Assembly (NCBI GenBank): GCA_002633005.1
Contig: NMRA01000720.1
Location: forward strand, 62,001-126,000
Reading direction: 5' to 3'
From: Phoronis australis
Lineage: Eukaryota > Animalia > Phoronida
Length of the DNA stretch: 64,000 nucleotides
Shown here: one piece after another, positions 1 through 64,000 of the stretch
Position numbering within the stretch: position 1 is the stretch's first letter
Layout of the letters: each line of letters begins with the position of its first letter
Notes under the pieces: model-generated
Database searches by the model: none
The model's input: the letters and a program-made list of their open reading frames with translations, nothing else
Told to the model about the DNA's origin: nothing
Position numbers and translations under genes: made by a program

Positions 1-322
1 ACACAATGCTTCAACTACAGATACTGTTTAAAAGTGTAAATAATCAGCCTATGCACTACTTTTGGCTTACAGAAGGACAAATTTGTTTGGCAAATTTGTT
101 TCAGAGTAGCGTTCACTGTTTATGTTCATTAGACCCATAAAAAGTGAATGGCATAGTCATTAGATTAAATTCGTATTGCTTGTAATTCGTATAATATCCA
201 TTTTTCACCAATTTATGCTCCAAAGATTCTCTGAAACCAGGGACAAATAAAAGTAAAAATCCATCTTTGTCAAGATGAAATGCTTCTTAGCAATAAGAAA
301 AGTGAAATGACCATTGCCAATC

Positions 323-456
323 CTAGTGTATAATGCATAGAGTAGTCAAATCCACTAGTGTATAATGCATAGAGTAGTCAAATCCACTAGACTAAGTGTA
401 TAATGCATAAAGTAGTGAAATCCACTAGTGTATAATGCATAGAGTAGTCAAATCCA
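323..456. repeat. 32-bp minisatellite, about 4 copies
   Basis: CTAGTGTATAATGCATAGAGTAGTCAAATCCA repeated. Confidence 0.85.
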
Positions 457-628
457 GCTTAGAGTGGATAAAAGTGGTTTAGGTCAAAACAAACGAGATG
501 AAAATGAAAATACTTTGTACAAACACTTCTACCTATTCTTATTCCTTCATCTGGTTCTTGGTAACAGCTTCTAATTCCGCCAGTATATTGAAACCAGTTG
601 AAACTATAGTAGCAATCTAATTGATTAC

Positions 629-3600
629 CTCCCATCTTTCTAAAGCATAGCTATTCAAGAAGTCGACACCCTTAGCGTGCTTATCCACCCCTAGGTCCGG
701 CTGGGCTGCTGACGACTTCTCACTGAAACAAACACCAGCATTCAACTGATCACATTTTGCAGTGAGAATCTGTGAATATAAACAAACTGAGAAACAAAGA
801 TCAAAAAAGATGAAATTACTTACTGTTCCTTACTGAAATTCCAGCAACAATTGGACAATTCAACGTTTTCACAATCTCCTACTTGAGATGCTGTAGACCA
901 AAATCTTCAGACATGGGTTCAACTACATTACCTCTGTATATCTACATATGTTGTGTATTGCAGTTCTACTAGAAACAGGACTCATTTCATGGCATACAGT
1001 GCTTCCTCAATACATTTGCACAATTCCTGTTGTCTTCAACATTGACTTAGGTTTCTGTTCTCTGGTCTCCGTTAAAGATATTAGGAACTCTGTGAACCGT
1101 GCTACATAACTGACCTGTGAGCCATGATACTACATACAGGAAGGCTTAAAAATTGACAATACTTATATCTGGATGAGCCTGGATTTAGAAACCACTGTTG
1201 TCCGGAGTTGTAGGCCATGATGGGTACATACCCCCCAAGAAATGCTGTCTTCATACTTCGACGGAACGCGCTGTGCAACGACCAGCCACTGATCCCTCCT
1301 CCAATCTGTGCTGTCTGCCAGATGTGAAGGTCACTCAGCTTATCGGATGCTACGACATACTCCCTGAAAGAACAAATGTCACTTCAATGACTAGAGCGCT
1401 TCTTCCGTATACTATTTTGACATGAAATCCCCTTGTATAATGCTTATAATATACAGATATGAGTGACAATAGTTTGCAACGTGTATAGCCCTGCAATTGA
1501 ACACATACGCCCAATTGTAGAGCCGTGCCTAATTGTGAAAGTTTGGCACGTGTGACTGTATGCAGGATATTTGAGTAGAATTTGACTTGATTATGGCGCT
1601 GAGGGTCATTTTATCAACAATCAACGCTAAAGGCTTTTTTAATATCAAGCTATGAATTGAATTGAAAAGAGTAACTAAATAGATTTTTGATCTAAAATTC
1701 CAACATTTACAAAAAGCGCTGTGTGAAATATAAGTCTTTAGTTGTAGAACATAAGCTTGCTGCAGGCGCCTTTATGTGGGACATTTGAGTGGAAAAAATA
1801 CATGATTTTGCACATAGGTGTATGTGCTTATTATACAGTAATAAATGAAAAAAATATGACATGTCACATTCAGAACAAAGAACAACAACAACAAAAAAGT
1901 GACTAATTTAGTTTGCAATATTAATTTGACACGACGTCATTATTAGAAATCTTTACCACAGCATCGTCGTGTCCATATTACAATCATTTAATGCTGAATT
2001 TTATAACAAACAAGAGCACTCACACTACGGTACTTACTGGGGTCCCACAACTTATAACTCATTTTGGTGCTCATTATTTAGTGGGGATATTTGGTTTTCA
2101 AAATGTGAGCTCTCTGTGAATGATTATTACTATTACAAATATTGTTAAGGTGGCCACACGAGTGTACGGAAAATTGCAGGTAGTTGATACTTTTTCAGCG
2201 CGACACTCTCAGGATCAAATAGGCCCCACAATTTCCATTTTATCGCTGCAAAACGCCCACTGCATTGCCGTCAGTCATACAAAAGGCATACTTGCCATCT
2301 TCCTACAGAAAAAACCACCACACAAAAAAGGGGTGGGAATTAGCGGACCTGGCACCGCAATAGGGGGGTCTCACCTTCTCAATATGAGTGACCCCCTGCT
2401 ATAACTGGTGTCACTCTCCATTTATTTTCCACAAAATATTTTAAATTACGTGTCCACAAAGTTGAACTGTACCATAACTGAAATGTATACAAACTTTGGG
2501 GTTGGCGGGTGTGAGGAATGAACTAAAATACCCAAGCATCTTCAACTTGGCATGCGCAGATTCAATGAAATACTGTCAATGAATTGCCAATGAACACGGT
2601 CCAATTAACAGCACTTTAGGTACTTCATCCTGATGTGACATTAGTGGACTTGACCCCATCATTGTGGAAATGAAACGTTCTTTTGAGCACATGACCCTGA
2701 TACTGTCAGTTCACCCATTTAATTCACCCATCCACAGGAGATATCAGATGCCTACCAGTGCTGACCCCTGGTGTATGCTAAATTGGTGAAATTACACCAG
2801 TCATGATCAATTAGTTTCTCTTTTGACCCACGGCAATATGTAAAAAAGAGTCATTAAAGGTGCCTGTCTCCAGAGAACAATTGACAACACAAGAAGGAGC
2901 TTTATGGCTGTAGTAGCTTTACTGAGCATGTTGTGATCTATCTTAACACTTCAGCCTACCTGTGATGAGGCGTAGACAGCCAGGAGACGGCTACCTGCTT
3001 AGAGATGGGCTGCTCAATGAACAACATTCTCATGATGAATAACTTGCATAGCTCTGGTAATTCTCTACAAAAAGGAGAAAACTGACATCAGCGTTGTTCT
3101 TGAAATTTACAAATTCACAAATTTATGCACACCTCTAACATCCATTCTTGCCAATGAAGAACGCATACAACCATATACACTGGAGGCGCGCAAGTCTCAT
3201 GGTACGTACGACCTTGCCCGATTTTCACCTATTAATCCCAACAACTTTCGTTTATGTCATGTTGCAACTTTAGGTTGACAAATGCCCTGATTTCACGCAA
3301 TGTGATCCAAAGGTATAAAAATTTATGAAAACTTTAAGTAATTTAAAATTTCATGCAGGAAATCACCACAAATTTTGAAACAAATTTTCGGGAGAATCAT
3401 TCTCTTTCTATAGTCAGGCTCACCACTGTTTAAATGATTTCATACAAAGGCTTGAATACTCGTTCTTTTTCCATTATGTCAAAATATCATTTTCCGTCAT
3501 GACAAAATATCGTTTCTCTAACGTAGAAGTTTATGAAATTCGTTCTTCCACTCACAGGAAATCAATCTCAAACCGAATTGACATCAGTCATAGCACTTTT

Positions 3601-6600
3601 TTGGACTCTAATCAATTTTCTTTGTCAATGGATGAATTGAACCAAATCTGAACTTTTTGTACATGACAACCTTCCCCTTTGAAATTCAAACTCAGTCAGC
3701 TCTGGTTAGGAGAAATTTTTTTCTTCAAAACATACTGCGCAGATGCTCAGAGATTTTGGTAGGGGGTAAGTATCTTGTTTTTCAATACTTAGACCTACTT
3801 CTATTCAGAATATAAATAGTCACAACACAAAAGACCTCCTCCAAGCTATTGTGAATGACTGTGTTTACAATATACCCTACATGGTAACAATAAGGCAGTT
3901 TTAGTGAGGTTTGCACTTTCAACCAGAATGGACTATTTTCAGTGCTGGGGAGCTGAAGTTGTGAAAGACCTTTTCCACAAGTGCGAGAATTTAGCCAAAT
4001 ATGAACAGAAGTATAGAATTTAATTGGATAAATGCATACATTTTCTGCAAGTAGAAATCCTGCAGAATATGAGTTAAAGCTTTATATCAAGTTGAAATCT
4101 CAAAACGCCCATAACATTTTGTTTTCGCTTATGCAGCTTTTTCACAATTAAAACCGAACCACATGCAAAAGTGGGCCATTAAAACTACAAACAGCGTTTT
4201 GAAGAACAATTGCACAGAGTTAATTAGTGCAGTTTTTTATCTAACAGTTCAAGTCTGAAAAATCTACGACGTTGTGGGGGGGGAGGTGTATGAGGAGGTG
4301 AATAAAAAGATCGCTAACAGCTGGCTACGGGCATAGAACATCGGGCCTGGGGAATATCGAGCCACGGAAACATCGGGATAGAACACCGCAGCTATGAGGA
4401 GCATTGGGCCACAGGAATAGTAAAGCACCGACAGCTTAAACTTGCATAGTCGAGCCGATATACTCTTTTTGTTAGAACTGTCGCTGTTTTCTTTTGATGT
4501 GCGGCTTTGGAGGGAGTGGTGCGCACGTAAGTTCACACACTTGAGTCGCAGGAGTGCATGTTACATTGCTAGCAACATATGTGAGTGACGGGCGACTCAT
4601 ACCTACGCGCGTGCTCAGTTCCAGAAAGGGTTTGAGAATTTGTCTGCTGTCATGCCATAAAATACAACACGCATTTCCAAGTCGCGATCGTCTGCCGGGA
4701 CATTGCGCGTAAACAGCGGGACCGACCTGAGTGCCGCAGTGCGATGTTATCGGGGATATTGTAATAAAATATTCAGGACATCTTACATGGAAAATAATTT
4801 TTTTTTCCGTGAAAAGGTTGGTAAGTTGATCGATAAAGAATGAAACGTCACATATCTATGCCGTACTCCGAAATTTTCTTCAGTATATCGAAAAACTTGC
4901 AAAAGTAGTCGAAAACACTAGTCAACAAAACGCGTCAAAGATAGTTTCTGAATTATCCCGCGACATGTTTACAACTCATTGAAAAGGGCCGTCTCTGTTT
5001 GCGTTCATCTTGATTTGGCAACAACCAAATAACGGCCGGATTCGCACGATATGTTTGTTAGGCCAAAAACTGGGCTTGCTTACGTGGGAAATTCCAGGTC
5101 ACATGTTACGATACAAGATGACCAAAGTCTCGGCTCGTATTTGCAATCAGGTCACTAATGTGACCTGCAGCTCCTTATAGTAGAAATAATCTATTTAAAA
5201 GTCGGTGAGGTTTAACAATGAAACAGTATATAAAAAAATAATTGCAAGCGGTCTGATACACGTTGTACCAGACATGCACAGGCCTCGCATGTGGGCCCAT
5301 TACACTGACCACCTGGAAATATTTTTATGCTTTACTGATATTATAGTTAAAACCGAGCTGAGGAGCTAGAAACCTGGCTCAAGGGTTTAGCAGTGTGACC
5401 TGGTGGGACTTGAACCCACGACCTCGAGTAAAGAAAGCGGGCACTTATCAACCAGGCCACACTGCCTCCTCTTAAAATGAAACAGTAGCTCAAGTGCTAT
5501 TATCCGACAATTTTTTTTAAATCTACAAATGCAAACTACAAAAACTTAAAATACAAGCTAAGTGTACAGTAAAGAAAATATACAGAACTTTAAAATAAAT
5601 ACAAATTCATTTAAAGGACGTAATTGTCTCATTGCCGATGGCAATGAGTTCCATAGCAAAGCACCCTTATGGGAGATTGAGTTACACCCGTAAGTCACGG
5701 TATGAAAACATTTTACAGACAATTTTCACCTCCGATACCATATCTAGACTCTCTGTACAAACCATTTTTCCCTCAGACTCCATTGTACGGGCTCACTAGA
5801 CTCACTCCCAGTCAAAGTCATTAGTATTTTTTACATAAAATTTTAAGCAAATACTTGCTCTTAAGTAATGCTGTAAACTTTTGATTGACGACTGGCTTGT
5901 GTCCGCTTTTCTCCGATTCTTATCTTCATTACATAGCGTGTTTCACACAACGGCAAGTTAGCGGCGCTGGGAGTTCGAAATAAGACAGCCGATCTAGCTT
6001 ACTGTATGTTGACAATTCATCGAGTCACGGGGTATCGAGCATAAACACAAAAAACACACCTGAATTAGTTTTTCAAACATTTATTTCGTCAAACAACTTC
6101 CGTATTCGCCCAAAAAAGCGCCCACAGCGCTTAGAAAATTTCGCTTCGGGAAGCTGGAGGCGCTTATTATAGCCCAAAGTGGATGAAACGCGGTCTCCGA
6201 AATAGGTGAAAACGTAAGCTAGAATTCATCAAATTTACGCATCTGTAACCTATGATAGAGTTTCTACAAAATTGCAGTGCAATGCTATCAAAAATTGTTG
6301 TTAAATCACGAGCATTTTTTTAGAAAATCCCAGCGCGAAAACCCGCCGACTGATGCGTCACTGCCTCGCAATTGCCAATAGGTTAACTTAAAATTCATGA
6401 GTAAAAATATAGTTTCGACTCAACTAATTACCTGAAGTTATCCTTAACTTTTCAAAATAGCGTCCCTAACATTTTTAAGTTCCCATGGAGTCGGGATTTA
6501 CTCCATATTAAATCCATGTCTGCACTAAATCGTACTCTGCAACTTGAGAAAATCTCTGGACAAACACACATGTTGTTTTCACGTGATGTTTATTTGAAGT

Positions 6601-8559
6601 TCGTCTGCGTGTGTGAGTGAACGAGCGCGTGCGTGTCATCAGAGTTCATTTTCCAAAGTGAATGCGATGTAACGATCGGGAGATTCGGGGGTGTAAGGAT
6701 GCGGAAGTTTTCACTATCAGTTTGTCATTTTGACTTTAAAAACACCAATTACGATTAATATAATAATTCCTCCTAAAAATAACGCAAACGTTTTTACGAT
6801 AATAGAAACTTTCGGAAATAAGTGCCAGTATTGATTTCTTGCCAATGTTATGCTACCCCTTTCATGAATAGATAGTTCCTGAAGACTAATATTCGATGAC
6901 AGGTACTTGTATGTAGCGCGAGCTTCTTGGAGACGTACTTTTAACTAAGGTCAAGTTTTTCTTAGTCTTCGATTCGCGGTTTTCACATATGCAGAAAATT
7001 TGGATTCCTGTTGAGGTAGAAGATCTGTGCGGGAAGGATACTGTAATACCACAATCCCGTTGACAAGTACTCTCTGAAAGGCCAGACCATAATAGAACAG
7101 GCCCCTCGCAAGATCAGCAAAACTTTTACGTTCTTTTTAAAGCACGGCGGAAGTTTGGAGTGTATATTCACGGCTAATATCGACATAGCGGCGAAGCTCA
7201 AGGTCTACAAATTTCTCACACAATGAATTTTCTCAGGACTGTCCGTTCTTATTGATAAATTGAAGACGTTACTATACATTTTTTAAGCTGTAGGTAAGAC
7301 ATTTTACGGCGACCTTCATGCACTGGACGCTTATTTTAGCAGTCAGAAAACGCCAGGGGGCACTTACAGGGGCATGGGGGTTTATTAGAGCGAACTCGGT
7401 AGCTAATCTCTCCAACACGTGAAGCTTGCACGCGTGCACTTATGCACTGTTGCCACGTGAGAATTAGTAACAATCCAAGTGGAGCGCTGCATGGTCACTT
7501 GTCGTCTGCGCACTATAGTCGGTTGTCAATGGGCAAGAAAATAGTTCTCATTCAATTCCATAAATTGCGAAATAAGTAACAGCTTCTTGGCTCTGTTACA
7601 CAAAAGTAACATATCAAGTTTTAGGTATCTTCAGAATAAAATTTTCTGTTTTCTTGGTGCTTTAACCGACCATTTTTGTAAACTGAATGGGACCGCATCA
7701 CATGCGCATTAATTTACGGCTTCTGTGGTGCAATATTTTATGAATCGGGAAGTTATGCATCAAATTTCACCGTTTGAATGCAAACAGAGATGTTTTTGAT
7801 CAACAATTTTAATGGTATACATGAAATTAAGAATAAAGGGTTAAATTTTTTAGTATGACAATCTCGTTTTCTGCAAACACCGGTTTATCGTTCAGAAATC
7901 AGGTAATCCCAAGCTGGTATGGTGGCTGACTCACAATAGCTCTATTCATGAGCGACCGGCTGTAATAAGGGGTTAGTCGGGGGCGCTTTCTGACCACGCT
8001 GACCCTTATGAAACATATTCCAAGCAGGAGATATTCTTTCGGCGTCTACGCCCCTGTCTTGAAAATGAAAACAGTTCTGCAGAGATGGGTATAATACCTT
8101 TGATAAAAAGTGTACCACTACCATGAAAGAAAAGAATAATTAAGTAGATTTTAATACTGACGTTTGTCTTTTTACTTTAATACTATTTGACCTTACTTTT
8201 TGAACAGTGATAATGGATCGGCCTTTAAGAACCTATTTTGGTTGATGTCCTCTTAGTGAAACCGGCCGTCATGGTTTTGGAAGCGTGAGAATAGAATTGC
8301 CAGAAACTGAGATCTCATCTATCGAGTCGGAAGTTTCGATTCGAGGAGAGTACTGTTCTGCATTTATCTGTGTTCTACATATTCAAAAGGCACTTTACGG
8401 AGACATTTTGATATTTTCATCAAATCTGATAACACACCTGAAAACAGCCAAACACGTTGAAGGGTAACCATACAACTTTCCAAGTAGAACTGGCGAAAGA
8501 GTTTGTAAATAAGTTAGTAAATCGCTGCAGTTCAGTTTCACACCACCGGCGGTCGCCAT
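629..8559 (-). CDS. GTF2H4: General transcription factor IIH subunit 4 (TFIIH p52/Tfb2), first 4 coding exons; gene continues beyond the left edge
   Basis: Minus-strand GT-AG exons 8559-8438, 3064-2960, 1363-1232 and 722-629 splice in consistent phase. They give MATAGGVKLNCSDLLTYLQTLSPVLLGKLYGYPSTCLAVFR-ELPELCKLFIMRMLFIEQPISKQVAVSWLSTPHHR-EYVVASDKLSDLHIWQTAQIGGGISGWSLHSAFRRSMKTAFLGG-EKSSAAQPDLGVDKHAKGVDFLNSYALERWE. This matches the p52 N-terminus (TCLAVFRELP..MRMLF.EQP, LG.DKHA, YA.ERWE). Confidence 0.95.
5235..5469 (-). mobile_element. tRNA-derived SINE, copy 1 (in GTF2H4 intron 1)
   Basis: The - strand head GGAGGCAGTGTGGCCTGGTTGATAAG...GGGTTCAAGTCCCACC has A-box and B-box-like motifs. The body (CCCTTGAG..AGG.TTCTAGCT..TCAGCTCGGTTTTAA) is shared with 24746-24983. 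Confidence 0.7.
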
Positions 8560-8866
8560 TACAGGAAAACGATAAATTTTATTTTCAGTACAAAAGAGTG
8601 TATTTCAGGAAAAATATATTTCGCCGCACCAAAAGGATACTTTACTAAACGTCAAGAAACTAGAGGATGTTATTTGCTTAGGAGAAGTCAAAAATTGACT
8701 GAAATTAACCATGGTTCCCTTAAAAAACAAAAATGTTATAATTTATAAAATGCAGTCAAATTAAACCGGAAACCAGCTCTAAACCAGTCGATATGACCTA
8801 TTTAAAATACAGCATGAAAATAAAGGAGCCGAGTTAACATTAGCCATTTGACTAGTGATTCCAAGC
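8560..8866. promoter_or_regulatory. Probable bidirectional promoter and 5' UTRs shared by GTF2H4 and VARS2
   Basis: Only 307 bp separate the two divergent ATGs (8559 on -, 8867 on +). The call rests on geometry; no specific motif was identified. Confidence 0.65.
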
Positions 8867-11800
8867 ATGTCGAACACTATTTTTTCGTCAGGAAAATGTA
8901 ACAGAATCAAAGATATACTAATAACCATTAACAAGAAAATAACCGACGGTGAAACTCACCTACAGATATGGCGGTGTCTTAGTTCGGCGTCTTCAACCGG
9001 CGACACTTCAGGTTTACGAGCGCAACAACATTCGCAAGAAAATGCAGCGAGGAGAGTGGCACAGCGCCAAGCTAATTTGGAGAAGAAAAAACAAAAAGAG
9101 GCGAAGCGACTTGAGATGATTGAGAGGACGAAACTTAAAGAGCAGAAAGCAAGAGGAATTCAGGTAATTTCAGTTTTAGACTGCTCTCCACCAGCAACTA
9201 ACACTTAGGGGAAGTTGGGGTGAATTCCGACGAAACCACCCAGTAGGGAGGACGTTTTTTTTTAAATACCCATGTGTCATACATTTTTGAAAAGCCCTTG
9301 GTGTGAGAAATGAAATTCTACAAAAAATCAGAATAATTGGATGAGCGGTTAACTAGAAAACGGCCGTTGAAACGCAACGATTATGCGTAAAATATCTGCC
9401 TACATAATTTCGTAAAAAAATAAAAGAATATACATGTGCTGCATATAAAAAGATTAGTCTCATTGAGACAAACATGGTGGTGTGTATAATATAAAATTTG
9501 CATCGATTTCTATAAAGATATTGCTGTTTAAGTGTGCTGTTAGCATATAGAACAGGCCCATCATGTTAATGGTGTAGTAATAGCCGAGATCACCCGATTC
9601 GGGAATCGAACCAGCGACCCCTATAAAACTGGCAAGCGTGCTATCCATTCAGCTAATAGGCAATTGCCCGTTAGCGAGTAGCTAACAGAGGCTCATATAA
9701 TTCACCGGAAGCACATCTACAACATTCCCCCCTTCCCTACGGAACGGGCACGCGACTAGGAAGGTGAACACCAGGATGTCTCGCATACAGGTCATCAACG
9801 TCCCTTGGTACCTTTACCACCACAACACAGTTGAACACAAGGTAATCTCTCATACAGGTCCTTGCCGACTCCTGGAACCTTCCACGCGCGCCGTCCCGAG
9901 GTCTGTGGGTACTAGTTGGCAGTGCTTCATCGGGATCATCCGTTTGCCAACTACGCCATTTGTAGTAATAGCCAAGATCACCCGACTCGGGAGTCGAACC
10001 CGGGACCCCCATAAAACTGGCAAGCGTGCTAACCATTCAGCTAATAGGCAATTGCCAGTTAGCGAGTAGCTAACAGAGGCTCATTTAATTCACCGGAAGC
10101 ACATCTACAACATTGGATCACACAGCTTAAAAGGTAAAGATCAAAGACAGCTCAGAAATAAATACATCTGAGCTAGGAGGAAATTTCACATCAAATCACA
10201 AGATCACCTGGGTGGATTTGGGGGAGGGCAAGGGGGCCAGCGTGTGGCCTCCCTAAAACTCCCAGATTTCATTTGGCAGTTTGAGGGTGCAAATATCTTA
10301 GGTAAAATCCTGCGTAATACTCTGCCCTGCCCTCCCTCTCCTATCTAAAAATCCAGATCTGCCCCTGAATACTACTACATGGGCAACACATCATTGCCTG
10401 GGGGCTGGGGGAGGCTATAGCTCCCCCACTTTTTTCAGTGCTGGGTGCAACTCATGTACTATTAGATCGTATCATGGCAAACAACAACAGAAACTAGACA
10501 AAAGACCATTTGGGAAATCAAATCACTCTTAACATTTCATCATTTACGCAACAAAAACTTTGTAACAACTTTATTTCAAATGGTGAAGTTGCGATGCCAT
10601 TATTATTAAAATCTCTTGGTCTATTTACACCGACCTCTAGTCTATATACACTGTGACAGTGTATATAGACTAGCAATTCGTGTGCAGCCCGCATAATAGG
10701 CAATTATATCACCCTGGGGCCCGTTCCAAGAAACTGACTTAAGTTCATTTTTGACTTAAGTCTAAGATTTGTCTCAAATTCCGAACTTTAAAACTTCTAC
10801 ATTTGATAAGATAGTCCAAATTAAGACAAAACTTAAGTAAAAAACTTAAGTCGAACATAATATCTCTTTTTTGAAATGATCTTGACACAGATTTAACATA
10901 TCCATGAAAATCTGTGGCGGTTTTCTCGAATTTCTATTACCGGATGACATTTTGAGTTAGTTACGTAAAATTACGCATGTTGAATAAAAATGTCTACAGA
11001 CATAAATCTTACAAATTTCACCCGACATCTTTCAAGTATCGCGCACCAGCGTCACGCACTTTGCTCAGTCTCGTGCTAGCCATTGCCTAACACCTGACTC
11101 AGCTGAATTATTTTGTGGTTGCCGTGCGCGCGGTGAAGATGTTAACAGTGACCAAAAAGTGGAGTTGGGATTCTTCGTCAAACTCATTCTCAATTTCTCA
11201 CAGCTGTGCTTCATCAAAGATATGTGTAGATGCAGAAAGGATCACTGAAGAAAATAAGCGCTTTTTTAAGTGATGGTTTTAAGTGTAGGATGTATTTTTG
11301 ACGTGGTGAAAACTCTTAATTGGTAAGTGGATTTCTCTTATCACCCACACAGGACCGCGACGAAATTTATACAGATAGTGATGGGAAGCATTGTAGCCCC
11401 TAACTGGCCAACCAAGGGGCTGGCTGTTGTCTACACGCATGGTAAACAGCGCCATTGTTGTTGACAAATTAGGTTGTGAATTGACCTCTGTCAGAAGGTC
11501 ATCATGTGAGTACAAAAATCTCTCAAGGAAGCATCAAGAAGAGCGTCCAGCAGCCTAAAAGCATGGTGTCCGCATTTCCCTGCAGCTTACAAAAAGTTGG
11601 ACTCCCATTTTTTGAGTAAATCATGCTCAATGTCTTAATGAGTTAGACGGTGATTTTGAGTGACTGCTAGGACACCTTGAGGCACAGTGATTTTGATTGG
11701 CTGATATGGCTTCTGATTGGCTGATGTGCCTTCTGATTGGTTGATATAGCTTCTTGTTTCTCATGCCCTACTAGTACCTTGTAAAATTTTTGCCTGTGAA

Positions 11801-14800
11801 AGGAGTAAGGATTTGCCATGAAATCAAACTGTGCGAAGCTTTCAATGTTATCGGGATTTCCAATAAAACACTAGGAAAAAGCAGGGTGGGGTTATTTAGA
11901 TACAAATTTGGAGAATGTCTGCTCAATAGCTCTTTCTGGATTTTCTTCTTGTGCATGTGGTTCATGTGCGCAATATTTTGTGAATCACGTGGAAGCTAAA
12001 TGTTGGACAATTAATGAAAAGTCTGTCATTGACTTGAAATCACTACGCAGTACTTATTGATGTAACTAAATGATATAACAGCTGCCTGATTTTATCTGGA
12101 CAGTTTTGTCCAATTCAAATCATTCCAAATCTGTGTAGTTGTATAGCGATCTACCAACTACTCGGCTTGCCCAGTATGACATTTCAACTTTGGTCTTACT
12201 TACTTCAGAACTCGTTCCAACTGTTGTGCGAGAGAGGTACTGTACCGCTGATTTCTGTCCAACATTACTTGTCGTCATGGGTCTAATCTGTTACAGCACA
12301 GAGAATTCATCTGATATTTACATGGTGCTGTGCTAGTTTACTTACTATAGGTGTCGCCCTCGTGAGAACTAAATGCATTAGCTCACACCAGGGCGACACC
12401 TATAGGAAGTTGAATAACATGCACGTGGTCTTTTAATCGTGAGTCGCCACTGTTCATTCCAAATAACTTAATGGTAGCGATAACTGCAATTCACTCATCT
12501 GGGTTGATATTGATTTTTCCACTGTATTTTTTTAGTTGAACATCATTGTCGACGGTGTTTCTGGTATCTCTATCACATGACGAGAGGAAGGTTGACATTC
12601 TTGTTCTTATTTTTGCTTACGCTGCACTTGGCACTCACTGACTAAAGGGTCGTTATTTACAGTAAAACTCGTTATTTACAGTAAAGCTCGTTATTTACAG
12701 TAAAGCTCGTTATTTACAGTTTGAAATTCTTCAATATGGGACAGAAATAATGTGAAAAAGTACAAGTTGTATTTTTGAGATGTTTACCACATTCTGGAAA
12801 CGCTCAGAAGTTCGTTGATCAAAATGTTACGCCGTACAAACTACAAACTTTGCCAGAAACAAAGTACACGTTCCTGAAAAGTTATTTTTATTGCGAAATT
12901 TGTCGCGGGGAAATTTCACCAAGACTAATCACCGCAGCATGGCTGTCACCATGCAGACAAGACATATTAGAACCCCTGCACCCTATTCTTATTCTGCGGT
13001 GCATATATCCTGTCCACAGCAACCAAAACACATTCAGATGGCTTTTTTGCTGTCTATGTTGGTAAGTGACATAAAATTAAGTGACTGTGATTTGTCAATC
13101 ATCTAGAAGTCACGAAAATATTTGGAAAATGAATATATTTTGTCAAAAAGAGACACATTCTGATGCTGTGGCATTACGCAACAGTTGGCAAATATGAGTA
13201 TACATGCATCGCAAAGTGTCATAGTTGACCCCACTGTCACCAATCAATTTCATGTAAACTGGGCTGACTATATTTTTTAATAGTTGAAGCTGTCTCTGTG
13301 TTCCCCTACTGAATGGTATCAAATGGCTGTTATTTTAATTTATGTCAATATGCATGTGAATTCTGTGAGTGTAGGAACAGGAAAACACTGAATGTTAATA
13401 ATTAGTTCAAGATTACTGGTACATGTAGTTTTAGTAGTAAGAACACTGGGAATGTCAGATTTTCCCCTTTTAAAGACCCACGTAGGGCCAATAGGGTGAA
13501 GTCCAAATCACAAACTTCATTCAGGATTAAACAGCTGTGATTCTTTACTTTACAACCAATAACAATACTACGTTCATTCGTCTACCATGTGAACAAGGAA
13601 TTCCAACTCACCGGGTTAAAAGAAAAAACAAAAGTGCAGTCGACCCCAAACATAAAACAACAGGTTTTCACAGATGAGGTTTTATAGTGAAAAAGATTAT
13701 TCTAGGAATTTTGACGATACACGCTAAATGCATCAATTTGTGTAAAGAAAGACCACACATGATAGATTTTGTCAATGCATTTGATATTGTCGATCACAAG
13801 CCAGTTCATCTAGAAGTAGGGCACCTCCTCCACTATAATGCGTGACGCCATGTTCCCACTTCCAGTACATGAGTTGGCGAGTGTGCCCCATTTAGAGTCG
13901 CACGTGTCCACTTTCAGTTCAATCCGTATTCTGCCTCTGGGAACCCCATTGCAAATTCCGCCGACTAAAATAGAAGCAACAACCAGACATTAGAAACACC
14001 AAAATGTATAGCACTAATAGGACTGTCTCGAGTTACACATGATCTTACAGATCTCCTTTATCCCTGAGATAAGAAAGCGTGTGACTTTGTTTTGGAAATC
14101 AGACTTTTTTGTGTTTCTCATTTATGTCGGAAATACGATGAATTTCGTACCACGCATCCACGGGTACTTTTCCAGTTAATCGAATTTTCGCACTTCGGAA
14201 TTACAGCCCTCGACAAAGCAGAAATACTTTTTTGGCATTGGAAGGACGAATAGAGTAATGCAACCAAGAAAAATTTAAAATGAATCAAACAAGTAACATG
14301 TGAAACTAGTGACCTGAAAACGAGGCAGCAAATGTGCCTGACGGATGTGTACGGCATTGTGGGTAAATACAGGGAGATTCGGGTGTCACTGTGTAGTCTG
14401 GGACGGTCCTATTGCTGAAACAGTTTTGATGAGGTTATTTGACGAAGGATGATGGAGCATTTTTTTTTCTTCAAATAGTGACGTTTCTAGAATTTTCGAC
14501 ACTATTTACTTAATATTGATAGTGAATGTAATACATGTAGGGGATGTGTACTTAGTCAAGCAATCTGTGGTTTATGCTGTTTACTCGCGTCATGTGTAAA
14601 TTGATTACAGGTTGTATTTTCAGCACTTTCTTTAGAACTATTTGGTACAGAACAGTATAACCTTAAGTTTACTTTAAATTTTTGAATGTCTCTCATTGAA
14701 AATAGAGTGCGCTGATAGACTATGTGTTTATCACCTGCTTTTTAATTTCTGTTTGCATTTAGCGAGTGGATAGTAAGCTGGTTTGTTCTTGTTGCGTATG

Positions 14801-17800
14801 AATAACCACAGACGAATTTAAGCTTATGTTTTGTATTGAAATTGGATAAATTCGGTGTTTAAATGAAACTATGAGTACTTAATTTGGAGCCAATGCATTC
14901 TAGTGCAGAAGTCAAAAAGTACAATTCGATTGTCAGTATCACTTACAGTAGGCAGGCATGTACTGGCTTAACGTCTTATCATGGTCTTTGTATGAGTAGC
15001 GTACAGCATCGAGGGGCTGAGGGTTGATGCATTCATGGCCATTGATAGTGAAGAACCATCGTGCACAAACAGCTTTGACGTTCTGATCATGGATACAAAG
15101 ATTTCCTGCAAGTAAACAGATGCTTGAAACTGTAAACAGTTGGTAACATTAACCTCTTAAGTTGTTGGTATACGCTTTTTCAAAATAATGTTAAAATTTA
15201 TGACTATGTTGGCTTTGCAAAACATCACTTGGTATGTTAGGTGTGTCAAGTAGATTTGGAAGCATCTGGAACTATTGCTCTGATTGTACTTGTCTCAGTT
15301 AAACGTATTGGTTGTACTTCACATATTCAAGAGCTAGGTAAAACAATGGGCTGATGAGATTAAAATATTTTAGAAGGTCTAGCGCGGTCATCAACAGGCT
15401 GTTGCATAAGAAACGCCCTCAAATTTTGTTGATTCATCAGACGCAAAATACAGCAAAGTAACGTACCAGCGTAGGTTAGCCTTAGGCCTGTTTCTGCGCT
15501 TAGTTTGTTATACTCAATCACCTGCAAATATCAAACAATATGCTGTACTATAGCAGAAGAAAAGCAGACATAATACCACATTTGGGTCATCGTGATCAGT
15601 TCTACTTACAGATTATTTTATCCTTAATTTTGGCTGAAAATGAAAATAATGAGTTGGTGTGATCATTGCCAATTTATAGCGTCGCAGCTAAAATGGAACT
15701 ACAGCTGATTAGGTGAAAGTGTGCGTGTACACACAACTGACGTGGAGTAACTGACATCGTTGCGGCCAGTTTTTGACACCAGCATGATAGGTAGAGCTAG
15801 TTACACTCTGTTAGTTGCTGGAGTTCCAACAACGCTTAATTGAATTTCTCATGAAAAGTTGTGTTAAAATAATTGTTTATCTCTATACAGTCGATAAAGA
15901 CAGTGTAGTGGGCCCTGCCTTGTGGCCTAAACATGTCTGATTTACTGCATAAGGCATCAGGCCTCCTGCACTCCTTTTTTAGTTTTAAAGCAAAGATTAG
16001 GCAAAAAATAAGTATTAAGTATAAGTTGATGAAGCTAGTTCTGTTTCGGTTTTTGTAACCAACAGTCATTGAATCATGAAAGATGGGCCTGCTAGTCATG
16101 ATGCTAGAAAAAAGGCCACTTGGCAATGGATAAGATTGGAACGGGTATCTGCTTGATTATAAATCATTTGTGATTTAAGAACATGTTAATGTCTGTCCTG
16201 TAGTATCTTAAAAGGTGGTCTTAATCAAAATATAGTTTCTTGAAAGTACCGTGAGTTTATTGGCAAGTGTTACCTTTATGGTACCGTGGTCCATATCAGT
16301 AGCTTCATTCCAGGCAAACTGTTTGACTCTGTAAGCCAGTGACCTCTCTGGAGAAATGAAAAGATGTTCTTGTCTTACGGAATATCTCAAAGTGCTAGTA
16401 ACTACTCTAAATTGGAGACAATATAGTGGTGATCCTTTCACTTGCCCCATCAGTTTTTTCGAATCAACAAAAGTCAGTAAAACTGAAACATAACTTATTG
16501 AAATCTTAAGGGAAGTGGGCAGGGTAAGAACCAAGGTGTCCTAATCTCTTTAGTAAGTTGATCGCACATGTTCCGTCCCTTAGATGGTTAACTAAGATAC
16601 GCTCCCATTGTTTCAAAACTAGAAAGCATTCAGAGGCGACGCCAGGAGTCCTTATATTGCAGTGAGGCGCCAAACGCTGTGTTATACTTGAGCAAGTATG
16701 AGCATGGACTGTCCATTATCTGGAGAATAGGTTCGTCATTGGTCTCTTAGAGGCATTGTAGTGTAAGATGGTCACTTAGGGACGTGCTAGGTTGTTTGTA
16801 GTCGTTGCAACCTGGTCCGCCAGGTCTTTATCGATGAATGAGGGATTTCCTGCCGTTCGCTGGTTACCCCCCNATTCTTAACCAAGGAAAGGCGGGAAAT
16901 CCCTTGTTCATCCATAAAGACCTGGGAGACCAGGTCAAAAGGTCTGCAAACAATTTACCATTGTCTCTAAGTATTAAGTGACCACCTTGTACTACATTGT
17001 GTATTGTCACTAGGTGCCCTAACCATGATATTTTTCCTATTACACATGACTGGTAATATAACAGTGTCTTGCTGCTTATCAAAAGCCTAAAAGCCTTGTA
17101 ATAGTAATTTGCTTTTGTTACAGTGTCATTTTATGAACTTATGGTGTGTTTCTATTCAGGATAGTGCAACTGACCTGGAGTTAGGGATCAATGCTACAAC
17201 TGTGAAGTCCATTAGAGACAGTTTTGTTTTTCTTTGTGTTTGCCTTCTTTTTTACTTGATGGATAATCATGAAATTTGGCACTTGTATTACTACCAGTAA
17301 TTATGACAACAACATGTCAATGCTCTGGGTGGTATGTGATGCTGATGGTCATGGTGGGTGTACATCCTCACGCAGTATAGCTCTTTGGTCAAATTTTATT
17401 CTGTTAAATTTACAAACAATTATAAAGATTAAGACTATCTGTTGCATTTGTACTGTCTAAATGACTTTAAACAAAATTTAGTTTGAAGTCATTGTTTGCT
17501 GCTGGTCACGTAAGTTTTTAAGACACGCATACTTGATCATTTTGGTAATTGAAGTTTTGAAGGAAATAAACGCGGCCCCCAATCACTGATGGGTGAGTTG
17601 TGTGAGAGGGAGGTAACAATGGGAACACTTGAGACTGTTTGAGATTCTTCAGTCTTGAGAAGTGGCTGTGCATTGGCGGTTCAGGCTAGTTGAACCCTTT
17701 GAGGCATGATGAAATCACTAATGAAAGGGTTTCAAAGCATGAATGTGATATGTCTCCACTTATTTCACCCCAAAATAATTTCGCATTTGTCATTTTTCCA

Positions 17801-20800
17801 TTTCTTAGTGGATGATTACTTAACTGTATATAATAGAAATTGTTCCAAGAGTGGTGTGACACCTACATAACACAAACTATGCTAGCAATATGTTAATGAG
17901 CTTCAAGCATCCAGCATACTACGAACAAAAGTATTTAAGACGTAGCAGACAAAATCGCTAACCTTGTTATCAATTTCATCCTCCACTGTTAGGCGGTCAG
18001 TTTTCATGTTTAGTCTTTCTGTAAGCCTAAATGCCTTAGGCTATGATGTTTTTGTCATAAGTTTTCATCCCACCTATATATTAGGCAGTTGATCCCATAT
18101 TCAATTTCATTACATCTGATTATGTCACTTGCCATGGCTATGATATTTCAAAGCAACATATTTTAACCACACTCACCAGTACATACCCAGATTTGATATC
18201 TTGTTGCTGTGATCATTAATCAGTTTACTTATCCCCATCAACAGAGTCATCTGATTGGCTTGTTCCTTTTCTAAGTCCGTCTGCTTTTTCTTCAAGACTG
18301 CCTGGTCCTGAATTTGACCCTGCAGTTGCTTGATGTCCAGATTCTGATGATCCACTTTCAGCTGCAGTTTCACGAGTTCTAGTTCTAAATTGTTAAATTT
18401 GTTAACTTTTGACTGAAGTGTCTGGAGATCTGTCTGTATGTTGCGCAACTCGCCATCTTTACGTTGGAGTTCGTTTACCTGTAGATGAGAAATTTTAACA
18501 TTAACTGTCTCATAATAGCATTTGACCTTGAATTTGGTCTTTAATTATTATTTGATAGTGGAATGTTGCTTTGCTGATCATTTTTTTTGCATTTTTAAAA
18601 ACTGCCCAGTCCATTTTATACACAGTGTAGTTATAGTCGCACCATTTCACATTTTGAGATTAGTTTTCTCCGTTACGAACTCTCTAAATACGATACCCTA
18701 TATTGACTTTTGTTTAAAAAACCACATGCGCTGTTTTAAGAAACATGATGAAGGCAAAAACTGACCATGTTCCAATCTTGAGAATAAAGATAATTTAATT
18801 TTGGTCTGACCTCTGCTGGAAAATTTTTACTGAAAATGTTGAACTTGTCACTATTGGGCTATCCCTATACCACTGCATTTATGACCATATATTCTTTTGT
18901 TCTTGTAAAGTACTGCAAAAACAAGCTATAACTGTTAGGTGTAAACACTTTATTTCTTTGGAACTCTGTAAGCTGCAGTGGTGTCTGATAACATACAAAC
19001 ATATCCAACAAATACTTCACAGTCTTACCATGAGTTGCAACTGTGGTTCTACTTTGTTGACTTCCTTCTCGATGAGCTCAACTTTTGTCCTCAATGCTGT
19101 ACAACAAGATGTCGACGGTGTTGGTGGTGGCGATGTGGAGGTGGGAATCCGTTTTGATGGTGCGATAACGTCGATTGCCAAGGTGATTGTGACAACTGAC
19201 ACCAGCCCTACTAGTACAGAACATTGTATTTTGAGAGTCATCTTGCTTCAATCTTGACAATCCTTTGCCTTTCCTTGATATCCCAGAATGTTATATAATG
19301 TAGACCAGTCTTACACTGTGCCCAGCACTATTGACTGATACTGTTGATAACTCTTTCTATTGGTGGGTCTGGCCAACTCAGGAATTCTGTTTACATTTGC
19401 AACAATTTCAATGAGATAAATTTGAGTAAAAAATTTTAGATTATTTGGCGCAGCGCGTTGCTTTGATACCTGATCTCAATTACCACATCCTTGGTATTTA
19501 GGTGGAGGTATATTGTTATGGTGGTCCACTATATACTGATGTCTAGTTGTGACTATGTTATTCTCGGTTCATGACTAACCAATGCTGAGGCTCATTGAGA
19601 CTCCTGGAAACAAAACTTTTAAAATCGTCCATTGTTGATTTATTTTGCATAAAAGTAAACGTTTTCTGGTATTAAAAGCGTCGCTTGGGAAATGTCCTTG
19701 GTGTGTTCCTTAGAACAAATTTCTTTGGAAATAAAACAATGTCACTCAACCCTGATACTTGCATACACTTGTTGATTCAGGCCCCCATTGCAGTGATTGG
19801 TCAGCAAGTGGTTGGAATGGTGAGCTATTGGGTGCAGTGAAATATACTGCCCCTTTCTCAAGAGTGCTCACAAATATCTTGCCAATGTGTTACCTATTGC
19901 AGGCATGTACGAAAGTATTCTGTAGTTACGTTGAAAAATCATCAGTTTGAGACACTGTATGACGGACGACTGAAATTTTGTTTCGTCATATTTCTCAGCA
20001 AAAATAATTTTCAGAAAAATTTAGTTTGGTTTTTACATGATTTGGGTGGCGTAGTTAATACTATCCAACATGAGGTAAACTTAAGTTTTGAGCATTTTCA
20101 GCAATGTGGAAAACCTTTGAAAAGAGAAATAATGCAATTTTAGCAATTATTTTTGTCCTTAATTGAAGAGCTTTTGAAATTCATAATTCATACTTTTAGT
20201 TTATGTAACACAGGTGTAAAATGCTTTGGAATGTTTTTTTAGCACCATAGAACAGTTTACCCTGCATGCTTAATATATTACACGACAAAAAGTTGAGTTT
20301 TGATCAGCATGTTAAAACTCAAAATATCCCACTTGACTTGTTAACATTGAGCAATGTTGATAGTACAGATGTCACAAATGTAATTAAAACAATTTTAATG
20401 ACAATTTGTGTTAGGGTAGTCAGGAGGTACATTATGGTAGTTGAGAGGTAAGTAAGTTGAAGCCTAGTATCATTGCAGTGTTTTGTGGTTTTTGAAGGGT
20501 TAATTTTGTGTATTAAACAAGGAAAAAATTGTTTCAAAAATGTCGGCTGTGTACAGCGTTGCTCATTCATAGTGATGGCATTTCTCTACTTCGAAGTGCG
20601 GTGCTTTGAAGTTAGAAGGGGGAGAAGTTTAGATTGTAAGAACGCTCCTTTTCCAAGAGTAGTTAATGATTAGTGATAAATTTACTAGACTAACACCTGA
20701 TACTTTCAGAGTGGACAACATTTGGTGCAATATACAGCCAAAACAGAACCAGGTGCTAAAAAAGGTAATGTCTCGTCATTTCATCATCTTTCCTTTGAGC

Positions 20801-23800
20801 GTTAAGAGGCCCTTTCATATTGACTTAACTCCAGTATGAGCAGAGCGTCGACGTAAACAGCGCAGTTAACTGGACTGTTCATACTGGCTTCGGTAGTTAA
20901 TGAACATCAAAGTAAGCGGTTGTGTGCCGCTGTCGTCATTGAAGTTATCGCAAAGTAGCGTTGCACGCTAAGATTTTTTCAATGTTTCAATTTGGAAATA
21001 TTTACATGCACTAAGTATAGATTAGATTTGTTAGAGATTCCATCAACCCATAGTCATCTCCACCTGACTGTTGTTATATCTACCTTCCTCTGATAAGCTC
21101 CTGCTGGAATTTAATAATAGCCAAATTAATGCTAAAAATACCTGAGTTATGAAGTTACCTGAGTTATGAAGTTAATTGACAATGTTGTGGATTGGTGTAA
21201 ACAAGTTTTGTACTTTGAACAGAGTTGCCAACGGTTACGGATTTATCTGTAATCTACATACCTTAAAGGCCTAAAATTGCTTCATGCGGATTTTTAAATG
21301 TTTTGGACATTGACCATTTCTTTCTATTAAAAAATCACTTGTAAGTCAGTAAAAAGATTTCTTTGAATTTCATAATGGTTGGAAGTGACAGATTGGCGAG
21401 AATAGACAAATAGAGTATCATTAAGTGGTAGAAATAATTGAGAACACACGATCCAGCAGAGTAGTCGTATATAATGCAATTTGCATACAAAATTTCCCTT
21501 TTGTGATTAGTAAGTTGCAATTACTTTCTTAAGGACTTGTCAAATATTAATGTGCACACTGCTTAGTGCATTGTGGGTAGTGCATTGTGAGATATCGAAT
21601 GCTTTGGAAATAAGTGCTGAAGTCGAGAGTGAAATTTCGGAAGACGAGTTTACCGAGGCATTAGTTTAGAAAAAGGGAAAAAGGATTCACCACATTTGGT
21701 ATGGTCACTTCAAGACTGATAACCTTGGTAATAACGACATAAGCATGGATGAGAAATTATAAGATGTCGAGATTTTTGGGGTCCTGTCAACCTTAGCCTG
21801 TGTAGAAATTGAAAACTGTTGTTTTGGTGTATATCAATCTGCCATGCGGTTGAAATTTAGGCAGATATTAACACAAAGGTTACAATATGTTCTAAATGGG
21901 TTGTAAGCCGTGTTACAAAGTGAAAATATTTTTAGTCTGCTTTTTACAGTGTTCTTTCGTTTTTATTTTTTCCTCCAAATCCTTACAAGCAGCATATTGT
22001 GTTCTTGCGGGGGTGTGTTGTATCTCCAAACTACGTCAGATCTCTGAATGTGCAACCGTATGAAGTCCCGATGCGTTCCTTTGACTGTCCTTTTGTTAAC
22101 CCTGCTTTTTTCTAGACGTGAGCTGTCCCCTACCAGATGCCTATCACCCACAGTTTGTTGAGGCAGCCTGGTATGATTGGTGGACACAGTCAGGCTTCTT
22201 CAAACCTCGACCAATGGTAGGACTCAGTGATAATGATTGGCAGTGACTGTTTTGTAAAGTATCATTTGTTGTCTATCATTTTACTACTTCAGTTGAGCAA
22301 AGCTTGCGAGGAAGTATTGTTTGTTTGTGAGGCAGACTTAAATTGACTTTAAAGGCAAGTATGTGGATGAATTTTTATGAAATTTACTGCGTAGGAATTT
22401 ATCCAAAATTCAAATCAAAAGCATAAAAATATAATTTTGAATGAATACATTTCATCCTTTGCATTCACAGATAAATTGGAGTGGTTACCATAAATTATCA
22501 TCTTCTTATAATGGTGGCTGAAACCTATCATGAAATGTATTGGACATCCTGATGAACCTGTTTAGAGACGTTAATTTAATGATTTTGAATTATGTCAAGC
22601 CTTACAAATGCCCTGTTACACTAATACCTGTCTTGCAGATACCTGTTATAGAATGTTATGGTAATTAGCACCATCTCCATGACAACACAAATATTGTTAT
22701 CTGTTGTAAAAGTATTCTTAGAGGTAAGAGATTTTCCCATCATTTTACAATTTTTGCATTGGTCCTTTGCAGGAAGACACAGAGGAGACGTTTGTGCTCT
22801 GTCTGCCACCCCCTAATGTTACAGGTAAACTTCACCTGGGCCACGCTCTCACTGCTGCCGTGCAGGACTCTATTGTTAGGTGGTGAGTACAAGTCAGCTC
22901 AGGTTTTGCCTTGGCTAATGTGGGCCTGATATTACTAAGTATTTGTCAACAATTCTCTGGCCATGCTGTGGGGTCAAAGGTTATTATATGGTGTGTATTG
23001 AGAAGAACATGAGCATGTTTGAAGCTCTCTTTCATTCGTGTCACTCCCTTTAAGTTTCCTGTTATAATAATGCCATCTGTAATACCTGTCATGGGCAAGA
23101 TCATTGGGGATATGCTGGTGCATTTATATCCTCCCCCAGACCATCCCCGTGACAGCAGAAGGCGCAGAACTCCAGGGCTGACGTTGCCTGTTAGCATTTG
23201 ATTTGACAACACTCGGCCACGGCTCGTCTTGTGACTCTTAGAAGCATGGCCATAAATAATACCGGCTTCGAGCAGTCGGCTGCCATCATTGAACTCAGCC
23301 AGTCGAGACGAAGTCTGCTCAAGGGTGCGTTTGTGGGCCAACAGCTTAACTTCAGCCGAATATAAGTAGAGGGGTTGGTTGGTGGTGCATGAGCCAGCGA
23401 TTTAATCTGCACGCTCATTAATCAAGTCACCGGCTAGCCAGGTACGAAAGACGAGATCACTGCATGATGAGGGTGGCATGATCGGAGATCGGAAGACACC
23501 CAAGTTGGCTGAGAAGTTTCCAGATTGAACTTTCATCAACACTGCCATGGAATTGGTGGCAAAGATAATGGTGTGATTCTCCAGGTCAAGGAGTGACAGC
23601 TTAGTTAGGGCACGTTGTATAGCCTCAAACTCCAGCCGCGTACTGCTTGTGTATACATGGTGGCAGCCTCTGCCTTCCGCAATGACGTTGTTGGCACAGT
23701 GTTTGATAACCCCATCCCACACGATTAGTTTCACCATCGAAGGATCCATCAGTTGCTACAGTGATGGCATTAATACCGCCAAGATCACGCCATTGCTGAC

Positions 23801-26800
23801 GGCACAATGCTTAGGCTGCTCCAGGAGGCCATTCCCGAGCTTCCCTGTTGAAAGCAATGGTGACATTCGGTTTCTCACCGAGTTCTTGCATTGGCAGCTA
23901 AGCAGCATCTTGCGCGATCATGTGTTCGCCGATGAGACCCATGGTTGCGTTAACAGCAGCGACAGTCCACGAGCACCTGCTAAGTCTTTGGTGGGAGGCA
24001 TTGCAAAAAGGTCTAAGACGAAGTCGATAAGTTTCTGTTGCAAGGACGGGGTTCAAGCACCTGTCAAGTGCAGTCTTCACTTGACTGTGTAACGGATGGA
24101 AGGGACTTTGAACAGCCCAGTTTCCTGTTATGTTGAAGTGTAATTTTGTTCAAATTGTCTACGTACGTCTGTTCAGTACCTCTCTTTGTCTTCTTTTCAC
24201 TTACTCCTAGTGACCTGTGGGACATTAGTTATAACTGACTGTTCTAATGTAAGGACGTTAAAATTTACAAAGTGACATTTGCACATTAATGGTCTCAACT
24301 GCTTTGATGTCTTGCAGAGTCTTATCCTGTAAATATCTCAATATTTATTGTTGACCTCCCGTTCTTGCAGTCCCCTGAAGATGTCCTTCTTTTCAACTCC
24401 ATAATCCATTGAATACTGAGTCTAGTCCTGCATAAGAGACAATCAGACACACTCTTATTACTCTAGCGCCACCTTGTGGTTGATTTGATTGAAGGAGATA
24501 TAAGATTGTCTTGTGCCTGATGGTGTCCTGGTTCACGTGGCAGATCTAGTCTATCCTGAAAACAAAATATTTCCTTGCAAATTAAAGCACTCCCCATGTT
24601 TTGTTTCTCAACTCTTGCAAACTCTGACTCCAGCTGATGGACAAGTAGTACGAATTTTTAAAAAATTGAAATCAGTCTTCTTTTTTGAATCTTAGAACTT
24701 CGTAAAACTAAACATGAATCTAAATTTAATTTAATTCATTCTTGTGGAGGCACTGTGGCCTAGTGGGATAACTGTCTGCTTCCTTTAATTGAGTTTGTGG
24801 GTTTGAGTCCCACTGGGACACACTGCTAGACCCTTGAGTCAGGTCTCTAGCTTTTCAGCTCGGTTTTAAATTTATGTTGAGAAAGTATAAAATGGTTCCA
24901 TGATCAGTGCAATGGGTCCATTTCAACAGCTTGCGCACATCTGGTAGCACATCTACCATGATGCTGTCGGCAGTTACTTTTTTCGTAATTCATTCTGACT
25001 GTATGTGGAGCGGCATGTACTTTTCTCAGTCAGAACAACCTTTTTCACTTGGTTATCAAATTTTCAGATGTCACATCATTCTCTTAGTTAGCTTGCAATG
25101 TTGTTAAGGCATATGGTGACTCCTGTGAGACACTTGACTAAGGTTGTCTGAATTTATCTTCCATGTTAGGTATCGCATGCATGGTCGAACCGTCCTGTGG
25201 AACCCCGGCTGTGATCATGCTGGGATAGCTACGCAGGTGGTCGTGGAGCGAAGGGTCCGTAATGAGCAGAATATGTCTCGATGGGAACTGGGCCGTGAGA
25301 AGTTTGTAGAAGAAGTGTGGAGATGGAGGAATGAGTATGTGTAACAAAGGAAGTCAAGTTTTAGTCATAAAATGAGGTTTGGAGTGTAGACCTTCCCCAA
25401 GCAAAATTTGAAAATTAGATGTAATTGCTTGCAGTTTGTTCATTATAAACAATACCTGAACCCCAGTATCATGTAGTGGAAGTATCTGGGTAAAGAACAC
25501 TTCGCAAGACAAATTGGCAATGAAGTGTACGGCACAGTGTGATCTCTGTCACTCTTTAGTACTAAAAACAGTGTTAAAATTCAATTATCTCTGAAGTGAC
25601 AACCATCGAACAAAAATATGTGAACTTTGTAGATGTAATAAACTAATTCGTGTAACGAAACTTGCGTTCATATCGTCTTGCTAAACATACATCAGTGATA
25701 GTGCATTGGCGTTGGCCGGCGACGGCATAGCAGATGATGTATAATCCAGTCCATGCAGACGAATCTGAGTCTGCCTCCCGTTCAGTAACGCTAGGACCTA
25801 GCTTAAAAGCAAGACTTCGCGAGATTACGCGAGATATTGCCATGTATTTTAAATAAAAACACGTGACCTTGACTAGCTTTTGGCTAGGTCCTAGCATAGG
25901 TCCTAGCGTCTACTGAACGCACGCCCGGTTAACATTCAATATCGTTATTTTGGTGCAGGGCTATGATTGATTAAACAGTTGGATGTCACGCCTTACAGTA
26001 TAATTTTCAATGTCTTCTGTAAACTCGGACACGATAAAATGAATGAAGAAGAAATCTTACTGTTTCTTACTTCATTTGCAAGCCCTGGCGCTTTCCTATT
26101 TTAGAAAATTGGTATCGAGGTCGTTGCCTGGTCCCCGGCTGTATTAAGTTTTTGTGCATTGTTGGATAACCAGGCAGAAATGAGGTAGGAAAGGGGATTG
26201 GGGATTGAATGATTGTGTTTAACAGGGCACAATTCAAGATCCCAGTGTAAAATTATTCTTTTTTCCTTTCGATCCACAAACGGCGAAAGATGCCGTGTGA
26301 CTTGTACTTACGGTATAATTCATTATTACCAGCGATCATTATACTAGTGATCATTTTTACTAGCGATCATTTTTACTAACGATCATTTTTACTAGCGATC
26401 ATTTTTACTAGCGATCATTTTTACTAGCGATCATTTTTACTCATAGCAATCATTTTTACTAGCGATCATTTTTACTACCAATTTTTGCGTGGCGGTGAAG
26501 TTTCCCCATCATGATTAGGTGTGTGACGGTCAATTTGAGTATTGTTTACGAGTGGTGGGGCCAAAAGGGAGCGTGGCGGGCCACCCAGAAGTTTACACAC
26601 AGGGAAACCCTGTTACGTTATACAAGACAAGTCCAAGACATTTGCAGCCAACAATCTTTGCCCTTGGAACATAAACCAGGAATCTGTTCTCCCATAATTC
26701 CAGTGTTGCCGGCCAATCATAAATTCAATGGCTACAATTTTGCTTTTGTAAGCAAGTTAAGTTTCAAGCTTTCGTGTCTTTCAGTCGCGTGATTCAGTAT

Positions 26801-29800
26801 AGTCATGAATTAGGATTAAGTTGGACTATTTTAATGTTTTGAAGCGATTTCAAATTTTCTGAATGCTTTCTCGCGTAAACATTTTTATGAAATTTTTACA
26901 TTAATTTTCTCTTTTTGGTTCGGTTACTTTCTTTTGGAATGCGCCCTCGTTTCCTACTAATAGAATGTGTATCTTTGACTTTATGTACTTGATTAGAGCA
27001 GTTCTCAAGAACAATGTAATACAGTCATGTACAGCATTTTGACTTTCTACCAGTTCATTACTGGCTGTAAGTAATTGAGATTTTTGATTTTCTCAGGAAA
27101 GGTGTTGAAATCTACGACCAGTTGAAGAAGCTCGCTTGTTCACTTGACTGGGATAGAGACTGTTTTACTATGGACAAGGTGAGATAGTATAAAACTCGCT
27201 GTTGTGAGGTCTCAGGCCTAGCTGCATGTCTGTTCACGAGTTGATGGCATTCTCAGTTTCGAAAGGATCAGATATTTAGTTTTCAATTTGTTTCCAAATT
27301 TTTCTTACTATGAATGATAGTTTTCAAATGTGTCTGTTACAGCGATCTTTATTCACCTAGTAATGTATTACGACGCCTCTTTAATGTACAGACTCGCATC
27401 AGCCAATAAAGTTTCTTACAGTTCTGAGCTTGATTTTGCTTTGACGTGAGGTCTTCTTTTTCAACAATGTGTAGCAGTTTGAACATAATCATTATCTGAT
27501 AATGGTGTATACACGAATCACTAATGACCAGGAGACCATTGACATCTGTTCACAAAGTCACCTCTGCGAGTCATGTCTCTGGGTATGATCTTATCATCAT
27601 TTTACTATCAGCTTCAGTGGTTATCTTGATGGCCAATAGGTGGACACCCTGTCATTAGACAGAGTTAGACACAGGGGTCTCTCACAATGTCTGGAAGATC
27701 TGTTCTGGCTGTTCAAGGAACTGGCTTGTATTTACATAATCTATTACTCCGTCACCTCAAGGATCAACACTGAGTCTGGTTCCACTATGATAATCTTGCA
27801 TTAACTTTAGCTTTTTGTTGAACGCAAAAACACAAAAGTTGGATATTAAGTATTCGTTTGATCTTTTACAATGTTGTATAATTAATTGTAACTGAGGTGT
27901 TTCTGCTAATGTTTCTCCCCATTTTTCTCTCTCTGTCTGATTGATGTAGAACTTCAGTGCCGCTGTGGAAGAGGCATTCATCCGACTACATGATGAAGGA
28001 CTGATATATCGAAGTCAGCGATTGGTCAACTGGTGCTGCACCCTGGAATCAGTTATATCTGACATCGAGGTTAGTGAGTTATGTACCATTAAATTTATGA
28101 GGAAATTGTTAGTTACCTGTTTTATACAGTATTCAACTTGAACAAATAAATCAACTTGTATGTCTCTGGAATTCTGTTTCATTTTGTTGTTGAGAAAGGT
28201 ATTGCATTTGGTGTTTTCAAGAAATTATTCATAAAATCAATGTTTTTATAACAGGTTGACCACATAAACATATCTGGTCCCACCAAGATGGCACTGCCTG
28301 GATATGAAAGGAAAGTTCAGTTTGGAACACTCATTTCATTCGCTTATCCCGTTGTGGACTCGGACGAAGAAATTGTTGTAGCAACAACTCGATTAGAGAC
28401 AATGTTAGGTGATGTGGCTGTGAGTGTCCACCCTCGTGATGACAGGTACTCACATCTGATTGGTCGATTGATACAGCATCCATTCTGTGATAGACAGCTA
28501 CCGGTGATTGCTGATGAATGTGTTAATCCAGAGTTCGGAACTGGTAAGCTTAATCACTTGCTACGTTTTACGTTTAGTTGCGACCACTCAGTGCCGTCTT
28601 TGGGGTATTTGCATGCAAGGCACCCCTCAGTAACGCGCTTGTTCTGAAGTTGCACAATTCTGCCTTGCCAATTTCTATTTTACATGCAAAATTGATTTAG
28701 CGTTCGTCATTCTAAGATTAAGAAAGTTTACTGTCGTATTGCGAGTTGCAGTGTTGACATAAAACACGGAAAGCTGAGAAGAGTGTGCTTTTACGTTCTT
28801 TCTTTCAATGTCCTCTCAGAAGTTTCTCAGCAAAAATTGTGGTGGTACAACAGGTTCTTCTTTCTCCACAAAGGAGAAGTTATGAGATGTGGGAATTGTG
28901 AGATTTGGGAATTGTGAGATTTGGGAATTGTGGTATTTGGGAATTGTGAGATTTGGGAATTGTGAGATTTGGGAATTGTGAGCTTCAAGCATGTATTGCA
29001 CATCCCTTTAAATTCTAATTCGTTTGTGTACCTGCATTTGCTAAGACCAGCGTGTTACAATTATTGCGATCTCAACTTTTCGTGACCTCTAGGAGCTGTC
29101 AAGGTGACTCCAGCACATGACCCCAGTGATTATGACATGGGACTGAGACATGGTCTTCCCAGTGTGCAAATGATGGACAATAGAGGGCACATCAGTCCAG
29201 GCTACGGCGCATTCTCGGTATGTGCTTTCATGCATTATAACTCAATTACTCAATTTTGTTTGAGTTACACATTGATGTATTTAATTCAAGAGTTCTCGTT
29301 ATTTGTTTTGTGTTAGCTTAAGAAAATTTTTGTGATAACACCATAAATGTCTATTTCTCAAGACAGTTCAATTGGTTCACCTAATTGCTAATAAAATTGA
29401 CTTACGTGGTAACTTGACAGAGCATTGTTTTTTTTTTCAATGATATCTTGTGGTAGTCAGCAGTGATAGCTGTTCTAGAATAAGGAAATGTTGGCAATGC
29501 AGTCACAAGTAATAGTTGTATTGCTAACATTTCCTTATTGTATTTCTACCAAAAGTGTCAAACTGATGCTGCATTACTAACATATCCTTGTTCCAGGGCC
29601 TCAAGCGCTTCCATGCCAGGGATGCCCTCTTAAAAGCTATAAAGAGTGTTGGGTTATATAGAGGAGTAGAGGCTAACCCCATGTCTATACCTGTCTGCAG
29701 GTATGTAGTAGTGAGCTGGGGGGTGCCACTATTGGCTGGTCACGGGGGGTGCCACCATTGGCTGGTCACATTTGAAAGCTGTGGAGAGTGTTGGGTTATA

Positions 29801-32800
29801 TAGCGGAGTAGAGGCTAACCCCTTGACTATAGCTGTCTGCAGGTATGTAGTAGTGAGCTGGGGGGTGCCACTATTGGCTGGTCACACGGGAATATGCTAC
29901 TTAACAAGGAACATGCTAGGAACATGCAAATATTATTACATTCTTTAAACATATCTATTCTGTAGATTATGACATTGACTAGAGAGGCCAGAAATTCACT
30001 TCTTTCACTCTAGTCATGTTGGCAATGAAAGTTGATGATTTCACCCTGACATAGTTGTGCCATGTCTTTTTCTGAACCTCTTCTCTCTTCAGTCAATCCT
30101 ATTTTCAGTCAATCCTATTTTCAGTCGTTCCGGTGATGTGATTGAGCCCCTCATTAAGTCTCAGTGGTTTGTCAACTGTCAACAGATGGCAACACAGGCT
30201 TTACAGGTGAGAGGCTGGTACAAAAGATTGAGATGATTTGGTTGGATGTCCTCTCTTGATAGTCAGCGTTTGCTTACAAAACATATTAATCATAATGAAA
30301 AAGTTGTAAAACTAAATTCATTACACATAACTGCCAATATTTAAAATGAAAAAGTAAGATGTCTGGATCTAGGCCTTACTGCTGAAACATACCAATGGTG
30401 TTTTTTGATTTAGTCATACTGTCTTGTGAAATGGAATAGAGAAATAGGGTACGGTGTGTCTTGCCAGGGAAGTAGGGGTGTGTTGTGTGGAGAGGTACGT
30501 GATTATGCCACTGTGCAGGGTTGGTGTGTAAATTTTGGCTGGTGTTTCACAAAGCGGGGTATTGTGATGCTGTGGTAGGACTTCGAAATGATGGTTCTCA
30601 TTAAGACTTTTTGTTGTGTTCTTGTTATGATTAACATAGTTGGGTGTCATTGCAGGCTGTTGACAGTGGTGAACTGAGTTTGATACCCAAGAACTATGAG
30701 GCTCAATGGTGTGAATGGCTGTCTAATATACAGTAGGTACAGCTTGAAAGTGATGCCACCTGTTGGTATTCACACTAGACAATTTTTTATAATATGTATT
30801 CCTTACTATTTAGAAGATTTTTCAAATATAATTTTACTAGCGAGTGTCAGTGGCGGATCCATGGTTTTGAGTTAGAGGGGACGGGGCCGAGTATTAGCCT
30901 GGATTTTGCCCATCGGACATTAGTACCCTCGATGAAATCTGGGAGACTTTTAGGGGCGGAGCTTGGCCATCTTGGCCCCACTCTAAATCTGCCACTGAGT
31001 GCAGTCTGTGTTAATTTCAAATATGCCTATTTTGAGACAAGCAGTTGTTGCAGCGCCACCTAATGGGTTCTTTGGGACTTAAGGTAGTTCAGTTCTTAGT
31101 CCACAATCTTGAATTCAAAAGCCTTCGTTTGTATGTTGCAAGATAGTGTTGTGTAGGGACACCGCAGATGGAATTACGAGCTGAGTTGTCTGTCTTACGA
31201 AAATTACCTCAAGTCATTGTCACTGCACACAGCGAGGCAAAGTTCTCGCTGTACTGTGAGCTGTAACTGTTACTTTGTAGTGAACGGAGCAAATATAGTA
31301 CACATGGTTGCATTGAGCGAGTGAGAGATTTGTTGTCAGATGATGCAATGATAAAGTTTGTTTGGCTTTCTAAACACATGTCTCGGTTCGCCTGCCTGCT
31401 GTGAGGATTTACACTTGTCACATAAATATGCAAATAGTGACACATGTGCTTCCAAGCTTATCAAAGCAAAGTCGTCTCGGGTCATTTTGACATAAAACAA
31501 GAGTTCAGCTCATTTTCGTTTGAGCCGTTTATCTTTCTTTCTGCGATGGGCCTTAAAATCATCTGCAGTAAGTTGAAGTGATTGAAGTACACAGTACCTT
31601 CAAAATCGTGACACAGCTTGAGGGCTTTTCTGCTTCCTTATATTGAGATGTAGTTTGTCGCTAAGAATCTATTATAAGAGTCAGTAAGGAAACTTTAAAA
31701 ATCTAGAGATCAGAAGTCTATTTAAAGAAAAAAAAAACATCCAAATTCAATTTACTCGCTATCCCGACTGTTTGAAAAACTCTTTTTGTGTCGTCGTTGT
31801 ACAGTTGCAGTAAAAATCAAAATAGGTTATAACTTGGACTACTACAGCCTTGTTTTTATTGACATCAGTTGTTCTTTGTCATGTGTCATTTACTTACAGA
31901 GACTGGTGTATATCCCGGCAACTGTGGTGGGGTCATCGCATCCCGGCCTATCGGGCTCAGTTTGTTGATGGTGCTGCCCCCGTGTGGGTGGCTGCTGGAA
32001 GTCAAGAAGAGGCTGTCGAAAAGCTATGCCGTCAACGGGGTATTTCGCCTGATGGGGTAGTCAGTGTAACTCGAGGTGTGTTGTATCGCGAGCAGAAAAT
32101 TAGCCAATCAAAGTTGAGAGATCAATACTAAGTCTTATGTCTGATCATGTTGATTTTTTCGATTTCTTTGGAAAGCATGGACAACCTTCCTGTCTGATAT
32201 TAAAGTTTTTGGTATCTGTAGTAAACTATTAGCTAGTAGGTACTATTACTCAAGAATAGTGAACAGAATGATGTGGTCATTCATCTTCAGGGAGTTGGAA
32301 ATTCTGAGTTTGTTGGCAGGCTGTGAACAGTGAAGTAATGTACACTTGGATCGTTGTGCTCGACACTGTACGCATGCAAGTAAGGAATGGCGTGTGAACA
32401 TTATGGGCACTTGTTTTTGTGTGCGTGATTAAAGTGGCAGTAATTTTCGACACGTTCACAGTCTTTAGAAAGTCTCTGTTTTGTGTGATTTTGGTTAAAA
32501 TGTTTCTACTGTTAAGAATCCCAAAGTTTATTCCTTCAACTATTTTCTCTCTCATGGAATGCAGTGCTTGGAAATAATACACATTTTCATTATAATAATA
32601 TACATTTGGTGTTACAACGGGAAATTCAATACTACGTTTAGCTCTCCAGAACTGATGTCGTAGTTGGAATGATTGTTTGTATTCCAGATGAAGATGTCCT
32701 TGACACATGGTTCTCATCTTCCTTTTTTCCCTTCGCCATGCTTGGCTGGCCTCAACAGGTGATTTATTACTGCGTTATTCCAGGATAAGTAAAAATCTGA

Positions 32801-35800
32801 CTTCTTAATTTTACTCTTTTCGACCATTTTATGTTGCACCACCAGAAATCCAAGTTATATTCTTTAGAGCACCATCTTTGAAAACAATTGTTTTGATTCA
32901 TGGTTTGAGATAGAATGTTTTGTTTTTGTTTCATTTTTTTACGGCGACTTGACTTGTACGTTAATCACACATAGCAATAGAATTGATGAGTTAAAGTTAA
33001 CTGGTTGGTCAAGTTGGATTATCACTGCTATCTTGATTCATTCCGACCAGTTTGAAGTCCGCGATCATTTCAGTTTGACCTCATTTGCACTGATTGGCTC
33101 CTTTAGAGTTCTTAGAAAATTTGGATTTTGTTCATTTTGTAAAATTGTCATTGATATTGGAGTGACATGGTTTGGGAATGAATGTGAGCTAACTTGCTTT
33201 GCGTTCCAATTTTTCCTGGAAATAAAACCGATAGTACATGCATCAACCCTTTACATCCCCTCTAGGACTGTCTCACAATGGCCAACCCTTTACATCCCCT
33301 CTAGGACTGTCTCACAATGGCCATGTGATGGGCTGTTGATGCTTGTTCATTTGATTAATTGTTACCTTATGGGATAGCTACTTTATAAATAACCGACTGT
33401 TGCAAGATTGAAAAATTTTACACGATAAAGTATTTCACATAGCTGCTGTGCACCTCAACTGATATCTTAAGTAGTATTTCGAAGTGCATAATTATTGGGG
33501 TCATTTTGTGACTATTTTGTTTTTTCTTTAGACAATGGACCTTCAGAGGTTCTACCCCACTTCATTGTTGGAGACAGGAGGAGACATTTTGTTTTTCTGG
33601 GTCGCTCGAATGGTCATGATGGGTTTGAAGCTCACTGGAACTCTCCCGTTTAAGGAGGTATGTTTCGTGGTATCTGAAGTGTCTTGTCATTTGATAAAGC
33701 AGTATGAATGAATAGAAATTTGAATCCGAGTTTTTTGGCCTATTTAAAGCCACGTACTAAATTTGAATGTCCTTCCAAGTAAAAGCTTGTGGGTTCGAAT
33801 TTGGGAAAATCTGGAAATAGGGGTGTTTGGTTTATGCACGAGTTGGGCCCGGACTCTAATCTTTTTACTCGAAATGGAACTCGAAATTAGGTTTGGCATT
33901 TTCTACTCTACTTTTGGGCGAACTCAAGATAAGTTTCTATTATTCTATGCTCGAGTACACAATAACTTACGTAGATAATTTATTGCCCTTAGTTCACAGT
34001 TTGTAAACCCAATATTAAAGCAATAAGTTCGAGTTTGAACTCGAAATTTCGAGTTTTTACTCGAGTTTGTAGCATGAATATAAGGGTCTTCAAGGGCAAA
34101 CCTGAACTAGAAACTCCTATGCATTAACTATAATGTATTCGAGCACAGTCTGATAACCAATTATCTTAAGTTCGCTCAAAAGGAGCAGAGAAATTGCCAA
34201 AAATAGTTTCGAGTTTGTTTCAAGTACGAAGATTAGAGACCGGGCCTTGGCCTGTGTATGTTCATTCACAATACATTTTGTATTTTTTCCTGTGGCTCAC
34301 AAGAATGAATTAATGTACCGAATCATCGCCATTACTTGATTACAAAATAGCAAAACAAAACTTCATCAATTTAATTCACAAAGAGTAACATTTCTGTAAA
34401 TGGAACAGTCCACTATGAGGTATGGCTCTAAGGATCAAAATGAAGTGAGGTCACATGGGCTGTAGGTCATAAATGGTTGTCAAGAAGCAGACTGTCTGTG
34501 ACTATTGGCGCCAGAGTTAGCAGGCCTGCACTTTCTAACTCTATAGAGCAACGTTTTACCACTCAGTGGTAATCCATTTGCAAGAAGTCATCACTCATTC
34601 CTGCCACCGTAGCTAAGCTTTTGTACTTTTATAATTACATTCCATAGAATCTTTGTCATCAGCTCTCACTTGAAGGGTCCTTATCACCATTCTGTCATAT
34701 GCATGTTGTTTTTGCAGGAATAATTTTACCCTACGTCATGACATCAAGTTCTACTGACCATCCCACTTCATTCGTTTGCATATACTGTATGTATGTAGTA
34801 TTCATTGCTGTCATATTTCTCTCACATCATTCTCTTATGTGTACTGTAGGTGTGCAGGACTTTAATCGGTCTCACTAAATATCACGTCTGCTTCCTTTTG
34901 TGAATATTAAGTTCCTTACAAAGGGACTTTGTTCTTTGCACAGTTAACAGTGGTTAATGTTGAGTGCATTAGAAATGATGAACCATTGTTCAGATAAGTC
35001 GTGAAGGGGAAACCATTGTGTTTGGTTGTTTTAGTGAATAATTAGACGATAGATAGGTCAAAATATTTCCATGACGATGGTAATGTTCAGACTTCAGTGA
35101 GCGCACAGACTGAGAAATGTTCACTCAACAGTTTACAGGTTGAGACCTCTTCCTATTGTTGGTTCAGAATTTAAACATCAGTCTCAAAAAATGGGGCAGT
35201 AAGGTGGCCTGCTGTGCTAAAAACCCCTGATGAGAACGCCGTGGTCACTTCTGTTGATACTATGTATACAGCACTGCTTATAGCTTTCTCTTTCAGGTGC
35301 TGTAGGTTTGCTGTTGTCAATAGAGCTGTTATTATGTATTCCCAACACACTCTTCTCATTCCAGTACAGCATTCTCTTGTAAGTGCTGAATGTTTGCAGC
35401 AAGTGACTGTGCCAGAATCATGAATTCTGCCACCTTTTTCGTATCGTCACCAGCAGGCATCTCTGATTTAACTGTGGTCAAATCCTTCTTTAAGTTATCC
35501 ACCATTTTGGTCAAGGAGTTGCTATAGAAGATAGCTGATGCACATTTTTTAATCATGGCCTTGACCTTGGGTTTATCCGTCTGCTTCTCCACTTTTGGTT
35601 TGGCTGTCATAACTTTCATCACCGCATCTTCAATGCTTGGCCTTTCTGGACCTTGACCCTCTTTCTTGACCTTGAATCGTTTGACTTCCCTTTTAAGGTG
35701 CCTTAGTCGTATGCTGAGTTCCGCTGTTGGGTTTTCCCCAAGGTTCAACGCGTTAACCTTGGACTCAAGATCTTTGATTGAATTCTTCACAGTCTTCAAA

Positions 35801-38800
35801 TCACCTTCCTCGACATACCCATACTTGTCGTCAGTTGGCACTGTGTTGACGATTTCTTGGACTTCCACTGGAATAAAGAAGAAAATGAAAGCATGAGATT
35901 CTGTTGTTACCATAAACCTGTTGCATCAACTGCTTAGAATTTCTCAATGCTAGTGAAAGGAATTTTAATTTTTTGAAAATTTTCAACAAGACAAATATTT
36001 TACTTGATTGCGCTATTCATTCATTTTTGTCATTTGCGGTTTGTCTTATTTACTGATTCTGTGAAGTTGCCATTTTCGGCATTTTGTTCATTCCCTTAAT
36101 ATACACATTGTGCCAATATAGTAAAGCTATTCATATATTTACTAAGTACAAGACTGTGATAACTCAATACAGGGGTTCTGCATGTGATTGCCTACCTTTC
36201 TTTAGCACTGCTTTAATGTCTTTGCGTGACGTGTATTCCTCCGCCACTTTGCCGTTATTATCCCGGACGTGAATGTCTGCACCGCCATCTACCAGCAATT
36301 CGACCACGTTCAACTGGTCAGAGCGACATGCGTGGTGGAGTGCTGTCTTTCCAGATCTGTCCTTTAAATTCAAGTCAGCACCCTCTGTTATCAGCACTTC
36401 TATTGCACGGATCTTTCCAAATATGGCTGCGCAGTGAAGTGCTGCCCAACCTTCAAAACAGTAGTTTGTATCATTTTGAGGCTGATCAAAATAGCTGAAT
36501 AAATTTGTGACATGATGATTTATGTAAACAGTCATTTAAATGTGTAGCACTTTTTCGACTTCATTTTAAACTAAAATGCAAGAAAAATCTTATGTTTCCT
36601 CCTCCCCCGACTTGCTTCCCTTGACTCCTCCCTCCCCAAAATTCTCCCTTTCCCTGAATCCTCCCTCTCCCTGACCTGCCACCCCTGCTTCTCTCCTCCC
36701 TCTCCCTGACTCCTCCCTCTCCCTGATCCCTCCCTCTGCTTCACTCCTCCCTCTCCCTCAGTTTTCCCTCTACCTGACTTATCCCCTCCCTGACTCCTCC
36801 TTCTCCCTGGCTCCCCCCTGTCCCTGATTCCCCCCTCTCTCACTCCTCTCTCTCCCTGATTCCTCCCTCTCCCTGACTCCTCTCCCTTCCTGACTGCTAC
36901 CACTCTGATTCTACCTCTTAGCCCCTCCCATGCTCTCAAGTTCTCTCATCTGTCAAGTCTTAATATTTTGGTACAATATCTTTCACTGCAGTAGCATTGA
37001 ACATTGATTTTCACACCTTCATTAAGAAACCTGTGATATGGCTTTCATGTCTAAGAAAATGTGCTATGTCTCAAAATTCAATCAATCAATGAATTTGCAA
37101 TTAATATCTTAACCTACACCATACAAAACATGTGTACCTTAGAAACACCAAAAGAGTACACTTCTCTATCACCGTCAGTAATGTTGTAGTTTAGGTTAAC
37201 AATTTTATGTAAGAGCTCAGGAATTTTCTCCTGTAATCATGTCTTCTCTTCAAGTCTTCAAACTCCGGTCTTTCTCCCAATTTCCTCCACCCCTTCTGTT
37301 CTCTCCACCCCTCCCTGCCCTTCCCAGCTCCCCTCCCCCTCTCTATCAAGCTATAATGAACTGTCTCACCTTTCTTGTTCTGATGGTTGAGACTGGCGCC
37401 ATTGTCTATCAGCAAGATGGCCATGATCTCCACGTGATCCTTACAAAGGGCATGGTACAGTGGAGTATTACCCTCGTCGTTAGCCAGGTCCACGCTGGCT
37501 CCATTCTCCACCAGTATCACCGCCATCTTGATCCACCCCTCCTTTGCTGCTTGTGCTAACGCTGTGTTGCCATAGGCGTCGCTTAAGTCAGGGTCGGCTT
37601 TTTCAGACAGCAGGAGCATAGCAACAGCGCTGTGACCATTCTGTGACGCCCGTTGTAGTGCAGTCCTGGAAGTTTAGATAATCTAATGTATGTTTTTGAA
37701 TTGTCATAGGCTAAAGTAGACATCATTCAAATTGGCTCGGTGATGATTTAATTTAAGATACATTTTCGTTATTAGATCCTAATGTAATGACAAGAATGCA
37801 AATGTCTGTATCTGCTCGTACTTAGGCTCACGACTCTGTAACTGGGAAACTCCAAAAGCCAGTGGTTAACCAGTTAGACTTCTAAAATATTCACATGTTG
37901 GTGTGTGAACTGTGCGTGACCTCATCTTTATTCATCTATTTATTTATTATAATTGTGATATTTAAAATGAGGGTGGCCTCTTCAGTGATAGCACTGCTTT
38001 CCAAGAGGGCCCTCAACAAGAAAAACAGTAATATAATACTATGAAGTAATAAAACAACAATGAAATATACGTAACAAAGATACAATTAAAACAGGTTGAG
38101 AATTAAGACAATAACTAAATGACAAATAATGGTAAAAATTTAACTAAGACAGATGAAATAAATTAAGAGATGATTCTAGACAGTGAGTATTTACGACAAT
38201 GAAAAAATGACATGATTAAGACAGGCAGGGTATAAAAGGTTAAGTAAATTACAGCCACTTTTAATATTTACTTTAAAGGTAGTAATTGAATTGGACCGTT
38301 TAATTTCTTTCATGCAGGTGGACCTGAAGTTTGAAATCTTCAGGGTTAATATTACACTTAGGAAGCAGGTGAAAGCGTCTGATGCTTTGAACTACGTGTT
38401 TTATGTAAATTGATTTTCAAACATTAATGAAACTCATTCTGTATTCTCAGCTGTTGAAAAAGAAGGGCAAAATTGCATCTTAAAATAGATATTCATTACT
38501 TATGCCCTCGCTTTAATTTATATCAGAACATAGCTGTGGCATTATGTCCCAAGAAGTTAACACATTCGCTGCTCTCCTCGGGTTGAGATTAATATTCTTT
38601 GTGTAAAATTGATCTTGTAGCAACGTAAATTTAAACAGAAAGGTCATTTTTACTTCATTTTCATTTGAGCTAGACTTGGTTGTCCTACTTCCCCTTCCAA
38701 TTATCCCTGCTTTAGATAGGCAGTGCTTGACTTACCTCCCCTCTTTATCCTTCCAGTTTACGTCTGCTTTGTGATCAATGAGTTGTTTGACTATATGTAG

Positions 38801-41800
38801 GCATCCTTTGTCTGCTGCAATACACAGGGGTGTGTTGCAGACTTCGCCACCGTTGTCAATACAGGGGTCAGCGCCGTGCTGTAATAACACCTGAGGAGCA
38901 AATGATATATCTTGTAAAGTACATCCATGTTAGAGGTTCTCAAATCTGTGGGTAAAATATCGTTGCTTAGTCCCACCATGTATATGTACAGTGTAATGTT
39001 GGCAAAATGCCAGGTATTTACTAGCTACATTTCCATGTCCCATTGTGTCTTCCTCAGATGTAACTGACACAGTTCTCAAAACTCACTGAAAATGATTTAA
39101 GTTTGAATACAAACTATTTTGGTCACATAAACTTTTTTTGAGTTAATTNGCTGCAATACACAGGGGTGTGTTGCAGACTTCGCCACCATTGTCAATACAA
39201 GGGTCAGCGCCGTGCTGTAATAACACCTGAGGAGCAAATGATATATCTTGTAAAGTACATCCATGTTAGAGGTTCTCAAATCTGTGGGTAAAATATCGTT
39301 GCTTAGTCCCACCATGTATATGTACAGTGTAATGTTGGCAAAATGCCAGGTATTTACTAGCTACATTTCTGAACTTGAATTATGTGGTTTGGTGGAGAGA
39401 CATTTACGTGTTTTTGGAGGTGCAGGCGACATTATGGGCCATTTTGTCAAGAGATTTTATGTCCCATTGTGTCTTCCTCAGATGTAACTGACACAGTTCT
39501 CAAAACTCACTGAAAATGATTTAAGTTTGAATACAAACTATTTTGGTCACATAAACTTTTTTTGAGTTAATTTTGTTTTAATTATTTAATTGTAAATGAT
39601 ACTGTTGTTGTAGTCAGACACGTTTTTCTAGTTTTGTGAGTCTGATGACTTGGCGTATAACTTATTAATAAGATAAAATGGTCTCCTGAGTTATAATATG
39701 GACTTGCTGCAACACTGCACAAGTCTAGAATAGTTAACTCGTCAACTCATTTCACATTTTGAGTGATTAAGGTTTTGTAGGTGACGAAAACTAGCCAATG
39801 ACGTAGGTTTTAGGACAGTAATTTTTGTACTCGGTGGTCTCATTCTTCACATTGAGTACAGTCTTGTCCTACCTTAGTTGCAGCAATTTGTTAAATAATA
39901 AATACCAGCTGAGACTATTTTCTATTTTTGAAATGCTTCATATCACTATACAGTGTGTTTGAACCGTCCCTGCATATCACTATACAGTGTGTTTGAACCG
40001 TCCCTGCATATCACTGTACAGTGTTTGAACCGTCCCTGCATATCACTATACAGTGTGTTTGAACTGTCCCTGCATATCACTGTACAGTGTGTTTGAACCA
40101 TCCCTGCATATCACTGTACAGTGTGTTTGAACCGTCCCTACTCCTGTTTCACGTGAATGTACCAAGTGTCAAAAATCTATCAAATTGAATCGATCTGTCA
40201 TTCCTTCATCAATCAATTCTTCATCAACAAAGAACATTACTAACAATTGTGTCAGTAGACGCCTTGTCAAGTAAAAATGAACAAATGGTAATTATGATTT
40301 ATTGAAATCAAATATCAGCTAACTCAGCTAGTTGTGATATCTCTCTGAGCCTGTCCTCTGCTGAATATATCAGTTGTTACGCAGCAATAACTTGATGATC
40401 AAGACTGGGGTACTAAAACGGTCTCACAAAATGTTGACATTATATTGTTAGAAGTATTTGTTTGTCAAACAGTCACTCTCATGTTGTACAACTTGTATGG
40501 TGTGTGTTTATTGAAAAGCCCTGTAGCTGGTATGATTCTCAGCTCCACCTTAGCTGACGTGATTCCCAGCTCCATTAATCAAAAATTACACATTAACCAT
40601 TTCTGATACCTTGCTATTCCTCAGATTTAGCAGCATTTACTCAAATCTGTTAACATCGCAAAAGGCATTTTCATACTGATTTAACTCCTGTCGCATCAAA
40701 TTGTTAACTGCGAAATTAAGCCGTTCATACTGGCTTCATTAGTTATCGGACTTCGCAACAATTGGTAGGTGACAATGTTGTCATCAAATTAATTGTAAGG
40801 TAGCACTGATTGATAAGATTTTTTAATGTGCTAATTTGGGAACATGTACATTGTGCTAATTGGCATAAAACTTATATTTAATTCAATTGGAGATATTAGA
40901 GCACTACTCTGTATTAGTTGACAGTAACAGTGACACCTAGAGATAACTTGGATGGGACTGAAGTTGACCGTTCATACTGCACCACAGCGTCGATGCTCCG
41001 TTGTTTAATTCATCTGTTTACTGCGAAGATAAATAGGTAACTGGTGCTGTTAACTTTAATCCAGGACTGAAGTTCAGCGTTCATATTGAGTGCAACTCAC
41101 CAAAACATCGACGTGTCGACGTTTGCATGTCTTGTCATGGATACAAATTTTGATATTTTTTAAGGAATTAAACAAAAGAAATAAAAAATCATCACTTTCA
41201 TTAATGTGGCTGTTACCCCAGTCCGTCAGATTTGTTTCATTTCCTAAAATTCACGTCATTCTCTTCTCAATGTAAAAATGTCTGCACTGTTCTCGTTTTG
41301 CGCGACGCAAAAGTCACATTTACACAAGAAGCAGCTGACCTCGTGCAAGTTTGTGTGTAAACACGACTGACACGGAGCAGGTGATACTGCGGCGGCCAGT
41401 TTTTGACAGACAGAGTGCTTACCTACTAGGCAGAGCGAGATACACCCAATCAGTTGTTCCAGCTTCAACTACATGGCTAAACACAACTCGGGGCAGGGCG
41501 TAAATGGGTGATCACTGAATGCACTTACGCAGTAGCTTGTATTCGGGTGATCAGCTGCCATTTCATGTGGTTTAGACATTCACTAATCTTTATAAGAGCA
41601 CACGCAGACAATTCTCGTGTAAGTGACTCATAGTGATCCAGTTGTTCCACTGCAGTACAACATTCAGAATGTGGGTGTACTCGTGTCCACCATTTTGGTA
41701 GTTGGATGCACTGGAGGCCAACCTCTGGAAAGTGGGCCCTGTGTTCAAGATGCACAGAGGCCAGCCTCTGGAAAGTGGGCCCTGTGTTCAAGATGCACGG

Positions 41801-44800
41801 AGGCCGGCCTCTGGAAAGTGGGCCCTGTGATCAGGATGCACTGGAGGCCAACCTCTGGAGAGTGGGCCCTGTATTCAGGTAAACTCTGAGTACGTGTTGG
41901 GCAATGCAATGGAACTCTCTCATGAAGTGTCGAAGTACACAGTTATTGTACTAGTGCATAGTTCTTGTTCTAGTTCATAGTTCTTTTACTTTATATTTTG
42001 TCTTTTGAGATTTAACGCGTCATTATTTCTGTAAATTGGTGTCTATATTTGCACTTAGATCATTACTACAGCACAGTTTAGGATTTCCTAATTAGAAATA
42101 AGCTACTACTGAGTTATACATTGATCCTGTGTTGTTTTTCTCTTCGTCACATGTTTGCTAAAGTCCAAATCATGACGCATGCTGGAGCCAACATGTCTCT
42201 CTCTGTCTTACCTTGACAACATCTTCATTTTTGCGACTGGCCGCAATGTGTAACGGTGTAGAACCTATGTCGAACCAATAAAGACCTTGTCTGACAGTGT
42301 GGGTCAGTCTGAGGTTGATATCCACTCCCGTCTTCAACACCCGTCCCAGTATAGCCAGATCACCATACAAGCACGATGCATGAAGTGGGGTCGTGCCTTT
42401 ACGCACGGCGGCACTACAAAGTGCCTTGGCCTCTTTTTCATGTTTTTTCAAGATGGCCGCCACCTCACTGCCATCTTTTTCTTTTATCGCCTTTATGAGA
42501 TCTTCAACATCTTCAGGGCTGTCTTCATAATCTGACATAGTTCTAGAAGTGAAAGCTTGATATGAGGGAGGTCATAATGTGACATAGTTCTAGAAGTGAA
42601 AGCTTGATATGAGGGTGGTCATAATGTGACATAGTTCTAGAAGTGAAAGCTTGATATGAGGGTGGTCATAATGTGACATAGTTCTAGAAGTGAAAGCTTG
42701 ATATGAGGGAGGTCAGGAACCAATGGAAAACTTAATGAAACAATATGTCTTTAGTTTCTGATTTCCAATTTGTAAGCAAAGAAATTTTATCTTGCTCTAC
42801 CTTGCTCTATTTTTAGCTTGCTCACCACTCTAGGCATCTTTATGGTGATGAGTTGATGTACGTACTTCAACTTTGTTGGATTTTTTTAAAAATTTGTAGC
42901 CAAATAAGTTTCACAAATCTGTTTTTCAAACTTGTTTTATATTTTTGGTTGAACTTACTCAATTGTGACATCATCAATTTTTATTAAATATTCACTGCTG
43001 ACTTCTCAAAGTAAATTTAGTTCCATAAAAACTAGTAATAGGGAGCTTGTGAGTATTGAGATGAAAACCAAGACCACACACATAGAATACTCTATCAATG
43101 ATGTCATACCAAGATATCTTTATTGTTTTTTGTCATGGTAACCGTTTCATTGGAATGCTTACAATTCAGTTTACTTGGGTCATGGTAAAATATTTGACTT
43201 TCAAATTCTTAACTTTGGTTTGATGACTTTGATAAGTGATTTAATGTCATTATTTGGAAGAGGTAATAGTTCTTTACACATGTTTGAGAAGTCCCCTGGT
43301 GAGGCATGGCATCAGTGCAATACAACACCGAAGTCTTTCATTTAATTCATTTTGCCTATCCTAAATCTTTTACCAATTTATTTTTATTAGAAAACTACAG
43401 AATGAGAATTAAAAATTGTCAATTAAGAGCTGTCGAATGTAAACCAATTTTTGGAAGTTGTTTGATGTTAGTTCTGGTATTAGTAACTAAGAACATTTGG
43501 CTATTTTTGTAAACAAACAGAACTTACCTGTTTTGCTCAATTCACCTGCTGTAGCAAATACCCTCAACTCTTCTAGTCTTTACACTGAACTTCACCTGTG
43601 TGCAAGGTAAGTGATTATTGATTTGGGTTCATGTTAGACTGTTTATCGGAAACAAGCGCGTCATTTAGTGAAGGTTTACATTGTATAGATAATCAATTAC
43701 TTAACTGGAGTGGCGAGAAAGTGCATCGATACTATTACTAGCGTGGAACATGTGCTAAAAAACTTAATGTTTATTTTAGTCAGTTGTGAAGGTTTAGAGT
43801 GAATGCTGGTACATGGCAGTGCCATTAAATTTCTCTTTATTAGCAATTAGCAAAATATGTCAGATATTTACATCCAGAATTAGGACTAAGTGATCGGAAT
43901 CTCAGGTGAGGGCTGCTATATTTAGATGAAGTTAATTGATAATGAGATATGTGGTTAGGATTTACTTGTTTGAGTGTCAATTTAATTCTGCGTAATTGAA
44001 GAAAACGGGATTTAAACAGAAAATGTGAGCTGTTTGCTTAAATCAGCTTGAAGACACTACATTCAAGTTAGTTTAAAAGGTGATTTGAATCACAGAAGCT
44101 AGTTTGAGGGAAGAAGGTTCCCTTGACAAAAACTCGATTCTTTTATTTTTATTTTTATTTTTAGTGCAATTATTTACCCAGAATTTCAAGTATTAGTGCA
44201 TATGGCTGCTTTTGGATATCCCCAGCTACACAGTCTTACAGCGAAAAGCAATACATCATACAGAACTAATAAGTATTTTGAACATAGCTCATACTGGTTG
44301 GGTGTGCAAAACTGTGAGATTGAGCAACGGGAAAGGGGAAGGACTTTTATGCACTCACTCACACGCACGCACTCTTTGTTCAACATAAATTATTGTTGCA
44401 TTTAAATAGCCGTATCTTCATGAAAAATGTCAATTTTTAAACAAGACAAAGAAGTGGTTTAAATGAAGTAACATTTGTTATTAATTCACAATTGTAATTT
44501 TGTTTTTGAAACTGATGTGACCATCTTTTTAATGAATAATTACAGTTACTATCCTGTCTAATATTGAAGGACTGATTTAATAATAATTTCTTATAGGGAA
44601 ACAAAAATAAATATTTAAATGAGGGACATATCAGATTTTAGGCATGTTTACACTGTACCTTGATGTGAGTTATCCTTGTTCTACTCCTTGTGCATAGCGT
44701 TATGTAGACATCATCACCATCCTCCCTTCAGAGTAAATCCTGTAGTTGTTTGTGTCTAGCAATGTATATCATGTGGACTGAGTGTGAATGAATTATTTTC

Positions 44801-47800
44801 TGTTGAATGTATGTCTAATGTAGAAACTAATAAGATTGAAATGACGTAATTAACACTGTAGAATGCAAATCACAAGCTTAATGAATTATTAGAGAAATTG
44901 TCAGTGCATGAAAAATCCTGTTGTACTTAGTCTGTATTGTAAAATGTAACCATCTGGAACAATGTAATGGATAAACTGATGAAGAATTGTAGTCATGACG
45001 ACCGGGTGTCTTGAGTGCAGCATAGTTCATGGTGAAAGTATATTTAGTGAATATCCAGGGTGACTGGATATTGGCTCACTAATGTCATGGGAACAAATAT
45101 GTAGGAACTATTTAGACGGGTGAGAAACAACATGACCGCTGGTCCTCTAAACAGGACCTACAGGGATCAAATGGGACCGCTACACCAGAAAATGTGAATG
45201 ACGCACCTAAAATCATGACCGCCACACTACAAAACAGGACCGCCGGGGACTGAACATGGCCGCTGCGGATTGAAACCGCTGTGGCAAACAGGCTAAGATT
45301 TATTATCGGTAGGCCTGCACAGATCATACAATGGAGCTATATACGTATGCATATTCAGGTCTTGTGCCGATTAATCCACCGAAATCTTTTGTGCGCTACA
45401 GGACACTTAGCTTTGTAATCCGCGGCACTTTTGAGTTTTACTTCACCAGGCTCTGCTGCGGTATGTGACTTATAAACAGTTGAAAGGTCAACAATTATTA
45501 AATCTAACCACAAACCAACCTTGTTGTTCGCTTTTGAGCTAAATTATAATAATTTTATCTACTGCGTAAGATTTAGAACAAAATGAAATTCATTTTCTTC
45601 AATTTGACGTTTTAGTCACAGTAAAAAAGAAACGGGCATTCTGGATCTGGGGTGAAGCATCATCATAACTAACCTTTGTGCGGCAAAGCTGTATACTGAA
45701 TATACAGCCGATGTGGGTAAAAAAATGAACATGTAAAATCTTCATCCGGCAAATTAGTGTTATTAATATTATTATTATTATTAACGACACTCTTCCATGA
45801 GTAAGTTACATTATTTATCAGTGCTCGAGAAAAATTGTTGTTCCGTCGTTATTCTGCTGCTAAAATTGAGATGCCTTCATTGGCCGTTTTTTTCCCCCGA
45901 TTCATCAGTCAGCTCTTGTACGAGGTTGCGTTCATGGCACAACAAATTATCGAAGCTGGTTTCATCTCGTTATAAGTTTTTAGTATTTTAATGCCAGCAA
46001 ACCGAATTTCAGACCAAATCGTGCTGCTGCGAAGTTGTCACCATTTTCCGAAAGATGTTGCAAAATTTTAGGAAATGCTGCGTGCACATGTCACGAGCGC
46101 AACAGACCTTTTGTTACAAAAGTTAATTAGATTGCTTTTCACTCAAGTGGCTGCAACCTGCAAGGTGAGTGTTGGTTGACTCCTAGATTTTGCATGTGCC
46201 TGCTCTTATTGCGAGCTCTACATGTTGATGTAAGTTTCACGACAAGGTGACGAGCAGAGCTACCCGGGCTGTGGGAAATTTCGGGATGAAACGGAGCTCA
46301 ATAACGCTGTGCTGCCAAGCTTTATTTTGGTGATAGTCATGTTAGTAAGCCATTCTAAACTCCTGGTGAGAAAGGCCTGTAAGGGTGTAGGTTATGTATT
46401 ATTCATTTTTCTTCCAACTATTGCTGAATCTCCACCATTCCTCCTTTTGTCATTGTGAAGTGAGTGTGTAAACTGAGCAGCTATTGACCCTATGACCTAT
46501 TGGCCCCAATGGCCTATTGTTTTTTATCAATTTATTGATAGTTGGGTAGTTTGTCTGGGTGCATTCTGTGACTTGATGTGTTGATTATGAACACTCTGTC
46601 CAACTGTCTCAGTCCAATGGCTTGATGTGTTTATTGTTTATGAACAATCTGGCTGCCTCAGTCCAGTGACTTGATATATTGTTTGTGAACATCCTATCTG
46701 ACTGTCTCAGTTCAATGACTTGATGTATTGTTTATGGACACTGTCTGACTGTCTCAGTTCAATGACTTGATGTATTGTTTATGGACACTCTGTCGGACTG
46801 TCTCAGTTCAATGACTTGATGCATTGTTTATGGACACTCTGTCTGACTGTCTCAGTTCAATGACTTGATGCATTGCTTATGGACACTCTGTCTGACTGTC
46901 TCAGTTCAATGACTTTCGATGTATTGTTTATGAACACTATCTGACTGTCTCAGTCCAATGACTTGATGTATTGTTTATGGACACTGTCTGACTGTCTCAG
47001 TCCAATGACTTGATGTATTGTTTATGAACACTGTCTGACTGTCTCAGTCCAACATGTCAGTCTTTCTTACAGTATTTTAATTCATTGAAGTTGTTCGAAT
47101 TAGCGTATTAATTTGTAATTAATCAAAAGTATTAATTTCTAGAGAGTTTGTTTACACCTGTTATAGCATGATTACCAACTAAGATTTTCCAATATTTTTG
47201 TTTACCATAACATGCCTCATGGATTATTTATGGGCTGATTTCTTTCCAAAGCAGTTATGTTTCCACACTTATCAAGCCTATTATATCGTAATGCGTAGAG
47301 CACTGTTGAAGATCAAAAGCCTTGATGGTCTACTGCTGTGGGAACTACTGTTGAGATTTATCTTGACATTGAAAAGTGATGAGCTGGATGTAGTGTGAAA
47401 GGGGCATTCATTCTATTTTAAGAATGCATGAGTCATAGGTCTGTGTATTGTGCCAGCAAGACTGTATAGTTCAAGTACATCCATTTTACAGATTAGGTTC
47501 GAGTTTTAAAACATTGTGTTCATAGTCGGAATAGAACCTCTCATAAAGCTGTCATTCTTGGGTTATTAAAAGCCTCCTTTTTTGTTTTTTTCGATAAGCA
47601 TGTGATCGTCAGTTTAAAGGTACAGCATATCGACAGTCTTTCTTTAAATGTTTACCTATTAATATACTGTTTAGGAGATAAACTCTTATTAACATGATAA
47701 TTCGGAAATATGTAAAAACTCATTTTCCTTCGAAATTTTACTTTGAGATGATGTCAAAAGTGTTATCGACATGACTGACGTAAAAAACTGACTTTTGGTT

Positions 47801-50800
47801 TAGACCTTGTGTTGGGTTGGCATTGACTTGAGTTGTGGCTGGAGAGACCGTTAGTACATAGTGACTTTGAAATTGACCCTAGTGATTGGTTGGGTTATTT
47901 AACATCAGTGACATATTAAGGGGAAAAGTATTAGTTTTAAATGTTGTGCACATCTCTGTTTGTTCTAGAAAAGACTTTTATCATGTTTATTACTGTTTCC
48001 TTTCTCTTTATTTATTATGCATTAGAAAGTCGTGACTGGCCCATTAAAAGTCATGTGACGGTCCCATTAAAAGTCATGTGACAGTCCCATTAAAAGTCAT
48101 GTGACGGTCCCATTAAAAGTCATTTGACGGTCCCATTAAAAGTCATGTGAAGGGCCCCTTTACTTCCATTGAACTACTTTAAATTCCTCAGGCATTAGCA
48201 AATTGGACATTGTGTTAGAACAATGTAGGTGACTTGAGCAATGTTTCTCTAGTATAACCATAGATCTGGGTTTTTACTCAAGTCTAACTGTTATATGGTG
48301 ACTGGTCTAGTGACGCCCTTGTTTCTGTTTTGCAGGTTTTGCTCCATGGTGTACTGCGTGATGCGTCTGGTCGAAAGATGAGTAAGTCCTTGGGCAATGT
48401 TATAGATCCCATGGACGTCATACAGGGGAGATCACTACAGGTGGGGAGCATTGCTAGACATAATGTAAACGCACTATTTGTATTAGGTCACATGACCAGT
48501 GTTGACGGAACTGATTGGTAGGGCTTCTTATTGGTAAATTTCTTAAGGAAAGCTTGTGTTTTGAAGTGTTGCTAGGATACTCCCCATTGTCTATTATTGG
48601 ATAGAAATACTCGACATACCTTCAAGAAGCGCCATAACACAGTCATGGAATAATTAAGTTTTGTCAATGTTACTATTTGGTCTGGGCTCCTGTGCAGATT
48701 CACTTCAAAACAATGAAGATAAATTGACAAATTCGCATTGTTATCACACGCATGTTAAGCTGTGGCAAAGTTGAGAACAGCGGATTTCGTTTTAATTGCA
48801 GACAAATCTTCCAGAAGGGTCCTGTTTTTAATGAAATGTGCTAAGCTTTTCGTAACTTGATATGATTTTCAGTTGTCCTACTGTTTGTTAGGTGTAAGTC
48901 AACCAGCATGCAAAACTAGGAACAAACGAGGATGTTTCATGGATACAATTGCCCAGAAATATGCAATACTTGTTCTCAATTGATAATTATTTGATCAGAA
49001 CTAACTGTGTGTCAACTCTTAGTATATTCACCAACTTTGCATTTGGTAGGCTCTAAGTCATGTGTTTGAGCTTCAAATGAACAGTTTTGTAAACTTACAA
49101 GTTTTTGTGGTATAAATTACCAAGTGGTGAAATTGGAACAAGTCACACTTCAGTAGTCACAACACTTACTAATAGGTACATTCCTTTATGAGTCAGTGTC
49201 AAACTACGTATTGTAGTCTGGCTTAATTAGCAAAGGCATTGTTAAGACTAGTCTCTCTATTGACGGCTCTAATTAACTTAGTATTGAATATGCTCTCTTG
49301 AGTTTTGTCTATCTTATTAAAATATAGTGAATTCATGAAGTTATATGCTCTTTCAATGAACTTTGCCTTGTGAACTTTGTTTTCCTCCAGGAACTGAATG
49401 ATCGGCTGGACCAGAGTAACCTTGACCCCAGTGAAGTGTCAGTGGCCAAGTCAGGTCAACAGAGAGACTTCCCACTGGGCATTCCAGAGTGTGGTACAGA
49501 TGCACTAAGGTTCACACTGTGTTCGTATAATTTTAAAGGTGTGTAACATTTCAAAGTGGCAAAAGAATAAAATGTTAGAAGATTATTCATTGTCTATTTC
49601 TCGTTCTTATGTCATTTTAATTATTTAATTCAAACAATTACATAATTTCATGTTATTTAGCTCGGATGTTTATATTTTTATTGTAGTCAAACTTATTAAT
49701 AAGTTACTGTTGTATTTTTTGGTATCATACGAATATCATTTGAATATCATTTAAATATCATTAGCCTCATGTAACCAATCACATGTCAATGTGTACTTCA
49801 GCTCACTTCATCAATATGGACGTCTCTCATGTCAGCAGTAACAGAAGGTTCTGTAACAAAATATGGCAAACATTTCGATTTACCATCAAACATCTTGGAG
49901 AGAATTACCAGCCAGGAAACAGACTGGAGGTAAATTGAACGAGTGCTTATCCATTGGAATATTGAGAAGTAACTTATCAGGAGATTTTTTGATATTGATC
50001 ACTCTTTGTGCTTCATATTATGTTTTCTTGTTTTCAATTTTTGTAGACGCAACCTCCTGAGGGTGTAATTAACAAGTGGATTATGGGTAGGTTAGTCTCC
50101 ATGTTGGATCAGTGTGGCAGACACTTCAGAGCATATGACCTTCACCTTGCCACAAAGGCATTACATAACTTCTGGTATGCAGAACTTTGTGATGTGTACT
50201 TGGTAAGTTCTTATGACTGCAGTAGTTTCCTAATTTATGGCTTTAGTCAATGCATTTTGTGACATAGTAAATATGGTAAGAAGGCGCTTGATGTTTTTGT
50301 TTTCTAACAAGATTGTACGGACATTAAGTATTTTTTTAATATTGGTTTATATTCCAATCTGTTGTGATATTAAATGATTTAGCAATGAAATACTTCACTG
50401 GTTTCATCACCAACTTAGCAACCAACTCTGATATATTTTCCGGAAATTACCCTCCCCCCAACATAAAACCCCTGTGGACACTCATTTGGCAAAAAGACCT
50501 TTTTTCAAGTCTGGCACAAGATACATGTAATATAATGGAAAATGGGGCAAGATGTCATTACTTCCTCAACACGTGTTGTTGAAAGGACAATTGAAATTAG
50601 TTCATGTTGTTATGCTGCTCCTTACTTGGATTAACGTTTCCATGAGTTTTTGGGGAGATCTTTCCGGAATCCATGTTGTTCATAAGCACATGATTGGTCG
50701 CACAGGAAGATAATTCCAAATATGACAATCGCAGCAACTATTACTCAAACTAACTGACCACCCACAGCTGGTGCCCGTGTTGTATATCAACAAAAGTGCA

Positions 50801-53800
50801 ATCTGATCAGATATAAAATGCCCTCCTTAGGAGTGCGTCAAACCAGTGCTGTCCTCTGGTGACCAAGCTGCTATCGCCGAGTCACGCGACGTTCTCTACA
50901 CGTGTGTTCATACAGCTTTGAAGGCTAGTCATCCTTTTATGCCTTACATCACTGAAGAGCTCTTCCAGGTAAGATTGATCACAACAGGGTAATGTCTAAA
51001 GGTCTGATATCGTTTCGAGTAAAATATTGCATTTTTGGACATTATAGTTGCAAAAGTTATTCATTTTTTCTGAACTAATAGTCTTTTCTACATTACCATT
51101 GTTTTCTAGAGACTCCCGAGATCTCCATCTGACTCTCAGCCCAGTATATGTGTTAGTCAGTATCCCACAAGGTCTCCTCATATGTTGACCTTTGATGACC
51201 TTCATGATCACATGACCTCGGTACTAGGCATTGTCAGCAGTATACTGAGTGTGAAGAAGGACCTGAACATTGGCAAGTTGCCAATTCCTGGTGAGTGAAG
51301 CTGAATAGGACAGTATAATTGTTGTCTCAGTCTGCTGATTGTGATGGGTTTGTATGGAAGAATGTTTCAATTTATTTATTCAAACTACTACTAATCAGTA
51401 TGAGCGGCGCAGCACTGAAAAAGGTGGGGTGCTATAGCCCCGCCAGCCCCCTATGGTGCACCGCCCATGATCCAGCCCACAGTTTCTCATTCATTTCAAC
51501 ATGATTGTTTTGGAATTGGATTCACTTGACCTTTGACCTCATTGCCCATTTGTGTTTTAGTGTACGTATCCAACACAGGATTGGCTGGATTTGACATCAA
51601 TGACTTCCAGTCTGTGATACAGAGTCTAGCCCGCTCAGGCCAGGTAAACTTGATGTGGAGAAATGCATTTAATTATAACACAGGAATTGGGAAACTTTCA
51701 CTAGGGGCTGGGGTCTAATCTCTGTACTTGAAATCAAATTATTTTAGACATTTTCCATTATTACTTTTGAGCAAATTCAAGATAAGTTTCTATTGGTCTG
51801 CTTCATCACGCTAGGTTCATGCATATGGATTTCAGTTAAGTTTGTACTTCATGATCCCAAGATTCAATCTACAAATTTTAAAAACTGAAATTTTTAGTAA
51901 AACCTAATCTCTACTTGAGACTTATAGTTTACCTTATCGTTAATGCTAGTTTCACCAAGTGCACACTAGGAGTAAACAGTTGTCCATGTACTCCAGCACA
52001 TAATAATAGGTCTACGCTAATCTCAAGTTTTCTCAAAAGTAGAATAAAAAGTAATAAAAATGATTTTAAGTTTGATTTTGTGTAACATGATTAGACAACG
52101 GGCCGTGGTCACATGCATGGGGTGAGGTGTCCTGCCACCTGCAGGCACATCAAGGAATATGTGAGTTTCATTCCCAGTTTGTGAGTGTTGGGTTGTATGA
52201 CTTGTTTATCTTGAGTTCTACTTGGCCATTCATGGCTTGATTACCCTTTGAAGTTATTTGCAGGCACCAGAGTCATCATCAATTTTGTATGGAGTTTTAC
52301 TTCTGTGTAATTTCTAGCCTAGTAAGACATCTATTGTCAAGATATGAAATTAAAAATGTTCACCTTTGCTTTGCTGTGTAAAGTAAATGAATAATTATGA
52401 CTTACTCACATGTGCCTTAAGTTTACATCTATGCTTCATTAGGTGATGGTTAACCAGCCACCTCCACTAGAGGGCGTGTTTGCATTTCCTGTGCATGACA
52501 GTCATGGTGCACCTACATTTCAAGTTGCTCTGCAGCTTAAGGTGGGTAACTAGATTGCTTTACTGATTCAGTATCATGTTATTTTTTGCATGTTTGATAA
52601 AAATCATATAGATTCCTTAACGCAGAGTTGACTGGGATTTCTGTAACATACACTTTGCATGTTTTGCACATTATGTAAACTGGGTCAACATGCAATATTG
52701 TTTTCTTTAATTTTAGGTGTTTTAGATGGTCAAAATATCTGATGTTTATCACCATTCAACCGACTTCTCTCATAGTAGCTTACAACAAAGTTAGTCTTCC
52801 CTCTTATCGCTGGAAGAATCAGGTTCTGAAAGAGCTCCAACCAAACAAAACAACTGTGTTACTTCTCATTTCTCAGAGGATTTTTTGTATGACCCAAGTG
52901 CTCATGAATAATGAAACATGGCATTGTAGGGAACAGTGGACCTTCACCAGATGTGCAACGACCTTGACATCAGGTGTCGGAAATTTGACGAAAGTTTGAC
53001 CAAAATGGTCGAGAAGATGACGCGCATAGAGCAAGACACGTCACGAGCTCTGCTGGAGGAAAAGGTAATGTCTGCCCCCGTACACCGTCAGGGTGGGGCT
53101 TGCAGTTATTGAGGACTATGTGAAAGGGTTTATATTGGGGGGATGGGGAGATGTGGTTAGGTTTGGTATGTTTACTGAAAATTATGACTTTTTGTTGGAA
53201 ACTCTGCAAATAGTCTTTCCTGTGTCTTTTCTACAAATGGGAACTTTTCCTTACAGCACAACTCCCTCTAGTGGTGTATGCAACTATGATAGTGGAACAT
53301 TCGCAGAAGGTTCATATTGACGTCCAAGTTATTTGCTTGTAAAACTCAGAATCAGCATATAAATGTTTATCCCACGCGCGTTGAATCTGTCGAGGGAAAT
53401 ACGGCCATGTAATAAAGTTTTCCGTATTCACCTCCCGCACTACTTCAACAGCGACCCCTGACATGGAAAGTTGAAAAAGTAGGTCAATGTCGACATGACG
53501 TCTTCAGCCGGTTCAATCATCAAACTTTCCAAATATAGTTTAAAGTAATACAGTTTCTGCAGTGTAAGTAACGCTCAACAGCAACCAGGCCCTAAACGTA
53601 AAATCTGGAACAAAACTGTTAGTTATAACTTCCCACTTAGCCTGTGTCTCAGTTTTCAATTGCTGAATACTATATCGTCTGCAACTCAGGCGCCTATTCC
53701 TAGGAAATTAAAATATCAAATGTTTTTGACTATTTTCAAGAGATGTTAAAGTTCACTGCACAGTTGCCATTGTTTTCATCTTTGTTACCTCTTCTCAAGA

Positions 53801-54176
53801 AATAAATCATTACTTTTGAAACTGTTTCTTTTACAAGAGAAAACTTGCAACCTCAGGTACATACACGTAGGATGTAATCTGCCATGTGAACAGTCCGGGT
53901 GAAAAATCTGCCAAAAATGTATAAGAAACTTAGGGATTCGTAGCGCATGGGATAAATACAAAATGTTCCTCGATTGGCGTACAGGAAATAATATCCCTCT
54001 CGACCTTATTCCACGTATTGACCCGCGGAATAATGTCTCGTGGGATATTACTTCATGTACACCACTCTCGGTAAGTTTTCTGTAACTATATCTTAGTGAT
54101 TTTGCAGATAACTAAGGCCAACAAAGAAAGACAGAGAATACAGAAACTTAGGGTGTCAATCCACGAACTGTTATGA
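8867..54176 (+). CDS. VARS2: Valine--tRNA ligase, probably mitochondrial (class Ia aaRS), 25 coding exons, 1073 aa
   Basis: Exons: 8867-9163, 20710-20764, 22116-22216, 22773-22882, 25170-25334, 27097-27178, 27950-28069, 28255-28543, 29093-29217, 29597-29700, 30125-30206, 30656-30732, 31900-32075, 32688-32758, 33532-33657, 48336-48440, 49391-49538, 49802-49929, 50047-50202, 50831-50968, 51110-51290, 51561-51643, 52443-52541, 52930-53064, 54108-54176. All introns are GT-AG, phases are consistent, and the total is 3222 nt. Motifs: [13 protein letters not shown] (HIGH), [13 protein letters not shown]1 editing [11 protein letters not shown] and [59 protein letters not shown]. The mitochondrial call is inferred from the lack of an N-terminal GST-like domain and a presequence-like WRCLSS. 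The start ATG is the least certain part. Confidence 0.92.
9573..10112 (-). mobile_element. TRIM (non-autonomous mini LTR retrotransposon) with tRNA-like LTRs, resembling the Helenus type
   Basis: Two 152-bp TG...CA direct repeats at 9573-9724 and 9961-10112 differ at 9 positions by manual count. On the - strand the PBS TGGCGTAGTTGGCA (9958-9945) starts 2 nt after the 5' LTR, and the PPT AGGGAAGGGGGGAA (9738-9725) abuts the 3' LTR. Flanks are ATGG/TTGG (3/4 TSD match). The 236-bp interior has no recognisable retroviral coding motif. Confidence 0.9.
12345..12405. repeat. Short palindrome/hairpin
   Basis: CTATAGGTGTCGCCCT ... AGGGCGACACCTATAG, perfect 16-bp arms. Confidence 0.7.
12649..12720. 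repeat. 19-bp tandem repeat, about 4 copies
   Basis: TCGTTATTTACAGTAAAGC repeated. Confidence 0.85.
13810..19241 (-). CDS. Secreted CTHRC1-like protein (signal peptide, coiled coil, CTHRC1 C-terminal domain, no collagen repeat), 6 exons, about 315 aa, nested in VARS2 intron 1
   Basis: Exons 19241-19029, 18478-18187, 16347-16274, 15521-15467, 15105-14947 and 13964-13810 are GT-AG and in phase. The C-terminal part reads [72 protein letters not shown]...[22 protein letters not shown]...[18 protein letters not shown]. This aligns with the CTHRC1 motifs KQC.W, K...SALRV.FSG, C.RW.FTFNG.EC..P.PI, GLC.G...G.V and SRIIIEELP. Confidence 0.88.
16810..16935. repeat. 57-bp imperfect inverted repeat flanking an assembly N (MITE ends with a probably collapsed interior)
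   Basis: 16810-16866 matches the reverse complement of 16879-16935; N at 16873. Confidence 0.7.
23060..24115 (-). mobile_element. Decayed 3' fragment of an RNase H-encoding non-LTR retrotransposon (LINE)
   Basis: Frameshifted pieces on - give [18 protein letters not shown] / [14 protein letters not shown] / [11 protein letters not shown] / INERAD. These are the DEDD-type RNase H motifs (TDGS, E..AI, TDS changed to TNS, NE.AD) of RNase H-bearing LINEs. Boundaries are approximate. Confidence 0.75.
24746..24983 (+). mobile_element. tRNA-derived SINE, copy 2 (more degenerate)
   Basis: GGAGGCACTGTGGCCTAGTGGGATAA...GGGTTTGAGTCCCACT...CCCTTGAGTCAGGTCTCTAGCTTTTCAGCTCGGTTTTAA is colinear with the reverse complement of 5235-5469. 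Confidence 0.65.
25779..25919. mobile_element. Hairpin MITE-like element
   Basis: CGTTCAGTAACGCTAGGACCTAGC ... GCTAGGTCCTAGC..CGTCTACTGAACG form inverted arms. Confidence 0.5.
26331..26478. repeat. 16-bp minisatellite, about 9 copies
   Basis: AGCGATCATTTTTACT repeated. Confidence 0.9.
28891..28982. repeat. 16-bp minisatellite, about 6 copies
   Basis: GGGAATTGTGAGATTT repeated. Confidence 0.9.
29633..29885 (+). repeat. Tandem duplication of the 3' end and donor of VARS2 exon 10
   Basis: 29633-29743 is repeated at 29775-29885 (offset 142), including CTGCAG|GTATGT. Confidence 0.85.
30848..30997. mobile_element. Small MITE (CAGTGGCGGAT...ATCTGCCACTG termini)
   Basis: 11-bp near-perfect TIRs and a GC-rich interior. 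A similar GC-rich insert lies near 10208-10367. No clean TSD. Confidence 0.5.
33846..34246. mobile_element. Fold-back MITE, PIF/Harbinger-like
   Basis: Imperfect terminal inverted repeats of about 130 bp (GGCCCGGACTCTAATCTT... / ...AAGATTAGAGACCGGGCC), with the 3-bp direct repeat TTG on both sides. Confidence 0.75.
35356..42538 (-). CDS. Ankyrin-repeat protein (about 8 full repeats plus caps) with a roughly 170-aa helical/coiled-coil C-terminal domain, 5 coding exons, about 514 aa, nested in VARS2 intron 15
   Basis: Exons 42538-42212, 38890-38736, 37665-37370, 36450-36196 and 35867-35356 join in phase with GT-AG ends. Repeated G.TPLH.A/G.TAL..A...G....V..LL..GAD.N motifs are present ([72 protein letters not shown]). 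Confidence 0.9.
36596..36935. repeat. Polypyrimidine/polypurine low-complexity tract
   Basis: Degenerate CTCCCTCTCCCTGACT units, almost all C/T on +. Confidence 0.85.
38815..39572. repeat. Local duplication around an N (probable haplotype overlap at a contig join)
   Basis: 38815-39148 recurs at 39150-39572 with a few SNPs and an indel of roughly 90 bp. The N at 39149 sits exactly at the junction. Confidence 0.8.
39939..40139. repeat. 34-bp minisatellite, about 6 copies
   Basis: TATCACTATACAGTGTGTTTGAACCGTCCCTGCA repeated. Confidence 0.9.
41705..41878. repeat. About 43-bp minisatellite, 4 copies
   Basis: GATGCAC(T)GGAGGCCAACCTCTGGAAAGTGGGCCCTGTGTTCAA repeated. Confidence 0.85.
42525..42714. 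repeat. 47-bp tandem repeat, 4 copies, spanning the acceptor and start codon of the ankyrin gene
   Basis: GACATAGTTCTAGAAGTGAAAGCTTGATATGAGGG(A/T)GGTCATAATGT units start at 42534, 42581, 42628 and 42675. Confidence 0.9.
46570..47052. repeat. About 47-bp minisatellite, about 10 copies
   Basis: TGTCTGACTGTCTCAGTTCAATGACTTGATGTATTGTTTATGGACAC variants, degrading leftwards. Confidence 0.9.
48040..48150. repeat. 23-bp minisatellite, about 5 copies
   Basis: CCCATTAAAAGTCATGTGACGGT repeated. Confidence 0.9.
51704..52104. mobile_element. Degenerate second copy of the 33846-34246 MITE family
   Basis: GGGGCTGGGGTCTAATCTCTGTACTTGAAA...TTTTGAGCAAATTCAAGATAAGTTTCTATT...ATTAGACAACGGGCC parallels the first copy and has similar length. 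Confidence 0.55.
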
Positions 54177-55007
54177 CGACTGTTAGTACTACCTGAGGCA
54201 GAGTGCATGTTCCCAGTCCAGCCAATAGAGGGCTCTTCAGACAACGTCCAGAAGATGGCGCCTTCACGTAAAGTGCTGTTTGGTGATGATGATGTCCAGT
54301 CAACATATCCTTGTAGTATCAGATGACTACTTTTGCAAGAAGCTCATTGTGCATTAAACAGACTGGCAGTCTTGATAATGCAGTGAAGCAGATTGGGTTA
54401 AACAGCGCTTCTAATTTGGTCAAACCGTGTAACGTGCCCATTTCGTGATATTTGCTCACGTGCCGCATTCTGTTCAATAAGTGGACTGCTATACTGACTA
54501 TCACAGTGAGCATTATGGCTGCATAACTGTAATGTCCAGTATGTAGCTGTTAAATCTACATTACTTTATGAATATTGTTTTATGAACAGTGACGTCTGGT
54601 AATGAAAAACCTGTTGGATAATATGAAAATTAAACTTCTGCTAAAAATGATATTGAGTTTCTGAGAGTATGTAACATTAATATCAAGTATGTTTAAGCAG
54701 GCTGAACATCGTTTGTAACTCGCATGTACTCAAGGAGCCGGGGCCAAAACATGAAACACAAAGATTTTCCCTCCCGTGGGTGTGAGGCAATTGTACACAT
54801 TTGGTATCTCTTTCTTGCCAAAGAAGATCACGTACTCTCCCGTGAAATGTGATCTGAGAATAAGCCAGTTATAGAGACTACCTCAACACATTGTTCGCCT
54901 GAGGCACGTCAGTTTGCAAAATGCTGAATTCAAGGGTGTCATCACCCTGTAAAACAAATGGCCTGTCAGTTATCGTAGCACACAACTTAATAGTGACAGC
55001 TTGGGTT

Positions 55008-55382
55008 GACTGGTAAACATGCCTTTATTAACATACATTATGTTCATGTGACGGGTAAGCATGTCTGTATTAACATGCATTATGTTGATGTGACTGGTAA
55101 GCATGCCTTTATTAACATACATTATGTTGATGTGACTGGTAAGCATGCCTTTATTAACATACATTATGTTCATGTGACTGGTAAGCATGCCTTTATTAAC
55201 ATACATGTACATACGTTGATGTGACTGGTAATCATGCCTTTATGTTATGTTGATGTGACTGGTAAGCATGCTTTTATTAACATACATTATGTTGATGTGA
55301 CTGGTAAGCATGCCTTTATTAACATACACTATGTTGATGTGACGGGTAACCATGTCTTTATTAACATACATTATGTTGATGT
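55008..55382. repeat. 42-bp minisatellite, about 9 copies
   Basis: GACTGGTAAGCATGCCTTTATTAACATACATTATGTTGATGT repeated; it explains the repetitive ORFs in this region. Confidence 0.9.
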
Positions 55383-55700
55383 AAAGCGGAATAAACGCAG
55401 ACTATATCCACCAAAGTAATCCAATAACTCACTTCAACTTAAAATGTCAGATTCGTGACTCACATCAAAACAAGCTCCAAAACAATAAAACCAATGCCAT
55501 GTAGACTCGTGTTAACTGTTTGATATAAACAATTTAATAAAAGCTGAGAATACCACCTCCCGCAGTTCAACAGTATATACACTAGACATTCCCATTCAAC
55601 AACACTAGGTGTCGCTGTGCGTAGAGAATTGACCGAAATTTTAACCAAAACATTTTCCAGCACCAAGGACATACCATACTAAATACCTACTTGTTTTTAA

Positions 55701-56241
55701 CCCTTATCCTGCACTAGGCGTACTCAGTGAAATATGATAAGCTGCAGCTGGGCTGCGCTAGGAGGATGCACTCACCCCACCACACTTGTGATTTTCATTC
55801 ACAAATTGTGAGAGCCCTGGATGTTGTTTAGATATGTGAGTATGCGTATTCCATAGATCACAGTTTCCTCTACATTTCTCTATTGTTGTGATTACTAGTG
55901 TGGGAGATATTGGCAGCTATGTGTAAGTGTAGACACATAGTTTCATTATATGGCTGGAGCTAGACATGAGAGGATGACAGTGGATCACTTTACTTTCACT
56001 AAGGCTATGATGAAGATTTACGTATGGTGAAAATCTCCATTAAATTTAGACATCTTTTATGTTGGCTTCTTTTCTGTGAAATTAACATTTCCCCTTCAAA
56101 TTTACAATTTAAAACTGTTAGGTCATTACTCTGGGTGACCTACATAACGGCTTAGTGTACAGCAGTAGTGATGACCTACATGTACTCAGCTCAGCACACA
56201 GGAAAGAAAGTTGTCTGAATAGAGGGTCAGCAGGATAAGGG
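55701..56241. mobile_element. piggyBac-like non-autonomous DNA transposon
   Basis: TTAA-CCCTTATCCTGC ... GCAGGATAAGGG-TTAA: a perfect 12-bp TIR beginning CCC, with a TTAA target-site duplication. Confidence 0.8.
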
Positions 56242-57757
56242 TTAAAGGAACATACCTTAATTGCCAACACTCTCTATTCAAAGGCTGACAACCTTGATTC
56301 AAATCAAAATAACACTACTGATTTATCACAACTTTTTTTCATCTAGCTCTCCATGTATCTACTAGGTCATTAGACTAACACATGGGAAATTTTGTGCATT
56401 TGAATATGAGAGCATGAAATGTCAAAAATTCTAACAGACAAACTACAAACAATAATCTTAACTGCACACAATGCAACTGTGTTACATAAAGAAAGTGTTT
56501 TCAAGATTATGCCCACTGCTTAGTATTACAGAAAATAAAGCCCTGAGATTAATAACTAAAAGTTAGAAAAATGCTAAATTCTCAATCTAAGTAACCAACA
56601 CCAGTACTCTTCGTCACTATCAAAGAAGTAGAAATAAGATCAAGGATTCTAGAAATACAGTTTTGTCTGGTCTGCCATTATGAACACCTGACCACATTTT
56701 CATTTTAAAGTTTTCATACAATTCGACATTGCTCTTTTCATATAAAGACAAGTGTTTTATCACCCAACAAACACAACTTTACGACGTTTCAAGATTTACT
56801 TTGCAATTTAGTTTTAAGCCAACCTAATGTTCTTGTAAATGTAATGTCATACTTTCTAACGTAACACCTAGTCAGTCCACTTATAAAAGCAGCTTTCATA
56901 TTTCGGGCTTGGCTATTCACTAGTTCATATGGGGTAATAAAGCAATTATCTTCTTAGCCAGGACACATCCTACATGTAAGTAAAGCAAGGATTAGTAACA
57001 CAATCTAACTGAGAGTTGCATGACTAAGAACAGAGTCCACAAAGAACTGCTTTCACTGACCTTGACCTTGCACCTCTATTTTCAGAGTCCTAATCTTTCT
57101 TTCAGGAAACATTTCACAAGTTGTTCCAGAGTTTTGATAAATGGATAGTGGGTGTAACTGGACTACTTGACTGATAACTTCAGGAAAAAATACACATAAC
57201 CCAGAGTACTCCTTACCACATCCAAAACAAGGCATGACCATTTTAATATAACAAAACCAACACTAAAGTTCCTCAGGTCACTTCACCCACCATTATTCAA
57301 TGTTCTTGCTGCAGTCTATGTTTATATATTTATATATATAGAACATACAGCATTCGCACTGAGTAAGAGCCTCAACTGGAAGGAGGGAACAGTATCCAAA
57401 TTCAGAGATTTTTTTACAAGTTACAGAAACATTCAGGTGTGCTCTATTACAGTAGTAACACGCGAAACATTTGTAGTGAGAAATCTTGACATATAGAACA
57501 GAAATAGAATGAGTTCACATTCACCTTTCTCCCGTAATTCAGCATTCCAGGCTTGTCATTCAATCAAAGGAGTGGAGGCCATTTTGGATATTTGTAACGG
57601 AGATAACTTGGGAAACAAACTTTCATCGCAATATCGTGTCAAACCACGTCAAGCAGAGCAAACCTCAGTCTGAATGGAATCTGTGATGATGAGCGGCCCT
57701 GTGGTCCTTGAAGGTACACCATAGCGCCCTGTACAGGGGACTGTTAGGCAGCATCTA

Positions 57758-60700
57758 CTATTCATGAGCAACGTGATGTCGTTTACGTGGCGTGAGTGGG
57801 TGCTTGTGTGGCCCGTCACGTTTGGTGAGAACATCTGCCTCCATGCTGTCCAGTTGACCAACATCGCGTAACAGCCTCATTTTGGCTTCATGCTCCATTC
57901 TGAACACATTATCCTTGGTTGGCTTGAAATCACTGATTCTGGAATAAAACATTTACTATGGTAGTTTTTAATGAGGCTTTAAGGGGTTGGAAACAATTCT
58001 GTAAACGCCACTCTAAATTCCAGTCACAATGTCCTGAATGCCAGTCCTGATCAGCAAACATTGACATCAAATTACAAATACCAGACCTGTTCCCGTGAAC
58101 TCCATACACCAGACCTGTGACCCTCAACTCCATACACGTGACCTGTGCCCCTCAACTCCATACACGAGCTGAAAATGCTCCATACCAAACTTCACAACTC
58201 AGAACCAAACTCTGGACTGTTGCCTCAAAGCGCTGGAGAGGAATTTGGTACCCAGGACAGGATTTTTGGCTCTGCCAGTGTCGTGACACTGAGCTAGGGA
58301 ATAACACTGTGAACTGATTTGATATATTAAGACAAAATAGCAGCACTGCAGTTCTTTGGTATCTTACCAATATTATCCCATTTTGTTATGTAAAATTACA
58401 AGGAACGGGCAAATAGTAAAAGTAAAATACTTCTTTTTCATGCACCCCGTGTTCGCCGCACAATGTTCCTCAGTACAGCCATCGCTCCTTCATTACCCAA
58501 TAAAACACTTGTGACAGATGACACAAAGAACACCAGATCCTCTCCATCGTCAACCCTCAAAACCCAATAACACACCGGTCATAGATGACACCGTCAACAC
58601 CAGACCCTCTCCACAACCACCCCACAATACACCTACTGTATCGCAGACGGCACCATCAACACCAGGCACTCTCCACCATCGCCCAATAACACAACTGTCA
58701 CAGACGACACTGTCAACACCAGACACTCCACCATCACCCACTCAACACCCAGCAACACACCTGTCATAGATTACACCGTCAACACCTTGCTTCTTAAGCT
58801 GTTTGATGTTTTCAGAGTCGTTGTTGTCCTCACCCCAACAGAACAACACCAGACCTTTGTCCTTACACTGCTGTATTAGGCTGGGGTCAGCCAGAAGTTC
58901 CTCTGCATGTACGTTGATGCCCTGGAAAGGACAAAATGTTTACTTTTCTTAAATAAATAAAGCTCTGGTAGCTGTTGCAATACAAATTAGATACAATACC
59001 TGGACCACAATACCTAGACCATAATACCTGGACCAGCAATTCTGTACTGTGTTCTTAATGCATGAGACTAGCAAATATAGTCATACCTTGAAATACGATA
59101 AGGCTCACTCAGTAACAGTATTACCATGTGTATTTCCCTTATTCACTAGTGACACCTGGTGCATTGTGTGGTTTTGCTTGCCGATATTGGAGTAGACAAC
59201 TTTTTAACATTTTGTAATAGCATTGAAAATTTTCAAAATCTGGTTAAATTGGAATACAATATCTCAGAAATGGAAGATTAGAATTACATGAAACTCACAA
59301 GTCATGTTTTATGCAGTTCTTCAATAGCAATTCTATTAAAAACTTTTCACTTTTGTATGAATGGCAATCAAAACTGAAGGGCTAGGTGATAAGGACCAAC
59401 AGACACCAAGCACCACCTGGCAGCTCTATCTAGTGTCCAGGTATGGAACTATGGAATGTTCTCTAGCATAATACATACCACATAAACCAGGAAGTTTCTA
59501 AAACCCAGCTTTACAAATTTAAAACGAGCCTCAAATGTACCTCCATCTGGTGCTCGAGCACAGAACTAGTGTATTCTCCATTTCCTGACTGAAATTTATT
59601 TTTGACAACCGATAAATTCTTAAATGATTTAAAGGTGTTTTCAGCCTTGTAAGTTTTTGTTCTGCCTGACAACATACCTGTGTATAACACACTATGTTCA
59701 ATGTTTAGAATGTGTTTAAAAACACAACATACCTGTGTATAACACACTATGTTCAATGTTTAGAATGTGTTTAAAAACACAACATACCTGTGTATAACAC
59801 ACTATGTTCAATGTTTAGAATGTGTTTAAAAACACAACATATCCCAACTACTACTTACTAAGAGATTCTCAGACATGGCAAACTTGATGGCCATTTGCAC
59901 ATAGTGTGTCCTCTTGTCCTCAAATGGTTCGTACTTGGGGGTCAACGCTTGTGTCAAGAACAACACTGGGTATTTGTTCTGCTTGTGGCGCAGCCTGTTG
60001 GACAACAAAACAGCCACTGTGAATAGTTGTAACATAACTAAAATTCGAATTTGGTAATCTCTGGTTATTCAGTCACGCTTTTCTAACGTTTACTAGAAGA
60101 GACCTTTGACTACACATTCTAAGAAATGACCCATTTAGACTTTAATATTAATAGTGAATTAGCAAGGTGAAAGCAGCAGTCACTAGTATTGTCAGTATAC
60201 CATCTTCAAGTCTCACAAGTCCAATATCACCTAAGAGCTCCACCTAGTGTTCAAGCATGGAAACAGGTCAGGCATGTTGCTTTCCATGCATAAAAAGGCA
60301 ACGTTATACATTGCATTTGACAGCATTGCATGTCAGTCTTGAGCAGGAAAATAAATTTATCAGTTTGTTCCAAGACCAGAATCACTTCTAATCTGCTTAA
60401 GGTTGGAAATCGAAACCAATTTTATAGCAACAAGCGACATTAAAAAACATTTGGTTAATGCATTTCTAAAATAAAAGGTCAGGTGAAAATTGGAGTAAGA
60501 AACTTTAAATTAAGGAATACCAGAGCGTATCGACCTTACATGATGCAGACGTCGGGGTCAAAGCAGGAGAAGATGACCCTGCGTGTGCCAGCGTACTCTA
60601 GAACATCCTTGATGATAATATCGAGGTAGGTGTTGCGCTCGGTGTAGTGTTCTTGATTCTCTTCGTACTCACCATCCTGCGCAAGGAACAAGACTGTGTA

Positions 60701-63700
60701 CAGTGATGGTGGTGCAATACGATACAATACAATACGATACAATGCAATGTAATACACTGCAATACACCCTTCTTAGAGTTGCTGAATTTTATTCGGTTGG
60801 TTTTGAACTGCTCGGAATTCAAAGTCTAGATAAGATTTTATAACTTTTCAAAAATTTCTGCTGACTGATGTTATTCCACAAGCATATTGAGATCATGAGT
60901 GTTTGATTGTGACTATTTTTGATTTTTCTGGGACACCAATAATTTTTTCCGTATTATAGAATGCAAGTACACCTTTGGGGATTTTACGTAATCCATTTAC
61001 GACAAAAGATCAGTAAATTTGAATACTTTAGTAAGTGTGTTTCCTCTCCTCATCATTGAGTGGAGAATATTTCCACTGACTTTCAAACAAATCATCCTAT
61101 TGGTCATGAAAAATGATGTACAACTAAACATCTAGTACTCACCCTCTGCAACATAGCATATTTGACTTCAATGTTAAAGCCAATATGACTGTCGAGGTGT
61201 TCAAATGCCTGTCGCAAAGTTGGGAATGGCCGGTGATCACTGGGGTCCTCCATGGTGTCTACAAAAACGACCAATCATATCAAACATTACAAATGAATTG
61301 AGTGAATAACATCGTTTTTACTTAGAAAGGAACAGCGTACTTATAGATGACCATTGGTTTGTACTGACCACACATATTTATTTTAAAACCCTTTCAACTT
61401 GCAGGAAAATGATTTTTGCAAAGACATTTTTCATCTTGGGCAAAACATGACTGACTACATCAAAATGTTGACAGGTGGCTGTGTTAAGGTTGCTAAAGCA
61501 ACACTTGCCCTTCACTTCACACAACTGTGTGTTTGACAGCTGGGATGTGTGAGACACCTGTAACTGCTGAAGTTGATCAAACGTCAGATCTCGAACAGGA
61601 ACTTGGAACAACTCCACCTCGGACAGATTAGACTTCTAGAAAACAGCAAAGTAAAACAACCGCATTAGTTCCATTTATTTTAAAAACATTCTTTATAGTC
61701 GGGGAAAGCCTGCTGTCTAGTAATAATGTGATTGTATCAAAGCAATCGAGTAATGGATCCTAACACATTTCTAGCCAAGACAGTTCACATGGCATTAAAC
61801 TCCCCCTCCATATGCCACAGTTCACATGGCATTATCCCCCAAACTCAGCCATTCAGGATAAATAAGAAAACAAGAAATTTTAATCTGTCAGTCTTTGACT
61901 GAGCCAAACATACATGAGCCAACAATGTAGATGCTTGAATATCTAACTCAATGTTTTGCTCTATTAGCTCCAGACAAGTACAGGTAAGAAGTGTGAGGCG
62001 AGTACAGGTGAGCATTGCGTGGTGAGTACAGGTGAGCATTGTGTGGTGAGTACAGGTGAGCATTGTGTGGTGAGTACAGGTGAGCATTGTGTGGTGAGTA
62101 CAGGTGAGCATTGTGAGGTGAGTACAGGTGAGCATTGTGTGGTATCTGGCAGCTTTTTACCTGTATCCACACTTATGATGATGCAGTATAGCCAATAAAA
62201 ATGAAGATTCATGCCAGGTGTTTCAGGCAATCAGTCCAACCTATTCAGCCTGTATATGACCGTTGCAATTTGGGCATTGACCAGCAAATTTCTTTATGAA
62301 GTGTTAAAACCATCATTTATATTGCTTTGACAAGTAACAACATAGTCAACAACATTCATCATTCCTCAACAACACTTACATATCACATTCATGAATCCAA
62401 AATCACAAATTGAGAATATAGAAGAAAAGTGACTTCATTTGAAAGTGCTTGAGGGAGTTCTTATCTGACAGCTGTCGACTGGAGGGGTTGGTTTTTTGTA
62501 TTTTTGACATGAAACTGGTGATTTTAAGCACTTCAATAAAAACAAAACAGATTGATTTACAAATGATTAAATACCTTCTTCATTGCAGTTATTTTTCAAC
62601 CTTAGAAAGTTATTTTTGATGTTGATCAAAATTAGCTTTAGAAGGGATTTTTTATACCAGCAAACAGAAGTTGAAGACACCTTCTAATCTTGATCCATGA
62701 AACATGAATATTATCAACAAAACTAAAACGAAAATCTAAATTTGTATGGTGGATTGGAACACTACAAAAGATGTGTCACTAAAAACGAAAATCTACATGT
62801 ATGGTGGATTGAAACATTACACAAGATGTGTAACTTTCCCAGCTTGACCATCTGAACTACACCACACCCTGTTATTAACACAACACACCCTGTTATTAAC
62901 ACAGCACACCCTGTTACTAACACAGCACACCCTGTTACTAACACAACACACCCTGTTACTAACACAGCACACCCTGTTACTAACACAACACACCCTGTTA
63001 CTAACACAGCACACCCTGTTACTAACACAACACACCCTGTTACTAACACAGCACACCCTGTTACTAACACAACACACCCTGTTACTAACACAGCACACCC
63101 TGTTACTAACACAACACACCCGCCATGTTTAACGTGTGAAAGCATAGTTTTACTTACCCTTCTCATGGTCAGACAAACGGTGAAATCATGATAAATAACT
63201 GGTACAAGATCCTTGGACAACTGGACATCAAACTCGACCATGTCAGCACCCTACAGTACAAACATTGGCTGAGTACTTCATGGACTAACTATATAAACAG
63301 ACGGCAATTTGCAGTAAAGTTTAATTAAAGAAAATATTATTAATTAAATGAAATACTTTGTGACAGTTGCCCTGTACTCTTGAGAAAGAGCTGCTGAAGA
63401 CATACAAATTCATTCCCATTTGTCTTTGTCAAATATCAATATTTGACAACCACAAATTCAATTTTGCCAAATTGCCCTTTAAATTGGAGAAGTTTTACAA
63501 CTCCTAGCTCTATACAGAGAGAAAGAAAGAGAGAGAGAGAGCTACCCCATGCAGGCATGTTTCCTGTCATTGATGGTGCTTGACTGAACATTGTATTTTT
63601 GAACTTGAAAAATCCTCTGATAGTGTACAACAGCAAGAATAGGATACACTTACATAACAATTAATATGGATACTTGTAACACATATTTTACATACAAGTT

Positions 63701-63893
63701 TAACTTATCCTATTTCAAAGTCTCTAATTTAATTTTATCTATTGTGACATTATAGTCAATAGTAAAATCGTACCAATTCAGAATGCAATGTAAAAAATAC
63801 AGGGAGTGAGAGTGATCACATGATCACAACAAACTTACATGACTGCCCGCTATAGCAAGCGATGCTATTGAGTTTTCTCGTACAGTGTTCAGT
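57758..63893 (-). CDS. GPCPD1: Glycerophosphocholine phosphodiesterase GPCPD1 (GDE5), GDPD-domain exons; 5' part lies beyond the right edge
   Basis: Exons 63893-63839, 63250-63158, 61635-61509, 61258-61143, 60676-60540, 59994-59859, 58921-58761 and 57938-57758. They give RENSIASL, GADMVEFDVQLSKDLVPVIYHD, ELFQVPVRDLTFDQLQ, PFPTL, GFNIEVKY, RRVIFSCFDPDVC, KQNKYPVLFLTQ, GLVLFCWG.DNN and GVDGVIYDR, characteristic of GDE5. Confidence 0.93.
58505..58786. repeat. Degenerate repeat of about 60 bp, 5 copies, derived from a GPCPD1 exon end and donor
   Basis: ACACCTGTCATAGATTACACCGTCAACACC (the exon end GVDGVIYDR|gtgt) recurs in decayed form near 58691, 58629, 58572 and 58505. Confidence 0.75.
59670..59841. 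repeat. 55-bp tandem repeat, about 3 copies
   Basis: CAACATACCTGTGTATAACACACTATGTTCAATGTTTAGAATGTGTTTAAAAACA, near-perfect copies. Confidence 0.9.
61977..62141. repeat. 24-bp minisatellite, about 7 copies
   Basis: AGTACAGGTGAGCATTGTGTGGTG repeated. Confidence 0.9.
62864..63121. repeat. 21-bp minisatellite, about 12 copies, with mostly alternating variants
   Basis: ACACCCTGTTACTAACACA(G/A)C repeated. Confidence 0.9.
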
Positions 63894-64000
63894 CTGGAAG
63901 TGAATGGAATCAAAATTTAGATATTCAATATTCAATATTCAATATTCAATACAAACAAGTCAGGTACTGACATCCAATAGTGCAGCCAAACACGACATTT

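What the first reader, a model, noticed from the sequence alone, without database searches (positions are those of the whole stretch)
9573..10112. Miniature LTR retroelement whose LTRs contain a tRNA-like Pol III promoter
Seen: 152-bp LTRs about 94% identical, a PBS, a PPT, a 236-bp interior with no retroviral coding motif, and a 3/4-matching 4-bp TSD. On the sense (-) strand each LTR has an A box TAGCTGAATGG (10043-10033), a D-arm-like GCT..AGC stem, a CTTGCCA segment like a Gly-GCC anticodon loop, and a T arm/B box CGGGTTCGACTCCCG (about 10002-9988). The PBS matches the tRNA-Ser 3' end (TGGCGTAGTCGGCA) at 13/14 by recall. Established: Cassandra TRIMs carry 5S-derived LTRs; Helenus-type TRIMs carry tRNA-like LTRs, with 4-bp TSDs in animals. 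Inference: a SINE-like, Pol III-driven LTR parasite, possibly a new family, lying about 400 bp into VARS2 intron 1 near the bidirectional promoter. Caveat: a TTTT run between the boxes could terminate Pol III.
Basis: partly seen in the sequence, partly recalled or inferred. Interest (0 to 1): 0.75.

Follow-up and report, generated by a model that had tools for sequence, protein, structure and literature searches.

The report
Helenus mini-retrotransposon with self-pairing LTRs
A 540-base, gene-less, multi-copy jumping element with tRNA-type promoter boxes in both end repeats sits in an invertebrate gene; it is a new family of the Helenus type described in 2024, likely copied by RNA polymerase III, and its repeats hold a long inverted repeat that is predicted to pair the RNA's ends or to decide where transcription stops.

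Summary
The element is real: 152-bp LTRs (143/152 identical), tRNA-Ser primer site, PPT, 236-bp non-coding interior. Laid sequencing runs show at least about 50 other insertions ending exactly at the LTR termini, 4-bp target duplications, and no common variant in box A, the box B core or the TTTT. Most copies repair the primer-site mismatch. It meets every sequence criterion of animal Helenus TRIMs (Kojima 2024); its primer site is absent from the published set. This scan has noted Helenus-type elements on other genomes before. Corrections: the Gly-GCC loop and the perfect T arm are copy-specific; there is no tRNA fold; the copy is nested in an older repeat; 'VARS2 intron 1' is plausible, not shown. 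New: LTR 31-59 is complementary to the box A/D-arm (64-91), ending 5 nt before the TTTT; family variants mostly keep the pairing (p about 0.02). By eye, about 54 of 76 published non-insect animal Helenus LTRs share this layout, with compensatory changes in fish; the paper's text does not mention it. Likely role: end-to-end pairing and/or termination only in the 3' LTR. Pol III transcription, RNA ends, partner element and host phylum remain untested.

The parts
9961..10112 (-). 5' LTR, 152 bp, TG..CA
   Evidence: loose ends of 48 contigs at 10112 with flank agreement 0.35
9573..9724 (-). 3' LTR, 152 bp, 143/152 identical to 5' LTR
   Evidence: loose ends of 42 and 38 contigs at 9573 and 54 and 44 at 9724 in X1, X2
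9945..9958 (-). Primer-binding site for the 3' end of tRNA-Ser, 2 nt after the 5' LTR
   Evidence: 13/14 in this copy; majority letter at 9949 gives 14/14
9725..9738 (-). Polypurine tract, 14 purines abutting the 3' LTR
   Evidence: same end seen in loose ends at 10114
10033..10043 (-). Box A, 5' LTR (LTR 70-80)
   Evidence: 0 variants at >=10%
9645..9655 (-). Box A, 3' LTR
9990..10000 (-). Box B, 5' LTR (LTR 113-123); only the two degenerate positions 120-121 vary in the family
9602..9612 (-). Box B, 3' LTR
10013..10016 (-). TTTT between the boxes, 5' LTR (LTR 97-100); predicted leaky Pol III stop
9625..9628 (-). TTTT, 3' LTR; predicted RNA 3' end
   Evidence: function inferred
10022..10082 (-). 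Inverted repeat in 5' LTR: arm 10082-10054 (LTR 31-59) complementary to arm 10049-10022 (LTR 64-91, box A and D-arm), loop AATT
   Evidence: -25.3 kcal/mol, z -3.4, 0 of 500 shuffles; variant test p about 0.02
9634..9694 (-). Same inverted repeat in 3' LTR (arms 9694-9666 and 9661-9634)
   Evidence: -22.1 kcal/mol, z -1.9, 19 of 500 shuffles
9762..9881 (-). Two 53-bp internal direct repeats (9762-9814, 9829-9881), 74% identical; role unknown, possibly packaging
   Evidence: majority letters at 9831 and 9845 make them more alike
9569..9572 (+). Left target-site copy ATGG
10113..10116 (+). Right target-site copy TTGG
9255..9572 (.). Left part of an older high-copy repeat into which the TRIM inserted
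   Evidence: depth and joints 9563>10114, 9564>10148, 9557>10148
10113..10244 (.). Right part of that host repeat (right end approximate)

Best explanation
This is one copy of a multi-copy, gene-less LTR retrotransposon of the animal Helenus type that is likely transcribed by RNA polymerase III from boxes A and B of its 5' LTR and is predicted to be primed by tRNA-Ser and moved by an unidentified Gypsy element. Shown: structure, many insertions, 4-bp TSDs, solo LTRs in host transcripts, conservation of boxes, TTTT and primer site (membership about 0.9). Inferred (about 0.7): Pol III starts a few bases before box A (LTR about 57-63), passes the weak TTTT of the 5' LTR, crosses an interior free of T-runs and stops at the TTTT of the 3' LTR, giving an RNA of about 430 nt with a repeat R of about 40 nt. 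Inferred (about 0.4): the U3 segment LTR 31-59, transcribed only at the 3' end, is complementary to LTR 64-91; it would either fold locally into a long hairpin 5 nt before the 3' TTTT and so make that stop work only there, or pair with the RNA's own 5' end to close a panhandle that places the two R copies together for strand transfer, or both.
For: Exact LTR-end junctions with unrelated flanks in 42-54 contigs per end (X1) and 38-44 (X2), 48. Matching 4-mers on both sides: CTTC in X6 and X7, GGGC in X8, and majority CTAT/CTAT in X1; 5-mers do not match. 24 of 152 LTR positions vary at >=10% in at least 1 of 4 runs, 0 of them in the 24 positions of box A, box B core and TTTT (Fisher p=0.011). 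PBS majority 14/14. The only T>=3 runs on the sense strand are the two TTTT; 384 nt between them without TTT occurs in 0.5% of 5,000 shuffles; the antisense strand has four TTT. Long hairpin LTR 31-91; 8 of 9 observed variant letters in it keep or add a pair or are unpaired, mean ddG 0.0 against 1.9 for all 183 substitutions, p=0.019 (0.014 without box A; antisense control p=0.11). A modelled RNA from LTR 57 to the 3' TTTT folds with z -3.0, 0 of 100 shuffles, 5' end paired to the 3' LTR. Human Pol III reads through short U-tracts unless a hairpin lies within <20 nt upstream (10.1101/2020.09.11.294140, abstract and section 7). Published animal Helenus share the layout (by eye).
Against: No transcript start or end was seen: one search lists no pile-up, only two of 5 molecules, neither at the predicted places; 68-78% of laid RNA reads run on into unlike sequence, i.e. 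mostly host read-through. The interior alone lacks TTT in 11% of shuffles and the 384 nt lack TTTT in 50%, so T-avoidance is modest. If the start is at LTR 57 the 5' transcript also forms a -10 kcal/mol structure ending 2 nt before the 5' TTTT, which weakens the conditional-stop idea; it needs a start at 60-63 (-4 kcal/mol). The small stem plus palindrome alone are not significantly more conserved than non-motif positions (p=0.17). The ddG test is biased because one variant (56G) is the family majority, 1 of 9 variants breaks a pair, and RNA counts are dominated by a few expressed loci. The panhandle z-score partly reflects the LTR duplication. No partner element was searched (no genome held).
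Confidence: 0.72

Rival explanations
1. It is a Helenus family, but the TTTT is read through in both LTRs (or the RNA is made by Pol II or by read-through from neighbours), and the inverted repeat is only a relic of how the tRNA-like piece entered the LTR.
For: Most RNA reads are host read-through; Cassandra arrays are transcribed through intervening LTRs (PMC7215508 passage); Kojima states that Pol III activity of Helenus is unvalidated.
Against: Boxes and TTTT are invariant while 24 other positions vary; compensatory changes across fish families argue for selection on pairing (by eye); an inherited relic would be expected to decay.
Confidence: 0.2
2. It is an internal-deletion derivative of an ordinary autonomous LTR element whose LTR happens to contain a SINE insertion.
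For: Copies with other or shorter interiors exist (joints 9728>9935, 9840>9933); an autonomous relative could not be searched for.
Against: The tRNA-like part has no SINE body, tail or TSD of its own and ends 30 nt from the LTR end; the window's own tRNA-derived SINE (5292-5469, 24746-24920) has a different head; the part is present across LTR-covering reads and carries the Helenus layout.
Confidence: 0.05
3. The LTR encodes a functional tRNA (Gly-GCC) or a self-cleaving ribozyme (retrozyme-like).
For: Box spacing is tRNA-like; earlier scan notes report twister ribozymes in similar LTRs (unchecked).
Against: No cloverleaf; anticodon and T stems are not kept in the family; no ribozyme family at E<=10 over 9000-10700; only 30 nt follow box B in the LTR.
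Confidence: 0.03

Closest known systems
Animal Helenus TRIMs (TRIMp3), Kojima 2024, PMC10886601 (read main text parts 1-4 and 6 of 6; supplement parts 1, 5, 6, 7, 10, 11 of 11, plus one search of the whole file)
   Same: Two LTRs with tRNA-like boxes (TRGCY, YGG, GGTTC), PBS to a tRNA 3' end, PPT, no coding, under 1000 bp, 4-bp TSD, solo LTRs, no functional tRNA. By eye about 54 of 76 non-insect animal families carry the same inverted-repeat layout before box A. The mussel tRNA-Ser-primed families (Helenus-2_MyGa, -2_MoPh, -2_LimFor; LTR 141-156, interior 226-268) are closest in size.
   Different: PBS TGGCGTAG is not at the start of any published interior (4 hits in the file, all fungal and near the PPT); no published LTR holds this box A 11-mer; TTTT lies between the boxes; by eye no clear interior homology; host may be outside the six listed animal phyla (unresolved).
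Cassandra (5S-type TRIMp3); seen through PMC10886601 and passages of PMC7215508; the 2008 original was not held
   Same: Pol III promoter inside the LTR, short R (18 bp for Cassandra), LTRs predicted to pair with each other in a super-hairpin.
   Different: 5S type-1 promoter, plants, tRNA-Met-type PBS; no sequence relation tested here.
Ty1 CYC5/CYC3 cyclization and PAL dimerization signals (PMC7969010 passages)
   Same: Functional analogy: 5'-3' pairing and palindromes in an LTR-retrotransposon RNA.
   Different: Autonomous Pol II element; its pairing sites are not a reverse copy of a promoter region.
tRNA-derived SINEs (SINE2)
   Same: Internal A/B box promoter.
   Different: No tail or LINE-like 3' end; LTR, PBS, PPT and short fixed TSD point to integrase, not target-primed reverse transcription.

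Membership tests
Helenus (animal) | Two LTRs with TG..CA ends, element under 1000 bp (published range 311-1263) | tested here: met
   540 bp, 152-bp LTRs; ends confirmed by junctions
Helenus (animal) | No protein coding | tested here: met
   Six-frame translation; 0 Pfam families for the 99- and 122-aa frames
Helenus (animal) | [quoted passage not shown] | tested here: met
   0 of 20 box positions variable at >=10%
Helenus (animal) | PBS complementary to a tRNA 3' end | tested here: met
   13/14 here, 14/14 in most copies, against human tRNA-Ser; the host's own tRNA was not available
Helenus (animal) | PPT next to the 3' LTR | tested here: met
   14 purines, 9738-9725
Helenus (animal) | 4-bp TSD | tested here: met
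   3/4 at this copy; 4/4 at two expressed loci (pairing of the two ends inferred) and in the X1 flank majority
Helenus (animal) | Interspersed multi-copy family | tested here: met
   38-54 junction contigs per end; X1 and X2 are one sample and may be the window's source; RNA runs are a second study
Helenus (animal) | tRNA-like part not a functional tRNA | tested here: met
Helenus (animal) | Gypsy partner with the same PBS | not testable with these tools
   No genome held
TRIMp3 | Transcription by Pol III from the LTR | tested here: inconclusive
   No start/end pile-ups in ordinary RNA-seq; unvalidated for published Helenus too
Cassandra / Ajax | 5S rRNA-derived LTR segment | tested here: not met
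   No 5S hit at E<=10
Retrozyme | Self-cleaving ribozyme in the LTR | tested here: not met
   No ribozyme family at E<=10; a divergent ribozyme outside Rfam models is not excluded

The most novel reading that the evidence does not exclude
A large part of animal Helenus (fish, coelacanth, many bivalves, nemerteans and this host) is one ancient lineage built on a reverse copy of its own promoter region placed in U3, which solves the Pol III LTR problem: it exists only at the RNA's 3' end, where it turns a weak T-run into a stop and pairs with the 5' end for strand transfer. This contradicts the published view of multiple independent origins for these hosts and gives a compact, directly testable model of how a Pol III RNA of about 430 nt rides an LTR machinery.
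Probability: 0.33. Interest if true: 0.68.

Novelty: new member of a known kind. Interest (0 to 1): 0.45.

Why it matters
Helenus was described in 2024 from sequence alone, and how Pol III can pass a terminator in the first LTR yet stop in the identical second LTR is open. This family offers a simple testable design (one conserved TTTT, a T-free interior, a U3 arm complementary to the promoter region), and the same layout appears in most published non-insect animal families without being mentioned in the paper's text. As an element it is an ordinary new family; the shared inverted repeat is what a specialist would want to follow up.

Tried and rejected
No whole genome is held, so no genome-wide count, tandem-array search or partner search. 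No second copy in the window. A 21-nt LTR pattern gave 2 matches in metagenome contigs, both chance (27 and 21 nt only), and 0 in viral contigs. No look-alike stretch among earlier scan findings by sequence. Run search: no indexed RNA holder listed; three raw RNA runs were laid instead. Summed contig depth was not used as copy number (the tool warns against it). Element-sense skew of interior reads (X8 24-31 against 2-5 at the PBS; weak in X6 and X7) is uncalibrated and not counted as evidence. Joints that 'go back' reflect reads mapping to the other LTR, not tandem arrays. First idea of a small 6-bp hairpin plus a separate 10-bp palindrome (78 of 20,000 shuffles) was replaced by one long inverted repeat: the small hairpin has probability 0 in full-length folds starting at LTR 50-57 and lies 42 nt from the TTTT. 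Gly-GCC origin rejected; a Gln-like D loop is a recalled resemblance only and was not tested. Host placement: ValRS exon search gave at best 62-76% identity spread over many groups; the Tfb2 exon search found nothing; the GPCPD1 tree lacked molluscs, nemerteans and deuterostomes. The 2008 Cassandra paper was not held. Paper searches for 'TRIMp3' (1 relevant of 9), helenus+trim+trna and TRIM+tRNA-derived+annelid (0) showed no follow-up describing the inverted repeat; subscription papers, Repbase entries and the paper's figures were not seen, nor supplement parts 2-4, 8, 9 other than through one search.

Full report
Observation. The element is present as described on the - strand: LTRs at 9961-10112 and 9573-9724, 152 bp, 143 of 152 identical, 236-bp interior, flanks matching at 3 of 4. 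Box A and box B occur together only at these two places in the window, in 7 of 20,000 shuffles of the LTR. The PBS matches 13 of 14 letters of a human tRNA-Ser antisense template printed in PMC3299991 (one passage read). A 14-purine tract abuts the 3' LTR. The two longest frames hit no Pfam family. There is no tRNA fold: ARAGORN finds none, Rfam at E<=10 finds only a 15-nt T-arm match, and isolated LTR folds are not better than shuffles (z -1.2 and -1.4).

It is a family. No genome is held, so I laid public runs on the locus (two DNA contig sets of one sample and two RNA runs; one DNA set and three RNA runs). The DNA sample may be the window's source; the RNA runs are a second study. Loose ends with unrelated flanks pile up exactly at the LTR termini: 42 and 54 contigs in X1, 38 and 44 in X2, 48 (flank agreement 0.35-0.38). 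This gives at least about 50 junctions; alleles may be counted twice and most rows of the loose-end tables were not shown. Two abundant RNA loci have the same four letters on both sides (CTTC in X6 and X7; GGGC in X8) and not the same five; that both ends belong to one locus is inferred from their joint abundance per run. In X8 the depth falls from 160-270 in the LTR to 2-5 at the PBS on that read direction, so these are solo LTRs inside host transcripts. The X1 flank majority also reads the same 4-mer on both sides. The TSD is therefore 4 bp.

What the family keeps. One search lists every difference at 10% or more (27 rows, none hidden): 24 of 152 LTR positions vary, 8 of them at CpG. None falls in box A (11 nt), the box B core (9 nt) or the TTTT (4 nt) (Fisher p=0.011); within box B only the two degenerate positions vary. 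The PBS mismatch is repaired in most copies (X1 depth 11,251 of 11,934; RNA 29 of 40, 32 of 44, 25 of 32). Reads had to be 80% alike, and RNA counts are weighted by a few expressed loci.

Setting. Both flanks are themselves a high-copy repeat: depth rises from 51 to thousands at 9255, and joints 9563>10114 (X1, X2) and 9564>10148 (X1; 9 reads in X6, 3 in X7) skip the element. The TRIM is thus nested in an older repeat; those joints are other copies of that repeat, not a proven empty allele. Valyl-tRNA synthetase exons run from 22115 to about 51000 on +; a putative first exon 8867-9163 ends at a GT 409 bp before the element but matches homologues only weakly (E=0.047), and mitochondrial versus cytosolic type was not tested. 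A Tfb2 (GTF2H4) first exon starts at 8559 on - (E=0.0024, under the curated cut-off), so the head-to-head arrangement is plausible. The element is antisense to the synthetase gene; nothing links it to that promoter. A GPCPD1 tree groups the host with Owenia and one unnamed protein (96/89), but held no mollusc, nemertean or deuterostome: a spiralian host is likely, the phylum is open.

Membership. Kojima 2024 (PMC10886601; for text; 17, 20, 24, 26-28, 55 for supplement) defines Helenus as TRIMs with tRNA-derived LTR sequence, TRGCY/YGG and GGTTC boxes, PBS, PPT and, in animals, 4-bp TSDs and a presumed Gypsy partner. Every sequence criterion is met. No published interior begins with this PBS, so the family is new relative to that data set; Repbase was not seen. 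This scan has 46 notes with Helenus-type wording in at least 13 genomes, one in a probable annelid (unchecked).

The inverted repeat. LTR 31-59 is complementary to LTR 64-91, which holds box A and the D-arm; the loop is AATT at 60-63 and the stem ends 5 nt before the TTTT: -25.3 kcal/mol (0 of 500 shuffles) for the 5' LTR sequence and -22.1 (19 of 500) for the 3'. Of 9 variant letters in this span, 8 keep a pair, add one or are unpaired, and 1 (seen at 10% in X8 only) breaks a pair; mean ddG 0.0 against 1.9, p=0.019, antisense control p=0.11. One of the improving letters is the family majority, which biases the test. By eye, about 54 of 76 non-insect animal LTRs have a short palindrome directly before the TTAGC of box A with an upstream complementary arm in most (18 of 18 chordate, 33 of 51 bivalve, 3 of 3 nemertean, 0 of 3 brachiopod, 0 of 1 ctenophore); the letters differ while self-complementarity stays. 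In the fish families the third pair of the outer helix is T-A in LTR-11_DR, A-T in Helenus-1_CCa and -1_CaAu, and G-C in -1B_GobGob; two others carry mismatches there. About 38 of these 54 lack a T4 after box B, against 2 of the other 22; most instead have TTT or TTTT right after the palindrome. These are hand counts on related families, not independent events, and insect and fungal families were not scored. The paper's main text has 0 hits for 'palindrom' or 'hairpin'; figures were not seen. A like idea exists for Cassandra, whose LTRs are predicted to pair in a super-hairpin (PMC7215508 passages).

Likely mechanism. Inferred: Pol III starts just before box A, near the loop. The sense strand has no T-run but the two TTTT (384 nt between them without TTT: 0.5% of shuffles; interior alone 11%). 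A Pol III LTR element must pass the first stop and use the second. Human Pol III ignores short U-tracts unless a hairpin lies within 20 nt upstream (10.1101/2020.09.11.294140, abstract and section 7), and partial termination is common (PMC3141230, abstract). The upstream arm lies before the presumed start, so it is transcribed only in the 3' LTR, where it could complete the hairpin beside the TTTT. Alternatively it pairs with the RNA's own 5' end (-27 kcal/mol duplex; about 18 of the first 20 nt paired in folds starting at 57), as the Ty1 cyclization sites do (PMC7969010 passages). Against: a start at 57 also gives a -10 kcal/mol structure before the first TTTT, and no RNA start or end was seen. 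tRNA-Ser priming, PPT priming and integration with a 4-bp stagger by a Gypsy partner follow from the family's anatomy and the published inference, not from a test here.

Verdict. A confirmed new family of a known, recently described kind. The conserved inverted repeat is the part worth pursuing; it is predicted, moderately supported, and cheap to test. Interest 0.45.

Noticed in passing
window 9255-9572 and 10113-about 10244: High-copy repeat that hosts the TRIM; this copy differs from most others at many positions. Loose-end letters at its left end include TTAA, which recalls Kolobok/piggyBac-type targets (recalled label, not tested).
   Followed up: partly
window about 10245-10472: Further high-copy short repeats follow directly; related pieces at 30847-30955 and 51410-51451.
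   Followed up: no
window 5292-5469 (-) and 24746-24920 (+): Two copies (79% identical) of a tRNA-derived SINE-like element with A and B boxes; head unlike the TRIM's.
   Followed up: partly
window 8437-8559 (-) and 8867-9163 (+): GTF2H4/Tfb2-like and valyl-tRNA synthetase genes head to head, start codons about 307 bp apart; these two genes are neighbours in human too (recalled).
   Followed up: partly
window 35356-42571 (-): Ankyrin-repeat gene(s) nested on the opposite strand in a roughly 15-kb intron of the synthetase gene (33660-48333).
   Followed up: no
window 18173-19257 (-): Coiled-coil frame (123 aa, no Pfam hit) and a nearby cysteine-rich stretch on the opposite strand, possibly another nested gene.
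   Followed up: no
window 22946-23755 (-): Decayed frames that look by eye like a LINE RNase H region; no Pfam hit at E 0.1.
   Followed up: no
window 9961-10112 against 9573-9724: The 9 LTR differences are 4 transitions and 5 transversions, 6 of them in LTR 101-152; at position 112 the two LTRs carry the two common family letters, so 5.9% may overstate the age (template switch or conversion).
   Followed up: partly
window 10637-10673: Perfect 18-bp inverted repeat with a 1-nt spacer.
   Followed up: no
window 57833-63898 (-): GPCPD1-like glycerophosphodiesterase gene, at least 8 exons.
   Followed up: partly
run X8, LTR ends: A solo LTR with a GGGC duplication is abundant in X8 RNA and not among the listed loose ends of X6 or X7: an insertion polymorphism or tissue-specific host transcript.
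   Followed up: no
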